A stretch of 64,000 nucleotides of DNA from Pseudonocardia sp. DSM 110487 (GTDB lineage: Bacteria; Actinomycetota; Actinomycetes; Mycobacteriales; Pseudonocardiaceae). Where the stretch lies: contig NZ_CP080521.1 in the NCBI RefSeq assembly GCF_019468565.1, positions 9,651,214-9,715,213 on the forward strand, in the 5' to 3' direction. The translations under genes were made by a program, and so were the position numbers. Below, piece after piece: positions 1 to 64,000 of this stretch (positions are counted from its first letter, which is position 1; each line of letters starts with the position of its first letter). The notes beneath the pieces are model-generated. The model did no database searches and had not been told where the DNA came from. It saw nothing but the letters and a program-made list of their open reading frames with translations.

Positions 1-225
1 GTGCGCTACGCGCGGCTGGCCCGCTCCGCCGTCACCGCCCGCGCCGTCGACTCCGACCTGCTCGCCCTGCGCGCCATCACCCGCCGTCCGGTCCGCGCTC
101 TCCTGCGGATCGCACCCGACCCGGCGGCGTCATGGCGGCGCGACGAGCGGGCGGTGGTGCACCAGCTCGCAGCTCTGGAGCTGCGCAGCCTCGGCCTCCG
201 AGCTCCCCGCACGCCGCCCGACTAG
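1..225 (+). CDS. 3' end of an unidentified CDS (partial, runs off the window start)
   Basis: Open frame from the window edge to TAG at 223-225 with very high third-position GC, typical of coding sequence in this genome. No recognisable domain in the 74 aa. Convergent with the downstream minus-strand gene. Confidence 0.3.
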   Translation: MRYARLARSAVTARAVDSDLLALRAITRRPVRALLRIAPDPAASWRRDERAVVHQLAALELRSLGLRAPRTPPD

Positions 226-686
226 GGCGCCGCCGGTAGCCGGGTCAGCACGACCACGGGGATCTCGCGCGGCGTCAGCGCCTCGTAGCGGTGGTAGATC
301 GGTGCGAGCGTGGTCATCGCTCTCCAGAGCCGCTGACGTTCCGCGCCGGTCACCGTGTCGGCCCGAGCGAGGAACTTCTCCGCCCGCACCTGCACGTGCA
401 CCTCGGGGTGGGCCTCCACGTTGAGGTACCACTGCGGGTGGCGGGCGCTCACGGCAGATCCGGACGCCACCAGGACGTAGCGGTCTGCGTCCCTCCCGAA
501 GAACAACGCGGTTCGCCGTGTCGCGCCCGAGCGGCGGCCGATCGTGGTCAGGACGAGGTTGGGGACGCCGCCTTCGAGGTAGCCGTCGCGTCCCTCCGTG
601 GCGAGATACCGCTCGACGTGTTCTGCGACCGAGCGGTCGGGGCTGTCGGTCACCCGGCCGTGGTCGTCCCATGGGTACGTCGTCAT
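222..686 (-). CDS. deazaflavin (F420)-dependent nitroreductase family protein (DUF385-like)
   Basis: 154-aa ORF starting MTTYPWDDHG. Size and sequence are typical of the actinobacterial F420H2-dependent reductase / PPOX-like family. ATG at 686 lies 4 nt after the stop of the upstream SDR gene. Confidence 0.75.
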   Translation of the reverse strand: MTTYPWDDHGRVTDSPDRSVAEHVERYLATEGRDGYLEGGVPNLVLTTIGRRSGATRRTALFFGRDADRYVLVASGSAVSARHPQWYLNVEAHPEVHVQVRAEKFLARADTVTGAERQRLWRAMTTLAPIYHRYEALTPREIPVVVLTRLPAAP

Positions 687-690
687 CTCG

Positions 691-1461
691 TCAGCCCTGC
701 TCAGGTGCGGTGATGCCCTGGCCCCAGCCGCCGTCGACGGGGAGCTCGGCCGCGGTCGTGAACGTCGCGTCGAAGGCGAGGAACAGCGCCGCCCGCGCGA
801 CCTCCTCGATGGTGCCCGTGCGCTGCAGCGGCGTCAGCACGCTGCCCTGCTCCTCGAACGCGACCCGCTCTGCGTCGGTCATGCCGGCGACGCCCATGGT
901 CGGGGTCTTGATGAAGCCGGGTGCCACGGAGTTCACGCGGATCCGCCGCGGCAGGAACTCGGCCGCGAACACCTTCGCGAAGGCCCGCACGGCGTCCTTC
1001 GACCCCGAGTAGACGCTCATCCCCGGGAAGACCTTGCCGTTCGCGACGGTCGTGAAGACGAACGCCCCGCCGTCGCGCACCAGCGGTGCGAGGCGCTGCA
1101 CCGTGAAGAACACGCCCCTCGTGTTCACCGCGAACTGCCGGTCGAACGCCGCGGGGGTCACGTCCTCGAGCGGCTCGTCGACCTCCGCGAGCCCGTGATT
1201 GACGAACACCGCGTCGACCTGGCCCAGCGTCTCGCCGACCAGCAGGCCGAGTGCGTCGATGGCTGCCGGGTCCGCCGCATCGGCGCGGACGACGTGCGCC
1301 GCCCGCCCCGCGAGCGCGATCCTCGCCTCCTCGAGGGTCTTCTCGCTGCGGCCGGTCAGCACGACCTCCGCGCCGCCGTCGAGGAGCGCCGTGACGATCC
1401 CCAGTCCCATGCCGTGCGTCCCGCCCGTGACGACGGCCTTCTTGCCCGTGTATCCGTTCAT
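691..1461 (-). CDS. SDR family oxidoreductase
   Basis: Rossmann motif TGGTHGMGLG near the N-terminus and catalytic YSGSK. The ORF-track entry 691..2049 has a junk Arg/Pro-rich N-terminal extension; the real start is the internal ATG (MNGYTGKK) at 1461. Confidence 0.85.
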   Translation of the reverse strand: MNGYTGKKAVVTGGTHGMGLGIVTALLDGGAEVVLTGRSEKTLEEARIALAGRAAHVVRADAADPAAIDALGLLVGETLGQVDAVFVNHGLAEVDEPLEDVTPAAFDRQFAVNTRGVFFTVQRLAPLVRDGGAFVFTTVANGKVFPGMSVYSGSKDAVRAFAKVFAAEFLPRRIRVNSVAPGFIKTPTMGVAGMTDAERVAFEEQGSVLTPLQRTGTIEEVARAALFLAFDATFTTAAELPVDGGWGQGITAPEQG

Positions 1462-1526
1462 GCCCACGACGGTGCGCGCACAGCGTTCGGATCCGGTCCA
1501 GATCGGGTACGGATCCGGTCGATACC

Positions 1527-4500
1527 GTGGATGTCGTGCGTTTCGGTGTGCTCGGTCCCCTCGCGGTGTGGACGGTGGGCGGGGATCCGGTGCGCATCGT
1601 CGAGACCAAGGTGCGTGCGCTGCTCGCCCACCTGCTGCTCGACCCCGGGCGGCCCGTTTCGGCCGACGCGTTGATCGAGCACCTCTGGGGCGGGTCCCCA
1701 CCCGCCGATCCGGCGGCCGCGCTGCGCACGCGGGTCTCCCAGCTGCGCCGGGCACTCGGCAAGGAACTGGTCGGGTACAGCCCCGCCGGCTACCTGCTGC
1801 GCGTCGATGGGGATGCCGTCGACGCAGGGAGGTTCGAGGCGCTGGTCGGCAAGGCGCGCGCCGCCGACGACCCCGGGGCGCGCGCCGACCTGCTGACCGA
1901 GGCCCTCGCGCTCTGGCGCGGACCGGCCTTCGCCGACGTCGCTGACGAGCCGTTCGCGCGCGCCGCCGTCGTCCGGTTGGAGGAGCAGCGGCTCGCGGCC
2001 GTCGAGGAGCAGGCCGAGGCGCGGCTCGAACTCGGGGAGCACGACGCACTGGCCGCCGAGCTCGCCGGCGTGGTGGCCCGCCACCCGCTGCGGGAACGGC
2101 TGCGCGCCGTGCACCTGCTGGCGCTGTACCGGGCGGGCCGGCAGGGGGATGCCCTCACCGACTACGACGAGCTGCGCACGCGGCTCGCCGACGAGCTAGG
2201 CGCGAGCCCCGGCCCCGAGCTCGCCGCCCTGCACCAGGCGATCCTGCGACAGGACCCGGTGCTGGAGGCCGCCGCACCCGTCGCCCCCTCGCGCGTACCC
2301 GTCCCGTTCACCCAGCTGATCGGCAGGGAGGACGCGGTCGGCGAGGTCCGTGCGCTGCTCGCCGGCGGCAGGCTCGTCACGCTGGTCGGGCCGGGCGGGG
2401 TCGGCAAGACCCGCCTCGCCCTCGAGGCCGCGCACCCGCCCGATGTGGTCCACGTCGTCGAGCTGGCTGCGCTGCCGCCCGGCGAGGATGCGGCGTGCAC
2501 GCTCGCGGAGGTCGTCGCGACAGCGCTGGGCATACGGGACGACGGCGCCGGCGCGGGCTCGCCGGTCACCCGGCTCGCCGACGCGCTGAGCCATCGGCGG
2601 ATGCTGCTGGTGCTGGACAACTGCGAGCACGTCGCCGCGCCGCTCGCCGGGCTGGTCGACGAGCTGCTGCGCGCCGCACCCGGCCTGCGGGTGCTCGCCA
2701 CGAGCCGGGAGCCGCTCGGGCTGGCAGGCGAGCGGCTGTACCTGGTCCCGCCCCTCGACGTGCCCGAGGACGGGGGCGACGAGCGTCCGGAGTCGCTGCT
2801 CGCGTTCAGCGCAGTCCGCCTGTTCGTCGCACGGGCCGCGGCGGCCGCGCCCGGGTTCGTGCTCGACGAGCACACCGCCGGAGCGGTCACCGCGATCTGC
2901 CGACGCCTCGACGGACTCCCGCTGGCCCTCGAGCTCGCCGCCACCCGCGTCCGCGGGCTCGGTGTGCACGAACTGGCCCGGCGTCTCGATCAGCGTTTCC
3001 AGCTGCTCGCCGCCGGCAGGCGCGGCGGTCCGAGCCGCCAGCAGTCCCTCCGCGCCGTGATCGACTGGAGTTGGGAGCTGCTCACCACCGACGAGCGCGT
3101 GGTGCTGCGCAGGCTCGCCGTCCACGTCGACGGGTGCACGCTCGCGGCGGCCGAAGCGGTGAGCGCCGACGAGGTCGTGCCCGCAGGCTCCGTGGTGGGC
3201 GTACTGGTGCGCCTCGTCGACCGGTCGCTCGTCTCGGTCGTCGAAGGACCCGACGGCCCTCGTTACCGGCTGCTGGAATCGGTCGGCGCCTACTGCGTCG
3301 AGCGGCTGCGGGAGGCCGGGGAAGCCGAGCACGTGCGCGAGCGGCACCGGCGCCACTACACAGCGCTCGCCGAACGCATCGCCCCGCAGCTGCGCGGCGC
3401 GGGCCAAGGGCAGGGGTTGCGGCAGCTGGACGCCGAAACCGCGAACCTGCGGGCTGCCCTCGACGACGCGGTGCGGGCCGGCGCAGCTGAGGCGGCACAC
3501 CGGCTGGTGAACGCGCTGGTCTGGTACTGGGTGCTGCGGGGCAGGCTCGGCGAGGCCCGCCGCTCCCTCACCGCCGCACTCGACACCGCAGGCGCGGCTC
3601 CCGCCCGGGCCGCCACGGCGACCTGGCGCGCTGCGGTCGCCATGCGGCTCGGTGACGAGAACGGGCGCGCCGAGGCACCCGCGTCCGAGCCCGGGAACAG
3701 CCCGGACGAGCGATCCGCGCTCGCCGGTGCGCTCTGGTACGTCGGACACGCCAGCATCGGCTTCGGCCCGGAGGAAGCCAGCCTCGGACCGGTCGACAGG
3801 GCGTTGGCGCTGTTCCGGGAGTCGGGCGACCGCTGGGGGATTGCAGCCGCGCTCTGCAGCCGCGCCCGCCAGGCGCTCGGCCGCGGCGACCTCGCCGCGC
3901 TGCGCGCCGACGGCGAACACAGCCGCACGTTGTTCCGGGAGCTCGGCGACGGCTGGGGAGAGATGCAGGCCGGCTTCGTCCTCGGCGTGCTCGCGCAGAT
4001 CACGGGCGACTACGCACGGGCGGCTCGCCTGCACCGCGGCGCCGTCCGCACTGCCGAGGAGCTCGGGATGTGGACCGACGTCTCCGACAACCTCTGCCAG
4101 CTCGGCCGCCTCGCGCTGCTCACCGGCGACCTCGCAGGCGCCGAGCGGCTCCACGACCAGGCCCGCAGGCTCGCCGCCGAGCAGGGCTACACGGTCGGCG
4201 AGGAGTTCGCCGAGATCGGCATCGCGCTCGGCGCCCGCAGGCGAGGCGACCTCGACCGCGCCGAACCACTGCTCCGCAAATGGCTGCAGTGGGACACGGC
4301 GATGCAGTCCGATCCCGGCGCCGCGCTCATACTGGCCGAGCTCGGCTTCATCGCCGAACTGCGGGGGGATGCCGAGTCGGCATCAGCGATCCACACCGAA
4401 GGTCTCATCGCCGCGCGCAAGAGCGGCGATCCCCGCGCGGTCGCCCTCGCGCTCGAAGGGCTGGCCGGCGCTCACGCGATCGGCGGAGACCGCGAACGAG

Positions 4501-4616
4501 CCGCTCGGTTGCTGGCCGAAGCCGCCGCCACCCGGGCCGCCGCGGGTGCGCCCCTGCCGCCCGCGGAGCGCGGCGACGTCGACCGCATCATCACCGCGGT
4601 GTCCGCCGCGCCGTGA
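1527..4616 (+). CDS. AfsR/SARP-family transcriptional regulator (OmpR-type winged helix + BTAD + NB-ARC ATPase + TPR)
   Basis: N-terminal FGVLGPL...VRALLAHLLL winged-helix/BTAD region, Walker [25 protein letters not shown] and a long C-terminal TPR-like Ala/Leu-rich region. GTG start at 1527. Confidence 0.85.
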   Translation: MDVVRFGVLGPLAVWTVGGDPVRIVETKVRALLAHLLLDPGRPVSADALIEHLWGGSPPADPAAALRTRVSQLRRALGKELVGYSPAGYLLRVDGDAVDAGRFEALVGKARAADDPGARADLLTEALALWRGPAFADVADEPFARAAVVRLEEQRLAAVEEQAEARLELGEHDALAAELAGVVARHPLRERLRAVHLLALYRAGRQGDALTDYDELRTRLADELGASPGPELAALHQAILRQDPVLEAAAPVAPSRVPVPFTQLIGREDAVGEVRALLAGGRLVTLVGPGGVGKTRLALEAAHPPDVVHVVELAALPPGEDAACTLAEVVATALGIRDDGAGAGSPVTRLADALSHRRMLLVLDNCEHVAAPLAGLVDELLRAAPGLRVLATSREPLGLAGERLYLVPPLDVPEDGGDERPESLLAFSAVRLFVARAAAAAPGFVLDEHTAGAVTAICRRLDGLPLALELAATRVRGLGVHELARRLDQRFQLLAAGRRGGPSRQQSLRAVIDWSWELLTTDERVVLRRLAVHVDGCTLAAAEAVSADEVVPAGSVVGVLVRLVDRSLVSVVEGPDGPRYRLLESVGAYCVERLREAGEAEHVRERHRRHYTALAERIAPQLRGAGQGQGLRQLDAETANLRAALDDAVRAGAAEAAHRLVNALVWYWVLRGRLGEARRSLTAALDTAGAAPARAATATWRAAVAMRLGDENGRAEAPASEPGNSPDERSALAGALWYVGHASIGFGPEEASLGPVDRALALFRESGDRWGIAAALCSRARQALGRGDLAALRADGEHSRTLFRELGDGWGEMQAGFVLGVLAQITGDYARAARLHRGAVRTAEELGMWTDVSDNLCQLGRLALLTGDLAGAERLHDQARRLAAEQGYTVGEEFAEIGIALGARRRGDLDRAEPLLRKWLQWDTAMQSDPGAALILAELGFIAELRGDAESASAIHTEGLIAARKSGDPRAVALALEGLAGAHAIGGDRERAARLLAEAAATRAAAGAPLPPAERGDVDRIITAVSAAP

Positions 4617-4648
4617 TGGGCGCGACCCACGCCCGTACGAGGCGTGAG

Positions 4649-5569
4649 TCAGCCCGATACCGTGATCGTCTTGTCGTCGAAGAGGACGGGACGCCCCTCG
4701 CCGTCGGACGGGTCGTCCTCGCGGATGCGGACCGTGTACTCGCCCGGCTCGAGGGTCACGGTGAAGGCGAACGGCGCGAAGCGCTGCCCCTCCGCGGTGC
4801 TCGTGAACCCCTGCTGGACAAGGGTGCCGCCCCGCAGCACCTCCCAGAGCACGGTGGCCTCGAACACCGCCGCCTCACCGCGCACCGCGACCTGACGGCC
4901 GACCCGCGCACCGTCGGCCGGCGAGTCGATCTGCACGAGCGAGCGCAGCGCGTAGGGGTCGCCACGCTCGACGGGCTCGGAGGTGCCGACGGCGCCCCAC
5001 AGTTCGGGCACCGTCGCCCCGTCGACGAGGATCCGGACGGGGTCGGTCGCCTGCAGCGCTCCCTGCACCGTGAACACCAGTTGCTGCACGGTGAGCTCGG
5101 CGAGCTCGGAGCCCATCCGCGCGGGTTGGACACCCGTGAGGTCGACGACGATCGCACCGCCATCCCGCCGGACCGGTCCCCGCAGCGCGGAGCCGGGCGG
5201 CCAGTACGTGCGGTAGTCGGGGTCGATGCCGGTCGGGCCCGCGAGCATCTCGCGCACGGCGGCGCTCGCCCGGTCGTCCGTGACGACGGAGTGGAACTCC
5301 CGTTGCAGCCGGAGGCCCGCCGGGGTCTCGGCGATGTAGTACACGGGCACCGCGACGCGATCCCGGGGATCCGGCTCGGGCGTCGACGTGCCGGGAGCCG
5401 GGCTCGCGGACACGCCGGCCGATGGCACAACCGGTCCTGGTGCGGACGGTCCTGGCGCGGGCCCGCCGCAACCCGTCAGAACCACGAGAAGGACGAGCGC
5501 CCATCCGAGCCGCCGTGCCACCCCACCACCTCCGGACGCAGGTTCCCGCGAGCCCCGCACCCCACGCAT
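4649..5569 (-). CDS. GerMN-domain lipoprotein (LpqB-like spore-germination-domain protein)
   Basis: Signal peptide with lipobox LVVLTGCGG followed by a Pro/Ser-rich linker and a GerMN-like body (VPVYYIAET...). The ORF-track N-terminal extension is a GC artefact; I chose the ATG at 5569 (MRGVRGS...). A GTG start slightly downstream is possible. Confidence 0.65.
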   Translation of the reverse strand: MRGVRGSREPASGGGGVARRLGWALVLLVVLTGCGGPAPGPSAPGPVVPSAGVSASPAPGTSTPEPDPRDRVAVPVYYIAETPAGLRLQREFHSVVTDDRASAAVREMLAGPTGIDPDYRTYWPPGSALRGPVRRDGGAIVVDLTGVQPARMGSELAELTVQQLVFTVQGALQATDPVRILVDGATVPELWGAVGTSEPVERGDPYALRSLVQIDSPADGARVGRQVAVRGEAAVFEATVLWEVLRGGTLVQQGFTSTAEGQRFAPFAFTVTLEPGEYTVRIREDDPSDGEGRPVLFDDKTITVSG

Positions 5570-5600
5570 CCGGCACGCCGAACCCACTCGAGTACCCCGG

Positions 5601-5623
5601 GTTCCGACGAACGCGCCGTTCGT
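5601..5623 (-). terminator. stem-loop downstream of thiG (putative intrinsic terminator, no U-tract)
   Basis: Perfect inverted repeat CCGACGAACG-cgcc-GTTCGTCGG, 20 nt past the thiG stop. Confidence 0.35.
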
Positions 5624-5642
5624 CGGAACAGGGAGAGCAGAT

Positions 5643-6607
<965 letters not shown>

Positions 6608-6610
6608 GTG

Positions 6611-7747
6611 CTACCTCCTCGCGAGCGAAAATCTGGCGGGGTCCGCGGCGCGCACCGGGTCGGGGACGGGGTCACCGCGCAGCAGCGCCAGGACGGCGTC
6701 GGCGGTGACGGGCGCGAGCAGCATCCCGTTGCGATGGTGACCGGTGGCCACGAGCAGGCCCTCCGGGCCGATCGCACCGATCAGCGGCAGGTTGTCCGGG
6801 CTGCCGGGCCGCAGCCCCGCCGCGCTCTCCACCAGCGCGTACTCGGCGACACCCGGCAGGACCCGCTCGGCGTCCCGCAGCAGGTCGCGCACCCCACCGA
6901 CCGTGACCTCGGTGTCGAACCCCAGCTCCGCCTGGGTGGCCCCGATGACGAGCCCGCCGTCGTCGCGGGGCACGACGTAGACGGGGCGGCCGTCCACGAG
7001 CGCGCGCACCGTGCGCCGCGGTGGCGGGAACGCGCCTGCGCGGTGCGCGATCCGCAGGATCTCGCCCTTGACCGGGCGCACCATGCCGTCGAGCGCGGGG
7101 TGCAGCGAACCCGAGTGCGCTCCGGCGGCCACGAGCACGAGGTCCGCCTCGACGTCACCGCCGTCGGTGCGGACCCCGGTGACCCGTGCGCCGTCGTCGA
7201 GGACGGCTCGGGCCGCGCGTTCCACGACCGTGACGCCGGCCCGCTCGACAGCGGCGCGCAAGGCTGCGAGCAGCTCGCGGTTGTCGACGGCGAGGTCGTC
7301 GGGCACCGAAAGGCCGCCGCGGACGTCCGGGCCGAGCGCGGGCTCCATGCGCCGCAGCTCCCGGCCCGACAGCCGCTGGACGTCCCGGCCGATGCGGCCG
7401 AGGAAGTCCGCGAGGGTCTCCAGCTCGGCGCGGTCGCCCGAGCCGGTTGCCGCGACCACGGTGCCGTCGGTGCGCAACCCGGCAGACCTGCCGGCGGCCT
7501 CTTCCAGCTCGGCCGCGAATGCGGGCCAGCCGCGGACCGCGGCCTCGCCGAGCTCGAGCAACGCCTCCTCGCCCGGCCACGCCTCCGTGACGGGCGCGAG
7601 CATGCCGCCCGCCACCCACGACGCCCCCGACGCGGGCGCCGGGTCGAGCACCGTGACGCGCAGGCCGGCCGCGGCCGCGGCCGCGCGCCACGCACAGGAC
7701 AGGCCGATCACGCCTGCACCGATCACCGTCAACGAGTTCGACATCAT
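6611..7747 (-). CDS. thiO: glycine oxidase ThiO (FAD-dependent)
   Basis: FAD dinucleotide-binding motif TVIGAGVIGLSCA directly after the start; DAO-family body. The ORF track extends to 7849, but that extension overlaps the TPP riboswitch. The ATG at 7747 is immediately preceded by GGGAGCGGAG (SD). Confidence 0.85.
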   Translation of the reverse strand: MMSNSLTVIGAGVIGLSCAWRAAAAAAGLRVTVLDPAPASGASWVAGGMLAPVTEAWPGEEALLELGEAAVRGWPAFAAELEEAAGRSAGLRTDGTVVAATGSGDRAELETLADFLGRIGRDVQRLSGRELRRMEPALGPDVRGGLSVPDDLAVDNRELLAALRAAVERAGVTVVERAARAVLDDGARVTGVRTDGGDVEADLVLVAAGAHSGSLHPALDGMVRPVKGEILRIAHRAGAFPPPRRTVRALVDGRPVYVVPRDDGGLVIGATQAELGFDTEVTVGGVRDLLRDAERVLPGVAEYALVESAAGLRPGSPDNLPLIGAIGPEGLLVATGHHRNGMLLAPVTADAVLALLRGDPVPDPVRAADPARFSLARR

Positions 7748-7749
7748 CT

Positions 7750-7850
7750 CCGCTCCCTGCGCCGGCATGACCCGGATCAGGTTCGACGGTCGGGATCTGT
7801 CGGATCCCCTCTCAGCCCGCAGTACGGGCTCCCGTGCGTCACCTGCCATT
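7750..7850 (-). promoter_or_regulatory. TPP (THI-box) riboswitch in the thiO-thiS-thiG leader
   Basis: The minus-strand sequence contains the conserved elements GCUGAGAGG and AACCUGAUCCGGGUCAUGCCGGCGCAGGGAG. The latter matches the THI-box consensus ACCUGAUCUGGAUAAUGCCAGCGUAGGGA. The 3' end abuts the thiO SD/ATG. Confidence 0.8.
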
Positions 7851-7893
7851 CACCCTACGCCCCGAGGTGCGCGTCCGCGTAACGTCGCACGAC

Positions 7894-8562
7894 GTGCCTG
7901 GCATCGACGGCGCCACCGTGCGCAAGCGACTGGACGACGCCCGCCTCTACCTCTGCACCGGGGCTCGCCGCCGCACCGGCGACCTCGCCGAGTTCGCCGA
8001 CGCGGCCCTTGCGGGCGGCGTCGACATCGTCCAGCTGCGGGACAAGGGCCCCGACGGTCCCCTCGAAGCCCGCGACGAGCTCGCCGCGCTGGAGATCCTC
8101 GCCGAGGTGTGCGCCCGCCACGGCGCCCTGCTCGCCGTGAACGACCGCGCCGACATCGCCCTCGCGGCAGGCGCCGACGTCCTGCACCTCGGCCAGGACG
8201 ACCTGCCCGTCCGATGGGCCCGGGAGGTGGTGGGCGACGAGGTCGTGATCGGGCGCTCGTCGCACAGCCCGGACGAGACCGCGACCGCGGCCGACGAACC
8301 CGGCGTGGACTACTTCTGCGTCGGCCCCTGCTGGCCGACCCCCACGAAGCCCGGCCGCCCGGCCCCCGGCCTCGACCTCGTGCGCACGGTGGCCGGCCGC
8401 GCGCCATCGCGGCCGTGGTTCGCGATCGGCGGCATCGACCACGACCGGCTCGACGAGGTGCTCGCGGCGGGCGCAGAGCGCATCGTGGTGGTGCGCGCGA
8501 TCACCGAAGCTGGGGACCCGCGCGCGGCGGCAGCGGCGTTCGCGGCGAAGCTGCGCCCCTGA
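7894..8562 (+). CDS. thiE: thiamine-phosphate synthase ThiE
   Basis: ARLYLCTG...[12 protein letters not shown]...[11 protein letters not shown]...[15 protein letters not shown]...WFAIGGI matches mycobacterial ThiE. Divergent from thiO as in M. tuberculosis. The start is uncertain: GTG at 7867, 7894 or 7918 are all in frame. Confidence 0.85.
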
Positions 8563-8571
8563 GCAGCGGGC

Positions 8572-8895
8572 TCAGCGCGACCGGAGCGCGCGACGGGCTG
8601 CCCACCGCGCCCGGTACCAACGGATCATCCAGAGCCAGCCCAGGTGGTCGCCACGCGGGCGACGGCGGCTGGTCACCACCGGCCTCCGCGTGCTGCGATG
8701 GCTCGTCGTTGCGCTCGCGCGGTCGATGGGCGGACTGTGCAGGAACGAGTCGTCCCGCAGGTCGCCGACGAGCACCCAGGCGGAGCCGGCGCGCGTGCCC
8801 GACCGCTGCCAGACGCGTTGTCCTGGCGCTGTCCCGATCACGGCGGCGGAGTTCACGAGTACAAGGGTGTCCCTCGGCGGCGCCGGAGTCGTCAT
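8572..8895 (-). CDS. hypothetical protein (doubtful)
   Basis: 107-aa ORF (MTTPAPPRDTLVLVNSAAVIG...). The first half has acceptable codon bias. The second half is Arg-rich and looks non-coding. No recognisable domain. Confidence 0.2.
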   Translation of the reverse strand: MTTPAPPRDTLVLVNSAAVIGTAPGQRVWQRSGTRAGSAWVLVGDLRDDSFLHSPPIDRASATTSHRSTRRPVVTSRRRPRGDHLGWLWMIRWYRARWAARRALRSR

Positions 8896-9011
8896 GGCTC
8901 GCGGGCATCTTCATTACCGGCTGGCTGCAGTGCGGCGGGCAGCCCTGGCAGGGATCCGTGGTTCGCAAGCTGTAAGGATCACGCGACCGTTCCCGAAGAT
9001 AGCGTCCTCCC

Positions 9012-10334
9012 GTGCCGGCCACCGTTGCGAGGAGAGCCCGGATCTCCGGGACCGCGGCCGATCTCGTCGCCGTGGCCGGGACGGCGCTGATCGTGGTGGT
9101 CGCGGCCGTGGTCGGGCGGGTGCTGCTCGCGAGCGGGACCGACATCCTCCTGCCCTTTCCACCCCTGCTCGCCGAATGGTTGCCCCACGTCGGGCCCGGG
9201 ACGCCGATGGCGGTCGTCGTGGCGGTGCTGGTCGTGACACGGGGACCGGACCTCGCGGACCGGCTGGCCTGGCGCCCGCTGCTGGCTGCGGGGTACGCGA
9301 CCGCGGCGGCGTGGACGACGGCGCTCGCGCTGGTGGACGGGTGGCGGCGCGGCGTGGTCGAGCGCCTCACGAGCAGCCAGGAGTACCTGCACGACGTGCC
9401 GCGCGTGCCGGATGCCGGCGAGATGCTGCGCACGTTCGCCGATCACATCCTCACCGACCGGCCCGGCTTCTGGACCACGCACGTGGGTGCCCACCCGCCC
9501 GGCGCGCTGCTGACCTTCGTGTGGCTCGACCGGCTGGGCCTCGGTGGGGGCGGCCCGGCCGGGCTGTTCGTGATGCTCGTCGGCGCCGCCGCACCGGTCG
9601 CGGTGGCCGTGGCGGTGCGGGCGCTCGGGGCCGAGGATCTGGCCCGCAGGGCGCTGCCGTTCGGCGTGTTGCTGCCGGGTGCGGTGTGGGCGGGGGTCTC
9701 GGCGGACGGGATGTTCGCGGGCGTGCTCGCGTGGGGCGTCGCGCTGCTCGCGATCGGGGCCGTGGGGCGTGGGCCCCGGGCCGACCTCGCCGCGCTGGCC
9801 GCCGGGGTGCTGCTCGGCTGGTGCCTGTACCTGTCGTACGGGCTGGTGCTCGGGGGGCTGCTCGCGCTCGCGGTGCTCGCCGTCACCCGCAACGTGCGGG
9901 CCGGCCTGATCGCCGCGGTCGGGACCCTTGCGGTGGTCGGCGCGTTCACCGTGAGCGGGTTCTGGTGGTTCACCGGCTTCGAACGCGTCCAGGTGATCTA
10001 CGCGGCCAGCATCGCGTCGACGCGGCCGTACGCCTACTTCGTGTGGGCGAACCTCGCCGCGGTGCTGTTCGTTCTCGGTCCCGCGGTGGTGGCCGCTGCA
10101 CGGCGCGCGGTCGCCCTGCCGACCGGCGTCGCGCTGCTGGCCGGGGCAGGGCTCGCCGCGATCCTGCTGGCCGACGTGTCCGGGATGAGCAAGGGGGAGG
10201 TCGAACGGATCTGGCTGCCGTTCGCCGTCTGGCTCACGATCCCGTGCGCGCTGCTGCCCCGTGCCCGGTTCTGGCTCGCCGCGCAGGCCGGGCTGGCGCT
10301 GGCGGTCAACCACCTGCTGCTGACGGTCTGGTAG
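9012..10334 (+). CDS. polytopic integral membrane protein (unknown family)
   Basis: 440 aa with about 10 predicted hydrophobic helices and good GC3 throughout. GTG start with no clear SD. No family assignable by eye. Confidence 0.6.
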   Translation: MPATVARRARISGTAADLVAVAGTALIVVVAAVVGRVLLASGTDILLPFPPLLAEWLPHVGPGTPMAVVVAVLVVTRGPDLADRLAWRPLLAAGYATAAAWTTALALVDGWRRGVVERLTSSQEYLHDVPRVPDAGEMLRTFADHILTDRPGFWTTHVGAHPPGALLTFVWLDRLGLGGGGPAGLFVMLVGAAAPVAVAVAVRALGAEDLARRALPFGVLLPGAVWAGVSADGMFAGVLAWGVALLAIGAVGRGPRADLAALAAGVLLGWCLYLSYGLVLGGLLALAVLAVTRNVRAGLIAAVGTLAVVGAFTVSGFWWFTGFERVQVIYAASIASTRPYAYFVWANLAAVLFVLGPAVVAAARRAVALPTGVALLAGAGLAAILLADVSGMSKGEVERIWLPFAVWLTIPCALLPRARFWLAAQAGLALAVNHLLLTVW

Positions 10335-10362
10335 CGACGAGCCGGGGCATGGCCGGCGACGC

Positions 10363-10821
10363 TCAACGCGCTGCGCGAGACCGCGGGCGCTGCCGGACGG
10401 AGCGGACCACGTAGACCAGCGCGGAGAGCGCAACCATGGCTGCCACGAGGGCCAGCCACCGGCCCAGGTAGGGCTGCTGGTCGAGGCCGGTGGCCGCCAG
10501 GTGTGTCTCCTGCCCATGGCGGACGATTCCCGGCAGGAAGACGAGAAACGTCAGCCCGGCGCCGAGCAGGGGCACCCGCACGTGGTTGATCAGCGGCACC
10601 GGGAGGCGGGGCAGCCGTCCGAACGCCCGGTCGGCCAGCGCGTACAGCGGGAACAGCACGAGATCGTGCACCACGGCGGCGCCGACGAACCACGTCAGTA
10701 CCCGTAGGAGGGCCGGGTCACCGAGCAGGAACGACGCGGCGTACCCGGCGAGCGCGAGGCATGCCACCAGCGCCAGCAGGTGAGCGGGCGAGGCCCCGTA
10801 GCGGTCGGTGAAACGTCGCAT
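10363..10821 (-). CDS. small integral membrane protein (operon partner of the Moco oxidoreductase)
   Basis: Real start is ATG (MRRFTDRYG...) at 10821, preceded by GGGAGG. It overlaps the upstream stop as TGATG. Four hydrophobic helices. The longer ORF-track call is an artefact. Confidence 0.6.
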   Translation of the reverse strand: MRRFTDRYGASPAHLLALVACLALAGYAASFLLGDPALLRVLTWFVGAAVVHDLVLFPLYALADRAFGRLPRLPVPLINHVRVPLLGAGLTFLVFLPGIVRHGQETHLAATGLDQQPYLGRWLALVAAMVALSALVYVVRSVRQRPRSRAAR

Positions 10822-12029
10822 CACGCCTCCCGGAACTCGATGGAACGCACCCACTTCGTGCAGCGGACGCCGGGCAGCGCAGGCACGATGATCCGTGCCG
10901 GGAAGCCGTGGTCGAGGCTGAGGTCGGCGTCGTTGACCCGCAGCGCGAGCAGGGCGTCGGGATCGAGCACCTGGCCCGCCGTCAACGTCCCCTGTGCGAA
11001 CGGTCCCTCCTCCAGCGACGCGATGAACGCCGACGCGGGTTGCGGCACCCCCGCGAGCGCGGCGAGGTCGCGCAGCCGCACGCCGGTCCAGGTCTGCAGG
11101 GTCGACCAGCCCTCGACGCACGCGATCGGCAGCCGCGCCGTGTGCAGTGGGAGCGCGGCGAGCTCGGCACGGGAGAACGTCTGCGGGGACGGACCGGCCA
11201 GCGCAAGCCGCCAGTTCGCGGCGGGCACGACCCCGGCGGCCGCCGCGGTGCGGTTGACCGGAAACCCGTTCGGCCCCGCGTCCGGTACGCGGCCTCGGGG
11301 CAGCAGCAACGCCGTCGCGCGCGCCGGGCCGTCCAGCACCTGCCCGATCGTGAGCGCCGCGAGCAGTGCCGAGCCGCCGCCGACCATGGCAAGCGCGCCC
11401 CGCCTGCTCATCGTGGGCGGCGCCGGATCGGGCGCGACCAGGCCGGCCTCGTCCGGCGGCTCCGACACGGTGCCGGCGAGCGGCGTGGCGAGCTCCCGCC
11501 GCAGCGAGCGAGAGCGCAGCCCGCGCACCATCGCGCCCAGCTTCAGCGCCACGTGCGCGGCGAAGGCCGCGACGAAGACCCATGCCCCGAGGTAGTGACC
11601 GGTGTAGAAGCTGAACCCGAAGACGTAGTCGTACTGGATGTTGAGCAGCCCGGTGACGATCAGGAAGAGCGTGCTGCCGACCAGCAGCAGGAGCGACGCC
11701 CGCTCGAGCGCCTGCGCGGGCGAGCGGACCGGCGGCCACGCAAAGAGCTTCGGGATCACCGACCAGAGCTTGGCCAGCACCACCGGCACCAGCACGATCC
11801 CGAGCCCGACGTGTACGCCCTGCGTCAGCCGGAAGAGCCAGGACGGGCGCGTCGGCCAGTCGAACGGGGGCAGCTGCAGCAGGCCGACGTCGCCGGGCAG
11901 GCCCTGGCTGGGCCCATATGCGATCCGGTCGAGCAGTCCGGTGACGACGAGGACCGGCATCCCGGCGAGCAGCACGACGGCGAACACGGAGGTCAACCAC
12001 GGACCACGTAGCGGGCTCCGGAAGCGCAT
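10821..12029 (-). CDS. molybdopterin-dependent oxidoreductase (sulfite-oxidase/MsrP-YedY family) fused to an N-terminal heme-type membrane domain
   Basis: C-terminus DHGFPARIIVPALPGVRCTKWVRSIEF matches the Moco-binding sulfite-oxidase fold. The N-terminal 190 aa form 4 TM helices with conserved His (MsrQ/cyt-b-like). An internal TAT-like motif MSRRGALAMVGGGSALLAAL lies between the two parts. Confidence 0.75.
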   Translation of the reverse strand: MRFRSPLRGPWLTSVFAVVLLAGMPVLVVTGLLDRIAYGPSQGLPGDVGLLQLPPFDWPTRPSWLFRLTQGVHVGLGIVLVPVVLAKLWSVIPKLFAWPPVRSPAQALERASLLLLVGSTLFLIVTGLLNIQYDYVFGFSFYTGHYLGAWVFVAAFAAHVALKLGAMVRGLRSRSLRRELATPLAGTVSEPPDEAGLVAPDPAPPTMSRRGALAMVGGGSALLAALTIGQVLDGPARATALLLPRGRVPDAGPNGFPVNRTAAAAGVVPAANWRLALAGPSPQTFSRAELAALPLHTARLPIACVEGWSTLQTWTGVRLRDLAALAGVPQPASAFIASLEEGPFAQGTLTAGQVLDPDALLALRVNDADLSLDHGFPARIIVPALPGVRCTKWVRSIEFREA

Positions 12030-12132
12030 GGTGTGGAAGCTAGGTCGCTGGACCCGCCGTACTGCCCCGGAACGGGGATCGGTGAGCGACTCGTAAGGGT
12101 CGCGCGTCGCCGAGGATCCCTAGGCTCTGCTC

Positions 12133-12822
12133 ATGACGGCACGCGTGCTCGTGGTGGACGACGACGCGACGGTCCGCGACGTGGTGGGGCGCTACCTCGA
12201 CGAGGCCGGCTACCGGGTCGACCTCGCCGCCGACGGCCCCACCGGGCTGCGCGCCGCCCGGGAACGCTCCCCCGACGCCGTGGTGCTCGACCTGATGTTG
12301 CCCGGCATGAGCGGCCTGGACGTCTGCCGGGCGCTGCGGGCCGATGACGATCGCCTGCCGATCGTGATGCTCACGGCGCTCGGCGAGGAGGACGACCGCG
12401 TGCTCGGCCTCGAGCTCGGCGCGGACGACTACGTCACGAAGCCGTTCAGCGCCCGCGAGCTCGTGCTGCGCATCGGATCCGTGCTGCGCCGCTCCCGGCC
12501 ACCCGAGCCCGCAGCCGAGGTGCTGGTTGACGGTGCGCTGCGCGTCGACCCGGCCGCGCGGCGCGCCCACCTCGACGGCCGCGAGCTGGCGCTGACCACC
12601 CGCGAGTTCGATCTGCTCGCGTACCTGCTCGCCCATCCCGGCCGGGCCTACACCCGGGCCGAGCTGCTGGCCGAGGTGTGGGGCTGGGAGTTCGGCGACC
12701 AGTCCACGGTCACCGTGCACGTGCGGCGGCTGCGGGAGAAGATCGAGGCCGACCCGACCCGACCCAGGCGGATCGCGACGATCTGGGGCACCGGCTACCG
12801 CTACGACGCCGGCACTGTATGA
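12133..12822 (+). CDS. OmpR-family two-component response regulator
   Basis: Receiver domain (VLVVDDD...D...LDLMLPG...K) plus a winged-helix output domain (…IWGTGYRY). Confidence 0.9.
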   Translation: MTARVLVVDDDATVRDVVGRYLDEAGYRVDLAADGPTGLRAARERSPDAVVLDLMLPGMSGLDVCRALRADDDRLPIVMLTALGEEDDRVLGLELGADDYVTKPFSARELVLRIGSVLRRSRPPEPAAEVLVDGALRVDPAARRAHLDGRELALTTREFDLLAYLLAHPGRAYTRAELLAEVWGWEFGDQSTVTVHVRRLREKIEADPTRPRRIATIWGTGYRYDAGTV

Positions 12823-12846
12823 ACGGCTCGGAATGAACGGCTCGGA

Positions 12847-13881
12847 ATGAACGTCCTCGTCGAGCTCGCAAGGGCCGCCCCGATCGCGCTGCTGTCCGCG
12901 CTGCCGGTCGCGCTGGTCGGCGGGCTGGTCGTGCACCGGATGCGACGCCGGTCGATGACCGCCACGATGACCGCCCTCGTGCTGGTGCCGCTCTTCGCCG
13001 CCCTCTTCGGCGTGGTGGCCACCAGCGGGTTCATGTACACACCGCAGCTGGTGGGCACTGTCGCGGTGGTCGTCGTGGTCGCGGCGGTCACCGTGCCGGC
13101 CGGCATGCTGCTCGGCCGCAGCGTGGCCCGCGAGACGCTGTGGCAGCGCGAGGCCCGCGAGGCGGAGCGGCAGGCCGAGGCGGCGCGGCGCGAGCTCGTG
13201 GCGGGCATCGGTCACGATCTGCGCTCGCCGCTCGCCGGCATCCGCGGCATGACCGACGCGCTGCTCGACGGCGTGGTGCGCCGGCCCGCGGAGGTGGAGG
13301 AGTACCTGCAGCGGATCCGGCGGGAGACCGTGCGGATGGCCGGGATGGTCGAGGACCTGTTCCAGCTGTCCCGAGCCACCTCGGCGGCGCTGCGGCTGCC
13401 GGCCGAGCGGCTCGCGCTCGGCGAGGTCGCCTCGGATGCGGTGGCCGCGGAGGCGGCAGCGGCGTCGGCGGCCGGCGTCGCCGTCACCGCTGCCGACCCG
13501 GCGTGCTGGCCGACAGTGCTCGGCAGCGACGCCGACCTCGTACGAGTGCTGCGCAACCTGCTGTCGAACGCGATCCGGCACACGCCGGCCGGTGGGACGG
13601 TGCTCCTTTCGGCCGGCAGCCGGCGCGGCGAGGCGTGGCTCGCCGTGCTGGACGGCTGCGGCGGCATCCCCGAGGCCGACCTCGGCCGCGTCTTCGACCC
13701 GGGGTACCGGGGCACCGACGCGCGCACCCCCTACGAGACCTCCGGCGCCGGCCTCGGCCTCGCCATCGCGAAGGCGCTGGTGGAGGCGCAGCAAGGAAGG
13801 ATCACCGTGCGGAACGAGCCGCCCGGCTGCCGGTTCGAGATCACCCTGCCGGCTGTGGACGTGCCGGCGCGGATCCCGTAG
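12847..13881 (+). CDS. sensor histidine kinase
   Basis: Two N-terminal TM segments, H-box GIGHDLRSPLAGIRG, and N/G boxes (LLSNAIRHT, GAGLGLAIAKALVE). Confidence 0.85.
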   Translation: MNVLVELARAAPIALLSALPVALVGGLVVHRMRRRSMTATMTALVLVPLFAALFGVVATSGFMYTPQLVGTVAVVVVVAAVTVPAGMLLGRSVARETLWQREAREAERQAEAARRELVAGIGHDLRSPLAGIRGMTDALLDGVVRRPAEVEEYLQRIRRETVRMAGMVEDLFQLSRATSAALRLPAERLALGEVASDAVAAEAAAASAAGVAVTAADPACWPTVLGSDADLVRVLRNLLSNAIRHTPAGGTVLLSAGSRRGEAWLAVLDGCGGIPEADLGRVFDPGYRGTDARTPYETSGAGLGLAIAKALVEAQQGRITVRNEPPGCRFEITLPAVDVPARIP

Positions 13882-13924
13882 CGCGCCCAGCCCACGCACG
13901 CCGTCCCGCAGGTCGGTACGCGCC

Positions 13925-14581
13925 CTACTCGACCACCGGCAGGGATGCGACGCGCCGGCCGACACGGGGCGCGTCGGCCAGGCGCAGCTCGCTGAAGCAA
14001 CGCGGCCCGGTATAGGTGGCGGTCACCGCGAGCCCGGCGGCCCCGGCGATCTCCCACAGCGCGTCGGCGCCCACCACGGCCCACGGCAGCGGCGGGCCCG
14101 CGCCTTCCGGTGTGTGGACCCGCGCCATCCCCGACCAGCAGGCGGCCGGGTTCGGGTCGGTCTCGACGAGCACGGTGCCACCCGGTCGCAGGAGGGCTCC
14201 GGCGCGGCGCAGCAACCGGAACGGATCGCCGCCGATGCCGATGTTGCCGTCGGCCAGCAGCACGTGGTCCCAGCGGCCGGGGAGCGCGGCGAACAGATCC
14301 CGCTGCAGAACGGCCGCACCGCGGGCGCGGCACCGCGCGACGGCGGCCGCCGACACGTCCACCCCCAGCGCGGGGATGCCACGACGGGTGAGCGCGACCA
14401 CCAGCCGGCCGGGCCCGCACCCGAGGTCGACGACGGGACCCGAACATCGGTCGAGGAGCCAGCGGTCGCCGCCCGCGGCGTCGGCGTGCCACCGCCGCAC
14501 GGCGAGCACGACCTCACCGCCGTCGCTGCGCAACATCCGTGCGGGCGCGCCGCGCAGCGCGGCATCGAAGGCGGCGGTCAC
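13925..14581 (-). CDS. class I SAM-dependent methyltransferase
   Basis: GCGPGR SAM-binding motif. GTG start overlaps the DUF2064 stop (GTGA). The ORF-track 530-aa call is a frame artefact. Confidence 0.7.
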   Translation of the reverse strand: MTAAFDAALRGAPARMLRSDGGEVVLAVRRWHADAAGGDRWLLDRCSGPVVDLGCGPGRLVVALTRRGIPALGVDVSAAAVARCRARGAAVLQRDLFAALPGRWDHVLLADGNIGIGGDPFRLLRRAGALLRPGGTVLVETDPNPAACWSGMARVHTPEGAGPPLPWAVVGADALWEIAGAAGLAVTATYTGPRCFSELRLADAPRVGRRVASLPVVE

Positions 14582-15258
14582 GATGCGGCCACGAACGCCG
14601 GGCAGCGGGCCAGCGCGGCGGCGAACCTCCCAGCGGGCGCGGCATCGGCCACGGCGAGGGCGTCGGCCGCCGTGTCGACGTCGGTCAGCTCCGGGAGCAG
14701 GTCCACGCGCAGCCCGCCGTCCCTCAGCGCCCGCAGGGTGCGCTCGCCGGTGTCGTCGCGCGACGTCGGCACGCCCGCGATGAGCCGTGCCGAGCGCGGA
14801 TCGCGCAATCCCATGGCCCACCACCCGCCGTCGGTGGCCGGACCGAGTACGCCGTCCGTGCTCGCTGAGCACAGCCGGTCGAGGCACGCCGCGAGCAGCA
14901 CCGTGGAAGCCTGCGGGGTGTCCATGCCCACCAGCAGCGTCGGGCGTGCGGGGAACAGCGCCGCCGTGTCGACGTGGGCGGCGGCGATCCGCTCGCCGAG
15001 GCCGTCGCCACGTTGGGGCACGACCCGGCAGTCCCGGAGCGCGGCCATGAGCTCCGCCGATCGTGCCGCCCCCGCCAGCCGCCCAGTCAGCGCGACAACG
15101 GGCTCGGCACCGGGCACACCGGCCACCGCATCGACGGTGTCCAGCAGCGCGGCGGCGGCCAGCTCGGCGGCCTCTTCCGGCGTCGCGGGCGGGCACAGCC
15201 GCGTCTTGACCCGGCCCGGCTCCGGGGCCTTGGCCAGCACGATCACGACGGCCCGCAT
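14578..15258 (-). CDS. DUF2064 / CofC-like nucleotidyltransferase-fold protein (TIGR04282-type 'transferase 1')
   Basis: MRAVVIVLAKAPEPGRVKTRL... N-terminus is diagnostic of the family. ATG overlaps the GT2 stop (TGATG). Confidence 0.8.
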   Translation of the reverse strand: MRAVVIVLAKAPEPGRVKTRLCPPATPEEAAELAAAALLDTVDAVAGVPGAEPVVALTGRLAGAARSAELMAALRDCRVVPQRGDGLGERIAAAHVDTAALFPARPTLLVGMDTPQASTVLLAACLDRLCSASTDGVLGPATDGGWWAMGLRDPRSARLIAGVPTSRDDTGERTLRALRDGGLRVDLLPELTDVDTAADALAVADAAPAGRFAAALARCPAFVAAS

Positions 15259-15923
15259 CACGAGATCCCGGACGCGGCGAGCAGCCGGCCCATGTCGCGC
15301 GCCGCGCGCACCGTGCCCCGCACGGACCCCGACACCTTGGACCGCCCGCCGGCGCGCGGCCGGTACGCGACCTCCACCTCGTGCAGCCGCCAGCCGGCGG
15401 CCCCGGCCCGGAGCAGGAGCTCCAGCGGGTAGCCGAAACCGCGGTCCGCGACCCCGAGGTCGAGCAGGGCCCGCCTGCGGCCGACCCGGATCGGCGCGAT
15501 GTCGTGCACCGGCACACCGCGGCTGCGCAGCAACGCCGCGATCACGGCGTTCCCCGCCCGCGCGTGCCACGGCCACGCACCCGGCCGCGGCACGCGCCGC
15601 CCGACGGCGAGCTCGGCACCGCCCGCGCGCACCACGTCGGCCATCGGGCCCAGCACCGCGGGGTCGAGCGAGCCGTCCCCGTCGAGCACGGCGACGAGCT
15701 CCTCGCGTGCCGCCAGCAGTCCCGCGTGGACGGCGGCCCCGTAGCCCCGACGGGGCTCGACGACGACCCGCGCGCCGTGCGCGGCCGCGACGGCGGCGGT
15801 GCCATCGGTGGACCCGTTGTCGACGACGAGCACCGGACAGCCCGAAGGCAGCTCGGCCAGCACCGCGGGCAGGGCATCCGCCTCGTCGAGGCAGGGAAGG
15901 ACGATCTCCACGCCTGCGATCAT
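15258..15923 (-). CDS. family-2 glycosyltransferase (TIGR04283-type 'transferase 2')
   Basis: VEIVLPCLDEA...VVDNGSTDGT...DGDGS GT-A fold motifs; 221 aa. Confidence 0.8.
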   Translation of the reverse strand: MIAGVEIVLPCLDEADALPAVLAELPSGCPVLVVDNGSTDGTAAVAAAHGARVVVEPRRGYGAAVHAGLLAAREELVAVLDGDGSLDPAVLGPMADVVRAGGAELAVGRRVPRPGAWPWHARAGNAVIAALLRSRGVPVHDIAPIRVGRRRALLDLGVADRGFGYPLELLLRAGAAGWRLHEVEVAYRPRAGGRSKVSGSVRGTVRAARDMGRLLAASGIS

Positions 15924-15987
15924 CGACCGAAATCCGCACGTCGGACCCCGAATCGCTGCTTACCGAACGGTGACGGCTAGTCCGGCA

Positions 15988-17022
15988 CTATGCGCGCAGC
16001 GGGTCGGTGGCGAAGGCCGCGACGCCCCCGGCGAACGTGACTGCGGCGGTGAAACCCAGCCGGGCCATGGCCCTGGCCGGATCGGCGACCACGTGCCGCA
16101 CGTCCCCGGGCCGCGCCCCGCCGACCACCACCGGCGCCGGGCCACCCATCACGCGGGCCAGCTCTCCGGCCAGCTCGCCGACGGTGTGCGGCTCGCCGGA
16201 GCAGACGTTCACCGCCTCGAAGCCGTCCGCATCGTCGGTCAGCGCAAGCGCGTTGGCGGCGGCGACGTCGGTGACGTGCACGAAGTCGCGGCGCTGGCGG
16301 CCGTCCTCGAGCACCCGCGGCGCCTCGCCCCGCTCCAGGGCGGAGCGGAAGATCGACGCGACGCCCGCGTACGGGGTGTCGCGGGGCATCCGCGGGCCGT
16401 AGACGTTGTGATAGCGCAGCGACCACACCCGACCGCCGCACTGCTGCGCCCATGCGCTCGCCAGGTGCTCCTGAGCGAGCTTCGTGGCGGCATACGTGCT
16501 GCGCGGGTCCGGTGGCGCGTCCTCGCCGACGAGCCCCGCCTGAAGCTCCCGCCCACAGCTCGGGCAGCGCGGCTCGAACCGTCCGGCGTCGATGTCGGCC
16601 GCCGTCCGCGGCAGCGGCCGGACGATCCCGTGCTCCGCGCAGTCGTAGCGCCCCTCGCCGTACACCACCATCGACCCGGCCAGCACCAGCCTGCGCACGC
16701 CGGCCCCGTACATCGCGGCGAGCAGCACCGCGGTGGCGAGATCGTTGTGGGCGGCGTACGCAGGCGCGTCGGACGGGTCCACCCCGTGGCCGACCATCGC
16801 GGCCTGGTGGCACACCGCGTCCACCCCCGGCAGCAGCCGGGCCAGCAGGTCCCCGTCGCGCACGTCACCGACGACGTGCTCGTGCCGAGGTGCCCAGCCC
16901 CCGGCCCCGTGCGCCTGGGGCAGCAGCGCGTCGAGCAGCAGGACGTCGTGGCCGTCGGCGGCGAGCCGGTCGGCGACGTGGGACCCGACGAACCCGGCAC
17001 CCCCGGTGATCAACACTCGCAT
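15988..17022 (-). CDS. NAD-dependent epimerase/dehydratase family protein
   Basis: MRVLITGGAGFVGSH Rossmann start and YxxxK. Contains an inserted CPSCGRE zinc-ribbon-like segment. Confidence 0.85.
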   Translation of the reverse strand: MRVLITGGAGFVGSHVADRLAADGHDVLLLDALLPQAHGAGGWAPRHEHVVGDVRDGDLLARLLPGVDAVCHQAAMVGHGVDPSDAPAYAAHNDLATAVLLAAMYGAGVRRLVLAGSMVVYGEGRYDCAEHGIVRPLPRTAADIDAGRFEPRCPSCGRELQAGLVGEDAPPDPRSTYAATKLAQEHLASAWAQQCGGRVWSLRYHNVYGPRMPRDTPYAGVASIFRSALERGEAPRVLEDGRQRRDFVHVTDVAAANALALTDDADGFEAVNVCSGEPHTVGELAGELARVMGGPAPVVVGGARPGDVRHVVADPARAMARLGFTAAVTFAGGVAAFATDPLRA

Positions 17023-17097
17023 CGGCCGAGGTTAGGTGCGACGGCTCCGGCCGGCGGTCACCCGTTCGCAACTCGTCACATCTGCGCCCGCCGACAC

Positions 17098-17236
17098 CCG
17101 GTGGTCGAGCAGCGGAGGCGCCCTGGCGCCGGAGCGTGTCGAGACCACCCCCTGCTGCGGTGCGCAGAGCCCGCGGTGGGTTGGTGGTGGTCTCGATACG
17201 GGGCGGCCCTGGGGGCCGCCCCTACTCGACCACCGG
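17098..17236. repeat. structured GC-rich inverted-repeat element between the hypothetical gene and the epimerase operon
   Basis: Nested stems: CCGGTGGTCGAG (17098-17109) pairs with CTCGACCACCGG (17225-17236); CGAGACCACC (17140-17149) pairs with GGTGGTCTCG (17186-17195); GGGCGGCCC-tgg-GGGCCGCCC (17201-17221). The 18-mer CCCTACTCGACCACCGGC recurs at 13923-13940. Confidence 0.5.
17201..17221 (-). terminator. GC hairpin downstream of the 17242..18018 gene
   Basis: Perfect 9-bp stem GGGCGGCCC/GGGCCGCCC with a 3-nt loop, 20 nt after the stop. Confidence 0.4.
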
Positions 17237-17241
17237 CGGTC

Positions 17242-18018
17242 TCAGTCGTTCTCATCCAGGCCCGGGACCCGGAGCTCCGGGGTGGGTTGCGGGGTGGCGG
17301 TGCCACTGCCGCGCTCCCGGGTCGATTCGGCGCGCGAGCCCGGCTCGCTCGTCGGCGCGGATTCGGTGCTGGACGTCGACTCGCGCGTCGACTCCGGCTC
17401 CGTGGTCGGCTCCGCGCTCGCCGTGGGCGTCTCCGACGTCGTCTCGGTCCGCTCCCGGTCCTCGTCGCCGCCGGCGGACGGCGTCAGCACCCGGCCGACC
17501 GATGTGCCCGGCGTCCCGGTGGTGAGGGAGGAACCCTTCGCCCACTCCAGCCCGGTGACCACCAACAGACCGATCACGAAGACCAGTACCGTCGCGCCGG
17601 CCCAGAGCCAAATCCGACGCGGCCGCCGCAGGACGGGCTCGACACGCAGCTGTGTGGTCGCGGCGTCGGACGAGGCGCGCGGCTGCGGCACCGTCAGCTG
17701 GACGGTCGGCGCGTCGGAGATGCCGGTCTGGCGTCCGCCGCCCAGCCGGACGCGGGCGACGATGTGGTCGCGGGTGCGGTCGAGCGAGCGCTGGTAGAGC
17801 GTCGTTGCCACGGTGCTCGCCACCGAGCCGAACGCCGCTCCTGCCACCGTTCCGGTGGCGCCGAAGTACGACCCGAGCACGGCGCTGGTGACCGCCGCAC
17901 CGGCACCGGCCAGCACCTTGTTGATGCTGAGCTCCGCCGCCTTCGCGGGCGCTGCCTGCACCGGCTCGGTGCTCGTGGGGTCGGCAGCGGGTCGTGGGGC
18001 GGTGGGCTGCTGAGGCAT
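17242..18018 (-). CDS. hypothetical membrane-anchored protein with acidic Thr/Ser/Glu-rich C-terminal tail
   Basis: ATG at 18018 preceded by GGGAG. Gly/Ala-rich region, one TM helix (IWLWAGATVLVFVIGLLVV), then a low-complexity acidic tail. Confidence 0.5.
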   Translation of the reverse strand: MPQQPTAPRPAADPTSTEPVQAAPAKAAELSINKVLAGAGAAVTSAVLGSYFGATGTVAGAAFGSVASTVATTLYQRSLDRTRDHIVARVRLGGGRQTGISDAPTVQLTVPQPRASSDAATTQLRVEPVLRRPRRIWLWAGATVLVFVIGLLVVTGLEWAKGSSLTTGTPGTSVGRVLTPSAGGDEDRERTETTSETPTASAEPTTEPESTRESTSSTESAPTSEPGSRAESTRERGSGTATPQPTPELRVPGLDEND

Positions 18019-18089
18019 GGCTCCCTGGGGTTCGGTTCGACGATCTACGTTGGGTGCAACGTCCCGCCGGCCCGCATCGTTCAAAACGA

Positions 18090-18770
18090 TCACTCCTCGT
18101 GAGCAGATTCACGCTCCACGACAGGATGCCGCAGTCCGCCGTGCCCCGGCGGCAGGGCCGAACGGAGCACCGGCCACGACAGCGCGACGCACAGCGCCAC
18201 CAGCGGCCAGGTGAGCACCGTGCGGGCGATGCCGAGCGCGACCACGGCGTCGGCCGCGTACAGGGGGAGGAACACCGCGAGCCGCACGGCGTACTGCCCG
18301 ACCCACACCCAGCTGGCGCGCTGGTAGCCGCGCAGGAGGTCGGGGTCGTGGCGCCAGCGCGTGCGCTGGCCGAGCGCGGTGCCGACGACCAGCCCGAGCA
18401 GCGGCCAGCGCACCACGATCGACACGGCCCACGCGAGCGCGCTCGCCGCGTTGCTCACGATCTGGACGAGGAAGAAGTCGACGGCGCGGCCGGTGTACAG
18501 GGCGATCAGCGCGGCCACGGCGACGCCGAGCAGGCCGAACAGCACGGCGCGTGGCCGCTCGCCGCGCACCAATCGGACCACCGCGACGAGCGCGCCGACC
18601 AGCACGGCCGCGCCGCCCGCCCATGCGACCGGGGAAGCCCAGCCCGACGCGTCGGCGATCGTGAACGCCGCCACGAACACGATCGGGGGAACGGTGGCGT
18701 CGACGGCGCCGCTGCGCCCGCCGAGGACCTCCGCGAGGCCCGGCTCGGCAGCGTCCTTCCGACTTCCCAT
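18090..18770 (-). CDS. DUF3159-like integral membrane protein
   Basis: 226 aa, 5-6 hydrophobic helices, good codon bias. Confidence 0.6.
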   Translation of the reverse strand: MGSRKDAAEPGLAEVLGGRSGAVDATVPPIVFVAAFTIADASGWASPVAWAGGAAVLVGALVAVVRLVRGERPRAVLFGLLGVAVAALIALYTGRAVDFFLVQIVSNAASALAWAVSIVVRWPLLGLVVGTALGQRTRWRHDPDLLRGYQRASWVWVGQYAVRLAVFLPLYAADAVVALGIARTVLTWPLVALCVALSWPVLRSALPPGHGGLRHPVVERESAHEE

Positions 18771-18901
18771 GAGCTAAGGGTGCCCTACGTCCACGAATGG
18801 ATCACCCCCACTGGCGTGTATCCCCGGTGCTGGGTGATATTGGAGAATGCTTTGGCCGTCGACGAGATGACGGGATCATGAACGAAAGGGGGCGGTGGCC
18901 G

Positions 18902-19681
18902 ATGAGACCCATCAGCAGCTTCCTCGCGCTGGGAGACAGCTTCACAGAGGGCTTGGACGACTGGCGCCCCGACGGTACTCCCCGCGGGTGGGCCGACCGG
19001 GTGGCCGAACATCTGAGTGCCGCCCGCCCCGGCTTCCGCTACGCCAACCTCGCCGTGCGCGGCAAGCTCCTCGACCAGATCGTCGAGGACCAGATCCCGG
19101 TGGCCGAGCGGCTCCGCCCGGATCTGATCAGCTTCTGCGCCGGCGGCAACGACATCATCCGGTTCTCCTGCGACACCGACGACCTCGCCCGCCGCTTCGA
19201 CGCCGCGCTGGAACGGGTCACCGCCACCGGGGCGCACGTCCTGATGTTCACCGGCTTCGACCTCGGCCGGATGCACCCGATCATCCGCAGGCTGCGCGGA
19301 CGCGTCGCCTGCTTCAACGAGCTGATGCGCGCCAGCGCCGAGCGCCACGGCAGCACCGTGGTTGACCTCTGGGGCATGGCGCCGCTCGCCGATCCGCGCA
19401 GTTGGGGCCGTGACCGCCTGCACCTCACCGCCGAGGGCCACCGCCGCGTCGCCCTGCGCGTGCTGGAGACGCTCGGCGAGCCCGTCATCGACGACTGGCG
19501 CACCCCGCTGCCCGAGATGGCCCCGACCCCGTGGCAGGACTGGGTGCGCGAGGACCTGCGCTGGATGCGCGACTTCGTGGCGCCTTACGTCCGCAGGCGG
19601 CTGCGGGGCCACGCCACGGGCGACGGCTACTCGCCCAAAAGACCCGAGCTACTCCCGCTGCGCACCCTCGAACACCCGTGA
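18902..19681 (+). CDS. SGNH/GDSL hydrolase family protein
   Basis: GDSFTEG block I right after the start; GGND block; DRLHLT (DxxH) block V. ATG at 18902 preceded by AAAGGGGG. Confidence 0.8.
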   Translation: MRPISSFLALGDSFTEGLDDWRPDGTPRGWADRVAEHLSAARPGFRYANLAVRGKLLDQIVEDQIPVAERLRPDLISFCAGGNDIIRFSCDTDDLARRFDAALERVTATGAHVLMFTGFDLGRMHPIIRRLRGRVACFNELMRASAERHGSTVVDLWGMAPLADPRSWGRDRLHLTAEGHRRVALRVLETLGEPVIDDWRTPLPEMAPTPWQDWVREDLRWMRDFVAPYVRRRLRGHATGDGYSPKRPELLPLRTLEHP

Positions 19682-19722
19682 GCGGATAAGCGCGCTATAG
19701 CTCGCGTATCCACTCACGACCC

Positions 19723-20775
19723 TCATGAAGTGGGCAGTCCGATCCCGTCGGCCACCCGGTCGGCGTGGAAGTCGCCGTCGCCGAAGGCGAGCGCGCTGCT
19801 CATGGCGTGCTGCAGGTAGTGGTGCAGGTCGTGCTCGGCGGTGAACCCGATGGCGCCGTGCACCTGGTGCCCGACGGCGCACACCCGCTGGTAGGCGTCG
19901 CTCACCCACGACTTGGCCACCGACACCGTCAACGCCACCTCGTCAGGGGCCTGACCGGCCGCCGCGAGCCGCCAGATGGCCTCGAAGGCGATGAACCGCG
20001 CCGTGAGGGTGTCGATCGCCATGTCCGCGCAGTGGTGCTGCACGGCTTGGAAGCTGCCGATCGGGCGTCCGAACTGCTCGCGCTGCCCCGCGTACTCCAC
20101 GGTCATGTCCAGGACGCGCTGCATGCCGCCCACCATCTCCGCGCACGTCGCCGCCGCCCCGAACGCCGATGCCGTGGCGCCGATCGCCGCGCCATCGCCG
20201 AGCACCCGGTCGGCCGGTACCGCGACGCTCGCGAACCGGACGTCGTTCTCGGCGTTCGACCCCACCACGTCGAGCCGCTCGGTGGTGACGCCCGCCGCGG
20301 TCCGCTCGACGAGGAAGGCGGTCGGGCCTGACACGACCAGCAGGTCGTCGACGGCGTGCGCGAACGGCACGAACCGCGCGATGCCCTCGATGACGTACCC
20401 GTCGCCCGACGCCGTGGCGCTGACCGTCGCCCCATCGGCGTAGGCGATGGTTTGGCCCTCGACGATCCGCGGCAGCCAGCGCTCCCGCTGCTCGGCCGAG
20501 CCCAGCCGCTCGATGGTCGCGCCGCACGCCACCGTGTGCAGGAACGGGCTCGGCACCCGTGCGGCGCCCATCTCCTCGATGAGCAGACAGGCCTCGAGGA
20601 AGCCCTCGCCGACGCCGCCGTAGGCCTCCGGCACGGCTAACCCGGTCCAGCCGAGCTCGACCATCTCCTTCCACAGGTCTGTCGAGAAGTCCCCGGGCAC
20701 CGCCGCTCGCCCGGCGAGCACGTCACGGGCGGTGCGGCGGATGAGCTCCTGGTCCTCGGTGAGGGTCAGATCCAT
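19723..20775 (-). CDS. acyl-CoA dehydrogenase family protein
   Basis: ACAD N/M/C-domain pattern (…YGGVGEGFLEACLLIEE…; C-terminal …GFTAEHDLHHY…). Confidence 0.8.
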   Translation of the reverse strand: MDLTLTEDQELIRRTARDVLAGRAAVPGDFSTDLWKEMVELGWTGLAVPEAYGGVGEGFLEACLLIEEMGAARVPSPFLHTVACGATIERLGSAEQRERWLPRIVEGQTIAYADGATVSATASGDGYVIEGIARFVPFAHAVDDLLVVSGPTAFLVERTAAGVTTERLDVVGSNAENDVRFASVAVPADRVLGDGAAIGATASAFGAAATCAEMVGGMQRVLDMTVEYAGQREQFGRPIGSFQAVQHHCADMAIDTLTARFIAFEAIWRLAAAGQAPDEVALTVSVAKSWVSDAYQRVCAVGHQVHGAIGFTAEHDLHHYLQHAMSSALAFGDGDFHADRVADGIGLPTS

Positions 20776-20910
20776 GTGAGTCCTCTGGGTTCATCAGCGG
20801 CGAAGCCGCTCGGGGTAGCACGCCACCGGCACCGCTGCGGGTTCTCAGACGTCCTCTCGCGAGGACGGTTCCGCTACCCGCACCGCCACGCAAAGCAACC
20901 ACAACAGGTG

Positions 20911-21849
20911 CTAGTTGGCGGGCGGGATCTTGTCCGAGCGCACCCAGACCCCAGGCCGTTCTTCCCAGAACAGCTGCACGAGCACGCCGCCCGCGTGCTT
21001 GGGGTGGATGAACGTGTGCTTCCACGCCGCGCCGTCCTTGACGCCCTCCTCGTCGTCGAACGTCGGGATGTCGTGGACACCGCAGGCGGCCAGCGCGGCA
21101 TCCCAGTCGGCCACCTCGAACGTCACGTGGTGGGCGGCGGCGCCGTTGCGCGCGAGGAACTTGTCGACGAACGAGTCCTCGCCGCGGCCGGTGATCACCT
21201 CCCAGCAGATGCTGGAGCCGGGGACGTTCAGCACGAGGTCGGCCATGTCGGGGATCTCGTCGTCGGCCGTGCGCCAGACCTCGACGAATCCGGCGAGGTC
21301 GGAGTACCAGCGCGACAGCTCGTCGCGGTCGTGGAAGGCCTGGCAGATGTGGTCGATCCCGCGGATGCCCAGTGTCGGCCCGTTCGCGTCGACCGGCTTG
21401 ACGGCCGTCGCCTCGTCGTCGCCGAGCATCGCGAGGTTGCCGGGCCCACGCAGGCGCCACAGCACGCCGGGTCCGTGTTCTGGCGGCGAAAGGGACGCCT
21501 CCACCCAGCGCCCCGGCACCGAGTCGGTGATCTTCAAGCCGCGCTTGTCGAGCTCGGCGACCGCGGCGTCCAGATCCGGCACCTCGGCGCCGACGTGGTG
21601 CAGCCCCGGCCGGCCGCCCTTCTCATCGAGCCAGTTCGACAGCGTTCCGCCATCGTCGGACGGCGCGAGCACGACCCACGTCTGCCCCGAGCTGCCCGGC
21701 ACCGCGAGCCGCACCCCGCGGACGCCAGCAGCGGGGTTGTCCCACACGTGCGTGCGCCGGAAGCCGAACAGGCCCTCCAGCAGCGGGAGCTGCTTGTCGA
21801 GGTCGGGGGTCGCCACCGCGACGTGGTCGATCCGGTAGATCTTCAGCAT
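20911..21849 (-). CDS. two-domain VOC (glyoxalase/extradiol-dioxygenase-like) protein
   Basis: Two tandem beta-alpha-beta-beta-beta modules (…HVAVATPDLD…HHVGAEVPDLD… / …IDHICQAFHDRDEL…HHVTFEVADWD…). Confidence 0.7.
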   Translation of the reverse strand: MLKIYRIDHVAVATPDLDKQLPLLEGLFGFRRTHVWDNPAAGVRGVRLAVPGSSGQTWVVLAPSDDGGTLSNWLDEKGGRPGLHHVGAEVPDLDAAVAELDKRGLKITDSVPGRWVEASLSPPEHGPGVLWRLRGPGNLAMLGDDEATAVKPVDANGPTLGIRGIDHICQAFHDRDELSRWYSDLAGFVEVWRTADDEIPDMADLVLNVPGSSICWEVITGRGEDSFVDKFLARNGAAAHHVTFEVADWDAALAACGVHDIPTFDDEEGVKDGAAWKHTFIHPKHAGGVLVQLFWEERPGVWVRSDKIPPAN

Positions 21850-21860
21850 CTTCTCGCTCC

Positions 21861-22607
21861 TCAGCTGGGGTGCGGCTCGATCCAGTCGTAGCCTGCGGTG
21901 ACCAGCTCCTTGACGAGGCGCAGGTTGTACCGGTTCATCGCCCCGATCCGTTCGGCGAGCGCGGCCACCTTCTCGTCGAACTCGTCGGTCGGGAACACGT
22001 CGTTGACCAGGCCGATCTGCAGGGCCCGCTGCGCGTCGAGGGTGACGCCGGTGAAGAGCATCTCCTTGGCCCGTGCCATGCCGACACGGGCGGGCAGCCG
22101 CTTGAGCCCGCCCCAGCCGGGCGCGCTTCCGCCCACCTCGGGCTGGTCGGGGTCTTCCTTGCCATCCATGAACTTCGGCTGGTGCGGCGGCCGGGCGGAG
22201 AGGGTGATCTCCACCAGCCCCATCTTCGCGTTGTCAGCGCAGACGATGAAGTCCGCGGCGAGCGCCAGCTCGAGCCCGCCGCCGACGGCGTAGCCGCGCA
22301 CCGCGGCGAACACCGGGATGGAGAGCCGCTCCATCATCGCGAACGTCTTCTCGCCGAGGCGGCCCTGCTCGATCCGGTCGGCCTTGGTGAGCGACTCCGA
22401 CCAGTCGAGGTCCATGCCGGCGCAGAACCCCTTCTCGCCTGCGCCCTGCAGCACCGCGACGCAGACCTCGGGGTCGTCGTCGATGTCGGTGAAGACCTTG
22501 CGCAGGCCGTGCATCATCTCCGGGGTCAGGGAGTTGAGCTTCTTCGGCCGGTCGAGCGTGATCCAGCAGACGCGGTCCTTGACGACGACGTCCAGTCCTT
22601 CGGTCAT
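21861..22607 (-). CDS. enoyl-CoA hydratase/isomerase (crotonase) family protein
   Basis: AGEKGFCAGMDL oxyanion-hole region. ATG at 22607 preceded by AGGAGG. The ORF-track N-terminal extension is an artefact. Confidence 0.85.
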   Translation of the reverse strand: MTEGLDVVVKDRVCWITLDRPKKLNSLTPEMMHGLRKVFTDIDDDPEVCVAVLQGAGEKGFCAGMDLDWSESLTKADRIEQGRLGEKTFAMMERLSIPVFAAVRGYAVGGGLELALAADFIVCADNAKMGLVEITLSARPPHQPKFMDGKEDPDQPEVGGSAPGWGGLKRLPARVGMARAKEMLFTGVTLDAQRALQIGLVNDVFPTDEFDEKVAALAERIGAMNRYNLRLVKELVTAGYDWIEPHPS

Positions 22608-22617
22608 GTGTTTCCTC

Positions 22618-23844
22618 CTACGAACGCGGCAGGCCCAGGCCGCGGGTGGCGATGACGTTGCGCTGGATCTCGGACGCGCCGCCGAGGAACGTGGCGGCGA
22701 CCGAGTCCATGCGCATGTGGGTGAAGGCGGCACCGAGCGGGGCGTCGCGGCGCTGCCACAGCAGCCCGTGCCTACCGAACACGTGAGCGCCGGTGCGGGC
22801 GAGCCGCTGGTGCAGCTCGGCGCTGAAGAGCTGGTTGACCGAGGCCTCGTAGCCGGGCACGGGGTTGGTGACGCTGTAGCGGGCGATGTTGTACAGCACC
22901 CGCATCTCGACGTACCGCCGCGCGATCTCCTGCCGGGCGCCCCGCTCCCAGCCCTCCCGCAGGTGCTCCCGCCCCTCCGGCGTGCCGATGTGCTCGACGA
23001 GGCGGGCGATCGCCTGCTCGTACTTGATCGTGGCCCCGATCCCGGCCCGCTCGAAGCTGAGCGCGTCCATCGCCACGTACCAGCCCCGGTTCTCCTCGCC
23101 CACGCGGTTGGCGACGGGCACCCTCGCACCTTCGAAGAAGATCTCCGAGAACGGGGCGTCGCCGCGGATGTCGCGGATCGGCCGGATCGTGACCCCCGGC
23201 GTGTTCACGTCGACGAGCAGGAACGTGATCCCCCGGTGCTTGGGCGCCGCGTCCGGGTCGGTGCGGACCAGTACGAACAGCCAGTCGGCGTTGTGGCCGA
23301 GCGAGGTCCACAACTTCTGCCCGTCCACCACGTAGTGATCGCCGTCCCGCACGGCCCTCGTCCGCAGGCTTGCCAGGTCGGAGCCCGCGCCCGGCTCGGA
23401 GAAGCCCTGCGCCCATGCGCGTTCGCCGCGCGCGATCGGGGGGAGGTGCTCGGCGCGCTGCTCGTCGGTGCCGTGGGCGAGCAGGGTGGGGCCGAGCAGG
23501 AACGCGCCGATGCCGTTCACGGTCGGCACCCGCGCCCGCATCATCTCCTCGTGGAGGATGAACTCCTCCATCGCCGACAGGCCGGCACCGCCGTACTCCA
23601 CGGGCCAGTGCGGCGCGATCCAGCCGCGTTCCGCCAGCGCCGCGGCCCATTCCAGGGCCCCCTCCTTGCGAGCGAGGTCCGCACTGTTGCGGTCGACCGG
23701 CCAGTTGTAGCCCCAGACGTCCTCCGGCTCGAGGCTCTGCTCGGCGTCCGGGTCCGGCGTGTACGCGGCCGGGAACCGGTCGCGGACGAACGCGCGCACC
23801 TCCTCGCGGAACGCCGCCTGATCAGGGGTGTCTTCCCAGTTCAT
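22618..23844 (-). CDS. acyl-CoA dehydrogenase
   Basis: ACAD fold with C-terminal …GGASEIQRNVIA. ATG at 23844 overlaps the acyl-CoA ligase stop (ATGA). Confidence 0.85.
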   Translation of the reverse strand: MNWEDTPDQAAFREEVRAFVRDRFPAAYTPDPDAEQSLEPEDVWGYNWPVDRNSADLARKEGALEWAAALAERGWIAPHWPVEYGGAGLSAMEEFILHEEMMRARVPTVNGIGAFLLGPTLLAHGTDEQRAEHLPPIARGERAWAQGFSEPGAGSDLASLRTRAVRDGDHYVVDGQKLWTSLGHNADWLFVLVRTDPDAAPKHRGITFLLVDVNTPGVTIRPIRDIRGDAPFSEIFFEGARVPVANRVGEENRGWYVAMDALSFERAGIGATIKYEQAIARLVEHIGTPEGREHLREGWERGARQEIARRYVEMRVLYNIARYSVTNPVPGYEASVNQLFSAELHQRLARTGAHVFGRHGLLWQRRDAPLGAAFTHMRMDSVAATFLGGASEIQRNVIATRGLGLPRS

Positions 23845-25481
23845 GCCGTCCTTCCCGGCGTCGCCTCCGCAGCGGCGGATGCCTGGCTCACCCGCGTGCT
23901 CGGCGCGGCGCGCTCGCGGTCCCACGTACCCGGCGTGATGCCCTGGTCACCCATCGCCCGCAGTGTGTGCTTGGCGACCTTGTCGGTGGGGGTGCGGGGC
24001 AGCTCGCCGACGAACTCGATGTAGCGCGGCACCATGAACGACGGCAGCTTGGCGGCGCAGTACGCGACGAGCTCGGCGGCCGACAGGTCGGCGCCGGGGG
24101 TCCGCACGACCGCCAGCTTCACGTCCTCCTCGCCCAGCTCGGACGGCACGCCGAAGGCCGCGGACTCGACGACATCCGGGTGCAGGTTCACCTCGCACTC
24201 GATGTCGAACGCCGAGATGTTCTCCCCGCGCCTGCGGATGGCGTCGGCGATCCGGTCGAGGAAGTAGAAGTAGCCGTCGTCGTCGCGCCATGCGCGGTCG
24301 CCGGTGTGGAACCACATGTTCCGGAACGCCTTCGCGGTGGCCGCCGGCATGCCGTAGTAGCCGGTGGTGATCACGAACGGCTGCTTGGGCCGCACCACGA
24401 GCTCGCCCGGCTCGCCGGCAGGGACCTCGCGGTCGTCCTCGTCGACGACGGCCACCTCGAACCGCTCGGAGTGGGCCTGCCCCATCGATCCGAGGCGCCA
24501 CTGCCCGTACGCGCTGCCGGTCGCGATGCCGACCTCGGTGCTGGTGTAGGTCTCCGCCGACCGGACGCCGAAGCGTTCCAGCAGGGGCGCGTCCAGCGCG
24601 GACTTGCCCATGTAGAACGTCTCGAGCGGGTGGTCGTGGTCCCGTGGTCCCGGCGGCGCGCTCAGCAGGATCGGGATCATCGCGAACACGCTCATGGTGA
24701 CCTGCGCGTCGAAGTACCGCACGTCGTCCCAGAACCGCGATGCGCTGAAGCGCTCGACGATGCCGATCGGGCTCCCGGACAGCAACGAGGAGAACACCCC
24801 GTCCCACAGCCCTGCCGCGTGGAAGAGCGGCAGCGGGCAGTACGTGGTCTTTCCCCACCGGTCGAGGAAGTCCAGCGAGTCGTACGCACAGGCGAGGGCC
24901 AGCGCGTGCGGCACCATCGCTCCTTTGGAGCGCCCCGTGGTGCCGGACGTGTACATGATCGCCTGCAGGTCGGAGAACCGCGCACCGCTCGGGACCGGCT
25001 CGGCCCCGTGCGCCAGCAGGCGTGACATCGGGATCGCGCCGTCGGCGAGCACCGCGAGCGACGGCTCCTGCCCGCGGACGATCACGCGGATCGGATCCGG
25101 CACAGCAGGAAGCACCGCCGGTAGGCGGTCGGCGTACTCGGCGTCGATCAGCAGCGTGGAGACGTCCGCGCTGTCCAGCACGTGCCGGAGCAGCTCCCCG
25201 CGGTACGCCGTGTTCACCGGCACCGCGACCGCGCCGATGCGCGCGAGCGCGACGATCACCGGCACGAACTCGGGGCAGTTCGGCAGCATCACCGCCACGT
25301 GGTCGCCGCGGCCAACACCCTCGGCGGCGAACCCGTTGGCGTACCTGTCGGCGGCGACGTCCACGTCGACGAAGGACAGCTCGCCGTCGCGGAACTTCAG
25401 GAACGCCGCCTTCCCGTGGGTCTCGGCGCGCGACCTGAGCACGTCACCGAGTACGAGACCCTCGAGCCACTCCTGGTTCAA
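23841..25481 (-). CDS. AMP-dependent synthetase/ligase (acyl-CoA synthetase)
   Basis: AMP-binding motifs (YTSGTTGRSKGAM, …TGD…, PRTPTDKVAK). TTG start at 25481 with GGGAGG 7 nt upstream. The ORF-track call to 26027 is an in-frame read-through artefact overlapping ectC. Confidence 0.8.
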   Translation of the reverse strand: MNQEWLEGLVLGDVLRSRAETHGKAAFLKFRDGELSFVDVDVAADRYANGFAAEGVGRGDHVAVMLPNCPEFVPVIVALARIGAVAVPVNTAYRGELLRHVLDSADVSTLLIDAEYADRLPAVLPAVPDPIRVIVRGQEPSLAVLADGAIPMSRLLAHGAEPVPSGARFSDLQAIMYTSGTTGRSKGAMVPHALALACAYDSLDFLDRWGKTTYCPLPLFHAAGLWDGVFSSLLSGSPIGIVERFSASRFWDDVRYFDAQVTMSVFAMIPILLSAPPGPRDHDHPLETFYMGKSALDAPLLERFGVRSAETYTSTEVGIATGSAYGQWRLGSMGQAHSERFEVAVVDEDDREVPAGEPGELVVRPKQPFVITTGYYGMPAATAKAFRNMWFHTGDRAWRDDDGYFYFLDRIADAIRRRGENISAFDIECEVNLHPDVVESAAFGVPSELGEEDVKLAVVRTPGADLSAAELVAYCAAKLPSFMVPRYIEFVGELPRTPTDKVAKHTLRAMGDQGITPGTWDRERAAPSTRVSQASAAAEATPGRTA

Positions 25482-25561
25482 TTGACACCTCCCTCGACCG
25501 GGCGAAACGGCTGCCGCCCTGCTCGGCGGCAGCCGTTTCGCGACCGGGGCGCCGACCTCCC

Positions 25562-25987
25562 TCAGGAGGCCTCCGCCGTCGTGCCCAATCCGTCGGGCGC
25601 TGGCTCGACGATCAGCGGGTACACGCCGTTCTCGTCGTGCACCTCGCGCCCGGTCACGGGCGGGTTGAACACGCACACCGTGCGCATCCGCGTGCGCGGG
25701 CGCAGCTGGTGGTGCTCGTGGCCGTTCAGGACGTAGACGGAGCCAGGGCCGAGCTGGTAGGTGACGCCGTTGTCCTTGTCGGTGAGCTCGCCTTCGCCCT
25801 CGATGACCCAGACGGCCTCGATGTGGTTGGCGTACCAGAAGTCGTTGATCGAACCGGCGTCGAGCACGGTCTCGTGCAACGAGAACCCGACGCCGTCGCC
25901 GGCGAGCACGATGCGCTTGCTGCGCCAGTGCTCGGTCTTGACGTCGCGCTCGGTGTCGGTGATCTCCTCGAGCGTGCGGACGATCAC
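25562..25987 (-). CDS. ectC: L-ectoine synthase EctC
   Basis: [40 protein letters not shown]…[11 protein letters not shown]…[24 protein letters not shown] is near-identical in pattern to EctC. GTG start overlaps the ectB stop (GTGA). Confidence 0.9.
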
Positions 25988-27252
25988 GCGGACATCCCTT
26001 CGGTGACGGCTCGGACGGATTCGGCAACCAGCCCCAGCCCCTCCTCCAGCTCCGCGTCGGTGATCGTGAGCGGCGGCATGAGCTTCATGACCTCGTCGGT
26101 GGGGCCGGCAGTCTCGATGATCAGGCCCCGCTCGAACGCCGCGGCGCACGCCTTCGCGGCGAGCTCGGGCTGGGAGAAGGACAGTCCGCGGGCCAGGCCG
26201 CGGCCCTTCGGGGTGAGCTCCACGCTCTCCGAGTCCGCCGCCACCTCCGCGAGGGCGGCGCCAACGCGCTCCCCCTTGGCGATGGTGGAGCGTTCGAGGG
26301 TGTCGTCGCTCCAGTATTCGCGCAGGGCGGCGGTGGCGGTGACGAACGCCGGGTTGTGCCCGCGGAACGTGCCGTTGTGCTCGCCGGGTCCCCACTGGTC
26401 GAGCTCGGGTTTGATGAGCGTGAGGGCCATGGGCAGGCCGTAGCCGCTGATCGACTTGGACAGGCAGACGATGTCGGGCCGGATGCCGGCCGCCTCGAAC
26501 GAGAAGAAGGGCCCGGTGCGCCCGACGCCCATCTGCACGTCGTCGACGATCAAGATCATGCCGTGGCGCCGGCACAGGTCTTCCAGCCCCTGCAGCCACT
26601 CGACGCGGGCCGGGTTGATGCCGCCCTCGCCCTGCACGGTCTCCACGATGACGCCTGCGGGCTCGTTCAGGCCGCTGCCCGCGTCGCCGAGCAGCTTCTC
26701 GAACCAGAGGAAATCCGGCACCGTGCCGTCGAAGTAGTTGTCGAACGGCATCGGGGTGGCGTGCACGAGCGGCACGCCCGCCCCACCGCGTTTCATCGAG
26801 TTCCCGGTGACGGACAGGGCGCCCAGCGTCATGCCGTGGAACCCGTTCGTAAAGTTGATCATCGACTCCCGGCCGGTGATCTTGCGCGCGAGCTTCAGCG
26901 CCGACTCGACGGTGTTGGCTCCGGTCGGCCCCGGGAACTGGACCTTGTAGTCGAGCCCGCGCGGTTTCAGCACGAGTTCCTCGAACGTCCGCAGGAACTC
27001 ACCCTTGGCCACGGTGTACATGTCGAGGCCGTGGGTGATGCCGTCGCGCGCGAGGTACTCCATGAGCGGCGCTTTCAGCGCCGGCGGATTGTGCCCGTAG
27101 TTCAGTGCGCCGGCACCGGCGAAGAAATCGAGATAGCTGTGGCCGTCGATATCTGTAATTCGAGATCCGCGGGCGGTGTCGAACACCACCGGCCAACTCC
27201 GGCAGTAACTGCGGACCTCGGACTCCAGGTCGTCGAAAACGGTCGTTTCCAC
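25984..27252 (-). CDS. ectB: diaminobutyrate--2-oxoglutarate transaminase EctB
   Basis: [17 protein letters not shown]-terminus and class-III aminotransferase body are characteristic of EctB. GTG start at 27252 preceded by GGGAGAGG. Confidence 0.9.
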
Positions 27253-27289
27253 GGGCCTCTCCCTGTGAAACGTCGTGATGATCGTCAGG

Positions 27290-27814
27290 TCAGCGGCGGA
27301 CCGGTCCGATCCGGAACAAGATCTCTGGTGGGTGTCCGTCGCCGAGCAGCTCTGCATCGAACAGCTCGCTGTGACGCACAGAAGCGTCCCGCCGCTCAGC
27401 GAATCGACTGAAGAGCGCGACGGACCCCGTGTTGTCGGGCGTGACGGTGGCCTCGAGGTGATCTACTCCAGGTACGCGGTCGAACAGGGCGTCGAGCATC
27501 GCCGCCGCCACGCCTTGCCCGCGCGCCGCGGCATCCACGCCGACCTGCCATACGACCAGGGTGGACGGCTCCTCGGGTCGACGGAACCCGGTGACGAACC
27601 CGACCACCTGCCCGTCGTGGCGCGCCACCACCGAGGTGGCGGCGAAATCACGGCACCACAACAGGTAGGCGTATCGGGAGTTCACATCGAGAACCCCGGT
27701 GGCCTCGGCCAGGCGCCAGCACGCGACACCGTCCGAGACCTCGGGGCGACCGATCGTCAGCCGTTCCCCGATGTTTGAGCGTGCACGGTCGGGGGATTCA
27801 ACGGGTGCGGCCAT
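27290..27814 (-). CDS. ectA: L-2,4-diaminobutyrate acetyltransferase EctA
   Basis: GNAT fold (…[10 protein letters not shown]…) in ectA position and size (174 aa). ATG at 27814 chosen; weak RBS. Confidence 0.8.
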
Positions 27815-28045
27815 GTCCCAAGAACTTAACAGGCGAGAAACCGGCCCGCCGATCACGGGGTGGCCCGGATCGGTCAAGATTGTGAGCGCTATCACAAAAG
27901 CGTTTGGCGATCACAGATGATGGGAACCGCGTCGTTCCGCCAGGTCACCGGGGGGATTTCGGCGGCTCTACGCGGCGTCGATGCACACTGTTTCAGGCGC
28001 AGATCACGAAATCGCAACGACCATCACATCCGCTAGGCTCGCCCC

Positions 28046-28831
28046 GTGCAGCCCGCCAGCGCGTCCCGTTCGGTCGTCGTCACCGGAGGGGGCCGCGGCG
28101 TTGGCAGGGCGGTCGTCGAGCGTCTTCTGCGCGACGGAGCGCACGTGGTCGCGATCGAGCTCGACGAAGGCGCGCTCGACTGGCTCGCCGGCCACCCCCG
28201 CGCGCTCGGTGTGGCGGGCAGCGCCGCCGACGAGGCCGTCACCGAGGCAGCAGCCGACCGTGCCGAAGAGGCCGCGCCGCTCACCGGCTGGGTCAACAAC
28301 GCCGCGGTCTTCCGCGACGCGTCGGTGCACACCGCTCCGGCGGACGAGATCCTCGACCTGGTCCGGACCAACCTCGCCCCAGCCCTCGTCGGCTGTACCA
28401 CCGCGGTGCGCCGGTTCCTCGCGACCGGCACCGGCGGCGCGATCGTCAACGTCTCCTCCCACCAGGCCCAGCGAGCGGTGCCCGGCTGCACGCCCTACGT
28501 CACGGCGAAGGCAGCGATCGAGGGCCTCACGCGCGCGCTCGCCGTCGAGTACGGGCCGCGCGCCGTGCGGGTGAACGCCGTGGCGCTGGGCTCGATCGCC
28601 ACCGAGCGCTACGCCGCGTACCTCGACGAGCTCGGCCCCGATGGCGCGGCGCAGGTCGAGGAGGAGATGCGGCGGATCCACCCGCTCGGCCGGGTGGGCG
28701 CAGCCGCCGAGGTGGCGTCCGTGATCGCGCACCTGCTCTCGGACGACGCGGCATACGTCACGGGCGCCACGGTGCCGGTGGACGGCGGCCGCTCGGTGCT
28801 CGCGCGCGACCCCGAGGCGCACGACACCTGA
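28046..28831 (+). CDS. SDR family oxidoreductase
   Basis: VVVTGGGRGVGRAV…NNAA…SS…YVTAKAA motifs. Confidence 0.85.
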   Translation: MQPASASRSVVVTGGGRGVGRAVVERLLRDGAHVVAIELDEGALDWLAGHPRALGVAGSAADEAVTEAAADRAEEAAPLTGWVNNAAVFRDASVHTAPADEILDLVRTNLAPALVGCTTAVRRFLATGTGGAIVNVSSHQAQRAVPGCTPYVTAKAAIEGLTRALAVEYGPRAVRVNAVALGSIATERYAAYLDELGPDGAAQVEEEMRRIHPLGRVGAAAEVASVIAHLLSDDAAYVTGATVPVDGGRSVLARDPEAHDT

Positions 28832-28903
28832 GCCGTTCGGCCGCTCGACAGCGCCCGGCACCGGTGGTGGACTGGCCCGCCCATCGGCGCGAGGAGGTTC
28901 GCC

Positions 28904-29236
28904 ATGGCCAAGTTCGCGGTGTTCTTCAGCTACAAGCCGGAGACGTGGAACCGGATGCTGATGAAGCCCGGCGACCGGCCGGCCGCGGTGCGGGATCTGG
29001 CGGCGTCCGTCGGCGGTTCCCTCGAGACGGTGTACTACATGTTCGGTGATCGCGACGGCTTCGTCGTCCTCGACATCCCGGACACCACCACCGCCGCGGC
29101 CGTCTCCATCGCGGTGAGCAGCACCGGGGCGTTCTCGCACCTCGAGACGCGCCAGCTCATCGCCGCGGAGGACCTGCCTGCGGTGCTGGAGAAGGCCGCG
29201 GGCGCGCGGGAGTCGTACCGACCGCCGGGCGAGTGA
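28904..29236 (+). CDS. GYD-domain protein
   Basis: 110 aa (MAKFAVFFSYKPETW…YYMFGDRDGFVVLDIPD) typical of the GYD family. RBS GAGGAGG. Confidence 0.75.
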   Translation: MAKFAVFFSYKPETWNRMLMKPGDRPAAVRDLAASVGGSLETVYYMFGDRDGFVVLDIPDTTTAAAVSIAVSSTGAFSHLETRQLIAAEDLPAVLEKAAGARESYRPPGE

Positions 29237-30146
29237 CTCGCAGCGCGTTCAGCGTCACCATCTGGTGCGCCACGTCGCCCCAGTCCACGGCCTCGACCAG
29301 CCCCGGCGAGCCGGGCGGTCGCCACCACGGCCGCACCGCGCGCCAGCGGCCGTCCGGGCGTTGCTTGCCGCCCACCAGGTGCCGAGCCCTGCTCGTGCGC
29401 GGATCGTCCCGGAATCCCGCCCGGTCGAGGACGACGAGAGCCTGCAGCACGTCGTAGTGCCAGTAGGGCGGGTAGTGCAGGTCGACGACCGACCGGTGCA
29501 GCGGCCGGTCCGTGCCGGCCGCGAACACGACATCGCGCGCGAGCAGCACTTCCGCCGCCGCCGCGGCGGCCGCCCGGCTGCGTGCGTCGCCCGTGGCCGT
29601 CGCGTGCTCGTGCAGCCCCCACAGCGCGGGCAGCGTTTCGTGCACCGACGAGCGGCGCGCCCCGCGGTGCCGGTCGCAGTTCCACCCGCCGTCCGGCCAC
29701 TGCCCGGCGACGAGCTGCTCGACGAGCCGGGCCACCCGCTCGTCGCCCGCCATGCCGAGCCTGCAGGCGACCGCCACCGCGTTCCCCTCCTGCGAGGCGT
29801 GCATCCGGCGGCGGCCGTCCACCACCGGGACCCCGGCGAGCCGGTCGGGCGCGGCCCAGTGGTCGAGCACGGCCCCCGCCGCCCGCACGGCGGGGCCGTG
29901 ATCGGGCGGGATGCCGAGCTCGACGAGTGACACGAGCCGCCAGTGCGCCCCGGTCCACTTGGCGTAGGGACGCCCCAGCACGGCCCGGTCCTCCAGCTCG
30001 GCGAGCAGTCCGCGCACGAGCGGGCTGCGCAGCGCGTTGGCGACCAGGGCCGGCTCGCCAAGGAGGTCGCGGCGAGCCAGCGCGCGGATCGCGGGGTCGC
30101 CCTCCGCAGCCAGCCGCAGGGCGACCGGGTGCGGCGCGGGGGGCAC
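29157..30146 (-). CDS. prenyltransferase/squalene-oxidase-repeat (alpha/alpha-toroid) protein
   Basis: Two QW-type motifs (QWPDGGW, QRPDGRW). GTG start at 30146 chosen (no in-frame ATG nearby). The 3' end overlaps the GYD gene by about 80 nt, convergently. Confidence 0.45.
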   Translation of the reverse strand: MPPAPHPVALRLAAEGDPAIRALARRDLLGEPALVANALRSPLVRGLLAELEDRAVLGRPYAKWTGAHWRLVSLVELGIPPDHGPAVRAAGAVLDHWAAPDRLAGVPVVDGRRRMHASQEGNAVAVACRLGMAGDERVARLVEQLVAGQWPDGGWNCDRHRGARRSSVHETLPALWGLHEHATATGDARSRAAAAAAAEVLLARDVVFAAGTDRPLHRSVVDLHYPPYWHYDVLQALVVLDRAGFRDDPRTSRARHLVGGKQRPDGRWRAVRPWWRPPGSPGLVEAVDWGDVAHQMVTLNALRVTRPAVGTTPARPRPSPAPQAGPPRR

Positions 30147-30351
30147 GTGCCCATCACAGCATCTCCGGCGTGCGCGGAACCACCAGCCGAGCGACCCCAA
30201 CCATCCTGCGTCCCCCGCGGTCTACTCCGTGGAACTACCGATGTGGAGGCAACGGATGAGCCACGATGATCGCAACGGAATCCGCGACGTCCATCGGCTC
30301 GGCTAGCGTTGCGCCGCGTACGGGTGACCTTTGGGGGGAGGTGGCCGCCGT

Positions 30352-30996
30352 ATGCTCGAGTTCCTCACCGCCGCGGTGAGCTTTCCCGCGGTGCTGTTCG
30401 GCTTCATGCTTGTCGTCGTCGTGCTGTACTGGCTGCTCGTGCTGGTCGGAGCCGATCTGGATCTGCTGGACGCGGATGCGGACGCGGGCGGCGGGATGAT
30501 CAACACGCTGGGCCTCGGTGGCGTTCCGCTCATGGTCGCGCTCTCGATGTGGATCACCCTGTCGTGGCTGCTGGCCATGATCGGCACCATCGTGCTCGGC
30601 GCGATCGCGGTGCCGGGCGCCCTGGGCGTCCTCCTCGGCATCGCGGTGCTGCTCGTCGCGTTGCTGGGCGGCCTGCTCGTCACGCGGCTCGTCGTCGTCC
30701 CGATCCGCCGTGCGATACCCGGCGCCGCTGAACCCAGCCGCAGCGACTTCGTCGGCCGCACCTGCGTGATCAGGACCGGCACCGTCAGCGAGACGTTCGG
30801 CCAGGCCGAGATCACGTCGGACGACGGCTCGTCGGCGATCATCCAGGTCCGCAGGCCCGCCGCCATGGCTGGCAACGGTCCGCTGCGCGCCGGGTCGGAA
30901 GCGCTGATCTTCGAATACGACCCCGCCGAAGAGATCTTCTGGGTGGACCGCGCGCCGTCCAGCCAGCCACCAAACCCTCTGACCAAGGAAAATTGA
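30352..30996 (+). CDS. NfeD-family membrane protein (flotillin partner, short form with C-terminal OB-fold)
   Basis: N-terminal TM helices plus a C-terminal beta-rich soluble domain. ATG at 30352 with GGGGGGAGG upstream. Its stop overlaps the flotillin start (TGATG). Confidence 0.75.
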   Translation: MLEFLTAAVSFPAVLFGFMLVVVVLYWLLVLVGADLDLLDADADAGGGMINTLGLGGVPLMVALSMWITLSWLLAMIGTIVLGAIAVPGALGVLLGIAVLLVALLGGLLVTRLVVVPIRRAIPGAAEPSRSDFVGRTCVIRTGTVSETFGQAEITSDDGSSAIIQVRRPAAMAGNGPLRAGSEALIFEYDPAEEIFWVDRAPSSQPPNPLTKEN

Positions 30997-33005
30997 TGGG
31001 CTCAATCGCCTTGTCCACCGGGATCGCCCTCGGCGTCGTCCTGCTGATCGCAATCGTCGTGCTGATCGCGGTCAGCCGAATGTTCAAGAAGGTAGACCAG
31101 GGCCGCGCGCTGATCGTCTCCAAGATGCGCAAGGTCGATGTCACGTTCACCAGCGCCGTCGTGCTGCCGGTGGTGCACAAGGCCGAGTTCATGGACATCT
31201 CGGTCAAGACGATCGAGATCGAGCGCACCGGTCATGACGGCCTGATCTGCCGCGACAACATCCGCGCTGACATCCGGATCACCTTCTTCGTGCGCGTGAA
31301 CAAGACCGTCGAGGACGTCATCAAGGTTGCGCAGGCGATCGGCACTGAGCGGGCCAGCGACCAGGCGACGATGCAGGCCCTGTTCGCCGCCAAGTTCTCC
31401 GAGGGTTTGAAGACGGTCGGCAAGCACCTCGACTTCGTCGACCTATACACGAAGCGCGACGAGTTCCGGGACCGGATCATCCAGGTCATCGGCACCGACC
31501 TGAACGGCTACAGCCTGGAAGACGCCGCGATCGACTACCTCGAGCAGACCCCGATGGAAGCGCTCGACACGAACAACATCCTCGACGCGCAGGGCATCCG
31601 GAAGATCACCGAGCTGACCGCGGTCGAGCACATCCGAACGAACGAGTACAAGCGCAACGAGGAGAAGGAGATCACCCGGCAGAACGTCGAGGCCCGGGAG
31701 GCGATCCTGGAGCTCGAGCGTCAGCAGGCCGACGCCGAGTCGAAGCAGCACCGCGAGATCGCGACGATGCGGGCGCGCGAGGAGGCCGAGACGCAGCGGG
31801 TGCAGGCCGAGGAACGCCTCAAGGCGCAGTCGGCGCACCTGCGCACCGATGAGTCGCTCGGCGTGCAGCAGCAGAACCAGGAGCGGGAGATCGCGGTCGC
31901 GCAGAAGAACCGGGAACGCGTGATCGCGATCGAGAGCGAGCGGATCGAGAAGGACCGGCTGCTCGAGGTGGTCGGCCGCGACCGCGAGGTGGAGCTCGCG
32001 CAGATCGCCAAGGTCAAGGAGGTCGAGGTCGGGCGCCGGGCCGTCGCGGAGGTGGTGCGCGAACGCGTCGCGGTCGACAAGACCGTCGCCGAGCAGGAGG
32101 AGAGCATCAACCGGCTGCGAGCGGTCGAGGAGGCCGAACGCGAGCGCCAGGCGACGGTCATCCGGGCGGAGGCCGAGGCGCAGCAGAACCTGGTCAAGGA
32201 CATCAAGGCGGCCGAGGCGGCCGAGGCGGCGGCCAAGCACAGGGCGAGGGAGCAGCTCACGCTGGCCGAGGCCGAGCAGCAGGCGGCCGACCTGCAGGCG
32301 AGGGCCAAGATCCGGCTCGCGGAAGGCACCCAGGCCGAGGCGGCCGCGGCCGGGTTGGCCGAGGTCCAGGTCAACGAGCGGGGCGCGGAGGCCATCGAAA
32401 AGGTCGGGCGCGCCGAGGCGCTGGTCGAGCGCGAGAAGGCCACGGTGGCGGCGGACGCGCTGAAGTTCAAGCTGCAGGCCGAGGCGGAAGGCCTGACGGA
32501 CAAGGCCGCAGCGATGGCGGCGCTGGACGAGGCGTCACGCGATCACGAGGAGTTCCGGCTCCGGTTGGAGTCCGACAAGGAGATCGCGCTGGCCAAGGTC
32601 GACGTGCACCGGCAGATCGCCGAGGCGCAGGCGGCCGTCCTGTCGAAGGGACTGGAGAGCGCCGACATCGACATCGTCGGCGGCGACAGCATCTTCCTCG
32701 ACAAGCTGATGTCATCGATCGCGCTCGGCAAGGGCATCGACGCGGTGGTGGACAGCTCCGAGGTCACCCAGGCCCTCGCGGGCAGGTGGCTGAACGGCGA
32801 CGGGAACGTCATCGAGGACGTCAGCAGGCTGCTGACCGCGGCCGGCAGCGAGGACGTGAAGAACCTGACCCTGTCTGCGTTCCTGCTCAAGATGATCAAC
32901 CAGGGTGGCCCCGACTCGGCGAAGGCCCAGCAACTGCACGCCCTCGCACACCAGCTCGGCCTCGCCGACGCGCCCGTCGCGAGCCTGCCGACGTCGGTGA
33001 AATGA
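30996..33005 (+). CDS. flotillin-family SPFH/band-7 protein (FloT/YqiK-like, 669 aa)
   Basis: N-terminal TM helix plus SPFH domain, then a very long Glu/Ala-rich coiled coil (EAEAQ… repeats). RBS AAGGAA. Confidence 0.9.
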   Translation: MGSIALSTGIALGVVLLIAIVVLIAVSRMFKKVDQGRALIVSKMRKVDVTFTSAVVLPVVHKAEFMDISVKTIEIERTGHDGLICRDNIRADIRITFFVRVNKTVEDVIKVAQAIGTERASDQATMQALFAAKFSEGLKTVGKHLDFVDLYTKRDEFRDRIIQVIGTDLNGYSLEDAAIDYLEQTPMEALDTNNILDAQGIRKITELTAVEHIRTNEYKRNEEKEITRQNVEAREAILELERQQADAESKQHREIATMRAREEAETQRVQAEERLKAQSAHLRTDESLGVQQQNQEREIAVAQKNRERVIAIESERIEKDRLLEVVGRDREVELAQIAKVKEVEVGRRAVAEVVRERVAVDKTVAEQEESINRLRAVEEAERERQATVIRAEAEAQQNLVKDIKAAEAAEAAAKHRAREQLTLAEAEQQAADLQARAKIRLAEGTQAEAAAAGLAEVQVNERGAEAIEKVGRAEALVEREKATVAADALKFKLQAEAEGLTDKAAAMAALDEASRDHEEFRLRLESDKEIALAKVDVHRQIAEAQAAVLSKGLESADIDIVGGDSIFLDKLMSSIALGKGIDAVVDSSEVTQALAGRWLNGDGNVIEDVSRLLTAAGSEDVKNLTLSAFLLKMINQGGPDSAKAQQLHALAHQLGLADAPVASLPTSVK

Positions 33006-36000
33006 CCGTCGACGTCGCCGAGCAGGACGCGGCCGAGGCGGGCGGGCAGACCGGACTCGACGGGGGCACTTACGAGCTGCTGCGCGCCCGGCTGGCCGAG
33101 CACGCCGCGGAGCTGGCCCGCCGGGCCGGCGCGCTGAACGAACGTCGCATCGAGGCGTTCGGCGCCGCGGCGCTCGAGCTGCTCGGCACCGAACGCATCC
33201 GGACCGAGAACAACTGCGTGCCGCGCGACATCGTGTCCGTTGGCGGGCACATGTTGTTCGGCTACAACGTCTTCATCGGGCTCAAGCCGGAGACGGTCGT
33301 CGACGACGTGTTCTCGCTCCACACGTTCTCCCGGGACGGTTCGGCGTTCCGCTTCGACGGCGCCGCGGACGCACTGCCGGAGCTGCTTCGCGACCCGCGG
33401 TTCCAGCGCGACTTCACCGAGCTGTACCGGTACTACAGGGACACGCGCCTGCTGCAGCTGCGCCGGGTCGAGGGCAAGTTGCTCGCGGTGTTCCAGACCG
33501 GCGGGCGTACCGACGACATCAAGGTGCTGCGCTGGAAGGTCGCCACCGACGGCGCCGTGTCCTACGTCGACAACCGCGGTGAACGGGACCACGTGTTCCC
33601 GCCTTCGCACGACTTCACCTGGACCGAGGCCACCCGAGACGACCAGGTGCTCGGCAGGCACCCGCACCTGTCGATCCTGGGCCAGGTGTTCGTCGAGACG
33701 CTCGGCGGCACGCTGACGATCAAGATCGAGAACAACACCGAGAGCGGGGAGGGGATCTACTCAGAGCCGGTCGACGAGCCGCTGCAGAGCCTTGCCGACG
33801 CCGACGTGGCGTACGCCCAGGTGGGGCCGATGATCCTGCTGCGCATCCGGCCGTACAACGAGCAGCGGTACCGGTACCTGGTGTTCAACACCCGCACCAA
33901 GCAGGTCGTCCGCGCCGACGCCATCGGACAGGCGTGCCAGCGCCTCCCCGAGGACCAGGGACTGATCTTCCCCGGTGGGTACTACCTGGCCACGGGCGTC
34001 AGCAAGACGTTCGACACCGCGGTCGACGACCTCGAGTTCGAGCGCGTGATCCGCTCGCCAAACGGGGAGGACGTGCTGTACGTCTTCCACGCCCGCGCCG
34101 ACGGCTTCTCGCTGCTGCTGCCGTACAACGTGATCCGCAAGGAGGTCTCCACCCCGCTTCCGTGCCACGGCTACTCGCTGTTCGACGACGGCACGATGGT
34201 GGTGTTCCGTGCCGTGTCGGACGAGCCGACGCGGGTCCACGCGATGCAGGTGTGGCAGACGCCGTACCAGTCCGACGTGTACGCCGCCGCGCAGCCTGCC
34301 GGGTCGGGCCCGTTCGCGCGGATCGGCAACGCCGACCTGGTGCGCGGCATCTCGGACTCCCTGTCGGTGTCGGGCATGATCGACGAGATGGCCCCGGCGA
34401 CGGCGGTGTTCGAGGCGCTGATCGCCACCTGCCAGCGGGTCTTCGACGCCTACCACTGGCTCGGCGAGCAGGACCTCGGCGACCTGCGGACGCCCCTCGC
34501 CAACCTGCAGAACACCGCAGAGCAGGTCCTGGACGAGTTCGAGAAGGTCACCGAGCTCACCGCGCAGGCCACGGCGGCGGTGGACGAGTCGGCCGAGCGG
34601 ATCGGCACCCTCGTCCGGTCGAGCCGTGGCCTCACGCCGCGCAGCGCCGACGGCTGGGTGACGCTGCTGGCCGACCTGCGCAAGGCGCAAGGGCACCTGG
34701 TCACCGTTCGCGAGATGCGCTACGCCGATCAGGCACGCATCGACGCCCTCGACGCCGAGCTCGATCAGGCTCTCGACGATGCCGGGAAGCGCGCCGTCCA
34801 GTTCCTCAGCGGCGAGAACGCGTTCGACACCTACCGCGCCGATGTCGACAAGCTGATCGCGGCCGCCGGCGAGATCGCGACCGTCGCGGAGGCCGAACCG
34901 ATCCGCGAGCGGCTGGCCGCCCAGACCGACGGCCTGCAGATCGTCACCGACATCGTCGGCTCGCTCGGCATCGCCGATGCCACCGTCCGGACGGCGATCC
35001 TCGAGCGGATCGGTGAGGTGCTCGGCGGCGTCAACCGGGCCCGCGCCACCGTCGAAGGCAGGCGCAGCGAGCTGCTCGCCCGTGAGGGACGGGCCGAGTT
35101 CGCCGCCGAGTTCGCGCTGCTCGGGCAGGCCATCACCGGTGCGATCGCCGCGGCGGACACCCCCGACGCGTGCGATGAGCAGCTCGGGCGACTGTTGCTG
35201 CAGGTGGAGAACCTGGAGTCGCGGTTCGGCGAGTTCAACGACTTCCTCACCGAGCTGGGCGCCAAGCGGGAGGACGTCTACGAGGCGTTCTCGTCCCGCA
35301 AGCAGGCGCTGCTGGACGAGCGCGCCCGGCGTGCGGACCGGCTCGTGGAGTCGGCCGACCGGATCCTGTCCAGCGTCCGGCGCCGGGTGGCCACCCTGGG
35401 CTCCCTCGACGAGGTCAACACCTACTTCGCATCGGACCCGATGGTCGGCAAAATGCGCAGCGTTGCCGAGGAGCTGCGCGGCATCGGCGACCAGGTCCGC
35501 GCGGAGGAGCTGCAGGGCCGGATCAAGGCGGCCCGCCAGGAGGCGGCACGCGCCCTGCGCGACCGGCTGGACCTCTACGGCGACGACGGCGAGACGATCC
35601 GCCTCGGCAAGCACACGTTCGCGGTGAACACCCAGGCCATCGACCTCACCCTTGTGCCGCACGACGGCGCGATGGCGTTCACCGTCACCGGCACGGACTT
35701 CCGCGCTCCGGTCCGGGACGAGGCGTTCACCCGGACCCGGCCGTACTGGGACCAGTTGCTGGTGTCCGAGACGGCGGAGGTCTACCGCGGGGAGTTCCTG
35801 GCAACCTCGATACTGGCGGCGGCCGAGGGCAACGGTGGGCTGGACGCGCTGCACGAGGCCGCCGTGACCGACGGCGGGCTGCTTGCCGTCGTCCGGCGGG
35901 CAGCCGAGACCCGCTACGACGAGGGCTACGAGCGCGGGGTGCACGACCACGACGCGGCGGCGATCCTCGACGCGCTCCTGCGGCTGCACGCCGGCGCTGG

Positions 36001-37978
36001 ACTGCTGCGGTACCCGCCCGCCGAGCGCGCTGCTGCGCAGCTGTTCTGGGCGTTCGGCGCCGCCGACCCCGCGCGGAAGCACTGGACCATCCGGGCGAGC
36101 TCCCTCGCAAGGGCACGGGCCGCGTTCGGCGGGTCGGCCGCGATCGACACGATGCGTTCTGAGCTCGCCGAGGCCGTGCGCGGCTTCATCGCGCCGCTGG
36201 CGAGCGCGGATCCCCCGGCACCGTCAGTTCGCTCCGACGAGCTCCGCTCAGTCGCGGGCGAGTACCTGTTCGAGGAGCTGGCCACCGGGAACCCGCAGTT
36301 CGTCACCGCGGCGGGAGCCCGCACGCTGCTGGAACGCTTCCACCGCGCGCTCGGTGGCGTCGACGCCGAGTCCCGGCGGCGCTACGACGAGGACGTCCGT
36401 GCGCTGGCCGGGGACCTGCCCGCGCAGTACCAGCTCGTCCACGCCTGGCTGTCGGCTTTCGTCGCCACCGCCGACGACGAGCTGGGCCCCGACCTGCCCG
36501 AGGCCGTCGCGCTCGAGCTGTGCGGCAGCGGCCTCGCGCGTCAGGACTCGTCGGCGGCCGTGTTCGCCGCCGTCGACGATCTGCTCGGCACCCATCCGCG
36601 CATCCGGCATCGGCGGCTCGAGTTCCGGTTGGACGAACTGCTGATCCGATGCAGGCTGTACCGCGACGAGCGGGTTCCCGGCTTCCGGTCCTACCAGCGG
36701 CAGCGACACGCCCTCGTCGAAGCGGAGCGGGCCCGGCTGCGCCTGTCGGAGTACCAACCGAAGGTGATGAGCGGGTTCGTCCGCAACCACCTGCTCGACG
36801 AGGTCTACCTGCCGTTGATCGGCGACAACCTGGCCCGGCAGCTCGGTGCCGCAGGCGACGCGAAGCGCACCGACCACTCGGGCCTGCTGCTGCTCATCTC
36901 ACCCCCCGGCTACGGCAAGACGACGCTCATGGAGTACGTCGCGAACCGGCTCGGGCTGGTGTTCGTCAAGGTCAACGGTCCCGCGCTGGGACACGTGGTC
37001 ACCTCGGTCGACCCGGGTGAGGCCCCGAACGCCACGGCGCGCCAGGAGGTCGAGAAGATCAACTTTGCGCTGGAGATGGGCAGCAACGTGCTGCTCTACC
37101 TCGACGACATCCAGCACACGTCCCCCGAGCTGCTGCAGAAGTTCATCTCGCTGTGCGACGCGCAGCGCCGGATGGAGGGGGTCTGGGGCGGCAGCACCCG
37201 CACGTACGACCTGCGCGGCAAGCGGTTCGCGGTGTGCATGGCCGGCAACCCGTACACCGAGGAGGGCAAGCGGTTCCGGGTGCCGGACATGCTCGCGAAC
37301 CGCGCCGACGTGTGGAACCTCGGTGACGTCCTCTCCGGAAGGGACGAACTGTTCGCGCTGAGCTACATCGAGAACGCGCTGACGTCCAACCCGGTGCTGA
37401 CCCCGCTGTCCACGAGGGACAGGTCGGACGTCCGGCTGCTGGTCCGGCTCGCCCGCGGCGACGACGGCGTCCGGCCCGACCAGCTCACCCACTCCTACTC
37501 GGCGGCCGAGCTCGACGAGGTGCTGTCCGTACTGCGCAAGGTGCTGCGCGTGCAGCAGGTGGTGCTGACGAACAACAAGGCCTACATCGCGTCGGCGGCC
37601 ACGGCGGACGCGAGCCGGACCGAGCCGCCGTTCCTGCTGCAGGGGTCCTACCGGAACATGAACAAGCTGACGGAGCGGATCGTGCCAGTGATGAACGACG
37701 CCGAGCTCGAGGCGCTGATCGACGATCACTACGTCGGCGAGGCGCAGACGTTGACGTCCGGGGCCGAGGCGAACCTGCTCAAGCTCGCCGAGCTGCGCGG
37801 ACGGCTGACCGCGGAGCAGGCGGAACGGTGGGCCGACGTGAAGCGGGCGTACCTGAGGGAGCAGGCACTCGGCGGCGCCGACGACGACCCGATGGCGCGA
37901 GCGGTCGGCGCGGTCGGCCTGCTCGCAGACCGGGTGGGCGAGATCCGAACGGCGATCGAGCGGAACGGCGAGCCCTGA
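33002..37978 (+). CDS. giant (1,658 aa) uncharacterised protein with C-terminal AAA+ (AAA_5/dynein/MoxR-like) ATPase domain, translationally coupled to flotillin
   Basis: ATG overlaps the flotillin stop (ATGA at 33002-33005). Near the C-terminus: Walker A LLLISPPGYGKTTL, Walker B VLLYLDDIQ, sensor-1 AGNP and downstream Arg residues. The N-terminal ~1,200 aa are largely alpha-helical/coiled-coil with no motif I recognise. Uniform codon bias over 5 kb. Confidence 0.8.
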   Translation: MTVDVAEQDAAEAGGQTGLDGGTYELLRARLAEHAAELARRAGALNERRIEAFGAAALELLGTERIRTENNCVPRDIVSVGGHMLFGYNVFIGLKPETVVDDVFSLHTFSRDGSAFRFDGAADALPELLRDPRFQRDFTELYRYYRDTRLLQLRRVEGKLLAVFQTGGRTDDIKVLRWKVATDGAVSYVDNRGERDHVFPPSHDFTWTEATRDDQVLGRHPHLSILGQVFVETLGGTLTIKIENNTESGEGIYSEPVDEPLQSLADADVAYAQVGPMILLRIRPYNEQRYRYLVFNTRTKQVVRADAIGQACQRLPEDQGLIFPGGYYLATGVSKTFDTAVDDLEFERVIRSPNGEDVLYVFHARADGFSLLLPYNVIRKEVSTPLPCHGYSLFDDGTMVVFRAVSDEPTRVHAMQVWQTPYQSDVYAAAQPAGSGPFARIGNADLVRGISDSLSVSGMIDEMAPATAVFEALIATCQRVFDAYHWLGEQDLGDLRTPLANLQNTAEQVLDEFEKVTELTAQATAAVDESAERIGTLVRSSRGLTPRSADGWVTLLADLRKAQGHLVTVREMRYADQARIDALDAELDQALDDAGKRAVQFLSGENAFDTYRADVDKLIAAAGEIATVAEAEPIRERLAAQTDGLQIVTDIVGSLGIADATVRTAILERIGEVLGGVNRARATVEGRRSELLAREGRAEFAAEFALLGQAITGAIAAADTPDACDEQLGRLLLQVENLESRFGEFNDFLTELGAKREDVYEAFSSRKQALLDERARRADRLVESADRILSSVRRRVATLGSLDEVNTYFASDPMVGKMRSVAEELRGIGDQVRAEELQGRIKAARQEAARALRDRLDLYGDDGETIRLGKHTFAVNTQAIDLTLVPHDGAMAFTVTGTDFRAPVRDEAFTRTRPYWDQLLVSETAEVYRGEFLATSILAAAEGNGGLDALHEAAVTDGGLLAVVRRAAETRYDEGYERGVHDHDAAAILDALLRLHAGAGLLRYPPAERAAAQLFWAFGAADPARKHWTIRASSLARARAAFGGSAAIDTMRSELAEAVRGFIAPLASADPPAPSVRSDELRSVAGEYLFEELATGNPQFVTAAGARTLLERFHRALGGVDAESRRRYDEDVRALAGDLPAQYQLVHAWLSAFVATADDELGPDLPEAVALELCGSGLARQDSSAAVFAAVDDLLGTHPRIRHRRLEFRLDELLIRCRLYRDERVPGFRSYQRQRHALVEAERARLRLSEYQPKVMSGFVRNHLLDEVYLPLIGDNLARQLGAAGDAKRTDHSGLLLLISPPGYGKTTLMEYVANRLGLVFVKVNGPALGHVVTSVDPGEAPNATARQEVEKINFALEMGSNVLLYLDDIQHTSPELLQKFISLCDAQRRMEGVWGGSTRTYDLRGKRFAVCMAGNPYTEEGKRFRVPDMLANRADVWNLGDVLSGRDELFALSYIENALTSNPVLTPLSTRDRSDVRLLVRLARGDDGVRPDQLTHSYSAAELDEVLSVLRKVLRVQQVVLTNNKAYIASAATADASRTEPPFLLQGSYRNMNKLTERIVPVMNDAELEALIDDHYVGEAQTLTSGAEANLLKLAELRGRLTAEQAERWADVKRAYLREQALGGADDDPMARAVGAVGLLADRVGEIRTAIERNGEP

Positions 37979-37996
37979 TCGCACAGCGACAGCTGC

Positions 37997-39244
37997 TCAC
38001 GCACCCCCTTCCGGCCCACGCACACCGTCGACGGGCCGCGCCGGGTGAGAGGGGGTGCGTCGGGGAGTGCCGGTCGAACGCGCCGAGGGCACCACCAGCA
38101 CGGTGACGACCACGCCTGCCGCCGCGAGCAGGACGGCGCCGTTGGCCGCGACCGCGAGCCCCGCGGCCTGCGCGCCGACCGGGCCGAGCACGGCACCGGC
38201 GAGTGTCGCCGCGGCCTCGACGATCCCGAACACGGCTGCGACCCTGCCGAGCGCGGATCCCGGGACGATCCGCTGGATGATCGTCCGTGGCGCTCCGACC
38301 ACCACCGATCCGGCCGTCCCGATGACAACCGCCGCGGCGACGGCCTGCGGCAGCCACGTTGCGTTGACGAGCATGGCGAACCCGACCGCCGTCCCGGCCT
38401 GTGCACTCGCGAGCAACCGCCGTGCCGGCATCCGGTCGACGAGCACCCGCAGCAGCGGAGCGCCTGCGAGGAACCCGACGCCGAGCGCGGACAGGACGGC
38501 GCCGACCGCCGTCTCCCCACCGAACCGCTGCACTCCGAGCGGAACGAGCAGGGCGCTGAGCGCCGCGTTGGCCATCAGGAACACCCCGGTCGCCGGCAGC
38601 AACGCCTCGACCACCCGGTACGAGCGCAGCACCGTCAGGCCGGCGCGGAACGAGGGCCGCGCACCGGCCGTTCCCGGTCGGCCGCGCGAGCGCGTGAGCG
38701 CGACGGCGATCGCCGAGACAACGTAGGTCGCCACGTCGATCCCGACGAGCGCCGGGAACCCGAGCACCACCAGCAATACGGCCCCGAGCGGCCCGCCGAC
38801 CAACCGGACCGTGCCGGTCACGACGGCCAGTAGCGCGTTCGCGCTGCTCAGCATGCGTCCGGTGCCCACGACCGCCGGCACGTGGGCCTGCATCGCCGGC
38901 AGGAACACAACGGTGGCGACGCTCTCGACGAGCACCGCGACGTGCACGATCCACGGCGCCTGCTCCGCCATGAACATCAGCGCGACCGCACCGGCCCGCA
39001 CCACGTCGGTCCCGATCAGCAGAACCCGCCGGTCCACCCGGTCGACCAGCACCCCCGCGACCGGGCCGAGCAGGAGGAACGGCAGGTACTCGGCCGCGAC
39101 GACGAGGCCGGTCGCCAGCAACGAACCGGTGGCGCCCAGCACGTGGGCCGGCGCGGCCACGACCAGGAGCCACGAACCGAGCCCGCTCACGAGGTTGGCG
39201 CCCCACAGCAGCCGGAAGTCCCGCACCGCCAACGCCTGGAACAT
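37997..39244 (-). CDS. MFS transporter
   Basis: 12 predicted TM helices; 415 aa. Confidence 0.85.
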   Translation of the reverse strand: MFQALAVRDFRLLWGANLVSGLGSWLLVVAAPAHVLGATGSLLATGLVVAAEYLPFLLLGPVAGVLVDRVDRRVLLIGTDVVRAGAVALMFMAEQAPWIVHVAVLVESVATVVFLPAMQAHVPAVVGTGRMLSSANALLAVVTGTVRLVGGPLGAVLLVVLGFPALVGIDVATYVVSAIAVALTRSRGRPGTAGARPSFRAGLTVLRSYRVVEALLPATGVFLMANAALSALLVPLGVQRFGGETAVGAVLSALGVGFLAGAPLLRVLVDRMPARRLLASAQAGTAVGFAMLVNATWLPQAVAAAVVIGTAGSVVVGAPRTIIQRIVPGSALGRVAAVFGIVEAAATLAGAVLGPVGAQAAGLAVAANGAVLLAAAGVVVTVLVVPSARSTGTPRRTPSHPARPVDGVRGPEGGA

Positions 39245-39328
39245 ATGTCTCCATAGAGTGTTCTGTCAGAATAACTCCTATGAGAACACATCCCGGGTGA
39301 ACACTTCCCGTGGGATACAGTGCGCGCC

Positions 39329-39781
39329 ATGGAGACGCTCGGCCCTCGCCTCCGCGCGATCCGCGCCGCCGCCGGCCGCACGGTCGCGTCGGTCGCCGCG
39401 GACGCCGGGCTCTCGGTGCCCTACATCGCCAACCTGGAGAACGGGCGGGGCAACCCGACGCTCGCCGCGCTCGAGCGGCTGGCCGCCGCGCTCGGAACCG
39501 GGCTCACCGTCGAGCTGGGCACTTCCACGTCGCCCGCGCCGGCCGGGCCGCCCGCGTCGCTCGTCCGGGTAGCGCGCACAGCGCGGTTCCGCCGGCTCAC
39601 CGCACAGCTCGCCGGGCCGGACCGCAGCCCGGCCGAGGTGGCGACGGCGCTGGTCGACCTCCTCGCCCGCGTCGGCCCGGCCGTCGGCGTCGAGCCCGCC
39701 GACGACGACTGGTGGCGCGTGCTCGACGCACTGCTGCTCGTGCGGCTGCACCCGACCGGCCGGATTGAGGACGGGAACTGA
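39329..39781 (+). CDS. XRE-family helix-turn-helix transcriptional regulator
   Basis: HTH_3 pattern ([49 protein letters not shown]). Divergent from the MFS gene. Confidence 0.7.
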
Positions 39782-39807
39782 CCGCTGCCGGCCATAGCGT
39801 CGGTCCC

Positions 39808-40929
39808 ATGACCACAACCGAGACGGAGATCCGCCCGTTCACCCTCGACGTCCCCCAGGCCCAGCTGGACGACCTGCACGCCCGGCTGGCGAACACCCGC
39901 TGGCCGGACGAGCTGCCCGGCGTGGGGTGGAGCCGCGGCGTCCCGGTGGGGTACCTGAAGGAGCTGGCCGAGTACTGGCGCACCGGCTTCGACTGGCGGG
40001 CCCATGAAGCGGCGATCAACCGGTACCCGCAGCAGGTCGCGACGATCGACGGGCAGAACGTCCACTTCCTGCACGTCCGCTCGCCCCAGCCGGACGCCAC
40101 CCCGCTGCTCCTGCTGCACGGCTGGCCCGGCTGCTTCGCCGACTTCCTCGACGTGATCGACCCCCTGTCCGAGACCTTCCACCTCGTCGTCCCGTCGCTG
40201 CCCGGGTTCGGGTTCTCGACACCGCTCGCGGGCCCCGGCATGAACGCGGCCCGGATGGGCGGTGTGCTGGCCGAACTGATGACCCACCTCGGATACGAGC
40301 GGTTCGGGATCCAGGGGTACGACACGGGCGGCTGGGTGGGGCCCGCGATCGGCCGGCGGGTCCCGGACCGGGTGATCGGCATGCACCTGAACGCGCTGCT
40401 CACGTTCCCGGCCTGGGAGGACGGTGAGTTCGACGGGCTGACCGAGGTCGAGCAGCGCCGCTGGCAGGCGATGCAGAACTTCAACGACGGCTACCTGCAG
40501 TGCAACTCGAAGCGCCCGCAGACCGTCGCCTACGGGCTGCACGACTCGCCGGTCGGCCAGCTCGCGTGGATCGTGGAGAAGTTCAAGGAGCTGACCGCCC
40601 CGGAAGGAGGCCTGCCAGAGGACAGCATTGCCCGCGACCGCATCCTCACCGACATCTCGATCTACTGGTTCTCCGGCACCGCGGGGTCGGCCGCCCAGAT
40701 CTACTACGAGGAGATCAGCGCGGGCGGCGACTGGGCTTCCCGCGGGACCGTGCCGACCGCCGTGCTCGTCTCCTCCCGCGACGTGACGATCCGCCGCTGG
40801 GCCGAGCGCGACCACGACGTCGTGCGCTGGACCGAGCTGGACCGCGGCGGGCACTTCCTCGCGATGGAGCAGCCGGAGCTGCTGGTCGCCGACGTCCGCG
40901 AGTTCTTCCGGGCCATGGGATGCGCCTGA
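39808..40929 (+). CDS. epoxide hydrolase (alpha/beta-hydrolase with EH N-terminal domain)
   Basis: EH N-terminal domain signature ([28 protein letters not shown]…) and HGWPG oxyanion motif. Confidence 0.85.
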
Positions 40930-41990
40930 CCGCACGAACCATCGGCCGCGCGACGCTCGCCCGCCAGCTGTTGCTGGACCGGGTCGACCTCCCGGTCGTC
41001 GTGGCCACGAAGCGGCTGTTCGGCCTGAACGCGCAGGACCCGAACCTGCCGTACCTGGCGCTGTGGAGCCGCCTCCACCCGTTCGCGATCGACGATCTCA
41101 CCGCGGCCATCGAGGACGGCTCCCTGGTGCGGTCGACGCTCATGCGCGCCACCCAGCACGTGGTGTCGGCGGCCGACTTCCGGCTGGTCCGCCCGCTGCT
41201 CGCCCCGCTGCTGCGGCGCGTGCAGCGCAACACCTTCGGCCGGCGCACCGCTGGCGTCGACCTCGACGCGCTCGTCGCGGAGGCCTGCGGGCTGCTCGCG
41301 GACGGCCAGGTCCTGACTCGGCCCGAGCTCGGCAGGCGGCTCGCCCAGCGGTGGCCGCATGCCGATCCGACCGCGCTCGGCTGGAGCGTGCAGTACCTGC
41401 TGCCGCTCGTGCACCCGGCGCCGAGCGGCACCTGGAACGTGCGGGGCGCCACGCCGTTCGCCCTCGCCGACGTACCTGCGGACGAGTGCGTTGAGGAGCT
41501 GGTGTGGCGCTACCTGGCGGCATTCGGCCCGGCCTCGGTGTCGGATGCAAGGGCCTGGTCCGGGATCGGCGGGCTGCGCGAGGTGTTCGACCGGATGCGC
41601 CCCCGGCTGCGGACCTTCACCGACGAGTCCGGGCGGGAGCTGTTCGACCTGCCGGACGCGCCGCTCCCCTCGGCGGACCTGCCCGCCCCGGTTCGGTTGC
41701 TGCCGGAGTTCGACGCACCGCTGCTGGCCTTCGCCGACCGGACCCGGATCATGACCGACGAGGTCAGGCGGCAGGTCTGCGTCGGCTCCGGCGTCGCAGC
41801 CACGGTCCTCGTCGACGGCACCGTCGCGGCCACCTGGTCGATCGGCCGCGCGGCCGGCACTGCCGTGCTCACCGTGCAACCGCTGCGCCCGATCGCCCCG
41901 GCCGACCGCGCCGCCGTCGAGGCCGAGGCGGAGCGGCTACTCGCCTTCACCGACCCGGACTCACGCCCTGACGTGCGCATCCGCCGGTGA
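40920..41990 (+). CDS. winged-helix DNA-binding-domain protein (YcaQ/AlkZ-like putative DNA glycosylase)
   Basis: The start overlaps the EH gene by 10 nt. Sequence pattern is consistent with DUF1006/AlkZ-family proteins (…[12 protein letters not shown]…). Confidence 0.65.
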
Positions 41991-42110
41991 GCCCGCCCAG
42001 TCGCCCTGGCATGGCGTGGATCAGGCGGCGAGTGTCCTTCCGCCATCTTCACGCGGCCCCGACTTCCTGGGAGGGTCGACCGGCGACCACTCATGAGCCC
42101 GGGGGGATGC

Positions 42111-43292
42111 ATGGTGAGCACGACGAGGAGCCCGAGCGAGCAGATCCTCGCGGAGGCCGATCGGCTCGCGAAGACGTTCGCCGAACGCGCTGCCGAGCAC
42201 GACCGGGACGCCACGTTCCCGCACGACAACTACGCCGACCTCGCCGAGGCGGGCATCCTGCGGATGTCGGTTCCCGAGGAGCTGGGCGGGTTCGGCGGCG
42301 GGTTGCCCGAGGTCGTCGCGGTCCTGGAGCGCATCGCGGCCGGCGACGGCTCGACGGCGCTGTCGCTTGCCATGCACATCTCACCGCTCGGCCAGTGGGC
42401 GAGCGTGTGGCGGCGCACCGGGAACGAGCGGCTCGCCGACCTGCTCCAGCGGGCCGCGGAGGGCACCCTCGTGTGGGCGGCGCTCACCGCGGAGCGCGGG
42501 ATGGCCAACCGCATGACCGATGCCAACACGATCGCCCGGCGCACCGACGGCGGCTACCTGCTGACCGGGCGGAAGATCTTCGCCACGAACTCCGCGATCG
42601 CCACCGACTTCTCCACCACCGCGCGCGACCCAGACGCAGAGGGCGGCCCACGGCTGCTGCTGTGCGCGGTGTCCATGGACTCCCCCGGCATCCGCGTGCA
42701 CCCGACGTGGGACACCCTCGGCATGCGCTCCACCCGCAGCGACGACCTGGAACTCGACAACGTGTTCGTCCCGGAGTCGGCGGTGGTCCACTCGCTGCCG
42801 ATCGGCCACCTCGACCGCCGGGTCATGGAGACGGTGTGGGCGTGGGCGATGCCGGCGTTCGCCGGCGTCTACACCGGCGTCGCCTGCGGGGCACTGCGGT
42901 GGACCGTCGACCGGCTGACGTCAGCGGGCCGGACCACTGACCCTGTCGTCCAGGACGCCGTCGGCCACTGCCACATGCTGCTGGAGTCGTCGCGGGCGCT
43001 GATCCACCGGCACGTCGAGGAGGTCGTCTCGCGCGCGCTGCACGCCCTCGACGTGCAGGAGGCGATGGCGCGCTGCATCACGGTCAAGCACGTGGCGGCG
43101 CACAACGCCACCGAGATCCTGCAGCGGCTGGCCGAGGTGAACGGCGGCGCCGCGTTCGGCCGGGCCCTGCCCTTCGAGCGGATGTGGCGCGACGTCCAGG
43201 CCGGGCCGATCATGCCGATGGGCAGCATCGCGGCCCGCAAGTTCGTCGGGGCCACGGCGCTGGGCGTCGAGGTCGCGCCGGTGGCTCCCTAG
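42111..43292 (+). CDS. acyl-CoA dehydrogenase family protein
   Basis: ACAD domains. ATG at 42111 preceded by GGGGGG. Confidence 0.8.
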   Translation: MVSTTRSPSEQILAEADRLAKTFAERAAEHDRDATFPHDNYADLAEAGILRMSVPEELGGFGGGLPEVVAVLERIAAGDGSTALSLAMHISPLGQWASVWRRTGNERLADLLQRAAEGTLVWAALTAERGMANRMTDANTIARRTDGGYLLTGRKIFATNSAIATDFSTTARDPDAEGGPRLLLCAVSMDSPGIRVHPTWDTLGMRSTRSDDLELDNVFVPESAVVHSLPIGHLDRRVMETVWAWAMPAFAGVYTGVACGALRWTVDRLTSAGRTTDPVVQDAVGHCHMLLESSRALIHRHVEEVVSRALHALDVQEAMARCITVKHVAAHNATEILQRLAEVNGGAAFGRALPFERMWRDVQAGPIMPMGSIAARKFVGATALGVEVAPVAP

Positions 43293-43867
43293 AGCAGGGC
43301 GTCGAGGTCGATCTCCGCGGGGAACGGATCCGACGTCGTGAACGTGCCGGTCACCGCTCCGCCGTCGGCGTAGCCGAACTCGCCTGCGAGGTGGCAGGCG
43401 AGAACCGACACCGGCGGCTCGATATCGACGATCCAGTAGTTCGGGATGCCGGCGTCGGCATATTCGGCACGCTTCTGCACGTGGTCGGTGCGCTTCGATC
43501 CGGGGGACAGGACTTCGACCACGACGAGCACCTCGGACGCGCGGATCACCCCCACCCTCTTGGCGGACCCGCAGCCGCGCGTCCCGCGGCAGCACGATCA
43601 GGTCGGGGCGGCGGACGGTGCCGGGGCGTCGGGAGGAGCGAGCTGCAGGTCGACGTCCATGCACTGGATGACCTCGAGCCCGCGCGGCAGCTGGGACCGC
43701 AGCTGCACGGCCATCTCGAACAGGGCGTAGTTGTGATCCGGCACCGGGGTCGGGGACATCAGCAACCGCCCTTCGACCAGCTCCGAGTAGCCGGGCTCGA
43801 TCTCCCCGATCTCGAGGTACTCGGCCACGGTCAGCAGGTGCAGCGGGGCGACCGGTTGAATCGTCAT
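43289..43867 (-). pseudogene. Uma2-family (DUF820) endonuclease interrupted by an in-frame TGA
   Basis: N-terminal part (43598..43867, MTIQPVAPLHLLTVAEYLEIGE…, RBS GGAGGAGGG) and C-terminal part (…VEVLSPGSKRTDHVQKRAEYADAGIPNYWIVD…) are in the same frame. They are separated by TGA at 43598-43600. Confidence 0.6.
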
Positions 43868-43960
43868 GGCGCCCTCCTCCCGTCGGCCGTCAGTCTGGCA
43901 GGTGAATGCTGGAAGATCGCGGGCGCCGCGCCAGCCGCAGCACGTGGCTACCGTGGCCGC

Positions 43961-44737
43961 ATGGATCACCTCACCGTCGACGGAATCCATGTCGAGATCG
44001 ACGGCGCCGGGCCACCTGTCGTACTGACCCACGACGCGCTGACCCACAGCGAGGCGTGGGACGCCCAGGTACCGGCGTGGTCCACGGACCACCGCGTCGC
44101 CAGCTGGGATCGGCGCGGCTACGGGCACTCGCCCCGGCCCACCACGCAGTACTCGAGCATCGACGACCTCGCGGCCGTCGTGCGCGCGGTGTCCGACGGA
44201 CCCGCCGCGCTGGTCGGGTGCTCGTTCGGCTCGCTGATCACGCTGCACTGCGCGCTCCAGCACGCCGAGCTGGTCTCGAAGCTGGTGCTGGTCGGGCCGA
44301 TCCTGTCCGGCCTGCCGCTCAGCGAGCACTTCCTCACCCGCGGCGGACGCAGCGTCCCCGCTCCCGACGCCCCTGATGCCGAGCACATCGAGTACTGGAG
44401 CGCCGTCGACCCGTGGTTCGTGGCGCCGAGCAGCCCCGCTGCCCGTGAGCGGCTGCGGGCGCTGCTCACCGCCAACCCGCAGAACCTGCGACCGCCGCTG
44501 GAGCTGGAGCGCAGGCCGGAGACACCCGCCACGGCGCAGCTCGGGGAGATCCGGGTACCGACGCTGATCGTGGTCGGCGAGTTAGACATCCCCGATGTGC
44601 ACGCCGCCGCCGGGGCGCTCGAGGTCGGCATACCCGGCGCCACCAGGGTCGTCGTGACGGGCAGCGGGCACCTGCCCCACCTGGAGGTGCCCGAGGCGTT
44701 CACCGGGGTCGTGCACGAGTTCCTCGCGAAGGACTGA
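43961..44737 (+). CDS. alpha/beta-fold hydrolase
   Basis: Nucleophile elbow GCSFG and a C-terminal His (GSGHLPHLE). Confidence 0.8.
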   Translation: MDHLTVDGIHVEIDGAGPPVVLTHDALTHSEAWDAQVPAWSTDHRVASWDRRGYGHSPRPTTQYSSIDDLAAVVRAVSDGPAALVGCSFGSLITLHCALQHAELVSKLVLVGPILSGLPLSEHFLTRGGRSVPAPDAPDAEHIEYWSAVDPWFVAPSSPAARERLRALLTANPQNLRPPLELERRPETPATAQLGEIRVPTLIVVGELDIPDVHAAAGALEVGIPGATRVVVTGSGHLPHLEVPEAFTGVVHEFLAKD

Positions 44738-44746
44738 CGTGCCGAG

Positions 44747-45553
44747 ATGCGTGTCCTCACCCTCAACGTCCTCGCACCCACCTACCACGGCTGGGAACGT
44801 CGCCGCGAAGCGATCGTGGCCGGGGTCCGCGCCCTCGCTCCCGACGTCGTCGCTCTCCAGGAGGTCGTGGACGTCCCCGACCTGCTGGGGTCCGGCTGGC
44901 ACGAGGTGTGGCACTCCCGCCGGGGCGACGGCGACGACGGGGCCGCGCTCGCCAGCCGCTGGCCGATCGGCGAGGTGCACGAGATCGACGGCCGCGTGAC
45001 GCCCCGTGCCCGCGACCTCCCGTGGTCCGGCACGGTGGTCGCGGAGGTGCTCGCGCCGGAGCCCTTCCTCGCGGTGCACCACAAGCCGCTCTACCGGCTC
45101 GACGGCGAGCGGGAACGGGAGCTGCAAGCCGTCGCCGCGGCGCGGCTCGTCGAGGCGGTGGCCCCCGACCCGGACCGGCACGTGGTGCTGCTCGGCGACT
45201 TCGACGCCCGCCCCGACTCGGCGAGCATGCGGTTCTGGACCGGGCGCCAGTCCCTCGACGGCATAAGCGTCTGCTATCACGACGCGTGGGAGACCGTGCA
45301 CGGCGACGACCCCGGCCACACGTTCACGCCGGATAACCCGCTGGTGCGGGCGGGCGGGTTCCACCTCGTACGTGGGCGGCGGATCGACTACGTGCTGGTG
45401 CGCGGCCGCCCGCAGGGTCCGACGCTGCGGGTGGTTTCCTGCGAGCGGGCGCTCGTCGAGCCGGTCGACGGTGTGCAGGCGAGCGACCACTACGGCGTGA
45501 TCGCGGAGCTGGTGGTGCCCGAGCGGCCACCGGGGACACAGGGTTCCCTGTGA
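44747..45553 (+). CDS. endonuclease/exonuclease/phosphatase (EEP) family protein
   Basis: MRVLTLNVL…ALQEV…LLGDFDARPDS…SDHYGVIAEL pattern of EEP catalytic residues. Confidence 0.8.
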   Translation: MRVLTLNVLAPTYHGWERRREAIVAGVRALAPDVVALQEVVDVPDLLGSGWHEVWHSRRGDGDDGAALASRWPIGEVHEIDGRVTPRARDLPWSGTVVAEVLAPEPFLAVHHKPLYRLDGERERELQAVAAARLVEAVAPDPDRHVVLLGDFDARPDSASMRFWTGRQSLDGISVCYHDAWETVHGDDPGHTFTPDNPLVRAGGFHLVRGRRIDYVLVRGRPQGPTLRVVSCERALVEPVDGVQASDHYGVIAELVVPERPPGTQGSL

Positions 45554-45945
45554 GGCCGGAGGACGAGGTGCTCGCCGCGGCGGCCGCGCGCGCCGACGCA
45601 CTCGCCCGCGGCGACGCCGACGCACTCCGCGCCCGACTGCACCCGCTGTTCGGCTGGACCTCCCACCGCGGTGACACGTTCGACCGCGAGGCGTACGTCC
45701 GCCGCAACACAGAGGGCGACGTGCGCTGGCACGGCCAGACGCTCGAGGACGTCCGGGTGGTGGTCGTCGGCGACACGGCGGTGCTCCGGTGCACGGCGGT
45801 CGATCGCATCGAGGCCGACGGCCCGCAGATCTTCCGCATGCCCATGACCCAGACCTGGACCCACTCCGCCGAGGGCTGGCTCTGCCTCGCGGGCCACGCC
45901 GGTCCGCGCGTACGACCGGCGCGCTCCGGGTACGCCGGCATGTGA
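45550..45945 (+). CDS. NTF2-like / SnoaL-like (DUF4440-type) protein
   Basis: GTG start overlaps the EEP stop (GTGA). 131 aa with a cone-shaped-fold sequence pattern. Confidence 0.6.
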   Translation: MRPEDEVLAAAAARADALARGDADALRARLHPLFGWTSHRGDTFDREAYVRRNTEGDVRWHGQTLEDVRVVVVGDTAVLRCTAVDRIEADGPQIFRMPMTQTWTHSAEGWLCLAGHAGPRVRPARSGYAGM

Positions 45946-46256
45946 TCACCTGTCATGTCCGCTACGAGGTCGAACCCGACCGGATCGCGGCGTTCGAGGC
46001 GTTCGCCACCCGGTGGATGGAGCTCGTCGAGCGCCACGGCGGCGTCCACCACGGCTACTTCCTGCCCGCCGAAGGCGCCAGCGACATCGCCTACGCCCTG
46101 TTCAGCTTCCCCAGCCTCGCCGACTACGAGCGGTACCGCGGTCGCTTCGGCGTGGACCCGGAGTTCGTCGAGGCCGACCGGATCCGCGACGACTCCCGGT
46201 GCGTCCGCCGCTACGAACGCACGTTCCTGCGGCCGCTGCTGCCGTCGGCCCGCTGA
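45942..46256 (+). CDS. NIPSNAP/Dabb-like small protein
   Basis: GTG start overlaps the preceding stop. 104 aa (…LFSFPSLADYERYRG…). Confidence 0.5.
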   Translation: MITCHVRYEVEPDRIAAFEAFATRWMELVERHGGVHHGYFLPAEGASDIAYALFSFPSLADYERYRGRFGVDPEFVEADRIRDDSRCVRRYERTFLRPLLPSAR

Positions 46257-46344
46257 ACGCGGCGGATCGGCGCGATGGTCGGAACGGGATCCGGCTTCTC
46301 CTCGACGATCGGGTGCGAGGTGAGACGGCGCGGCCGCGGCGAAC

Positions 46345-46911
46345 TCATCGGTCCGGTGGCAGCGCGTTCCGCAACCGGATCCCGCTGAACCCGAGCGTGC
46401 TCGCCACGATCGCGTCCCAGAGCGGCCACAGCCGCGGGAGCACGCGCAGCTCGATGCCGGCCTCCTCGTGGAGCGCGAAGAGGTCCGCGACCAGCTCCGG
46501 TGGCCCGAGCGGCCGCACCGGAACCTCCGCGACGTGCGCGGTCGGCTCGGGCTCGCCACGCAGTCGCTCGGGCTCAGGTTCCCCGAACGGGCGGAACAGC
46601 GCCGCCGGGAGCCGGTACGCGTAGAGCTGCACCGAACGCATCCGCTCCAGCCACGCGTACTCGACGGCATGCAGGCGCGGCGCCCCTGACGGGCCGATGA
46701 TGCGCGCGACGTCCGCGGCCGCGGAACTCGCGGTGGGCCACGTGAGCACCCGCGGGCACTCGCGTGGGAACCAGTACGCGGGAGCACGCTGAGCGTCGAC
46801 GGCCCAGACGTACGCGCCCGGCACGCGTGCGGTGGCGGCGACGTGCGGGACGAACTCGGTGATCGTCGGGTCCTCCGAGAAGTGGAGGACCTCGCCGTCA
46901 CCGGGACGCAC
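46345..46911 (-). CDS. hypothetical protein
   Basis: 188 aa, good GC3. GTG start 2 nt after the stop of the small Cys4 ORF. No recognisable motif. Confidence 0.4.
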   Translation of the reverse strand: MRPGDGEVLHFSEDPTITEFVPHVAATARVPGAYVWAVDAQRAPAYWFPRECPRVLTWPTASSAAADVARIIGPSGAPRLHAVEYAWLERMRSVQLYAYRLPAALFRPFGEPEPERLRGEPEPTAHVAEVPVRPLGPPELVADLFALHEEAGIELRVLPRLWPLWDAIVASTLGFSGIRLRNALPPDR

Positions 46912-46912
46912 G

Positions 46913-47071
46913 CTATTTTCTGCCGTACTCGGCCTGGACGTCGGCCTTCCAGGCGTCGTACTCGGTGCGGTCGTCCTGGAGCCCCATCTCCGCAACGCAG
47001 TCGGCGCACCGGCCGACCACCCAGAGGAGCGAGCCCCGGGAACAGCGCACGCACGAGCGCGGCTCCGCCAT
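46913..47071 (-). CDS. small Cys4 zinc-ribbon protein (52 aa)
   Basis: CVRC…(13 aa)…CADC arrangement. Directly precedes the 46911 gene. Confidence 0.3.
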   Translation of the reverse strand: MAEPRSCVRCSRGSLLWVVGRCADCVAEMGLQDDRTEYDAWKADVQAEYGRK

Positions 47072-47236
47072 CACGTTGTGATCAGCAGCAGTGACGGTCA
47101 CACCGCCGATCCTGCCACGGGCCCGCCAATAGACGAGTGAACACACCTCCACTGCCTGGCACACGTGGCTCGCAGCGTGATCACCTGTTGGGCGCAATGG
47201 CGGCCGCATCTGGCCGTGGGCGCACCAAACGGATGA

Positions 47237-48685
47237 TCAGACCGACTGAGCGAAGTGGAAGAACCCATGCGGGTCATAGGCCCGCTTCACTTCGGCGAGC
47301 CTGGCGTAGTTCTCCGCGTAGTAGGCCTCCCGCCAGCCGGCGAGCGCGGGATCGATGAAGTTCTGGTACGCCTCCCCTCCGGAATACCGATCGATCACCG
47401 CGAACCCGTCGTCCGCCCACGCCTGGGCAGCGTGGCGGTCGGCCTCATCGGGCAGGTCCCGGTCCAGCCCCACCCAGAACGCCAGGTAGAACTGCGCGTC
47501 CCGGTGGACGTACGCCGACGCGCGGCGCGGAATGCGATTCACCTGACCGCCGAGCGCGAAGAAGCTCAACAGGCGAACCTGGCCGGGCCGCGGATCACGC
47601 TCGAACGCGGCCAGCATCTCGCCGATGCCCGTATCCGGAATCGCCTCGTCCATGAGGACACTGCGATCGACCATGAAATGCTGGCGCGGAATGGCCGCAT
47701 CCGGATTCTGGCCAGTCCACTGCCGCTGGGCAGCCGTCATGTCGGCCACCCCGTACGCTGCGATCATGGCGTCGAGGTAGGAGTTCTCCTCGACCGACCG
47801 CATGTCCGGCCGGTTACCGACGTCCGCCACCAACGCGTCGAGGTGGCGTTCGAGCGTCGCCTGGTCGCCGAGCCACCCGCCTGCGACGTCGACCGTCGCG
47901 GGACCGTCGCCCGCCGCCGTGACGCTGAGCGCCGATCCGAGCTCGTCAGGGCCACCGATGATCCACCGCTGCCAGGCGCCGATCACCGCCTGCACGGCGT
48001 CCCACGGCCACCGGAGGTGGAAATTGACCATCGTGGGAACGCGCCGCGTACGCATCTCGTACTCGGTGATCACCCCGAAGTTCCCGCCCCCAGCGCCGCG
48101 CAGCGCCCAGAACAGCTCCGGCTCCTCCGACTCCGAGCACCGCACCACCCGTCCGCCGGCGAGCACGACCTGCGCCGCGAGCACGTGGTCGGACGCCATC
48201 CCGTAGCGCCGGGTGAGCCATCCGAACCCGCCCCCGCTCACGAAACCGCCCGCCGACACCGTCGGGCACATCCCGCCGGGCACCACGACGCCATCCCGCC
48301 ACAGCGCGGGCAGGGCGTCGACCTGCCGCGCTCCCGCCCCGACGACCGCCCTGATCCCGTCACCGGCGTTCCGGGTGCCGACCCGGGACATCCGCGAGAC
48401 GTCGACGACGAGCCCGTCGGTGGTCGAGTAGCCGCCGACGCTGTGCCCGCCGCTGCGCGGCACGGCCGGGATGCCGACGTCCTGGCAGAACGCCAGGCAC
48501 GCCGCGACGTCCGCCGGCGTCTCGCAGAACGCGACCGCGCTCGGCCGCACCTCGTCGAACTGCGCCCAGTAGACGACCCGCGCCCGGTCGTACCGGGGAT
48601 CGGACGGCGTCACGAGATCCCCGCGCATCGACCTGTCGAGCGGCTCCCAGACGGTGGGCCTCGCCTTCATCACCTCGATAGTCAT
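47237..48685 (-). CDS. FAD-binding oxidoreductase (FAD_binding_4 + BBE-like C-terminus)
   Basis: …RSGGHSVGGYS… FAD-binding PCMH domain and C-terminal …YQNFIDP…KRAYDPHGFF BBE signature. Confidence 0.85.
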   Translation of the reverse strand: MTIEVMKARPTVWEPLDRSMRGDLVTPSDPRYDRARVVYWAQFDEVRPSAVAFCETPADVAACLAFCQDVGIPAVPRSGGHSVGGYSTTDGLVVDVSRMSRVGTRNAGDGIRAVVGAGARQVDALPALWRDGVVVPGGMCPTVSAGGFVSGGGFGWLTRRYGMASDHVLAAQVVLAGGRVVRCSESEEPELFWALRGAGGGNFGVITEYEMRTRRVPTMVNFHLRWPWDAVQAVIGAWQRWIIGGPDELGSALSVTAAGDGPATVDVAGGWLGDQATLERHLDALVADVGNRPDMRSVEENSYLDAMIAAYGVADMTAAQRQWTGQNPDAAIPRQHFMVDRSVLMDEAIPDTGIGEMLAAFERDPRPGQVRLLSFFALGGQVNRIPRRASAYVHRDAQFYLAFWVGLDRDLPDEADRHAAQAWADDGFAVIDRYSGGEAYQNFIDPALAGWREAYYAENYARLAEVKRAYDPHGFFHFAQSV

Positions 48686-48785
48686 GCCGCCATGCCAGCA
48701 CCGGCACCGCCCGCGCGTCGTGAACGAATCGGTCACCACCTGGATGTCGGTCGCACGGACGTGGCCGGCAAGCGAACCTGTCCCG

Positions 48786-49583
48786 ATGACCCTCGTCTCG
48801 GAACGTTTCCCCCGCAGCTCCCGCTACGACCCGGACTGGATCGTCGCCGGCATCTCCGGAGGCGCGAACTCGCTGTGGCTCACCGAGTGGCTCACCGAGG
48901 CGATGCCGCTCCGCCCGGGCATGAGGGTTCTCGACCTGGGCTGCGGGCGCGGCCTCTCGTCGGTCTTCCTCCACGCGGAGTTCGGCGTACAGGTGTGGTC
49001 GACGGACCTCTGGTTCAGCCCGGACGAACGCGCGCAACGCATCCACGACGCCGGGATGGCCGACGCCGTCTTCCCGATCCACGCCGACGCCCGCGCGCTC
49101 CCGTTCGCGGCGGGCTTCTTCGATGCGGTCGTCAGCATCGACTCGTTCGTCTACTACGGCACCGACGACCTGTACCTCGGCTACCTCGCCCGCTTCGTCA
49201 AGCCGGGAGCACCGATCGGCATCGCAGGCGCGGGGCTGGTGCAGGAGATCGACGGGCCGGTTCCCGATCACCTGGCCGCGTGGTGGGAGCCGAGCATGAG
49301 CTGCCTGCACTCGGCCGGCTGGTGGCGGCGGCACTGGGAGCGCAGCGGCGTCGCCGAGGTCGAGCTCGCCGACGCGATGCCCGACGGCTGGCGCTACTGG
49401 CGGGACTGGCAGCACACCGCGTCACCGGACAACAGCACGGAGATCGACGCCCTGACCGCGGACCAGGGGCGCTATCTCGGCTACGTCCGAGCGGTGGCAC
49501 GCCGCCGCACCGACCGAACCCTCGACGACCCCATCGTGTCCATCCCGGTCTCGTACGCCGAGAAGCCCGTTCTTCGATCCTGA
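48786..49583 (+). CDS. class I SAM-dependent methyltransferase
   Basis: VLDLGCGRG motif I, …FDAVVS… motif. Confidence 0.8.
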   Translation: MTLVSERFPRSSRYDPDWIVAGISGGANSLWLTEWLTEAMPLRPGMRVLDLGCGRGLSSVFLHAEFGVQVWSTDLWFSPDERAQRIHDAGMADAVFPIHADARALPFAAGFFDAVVSIDSFVYYGTDDLYLGYLARFVKPGAPIGIAGAGLVQEIDGPVPDHLAAWWEPSMSCLHSAGWWRRHWERSGVAEVELADAMPDGWRYWRDWQHTASPDNSTEIDALTADQGRYLGYVRAVARRRTDRTLDDPIVSIPVSYAEKPVLRS

Positions 49584-49591
49584 GCCCGGCC

Positions 49592-49768
49592 TCAGTCGGT
49601 TCCGGCCTCATCGTCCGCCGTCCGGGCCGACTTACTGGGTGCCTCCGCAGGGGGAGCATCGCGCCCGAGCTTGCGGTTCACCGCGTCGGCGGCACGGACA
49701 CCGAGCAGGCATCCGCCGGTGCCGGCCAGAACGGCAGCGACGAGCCCTGCGATCTCCAGCGGGGTCAC
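49592..49768 (-). CDS. possible small single-TM protein (58 aa)
   Basis: GTG start. One hydrophobic helix then a charged tail. Weak. Confidence 0.2.
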   Translation of the reverse strand: MTPLEIAGLVAAVLAGTGGCLLGVRAADAVNRKLGRDAPPAEAPSKSARTADDEAGTD

Positions 49769-50046
49769 GAGGGCCGCTCGAACGTCGCGTCGTGCTGGTA
49801 CAACCTCGAACCTCTCGTGGGGCGGGGAGCGCTGCTGCGCGAGATCACTCGAGGAGGTGATCGAATCACGAAGCCGGAGCGTTAGTCCCCTCCACTCACG
49901 CCGGCGGCAAGGTCCACAGGCCACGAGGCTTCCGGTAGTGCGTTCCGCGGAACGGCCGGTTCAGTCCGAGAGCACGATGTGCGCCCCGGCGAGGGCGATG
50001 AACCGGGTCTCGGAACGATCATCCGTCGTCGGCGACCGGGAACCGG

Positions 50047-50121
50047 CGTGGAGCCGGAGGTCGGGATCGAACCGACGACCTACCGCTTACAAGGCGGTTG
50101 CTCTACCACTGAGCTACACCG
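50047..50121 (-). tRNA. tRNA-Thr (anticodon UGU)
   Basis: Reverse complement is GCCGGUGUAGCUCAGUGGUAGAGCAACCGCCUUGUAAGCGGUAGGUCGUCGGUUCGAUCCCGACCUCCGGCUCCA. It has a cloverleaf with GUUCGAUCC T-arm, anticodon loop CUUGUAA and encoded CCA. One U-U mismatch in the acceptor stem. Confidence 0.85.
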
Positions 50122-50219
50122 GCCGGTACCGACGACATCCTAGTAGCGCGATCGTGAGCCGCACCTACCCTGGGCGCCATGCCGCAGTCGATCGCCGCCA
50201 GTGGGGGCGGGGTCCCCGG

Positions 50220-51632
50220 ATGACACCAGGCGAACGGTTCACCCGCCGGGTCCGCACCGCGCTCCGCCGCGAGGCGCACGGGTTCCTGCACGCAGGCCCG
50301 CCCACGGTGCAGCTGATGCGGCCGCTCGGCCCGAGAGTGCCGGACGACGCGCGGGTGCAGCAGGTCCTCGACCTGTGCATGCGCGTGGGCGAGGTGCTGC
50401 TGTCGAGCGGCGAGAGCGTGGACGAGACCTCGCAGACGATGACCCGGCTGGCCGCAACGGCGGGCCTGTCGGCGGTGGATGTCGACATCACGTTCAGCTC
50501 GATCACGATGTGCTGCCACCGGGGCATGGCGGCGGCGCCGGTCACGTCCATGCGGCTGGTCAACTACCGGGCGCTCGACCTCACGCGGCTGGAGGAGGTC
50601 GCCAAGATCGTCGAGCGCGTGGAGCGGGCCGAACTCGACATCGAGGCGGCGTCCGCGGCGCTCTCCGACGCGGTCAGCGCGCCGCACCCGTACCCGCGGT
50701 GGATCGCCACCGCCGGCTGGGCCGGACTCGCGGCATCCGTCGCGTTCCTCCTCGGCGCCGCACCGGTCACGGCGGTGGCGGCGTTCCTCGTCACCGGGCT
50801 CATCGACCGGCTCGGCCGGCTGCTGAACCGGTGGGGGCTGGCCGCGTTCTTCCGGCAGGTGGTCGGCGGGCTGGTCGCCACGGGAGCGACGCTCGCGTTG
50901 TTCGCCGTCGGTGTGTTCCCGCCGGGCACCGGACCGTCGCTGGTGGTCGCAGCGAACATCACGGTGTTGCTCTCCGGGCTGTCGGTCGTCAGCACCGTGC
51001 AGGACGCGATCTCGGGCTACTACGTGACGGCAGCCGGCCGCGTGGCGGAGATCGCCCTGCTCTCCGCGGGCCTGCTCACCGGCGTCGTCCTGGCATTGCG
51101 GATCGGGATCACGTTCGGCGTTCAGCTCGAGGTGGCCGGTGAGCTGCCCACCGGCGCCGGGCAGTTCAGCCTCTCCGTGCTCGCGGCCGCGCTGGCCGCC
51201 GCATCGTTCTCGCTGGCCGGTTACGCGCGGTGGCGGCCGCTGCTCGCGGCCGGGCTCGCGGGAGCAGCCGGTTGGGGCACGTACGGCGTGCTCACACAGG
51301 TCCTGGAGATCGGGGCGATCGCGTCCACCGGGGCCGCCGCGATCGTGGTGGGGATCGCCACCGGCCTGCTCCGCAGGGGTGGTGGCATCTCGCCGCTCGT
51401 CGTCACGCTCGCCGGCATCACCCCCTTGCTGCCGGGTTTCACGGCCTATCGCGGCTTCTACCAGCTCTCGGTCGAGGGCCTTGCCGACGGTCTGGTCACG
51501 GTGACGGTCGCGCTCGGCATCGGGCTCGCGCTGGCGGCCGGCGTCGCGTTCGGCGACTTCGTGGCGAGGCCGCGGCGCCCGGCCACTCCCGCCATCGTGG
51601 AATCACCACCACCGGAGCCGGACCGGCAGTAG
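50220..51632 (+). CDS. threonine/serine exporter (ThrE) family protein (DUF1212 + DUF3815)
   Basis: 470 aa with a cytoplasmic N-domain followed by about 10 TM helices, matching ThrE-family topology. Divergent from tRNA-Thr. Confidence 0.75.
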
Positions 51633-51661
51633 GCTCGTGCGCAGATCGCACGAGGAGGAAC

Positions 51662-53089
51662 ATGCCGTCCGGCACCGCGCAGTCCGCTGATTTCGTGGTT
51701 GTGGCCAATCGCCTACCGGTCGACCTGGAGAAGCTGCCCGACGGCACCCAGCGCTGGAAGCGCAGCCCGGGTGGTCTCGTCACCGCTCTCGAACCGATGC
51801 TGCGCAGCCGCGACGGCGCGTGGGTCGGCTGGCCGGGCCTCGCCGACGCCGACGTCGAGCCGCTCGTCGAGGACGGTCTGCACCTGCACCCCGTGCGCCT
51901 GTCGGCGCAGGAGGTCGAGGAGTACTACGAGGGCTTCTCCAACGGCACCCTCTGGCCGCTCTACCACGACGTGGTGGCCCCGCCCGCGTTCCATCGCCAC
52001 TGGTGGCAGGCCTACGTGCGGGTCAACCAGCGCTTCGCCGAGGTCGTGGCACAGGTTGCGGCACAAGGTGCCACCGTCTGGGTGCAGGACTACCAGCTGC
52101 AACTGCTCCCGGCAGCCCTGCGCGAGCTGCGCCCCGACCTGCGGATCGGGTTCTTCCTGCACATCCCCTTCCCGCCCACCGAGCTGTACATGCAGCTGCC
52201 GTGGCGCAGGCGGATCGTGGAAGGCCTGCTCGGCGCCGACCTCGTCGGCTTCCACACCCCCGGCGGCGCCCGCAACTTCCGCTGGCTCGCCACGAGGCTC
52301 GCAGGCGCCAGCCCTGGCCACGGGCGTACCGAGGTCGTGGTCGGCGGGCGCACGGTCAAGCTGGGTGCGTTCCCGATCTCCATCGACTCGGGCAACCTCG
52401 ACCGGTTGTCGCGCAGCGCCGAGGTGCTGGAGCGCGCGAAGCAGATCCGCTCCGACCTCGGCGAACCGGAGCGCGTGGTGCTCGGCGTCGATCGGCTGGA
52501 CTACACCAAGGGCATCGACGTCCGGCTGCGCGCCTTCGAGGAGCTGCTGGCCGAGGATCGCATCAGCGCCGACGACACCGTGATGATCCAGCTCGCCACC
52601 CCGAGCCGCGAACGCGTCGAGCACTACCAGAAGATGCGCAACGACATCGAGCAGGCCGTCGGGCGCATCAACGGCGAGTACGCCCGCGTCGGGCACCCCG
52701 CCGTGCACTACCTGCACCAGTCGCTCCCGCGGGACGAGCTGGTCGCGTTCTTCGTGGCGGCCGACGTCATGCTCGTCACGCCGCTGCGCGACGGCATGAA
52801 CCTCGTCGCCAAGGAGTACGTGGCGTGCCGCCACGACAACGGCGGCGTGCTCGTTCTGTCGGAGTTCGCAGGGGCCGCCCTCGAGCTCAAGGACGCACTG
52901 CTGGTCAACCCGCACGACACCGACGGCGTCAAGAACGCGCTCCACGCCGCCCTGACGATCGGCCGGGATGATGGCCGCAGGCGGATGCGGGCGCTGCGCC
53001 GGCAGGTGCTGAGCCACGACGTCGATCGGTGGGCCCGCACTTTCCTCGACGCGCTCGGGCTCCCGCCCACCGAGAAGGCCGAGCGATGA
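51662..53089 (+). CDS. otsA: alpha,alpha-trehalose-phosphate synthase OtsA
   Basis: GT20 signature (…[11 protein letters not shown]…WVQDYQL…GFFLHIPFP…). RBS GAGGAGG. Confidence 0.9.
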
Positions 53090-53841
53090 CCGACCTCCGC
53101 GCGGCCGTGCAGGCACTCGCCCACGCACCCCGCCTGCTCGTGGCCCTCGACTTCGACGGCGTGCTCGCCCCGATCGTCTCCGTTCCGTCGGACGCCCGGC
53201 CGCTCCCGGAAAGCGCGGCCGCCCTCGAGGAGCTCGTGGGCCTGCCCGGCACCGCGGTCGCGCTGCTTTCCGGCCGCGGCCGGGCCGACCTGGCCGCCGT
53301 CTCCGGGTTCGGCAGCCCGATCCGGCTGATCGGTAGCCACGGCAGCGAGTTCGACGACGACGGCGCATCCCTGCTCGACGACGAGCAGCGTGCGCGTCTC
53401 GACCGCCTGGCGGCCGAGCTGCGAGAACTCGTCGGCGGGGAGCAGGGGGTCACGCTGGAGACGAAGCCCGCGGGCGTGGCCGTGCACGTCCGCAACGCGC
53501 CTCCCGAGGTGGGCACCCGCGTGCTCGACGCCGTACGCGCCGGGCCGGCCGCATGGGACGGGATCGAGGCCACCCCGGGCAAGGCGGTGCTCGACCTGTC
53601 GGTCGCCCGGATGGACAAGGGCGCTGCGCTCGACCTGCTCCGCGAGCGCGAGGCGGCCGACGCCGTGCTGTTCGCGGGCGACGACGTCACCGACGAGACG
53701 GCGTTCGCCCGGCTGCGGCCCGGTGACGTGGGCGTGAAGGTCGGCCCGGGCGACACGGCCGCACAGCACCGGGTGGACGCCCCACCCGACATCACCACGC
53801 TGCTACAGCAGCTGGTCGAGACCCGCAGGCGCCGGGCATGA
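53086..53841 (+). CDS. otsB: trehalose-6-phosphate phosphatase OtsB
   Basis: HAD motif [15 protein letters not shown] overlaps the otsA stop (ATGA). Confidence 0.85.
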
Positions 53842-53913
53842 TCACGGCCTCGGTGCGCCGACGGCCACATACGGCCGGGGACGCACCCGTCCGCTGATCA
53901 TCCAGCAGCGTAT

Positions 53914-53928
53914 CTTGTCAATGACAAG
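53914..53928. promoter_or_regulatory. perfect palindrome CTTGTCA-a-TGACAAG upstream of the TetR gene (candidate operator)
   Basis: 7-1-7 inverted repeat, 20 nt upstream of the tetR-family start. Confidence 0.4.
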
Positions 53929-53948
53929 ACCTGGGGTAGGGTGGTCGG

Positions 53949-54509
53949 ATGCCCTACCACCACGGTGACCTTCGCCGCGCCTTGCTCGACACCGCGCTCG
54001 AGGCCATCGGGGAACAGGGACCAGCCGCGGTGAGCCTGCGCGACGTCGCCCGGCGCGCGGGCGTCTCGCACGCCGCGCCGACGCACCACTTCCGCGACAA
54101 GACCGCCCTGCTCACGACGCTCGCGGCGGAGGGATGGTCGCTGCTCGCCGACTCCTTGCGCGAGGCGGCCGTGGCCGGGGGTGACTTCGCCGAGCTCGGG
54201 GTGGCGTACGTCGTGTTCGCCACCTCCCACCCCGCCCACTTCGCGGTGATGCGGGCACCCGGCCTGGCCCGGGCCGACGACCCCGAGCTGGAGGCCGCGA
54301 TGGGGCGGGCGCGCGTCCAGCTGGAATCGGGCGTGCAGCGGTTCGAGGCGAGCAGCACGCGCGACACCACCATCACGGCACTGACCGCGTGGTCACTGGT
54401 GCACGGCCTTGCCGCCCTGCTCCTGGAAGGCGCGGTACCGCTGAAGCCGGACACCGACGTGGCAGAGCTCGCGAGGGCCGTGACAGCGCGCCTGCGCCCC
54501 CCGGCCTGA
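53949..54509 (+). CDS. TetR/AcrR-family transcriptional regulator
   Basis: HTH region LRDVARRAGVSHAAPTHHFRDK. Confidence 0.85.
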   Translation: MPYHHGDLRRALLDTALEAIGEQGPAAVSLRDVARRAGVSHAAPTHHFRDKTALLTTLAAEGWSLLADSLREAAVAGGDFAELGVAYVVFATSHPAHFAVMRAPGLARADDPELEAAMGRARVQLESGVQRFEASSTRDTTITALTAWSLVHGLAALLLEGAVPLKPDTDVAELARAVTARLRPPA

Positions 54510-54523
54510 TCCGCCGAACGGTC

Positions 54524-55627
54524 TCACCAGCCAGAGAAGAAGCGCTCCTCCACGCGCGGGCGGCCGCTCGTCGAACCCACGATCAGCTCGGTGGGCAGCG
54601 TCACGCGGCGCGGGCGGTTGCGGTCGCCGCGCTCCAGGAGCAGCTCGCCCGCCACCCGCCCCTTCTCCAGCACCGGCTGGCGAACGGTGGTGAGACCCGC
54701 ACGCTCGGCCTCCGGCACCCCGTCGAAGCCGGTGACCGTGAGCTGGTCGGGCACGGCCAGGCCGCGGTGGGCGGCGTGCCCGAGCGCGCCGAGGGCGAGG
54801 ATGTCGGACGTGCAGACCAGGGCGGTGACGTCCGGGTGGGCCGCGAGCAGCGCCGCCGCCGCATCCTTGCCGGCGTCGACGCTGTGCTCGAAGCGCTCGT
54901 GGACGGGCACGTCGGCCCAGTCGACCCCCACCTCGGCGAGCCCGTCGCGGATGCCGGCGAGCCGGTCGCGCTGCACCGGGTAGGTGGCGTTCGCCTGCCG
55001 CTCCGGGGTGGCGGGGCCGTCGTTGTGGCCGGCCGCGAGGCGCATGCAGAGCACTCCGACGCGGCGGTGGCCGAGCGCGGTGAGATGCCGTGTGAGCGCG
55101 AGCATCCCCGCCCGGTCGTCGACGCCCACGCGGTCGACACCGTCAACGCCCATCGGCTGGTCGCACACGACGGTCGGCAGCGGCCGTTCGAGCACGGCGA
55201 GGAAGTGCGGGTCGTCCTCCCGCACCGAGTAGACGACGAACCCGTCGACACCGGCCTGGTGCACCGCCGTGACGTCCACCTGGTCGGGGCTGACCGGAAC
55301 GAGCAGCAAACCCTGCCCCGCCTGCTCGCACGCGAGCGCGAGCCCTTCGAGGAACCCGGTGGCGGCGGGGTCCCGGAACGCGTACGACAGCGCCTCGGTG
55401 AGCAACAGACCGACCGCGCCCGCCTTGCGGGTGCGCAGCGATCGCGCGACCGGGTCCGGCCCCGGGTAGCCGAGGCGCCGCGCCGCCTCGAGCACGCGGG
55501 CCCGCAAGGGCGCGGAGAGCTGGTCAGGACGGTTGTAGGCGTTCGACACCGTCGTCCGCGAGACACCGAGTTCGGCAGCGAGCGAGGCGAGAGTCGCGGG
55601 ACGGCGGACATTGGGAGGCCCTGCCAT
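54524..55627 (-). CDS. LacI-family transcriptional regulator
   Basis: N-terminal HTH (ATLASLAAELGVSRTTVSNAYN) plus a periplasmic-binding-fold sugar-sensor domain. The ORF-track N-terminal extension to 56767 is an artefact antisense to znuA. Confidence 0.85.
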   Translation of the reverse strand: MAGPPNVRRPATLASLAAELGVSRTTVSNAYNRPDQLSAPLRARVLEAARRLGYPGPDPVARSLRTRKAGAVGLLLTEALSYAFRDPAATGFLEGLALACEQAGQGLLLVPVSPDQVDVTAVHQAGVDGFVVYSVREDDPHFLAVLERPLPTVVCDQPMGVDGVDRVGVDDRAGMLALTRHLTALGHRRVGVLCMRLAAGHNDGPATPERQANATYPVQRDRLAGIRDGLAEVGVDWADVPVHERFEHSVDAGKDAAAALLAAHPDVTALVCTSDILALGALGHAAHRGLAVPDQLTVTGFDGVPEAERAGLTTVRQPVLEKGRVAGELLLERGDRNRPRRVTLPTELIVGSTSGRPRVEERFFSGW

Positions 55628-55631
55628 CGTC

Positions 55632-55646
55632 GAACCGTAACGGTTC
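55632..55646. promoter_or_regulatory. perfect 15-nt palindrome GAACCGTAACGGTTC abutting the LacI start (candidate operator)
   Basis: Inverted repeat seen directly. A second AACGGTT core lies about 70 nt further into the LacI/znuA intergenic region. Confidence 0.4.
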
Positions 55647-55759
55647 AGACACTCCACGGGAAACTCGTGTGACACGGCCCTCCGAACAGGCGCCACCCGA
55701 ACGGCTAGAGTGAATCGACAACGGTTATCAATTCGATCGACTCGGGGAGTGCATCCGCC

Positions 55760-56737
55760 ATGCCGTTCCGCCGCGCTGCCGTCGCCGCGCTCGCCGTGCT
55801 CACCGTCGCGGGCTGCGGCTCCGCCACCCAGACGCCCGCAGCCGCCCCACCCGCCGAGGACGCGGCCGTGCCGGTCGTCGCCTCCACGAACGTCTACGGC
55901 AGCATCGTCGAAGCCGTCGGCGGCGACCACGTCACCGTCGACTCGCTGATCGACGATCCCGCCGCCGATCCCCACTCCTACGAGAGCACGCCCGCCGATG
56001 CCGCAGCCGTGGCCAAGGCCAAGCTCGTCGTAGTCAACGGCGGTGGCTACGACGACTTCCTCCCGCGGCTCGTGGAGTCCTCGGGAGCGAACCCGACCGT
56101 CGTCGACGTAGCCGGCATCTCCGGCCTGGTTCCGGCGGAGGAGGAGCACGCCGCGGAGGAGGCGCCCGCCGAGGGCGAGGAGCACGAGCACGGCGAGTTC
56201 AACGAGCACTTCTGGTACAGCCTGCCCACCGTGCAGAAGGTCGCGACGCAGATCGCCACCGATCTCGCCGCCGCCGACCCGGCCGACGCCGCCGAGTTCA
56301 CGGCCAACGCGGATGCCTTCAACGCCCGCCTGGCGGAGCTGATCACCCGTGCCGAGGCGATCGGCAAGGCGCAGCCCGGCGCCCGGGTGGCGGTCACCGA
56401 GCCGGTGCCGGGCTACCTCGTGCAGACGGCAGGGCTCACCGACGCCACACCCCACGAGTTCACCGAGGCGATCGAGGAGGACACCGACCCGCCCGCCGCG
56501 GCGCTCCAGGAGACGCTCGCCCTGTTCTCCGGTGACCCGGTGCGCGCGCTCATCCTCAACGCGCAGACGGAGACCCCCAGCACCAACCAGGTTCGGGACG
56601 CGGCGCAGACTGCAGGGGTGCCCGTCGTCGAGATGACCGAGACCCTTCCCGAGGGCGTCCCGGACTACGCCACCTGGATGGGCGGCCAGATCGACGCCCT
56701 CGCAGGGGCTCTCGGCACACGCCCGTCCGGAAGCTGA
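55760..56737 (+). CDS. znuA: metal (zinc-type) ABC transporter substrate-binding lipoprotein
   Basis: Lipobox LTVAGCG. His/Glu-rich flexible loop (EEEHAAEEAPAEGEEHEHGEFNEHF) typical of ZnuA. Confidence 0.8.
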   Translation: MPFRRAAVAALAVLTVAGCGSATQTPAAAPPAEDAAVPVVASTNVYGSIVEAVGGDHVTVDSLIDDPAADPHSYESTPADAAAVAKAKLVVVNGGGYDDFLPRLVESSGANPTVVDVAGISGLVPAEEEHAAEEAPAEGEEHEHGEFNEHFWYSLPTVQKVATQIATDLAAADPADAAEFTANADAFNARLAELITRAEAIGKAQPGARVAVTEPVPGYLVQTAGLTDATPHEFTEAIEEDTDPPAAALQETLALFSGDPVRALILNAQTETPSTNQVRDAAQTAGVPVVEMTETLPEGVPDYATWMGGQIDALAGALGTRPSGS

Positions 56738-57588
56738 TGTCCATGGCCGCGCCTCCCACCACACCACCGGACGTCCCGACGCTGCCCGTCGCGACGCCCG
56801 CGGTGTCGCTGCGCGGGGCGCGCGTCAGCTTCGGCGACCGCACCCTGTGGGACGGGCTCGACCTCGACGTCGCCCCCGGCGAGTTCGTCACGGTGCTCGG
56901 CCCCAACGGCTCAGGCAAGACCACGCTCGTGCGCGTGCTGCTCGGCCTCCTCCCGCTCACGGCGGGCGAGGTGCGGATCGCCGGCCGGCCGCCGCGGCGC
57001 GGGAGCCCCGGCATCGGCTACGTCCCGCAGCAGAAGGCCCTCGATCCCGACCTCCCGCTACGCGGTCGCGACCTCGTCGGGCTCGGGCTCGACGGTCACC
57101 GCTTCGGCATCGGGTTCCGCGGCCGCCGGGAGCGCCGGGAGCGGGTGGACGCCGCGCTCGCCGCGGTCGGCGGCACCCCGTACGCCGACGCGCCCGTCGG
57201 CCGGCTCTCCGGCGGCGAGCAGCAGCGGCTTCGGGTGGCCCAGGCCCTGGTCGGTGGGCCGGACGTGCTGCTGTGCGACGAGCCGCTGCTCTCGCTCGAT
57301 CTGTCCCACCAGCGCACGGTCACCCGGCTCATCGACGAGCGGCGCCGGGCCGCCGGCACCTCGGTCCTGTTCGTCACGCACGAGATCAACCCGGTCCTCC
57401 CGCTCGTCGACCGCGTGCTCTACCTCGTGAACGGCCGGTTCCGGATCGGCCCGCCGGAGGAGGTCATGACCTCCGAGGTGCTATCGGAGCTCTACCGCAC
57501 CGAGGTGGACGTGCTGCGGGTCCGCGGGCGGCTGGTCGTCGTCGGGGCGGAGGACCACGGCGAGCACTGCCACGAGGAGTCGGCGTGA
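56737..57588 (+). CDS. znuC: metal ABC transporter ATP-binding protein
   Basis: Walker A GPNGSGKTT, signature LSGGEQQR, Walker B LLCDEP. Confidence 0.85.
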   Translation: MSMAAPPTTPPDVPTLPVATPAVSLRGARVSFGDRTLWDGLDLDVAPGEFVTVLGPNGSGKTTLVRVLLGLLPLTAGEVRIAGRPPRRGSPGIGYVPQQKALDPDLPLRGRDLVGLGLDGHRFGIGFRGRRERRERVDAALAAVGGTPYADAPVGRLSGGEQQRLRVAQALVGGPDVLLCDEPLLSLDLSHQRTVTRLIDERRRAAGTSVLFVTHEINPVLPLVDRVLYLVNGRFRIGPPEEVMTSEVLSELYRTEVDVLRVRGRLVVVGAEDHGEHCHEESA

Positions 57589-58439
57589 CCGAGCTGCTGG
57601 GCAGGCTGTTCTCGTTCGAGGACATCGGCGAGCTGCTCGCGCTGCCGTTCGTGCAGTCGGCGTTCATCGCCTGTGCCGTGCTCGGTCTCGTGGCGGGAGT
57701 GCTCGCACCGCTGATCGTCTCGCGCGGGATGTCCTTCGCCGTGCACGGCACGGCGGAGCTCTCCTTCACGGGCGGGGCGGCGGCGCTCCTCACCGGGATC
57801 GGCGTCGAGTTCGGCGCTGTCGCGGGCGCGGTCGTGGCGGCGCTCGTGTTCGGCTTCCTCGGGTTGCGGCAGCGCGAGCGCGACTCGGTGATAGGCGTGG
57901 TGCTCGCATTCGGCCTCGGCCTCGGGGTCCTGATGCTCGCGCTCTACCCCGGCCGCGCGTCGAACAAGTTCGGGCTGCTCACCGGCTCGATCGTGGCGGT
58001 CGACACCACGAACATCGCGGTGCTGAGTGTCGTGTCGGTGATCGTGATCGGCGCGCTCGCCGTGCTGTACCGGCCACTGCTGTTCGCCAGCACCGATCCC
58101 GACGTCGCCCTCGCCCGCGGCGTGCCAGCGCGGATGCTGTCGCTCGTGTTCGCCGTGATGATCGGGCTCACGACGGCACTCGTGGTGCCGATCGTCGGGG
58201 CGATCCTCGTGCTCACCGTGATGATCGTGCCGGGGGCCGCGGCCGCGCGAGTCACGGCCAACCCGGTTGTGGCCACGGTCCTCGCGGTGGCGTTCGCAGA
58301 GATCGCCCTGCTCGGCGGGATCCTGCTCTCGCTCGCGCCGGGCCTGCCTATCTCCGGCTACGTGGCCACGATCGCGTTCCTCACCTACGTGGCCTGCCGG
58401 GTGGTGGGCCGCAGGCGCCGCCAGGTGGCGGCGGCCTGA
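57585..58439 (+). CDS. znuB: metal ABC transporter permease
   Basis: GTG start overlaps the znuC stop (GTGA). 8 TM helices, ZnuB/MntB-like. Confidence 0.85.
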   Translation: MTELLGRLFSFEDIGELLALPFVQSAFIACAVLGLVAGVLAPLIVSRGMSFAVHGTAELSFTGGAAALLTGIGVEFGAVAGAVVAALVFGFLGLRQRERDSVIGVVLAFGLGLGVLMLALYPGRASNKFGLLTGSIVAVDTTNIAVLSVVSVIVIGALAVLYRPLLFASTDPDVALARGVPARMLSLVFAVMIGLTTALVVPIVGAILVLTVMIVPGAAAARVTANPVVATVLAVAFAEIALLGGILLSLAPGLPISGYVATIAFLTYVACRVVGRRRRQVAAA

Positions 58440-58440
58440 C

Positions 58441-59421
58441 TCAGCCGCGTCGGACCCGCCGCTGCCGGGCCACCTCGGCCAGCACCACACCCGCGGCCAC
58501 CGAGGCGTTCAGCGACTCGACCTGCCCCGCGAGCGGGATCGAGACTGTGACGTCGCAGGTCTCCTTGACCAGCCGGGACAGTCCCTTGCCCTCCGAACCG
58601 ATCACGAGCACGAGCGGGTCGGTGGCCATCTCGAAGTCGTCGAGCGAGACCGAGCCCTCCGCGTCGAGGCCGGCGATCATGAACCCGGCGGTGGCGTACT
58701 CCTTCAGCGTGCGGGTGAGGTTGGTGGCACGGGCCACCGGCACGCGGGCGGCGGTGCCCGCCGACGTGCGCCACGCGACGGCCGTCATGCCGGCGGCCCG
58801 CCGCTGCGGCACGACCACACCGTGCGCACCGAACGCGCCGACCGACCGCACCACGGCGCCGAGGTTGCGCGGGTCGGTGACGCCATCGAGCGCGACGATC
58901 AGCCCCGGGTCCGGCGACTCGCTCGCCGCCTCCAGCAGCTCGTCGGGGTGGGCGTAGGCGTACGGCGGCACCTGCAGCGCGATGCCCTGGTGCAGCGCTC
59001 CTCCGGTGATCCGGTCGAGGTCGCCCCTGGGAACCTCGAGGATCGAGATGCCGCGGTCGGCGGCGAGCTGGACGGCCTCGGCCACCCGCTCGTCGGCGTT
59101 CGTGCCCAGCGCCACGTGCAGCGCGGTGGCCGGCACCCCGGCGCGGAGGCATTCCACGACCGGGTTGCGACCGAGCACGGTCTCCGGGGTCTCGCCGTCG
59201 CCGGGACGCCGCTTGTCGCCGGCACGGCCGCCCTGCTTGGACTTGGTGTTGGCGGCGCGGGACGCCTTACGGGCAGCGGGGTGGCCGGGCCGCATCTCCG
59301 CGGGCGGCGTCGGGCCCTTGCCCTGCAGCGCGCGCCGCCGCTGGCCGCCGGACCCGACGACCATGCCCTTCTTGGTGCCCTCCTTGCGCATCGCTCCGCG
59401 GCGCTTGGAATTGCCGGCCAT
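58441..59421 (-). CDS. rlmB: 23S rRNA (guanosine-2'-O)-methyltransferase RlmB-like (SpoU/TrmH family)
   Basis: Basic N-terminal tail, SpoU_sub_bind and SpoU methylase motifs (…[14 protein letters not shown]…IGSEGKGLS…). Immediately downstream of cysS, as in mycobacteria. Confidence 0.8.
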
Positions 59422-60846
59422 CTATCCGTCCTTCAAGGACCAGGTGGGTCCATCGGGTGAATCTTCCACTGCGATCCCTGCAGCGGTGAGGCGGTTGCGC
59501 AGCTCGTCGGCGGCGGCGAAGTCGCGGCGGGCCCGCGCCTCCTGACGCTGGACGAGGAGGTCCTCGACGAGCGCGGTGAGCGCGCCGGTGGCGCTGTCGG
59601 CCGAGCGGTCGTGCTCGGCCCAGTGCGGATCGAGCGGGTCGAGCCCGAGCAGGCCCGTCATCGCACGCACGGACCCGGCGGCGGCCAGTGCCGCGGCCCG
59701 GTCACCGCCGTCGAGCGCGGCGTTGCCATCCCGGACGGCGCCGTGGATGGCCGCGAGCGCGGCGGGCGTGCCGAGGTCGTCGTCCATTGCGGCGGTGAAC
59801 TCCGGCGACACGGCGCCCACCTCGGGGGCAGCGATCCGCTCCCGCACCCTGTGCACGAACGACTCGATGCGCCGGTACGCGGCCACCGCCTCCTGCAGCG
59901 CGGCGTCGGAGTACTCGATGGCCGAGCGGTAGTGCGGCCCCACCAGGTAGTAGCGCAGCTCCACCGGGCGCACCCGCTGCAGCAACGCCTCGATCGACAG
60001 CGTGTTGCCGAGCGACTTGGACATCTTCTCGCCGCCCATGGTGACCCAGGCGTTGTGCAGCCAGTAGCGGGCGAACGGATCGCCGGCCGCGTTGGACTGC
60101 GCCCGCTCGTTCTCGTGGTGGGGGAACACCAGGTCGAGCCCGCCGCCGTGGATGTCGAACTCGGGGCCGAGGTAGAAGGTGGCCATCGCCGAGCACTCGA
60201 GGTGCCAGCCGGGGCGCCCCCGGCCCCACGGGGTGGGCCATGACGGCTCCCCCGGCTTCGCCGCCTTCCACAGTGTGAAGTCCTGAGGGTCGCGCTTCGC
60301 GCCGCTCGTCCCCTCGCCCTGCGCGACGTCGTCGACCTTCTGGTGCGACAGCTCGCCGTAGGTGGGGAACGAGCGCACCGAGAAGTAGACGTCGCCGCCC
60401 GCGGGGTAGGCGTGGCCGCGCTCGATCAGCCGCTCGATCAGCTCGGCCATCTGAGTGACGTGGCCCGTGGCGCGCGGCTCCACGGACGCCGGGAGGCAGC
60501 CCAGCGCCTCGTAGGCGGCCGAGAACGCCCGCTCGTGGGTGGCGCCCCACTCCCACCACGGCCGACCGGCCTCCGCGGACTTGCGCAGGATCTTGTCGTC
60601 GATGTCGGTGACATTGCGCACCAGCGCGACGTCCAGCCCGCCGTGGGCGAGCCACCGGCGAAGCACGTCGTAGTTCAGGCTGGAGCGCACGTGCCCGATG
60701 TGCGGCAGACCCTGCACGGTGGCCCCACACACATACATCGACGCAGCCCCGGCCCGCAGGGGGACGAAGTCCCTCTGCATCCTCGTGGCGGTGTCGTGCA
60801 GGCGAAGGCTCACGACTCCAGGGTACGGAGCCGGTGTGGCGTGCAT
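59422..60846 (-). CDS. cysS: cysteine--tRNA ligase
   Basis: HIGH (PHIGH) and KMSKS motifs, and the zinc-binding Cys residues. I chose ATG at 60846 because …LRLHDTA…RDFVPL matches the mycobacterial CysS N-terminus. ATG at 60780 is the alternative. The ORF-track upstream extension is an artefact. Confidence 0.9.
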
Positions 60847-60897
60847 CGCGCGCGGTGTTCCGTTTCGTCCACGACGGGCGTCGGGGACCCCGCAACG

Positions 60898-61323
60898 ATG
60901 GACGGCATGAGTCAGTTGACAGCCCTCTACCCGCGGCTCGTCGTCGAAGGCGCCGATGCCGCCCTCGACTTCTACGCCCGCGCGCTCGGCGGCACCGTCA
61001 CCGAGCGCTACACCGGCCCCGACGGCCGTGTCGTGCACGCGATGGTGGAGGCGGGCCCGGCCCGCTTCGCCGTCAAGGACGCGGGCGACGGCGACCCGGC
61101 TCCCTCCGGCGAGGGAATTCCGGTGATCATGTCGCTCGACGTGTCCGATGCCGACGCCGTGGCCGAGCGCATGCTCGGCGCAGGCGCGACGGTGATCTTC
61201 CCGGTCGCCGACCGCGGGTACAGCTACGGCGGCCGCCTGCGTGACCCGTTCGGCCACCAGTGGCTGATCGCCCAGCACACCGGGAACCTCACGCCCGAGC
61301 AGATCCAGGAACGGGTCGGCTGA
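60898..61323 (+). CDS. VOC (glyoxalase/bleomycin-resistance) family protein
   Basis: 141 aa single VOC module. The 3' end overlaps the convergent SARP gene by about 35 nt. Confidence 0.7.
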
Positions 61324-64000
61324 GGTCGCCCAAGGGAATCCCTACGGCCTGCTCGGGGCGCAGGGTACTGCCGTACTCGTATCTCTCCTGGTATGCGGCG
61401 TCGGAGAGCTCGGCCCGGGCGGCCGCCTCCGCGCGGTCGACGTCGGCCCGTTCGGCGGGTGGCCGCGGCGCGCCAACCTCTTCGCGGGCCGCGGCCGCCG
61501 CACCGAGCAACGTCGCTGCCTCGGCCGCCCGCCCGGCCAGCGCGGCTGCGCCGGCGAGACCGTCGAGCGCGGCGGCCTGCGCGCGGATGTCGGCTACCGC
61601 CGAGGCGATCGCGAAGGCCTCCCGGTGCCGCGCGACCGCCTTCTCCGCCTCGCCGCGCTGCTCGGCGAGGAACCCCAGCTCGGTGAGGACAACCGCGCGC
61701 GGCGTCGGATGCAGCGAGACGGACTCGACGGTGTCGGTGAACGTGCGCAGCCTGCGCTCGGCCTCGTCGAGGTTCCCTGCCCGCCGGGCGAGCAGCGCGA
61801 GCCCCAGGATCGCAAACCCGCGGCCGGGCCCGTATCCCTGCTCGGTGGCGAGCCGCAGCCCGCGCTCGAGCAGTCGAAGGGCAGCATCGTGGTCGCCGCG
61901 CAGCATCGCCAGCCGCCCGAGCCACGAGTAGCGGTCGGCGGCCTGTGGCCACAGCCCGAGCTCCGACGCGATCCGCACGCCGTCCTCGTGCAACCGGGCC
62001 GACTTCCCGAACTCGCCCCGGATCTCGGCGAGCGCGGCGAGCCACTCGCTCGCCTGCAGCCGGCCCCACCGGTCGCCGAGCTCGCCGAACAGCCGGTGGC
62101 TCTCCTCCGCGGCGGCCTCCATCCGCACGAGGTCGCCGTGGGCGTGCGCCTGCTTCGCCTGCGCGCTCAGCGCCGCCGCGACTCCCCAGGTGTCGCCGGC
62201 CGCCCGCAGCGCGGTCAGCGTGTCCTCGACGAGCCGCTCGCTGACGTCCGGCTCGAGCAGGTCGGTCCCGGCGAAGCCGACGAACAGCCGCGCGCGGGCC
62301 GGCGCCTTCGGAGGCAACCCCGAGACGTCGACCGGCTCGCCGGCCAGCAGCCGGATCCCCGCGCGCCAGGTCTCCGCCGCGGCGCGCTCGTCCGCCGGGC
62401 CGCCCGCCGTCGCGAGCACCGTGTCGAGCGAGCGAATGGCCTCGCGCAGCCGCCCGCGCAGCACCCACGACCACGCGAGCGCGTTCACCAGCCGAAACGC
62501 GGTCGTCGCGTCGTCGGCGAGCGCGAAGTCGAAGGCGGACTGCAGATTCGCGGCCTCCGCGTCGAGACGGCCGAGCCAGATCTGCTGGTCAGGACCGCGG
62601 AGGCCGGTCTGCGACCGCTCGGCCAACGCGAGGTGGTGCGCCGCGTGCCGGCGACGTGTGGACGCCTCCTCGCCGGCCTCGGCGAGCCGCTCGAGACCGT
62701 AGGCCGCGATCGACTCGAGCAGCCCGTACCTCGTGCCGGCCGGCGTCGACGTCGTCGTGACGAGCGAGCGATCCACCAACCGGCCGAGCAGGTCGACCAC
62801 GTCCACGGCGTCGACCCCGTCGCCTACGCACGCCGCCTCAGCCGCGGCGAGGGTGCAGCCCTCGACGTGCACGGCGAGCCTGCGATGTACCGCGCGTTCG
62901 CGGTCCGGCAGCAGCTGCCAGCTCCAGTCGATCGTCGCGCGCAGCGTCCGCTGCCGGGCCGGCCCGCCGCGCTGCCCTGCCGCGAGCAGGCGGAAGCGGT
63001 CGTCGAGCCGCGCGGCGAGCTCGTGCACTCCCAGCGCGCGGACCCGCGTCGCCGCGAGCTCGAGCGCGAGCGGGACACCGTCCAGGCGCTGGCAGATCGC
63101 CGCGACCACACCCGCGTCGAGAGGATCGCGCGAGCCTGCGGCCTCGGCGCGCGCGAGGAAGAGCGCGACCGCGTCCTCCTCGGCGAGCGACGGCACGACC
63201 GAGACGTGCTCGCCAGCGATGCCGAGCGCCTCCTGACTGGTGGCGAGCACGCGTACCTCCGGCACGGTCGCCAGCATGCGGGCCACGACCTCGGCGGCCG
63301 CGTCGACGACGTGCTCGCAGTTGTCGAGTACGAGCAACATCCGGCGCGCGCGCAACGCAGTGGTCAGCAGATCGATCGGTGCGGCCACCCGGTCGCGGGT
63401 GCTGACCTCCAGGACGCGAAGGACCAGCTCCGCCACTGCGGCGGCGGACGCGTCCGGCTCGAGTGCGGTGAGAGCGACCAGCCAGGCGCCGTCTGGGTAG
63501 GTGACCGGATCGGCGCCGCGCGCGACCTCGAGGGCGAGCCTCGTCTTGCCGACGCCGCCGGAGCCGGTGAGCGTGACGAGCCGGCTCCGCCCGAGCAGCG
63601 CGCGGAGCTCGGCGACGGCCTCGGAGCGGCCGACCATCTCGGTCACGGGTACGGGCAGGTTGGTCCGCAGCCGCGTCGGGGGCGCGGCAAGGGTCGGAGC
63701 CTGCTCGAGCACCGCCTGCCGCAGAGCAGCGAGATCGGGGCTCGGATCGATGCCGAGCTCGTCGGCAAGGCACCTGCGCAGGTCGTCGTAGCTGTCGAGC
63801 GCCTCGTCCTGCCGGCCCGCGGCGTACAGCGCGCGGATGTGGAGGGCGCGCAGCCGTTCCCGCAACGGGTGCTGGGCGACCAGATCGGCGACTTCCGCGG
63901 CGAGCGTGCTGTGCTCGCCGAGCGCGAGCCGCGCCTCGGCGAGCTCTTCGAATGCGACGAGGCGCTCCTCGTCCAGCCGAGCCGCGAACGGCTGCGCGAA
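61289..64000 (-). CDS. AfsR/SARP-family regulator (BTAD + NB-ARC + TPR), 5' end beyond the window
   Basis: Paralog of 1527..4616 ([30 protein letters not shown]). The BTAD region (…[32 protein letters not shown]…) continues in frame past 63865 to the window edge. Confidence 0.85.

Follow-up and report, generated by a model that had tools for sequence, protein, structure and literature searches.

The window analyzed here is a 64,000-nucleotide stretch of the Pseudonocardia sp. DSM 110487 genome (contig NZ_CP080521.1, positions 9,651,214 to 9,715,213), and it contains, flanked by metabolic genes, three consecutive open reading frames on the forward strand, which we call gene A (30352-30996), gene B (30996-33005), and gene C (33002-37978); all features of these genes given below lie on this strand. 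A preliminary description of this DNA had reported the same three frames together with the two junctions that link them, and both junctions were recovered: at TGATG (30994-30998), the last base of the stop codon of A (TGA) is also the first base of the start codon of B (ATG), and at ATGA (33002-33005), the ATG that opens C and the TGA that closes B form a 4-nt overlap. The second junction recurs in relatives, with an RTGA stop/start overlap of B and C in 53 of 77 actinomycete orthologous loci; only 2 of 68 more distant loci have it (median B-C gap, 84 nt), and the overlap is specific to actinomycetes. The first junction is not conserved in the same way, as the spacing between A and B among actinomycete relatives lies mostly between -4 and +20 nt but reaches about +100 nt. 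Because the B-C overlap is kept in these 53 loci, the start of C is likely the ATG at 33002 rather than a GTG further upstream at 32786. The DNA has a G+C content of 72.6%, and a promoter and terminator scan returned a single terminator-like site, located inside gene C and within shuffle expectation. We also considered a divergent upstream open reading frame (29157-30200) as a possible fourth component, but no Pfam model matches it and none of the 80 related loci contains it, and it was rejected.

Gene A encodes a 214-amino-acid membrane protein with three hydrophobic segments (aa 14-32, 52-70, and 92-110), followed by a run of basic residues and, at the C terminus, an OB-like domain of about 80 residues that is rich in beta structure. 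Since Pfam and NCBIfam gave no hits for the products of A and B, not even at E = 10, both were identified by comparing their profiles with those of E. coli YqiJ and YqiK. A broad family profile of A aligned with YqiJ over 155 colinear columns, covering the transmembrane region and the C-terminal domain (hhalign probability 89.9%, E = 1.7e-6), whereas a narrow profile reached only 29%; two distant orthologues matched YqiJ_N below the cut-off, and homologues carry the names "DUF1449 family" in UniRef and "OB-fold-containig protein" at NCBI. The gene had been described as NfeD, an assignment that none of the models bore out: neither the NfeD nor the YqiJ model of Pfam reached threshold, NfeD (PF01957) was not matched by 14 and 15 gene A orthologues at E <= 1 and E <= 0.1, and HMM searches of the PDB with the single sequence and the family profile returned nothing, including no NfeD chain. 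YqiJ and YuaF have been treated as distant NfeD homologues (Hinderhofer et al. 2009), and by profile homology, segment number, and position directly upstream of a flotillin gene, the product of A is a YqiJ/DUF1449-type three-transmembrane protein that is NfeD-like at the superfamily level only.

Gene B, described earlier as coding for an SPFH/flotillin protein, encodes a YqiK-type flotillin of 669 amino acids. The profile of its orthologues aligned with E. coli YqiK at an hhalign probability of 99.5% (E = 4.5e-23) over aa 6-279, and these orthologues are named "flotillin family," "SPFH," or "YqiK," many of them carrying PF01145; the protein of the window itself was not matched by the Pfam Band_7 model at a cut-off as loose as E = 10, and PDB searches with the single sequence and the family profile gave no hit and no SPFH chain. 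A single N-terminal transmembrane anchor (aa 8-26, 31017-31073; hydropathy maximum, 3.06) is followed by the residues SRMFKK, from which the positive-inside rule predicts that the bulk of the protein is cytoplasmic. The YqiK-aligning part, comprising the SPFH/band-7 region and the first part of the coiled coil, spans aa 30-279 (31083-31832); it runs into a long coiled coil rich in alanine (20%), glutamate (18%), and arginine (11%) at aa 216-545 (31641-32630) and then into a conserved C-terminal domain at aa 546-669 (32631-33002), whose invariant columns include the motif DIDIVGGDS and which is kept as far as Vibrio, where the alignment reaches aa 631. The protein had been called atypically long, but flotillins linked to this ATPase measure 615 to 690 aa, and among them its length is normal; it is about 115 aa longer than E. 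coli YqiK (553 aa). The first two genes thus encode, as first described, a flotillin and a small membrane partner.

Domain architecture of the giant ATPase encoded by gene C

Gene C encodes a protein of 1,658 amino acids with no hydrophobic segment, and the product is classed as a soluble DUF3686/DUF7902/AAA ATPase. Roughly 1,200 residues ahead of its AAA+ module had been described as unassignable to any family; Pfam nevertheless matches them to PF12458 (DUF3686, aa 37-485, 33110-34456; E = 1.3e-220) and PF25472 (DUF7902, aa 606-690, 34817-35071; E = 9e-29), in addition to an AAA match (E = 4e-6). Homologues share this PF12458, PF25472, and C-terminal AAA+ architecture at about 1,600 to 1,750 aa, the family comprises 1,412 representatives at 50% clustering, and length and domain order are nearly gap-free from Actinomycetota to Bacteroidota, as would be expected of a rigid machine.

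An AlphaFold2 model was used to resolve the N-terminal part further, which had been described as helical or coiled coil. This holds for a long helical stalk at aa 437-860 (34310-35581), within which DUF7902 lies, but not for the first 420 residues: after an N-terminal helix (aa 23-53), the DUF3686 region is modeled as a beta-rich domain with some 27 strands (aa 59-420) that is consistent with a six- to seven-bladed propeller. Confidence in this part of the model is moderate (mean pLDDT 69, with 85 residues, 306-390, below 50), and Foldseek returned beta-propeller matches only, all weak. The weak matches to the propeller and helical layout include the clathrin terminal domain and IFT-A, and the coat-protein-like appearance of this layout is noted as a secondary lead. 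The stalk is followed by a small domain of beta structure (aa ~865-905) and then by a domain made up of helices only (aa ~930-1180); this part (35582-36541) has a mean pLDDT of 81.5.

The C-terminal part of the model is MoxR/dynein-like, in agreement with the preliminary description, and all three motifs named there were found at their places within a single AAA+ core (aa 1286-1450, 36857-37351): Walker A, GYGKTT (36908-36925); Walker B, LLYLDDIQ (37091-37114); and sensor-1, AGNP (37241-37252). Within the core, a beta-hairpin (aa ~1390-1403) precedes the sensor-1 strand and R1434 (37301-37303) is a candidate arginine finger; the core is followed by a lid and a C-terminal helical domain (aa 1451-1658, 37352-37975) with an invariant EPPFxLQGSYRNM. 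It is closest to MoxR, midasin, and dynein modules and, within these, nearest the MoxR remodeling ATPases CbbQ and NorQ; its catalytic motifs are invariant across phyla, and HMM searches of the PDB with C gave P-loop matches only. MoxR ATPases normally act with a vWA partner. Unlike the MoxR proteins (CbbQ, NorQ, RavA) and the midasin and dynein modules, however, C has neither a vWA/MIDAS domain nor a conserved extra neighbor that could be such a partner, its Walker B carries DD rather than DE, and some 1,285 residues, comprising the propeller, the stalk, and the helical domains, come before its AAA+ module. The DD pair may, judging from the motif, make hydrolysis slow or make C a nucleotide-dependent switch rather than a motor.

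NCBI and Pfam annotate this family as "DNA repair ATPase," and RuvB was ranked first by Foldseek for the AAA+ core (E ~1e-5). On this reading, C would act in DNA repair, and its adjacency to a flotillin gene would be incidental to its function. We found no support for such a role in the literature, no DNA-related domain in C by Pfam, and no DNA-related context in the flanks; the reading is not supported and seems to us very improbable. We see nothing that supports this label, which is carried through thousands of genomes and probably misleads.

Conservation of the gene order and the link to PspA

The order A-B-C was found in 78 of 78 actinomycete genome loci having upstream DNA, and the 8-kb flanks of the actinomycete loci contain no other conserved gene; the association is therefore more than chance. 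Outside actinomycetes, the order is present in 56 of 61 diverse metagenome loci with >2.5 kb of upstream sequence (42 to 74% identity) as well as in Vibrio, Niabella, Pseudomonas plasmid pQBR103, and Deinococcus, which makes at least four phyla in which the gene for C and a flotillin gene go together. The proposal of a co-inherited, tightly coupled three-gene module is upheld by the gene order together with the B-C overlap. About 4 of the 61 metagenome loci, and Aureibacter, have C without an adjacent flotillin, which indicates that C is not strictly dependent on a neighboring B gene; in these loci the neighbors are unrelated (two-component systems, kinases, AIM24/M48, and HipA), and no alternative partner emerges.

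In 18 of the distant metagenome loci, about a third, a gene for PspA (PF04012, E = 4e-49) lies upstream of A-B-C, and 16 of these 18 also have YjfI/DUF2170 upstream. Niabella has a full five-gene form with CesT-PspA upstream of A-B-C, and pQBR103 has PspA and a polyamine cluster alongside the three genes, while the window and all 80 actinomycete loci lack both PspA and YjfI, and with them the full CesT/Tir-PspA form. This arrangement is already on record: Ravi et al. (2024, mSystems, PMC11237479) described, in one paragraph of context without experiments, an operon of CesT/Tir(YjfI), PspA(YjfJ), YqiJ/YuaF, band-7/flotillin, and a "beta-propeller + coiled-coil + AAA+ ATPase," together with "abbreviated" forms, and proposed a role in sub-membrane assembly and dynamics. 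The three proteins of the window, their order, and their domain architectures are the same as in that operon; the window differs in having the three-gene form without PspA, which fits the abbreviated category, and the actinomycete version adds the conserved 4-nt overlap of B and C. The A-B-C linkage, including the form without PspA, was thus described by comparative genomics in 2024 and is not new here. The view in the preliminary description that the system is experimentally uncharacterized stands, as our literature searches found no published experimental work on DUF3686/PF12458, on "DNA repair ATPase" with flotillin/SPFH, or on flotillin with NfeD and AAA+.

The distribution of the family also bears on the suggestion that this is a defense-like machine, that is, an anti-phage or conflict system in which the flotillin and the giant ATPase would detect infection or damage to the envelope and set off a response that is protective or abortive. 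The family has members in different phyla and on some megaplasmids (such as pQBR103 and Deinococcus plasmids), the Vibrio locus lies beside an IS605 OrfB, an RNA ligase, HipA, and TelA, and HipA also occurs near one further locus (L122). Against this, PADLOC matched only P-loop noise (E >= 0.003), no copy was present among 50,697 phage records, the flanks are metabolic in the window and not conserved in relatives, and Pfam and NCBIfam identified no effector domain (nuclease, protease, TIR, or pore-former) in A, B, or C. Gene C is moreover 62 to 88% identical across actinomycete orders and roughly follows taxonomy, unlike fast-turnover defense genes. A defense function is therefore not supported, and we regard it as improbable. 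TelA, which is near two loci only, was separately considered as a conserved partner and rejected, there being no common cluster.

A proposed ATP-driven machine at the membrane

Our preferred reading, to which we give roughly even odds (about 0.5), is that A, B, and C form one membrane machine in which C, a cytoplasmic ATPase, acts during membrane maintenance or stress by remodeling the scaffold made by the flotillin or the clients of that scaffold. The gene identities, domain layouts, obligatory co-inheritance, coupling, and PspA linkage in other phyla are established by the data, whereas the physical interaction, the substrate, ring formation, and the physiological trigger are inferred along the following lines. 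A and B would together make up a flotillin/NfeD-like scaffold of the usual kind at the cytoplasmic side of the membrane; C, whose AAA+ module presumably works as a ring, would dock on this scaffold, probably through its propeller and stalk, and would spend ATP on building up, opening, or taking apart the flotillin oligomer, or on pulling out proteins retained in it, the outcome being membrane maintenance or a response to envelope stress. This model is supported by the linkage of the three genes across actinomycetes, metagenome loci, and other phyla, by the translational junction of B and C in actinomycetes, and by the independent proposal of sub-membrane assembly and dynamics in PMC11237479. 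The topologies are compatible with it, since basic residues come after the single N-terminal transmembrane segment of B, and C is free of hydrophobic segments; a remodeling role is suggested by the proximity of the AAA+ module to CbbQ and NorQ and by its invariant catalytic motifs, and a role in membrane stress by PspA/YjfI upstream in distant loci, Niabella, and pQBR103 and by TelA near two loci. Evidence against the model comes from the loci in which C has no adjacent flotillin, from the missing vWA partner usual for MoxR ATPases, from the moderate confidence of the propeller model, and from the DD in Walker B, with which C may hydrolyze ATP slowly or be a switch rather than a motor.

The same data bear on a quality-control reading, in which the flotillin cage would corral membrane-protein clients and C would unfold, extract, or load these clients rather than act on the scaffold, by analogy with FtsH inside the HflK/C cage or with MoxR ATPases that mature target complexes. 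HflK/C-FtsH is a precedent for pairing an SPFH protein with an AAA+ ATPase, CbbQ and NorQ remodel client enzymes, propellers typically serve to bind clients or adaptors, and a chaperone-like assembly role has been proposed (PMC11237479). C has, however, no protease domain and no vWA adaptor by Pfam, and there is no conserved client gene in the neighborhood. We consider quality control rather unlikely, though a good deal less so than defense, and the data at hand do not separate it from scaffold remodeling.

E. coli yqiJK and B. subtilis yuaFG (NfeD2-FloT) are among the closest known systems: B is homologous to YqiK and A to YqiJ, and the gene for the small membrane protein comes first in both. 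Unlike A-B-C, these operons have no third gene, and A and B differ from their products in falling below the Pfam thresholds. HflK/C-FtsH, which functionally ties an SPFH scaffold to a membrane AAA+ ATPase, serves as a mechanistic analogy. FtsH is a classic-clade AAA+ protein that is anchored in the membrane and carries an M41 protease, and HflK/C is exposed to the periplasm; C, in contrast, is soluble, lacks a protease, and is MoxR/dynein-like. Vps4-ESCRT-III and the PspA systems offer a further analogy, in that an ATPase remodels a membrane-bound polymeric scaffold, as may be the case for C, and PspA is itself genomically linked to A-B-C in other phyla.

Bacterial flotillins are widespread, and their function and regulation are still debated; we know of no ATP-driven factor that acts on any flotillin. 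Under the scaffold-remodeling reading, a more specific and tentative possibility is that C is a dedicated flotillin motor, with a MoxR-like AAA+ ring on propeller and helical-stalk arms that would open or dismantle flotillin cages on demand. If so, C would be the bacterial counterpart of Vps4 for ESCRT-III and the first known energy-driven regulator of flotillin assembly. Tractable hosts that carry the three genes include Streptomyces, Amycolatopsis, Vibrio alginolyticus, Proteus mirabilis, and P. fluorescens SBW25/pQBR103, and the linkage of such an ATPase gene to a flotillin gene gives direct experimental access to the scaffold.

Linkage and overlap of the three genes

Three ORFs follow one another on the + strand, encoding a YqiJ/DUF1449-type membrane protein (A, 30352-30996, 214 aa), a YqiK-type flotillin (B, 30996-33005, 669 aa), and a giant ATPase (C, 33002-37978, 1,658 aa). 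The DNA of the window has a G+C content of 72.6%, and its nearest relatives are found in Pseudonocardia, with P. zijingensis proteins 85-88% identical. A preliminary description had reported these ORFs as joined by overlapping stop and start codons, and both junctions were found, TGATG between A and B (30994-30998, +) and ATGA between B and C (33002-33005, +), the latter a 4-nt overlap. The open frame of C extends upstream to a GTG at 32786; because an RTGA overlap with B recurs in 53/77 orthologous actinomycete loci, the likely start codon is the ATG at 33002. The 4-nt overlap is a trait of actinomycetes, in which it couples B and C translationally; outside this group, the median B-C gap is 84 nt. 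In Streptomonospora sp. PA3 (L025, 4047-5993), ~1.1-1.3 kb of extra DNA lies between the A and B orthologues, the sole such case among the actinomycete loci.

A genome scan returned 80 actinomycete loci (identity of 62-85%), and the order A-B-C was kept in all 78 that had upstream DNA, with no other conserved flanking gene among them. When metagenomes were scanned with a diverse profile, another 80 loci were recovered (identity of 42-74%); counting four further loci fetched individually, tblastn placed a B orthologue directly upstream of C in 56 of the 61 with more than 2.5 kb of upstream sequence. Over all loci scanned, 51 carried an A orthologue. The triad is also present in Vibrio alginolyticus (B verified by hhalign at 99.3%), in Niabella, on the Pseudomonas fluorescens plasmid pQBR103, and on a Deinococcus megaplasmid; A, B, and C are co-inherited in at least four phyla. 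C occurs without B in Aureibacter and about four metagenome loci, with neighbors unrelated to one another. Loci lacking an adjoining flotillin include L083 (from Aureibacter tunicatorum), L098, L103, and L122; C is preceded by HipA, AIM24, and an M48 peptidase in L122, and in L098 and L103 its neighbors on either side are two-component and Ser/Thr kinase genes. A few distant loci encode a ~180-aa Zn-ribbon-like protein with paired CxxC motifs between B and C (L147, 7365-7910; L153, 7404-7949; L152, 5658-6188; L129, 4096-4644), which may be an accessory subunit.

Identities of the membrane protein and the flotillin

Three hydrophobic segments are predicted in A, and its C-terminal domain of ~80 aa is rich in beta structure; in Pfam and NCBIfam searches, neither NfeD nor YqiJ models scored above threshold. 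A narrow A profile matched Escherichia coli YqiJ with a probability of only 29%, and a broader one, with metagenomic orthologues added, reached 89.9% by hhalign (E = 1.7e-6, 155 colinear columns). Homologues are named "DUF1449 family" in UniRef and "OB-fold-containig protein" by NCBI. Hinderhofer et al. (2009, PMC2636767) regard YqiJ and YuaF as distant homologues of NfeD and as partners of SPFH2 flotillins; from this and the YqiJ match, the initial label of NfeD is therefore valid only at the superfamily level.

B had no Pfam or NCBIfam match, even at E = 10, and its family profile found no SPFH chain in the PDB. A profile built from 18 orthologues aligned aa 6-279 to E. coli YqiK (hhalign probability of 99.5%, E = 4.5e-23); this alignment, the source names of orthologues (flotillin/SPFH/YqiK), and the PF01145 domain carried by many of them bear out the proposed flotillin identity. 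The protein has a single N-terminal transmembrane segment (aa 8-26) followed by basic residues, a stretch rich in Ala/Glu/Arg (aa 216-545), and a conserved domain at its C-terminal end. Its 669 aa, initially regarded as atypical, are a normal length among C-linked flotillins (615-690 aa).

Family and architecture of the giant ATPase

The GYGKTT, LLYLDDIQ, and AGNP motifs previously noted were all located in C. The protein is not unassignable: Pfam matches DUF3686 (aa 37-485, E = 1e-220), DUF7902 (aa 606-690), and AAA/AAA_5/AAA_22 (aa ~1291-1421). The family comprises 1,412 representatives at 50% clustering (first 1,200 residues) and extends to Vibrio, Niabella, and Aureibacter. AF2 models of two pieces (mean pLDDT of 69 and 81.5) predict a helix (aa 23-53), ~27 strands (aa 59-420), and a region of long helices (aa 437-860). 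Beyond these lie two further domains, one small and beta (aa ~865-905) and one helical (aa ~930-1180), and then the AAA+ core (aa ~1290-1450), whose sensor-1 strand is preceded by a hairpin; the C-terminus is helical. Domain order is conserved near-gaplessly, the AAA+ core is the most conserved part (67%), and the catalytic motifs are invariant. Walker B reads hhhhDD rather than hhhhDE, and both D1368 and D1369 (37106-37111) are invariant from Actinomycetota to Bacteroidota; this may confer slow hydrolysis or switch-like behavior. At NCBI the family goes by the name "DNA repair ATPase," but we found no literature backing that name, nor any experimental study of the ATPase, and a role in DNA repair appears very improbable.

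Genomic neighborhoods and proposed function

The triad's surroundings in the window are an ordinary metabolic neighborhood of acyl-CoA dehydrogenases, an aminotransferase, an SDR, a GYD protein, an MFS transporter, an HTH regulator, and an epoxide hydrolase; at least three acyl-CoA dehydrogenases dominate 19723-29236 and 39808-43292, and the aminotransferase is of class III. A divergent 347-aa ORF with high GC3 (29157-30200, - strand) has no Pfam match and no counterpart in any of the 80 related actinomycete loci, and it was rejected as a module member. In V. alginolyticus (L082, LJTH01000004.1, 1-20821), the triad sits in an apparent variable island, with IS605 OrfB, an RNA ligase, an HD/AAA_33 kinase-like protein, and R2K ATP-grasp upstream and HTH-HipA, TelA (15177-16304), NUDIX, a nicotinamidase-like protein, and NAPRTase downstream. 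TelA (toxic anion resistance) also lies directly 3' of C in a metagenome locus (L085, 13049-14269); it is too uncommon to make up a conserved cluster.

The identities and architecture of the three proteins are established, and the reading with most support, to which we give roughly even odds, is that they form a single machine on the cytoplasmic face of the membrane. A and B would build a flotillin/NfeD-like scaffold, with which C, a MoxR-like AAA+ module on a propeller and stalk, would interact physically through B; C, presumably as a ring, would spend ATP on remodeling either the scaffold or its clients in membrane maintenance or stress. That C is specifically a flotillin-remodeling motor is a tentative proposal, and quality control directed at clients is somewhat less likely still. 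The preliminary description was confirmed in its observation and partly supported in its interpretation; its suggestion of a defense-like machine, or a conflict system generally, is improbable, as we found no PADLOC support, phage copies, effector domain, or defense-island context, and the C family is unusually well conserved for a defense gene.

PspA (PF04012, E = 4e-49) lies upstream of A-B-C in 18 distant loci and YjfI/DUF2170 in 16; neither was found in the window or in the actinomycete loci. CesT/Tir-PspA precedes the triad in Niabella, and on pQBR103, a 425-kb megaplasmid of P. fluorescens SBW25 (L166, 1-12055), the triad directly follows PspA, a rhomboid protease, DUF2491, DUF350, DUF1190, and glutathionylspermidine synthase, joining two PspA-associated neighborhood types. 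A CesT/Tir-PspA operon encoding three further proteins has been described, with abbreviated operons lacking PspA more widely distributed (Ravi et al. 2024, PMC11237479; supplementary table). Compared with that operon, the window holds the abbreviated form; the module is an actinomycete, translationally coupled case of a neighborhood already described in silico, and the database name of its ATPase is probably wrong.
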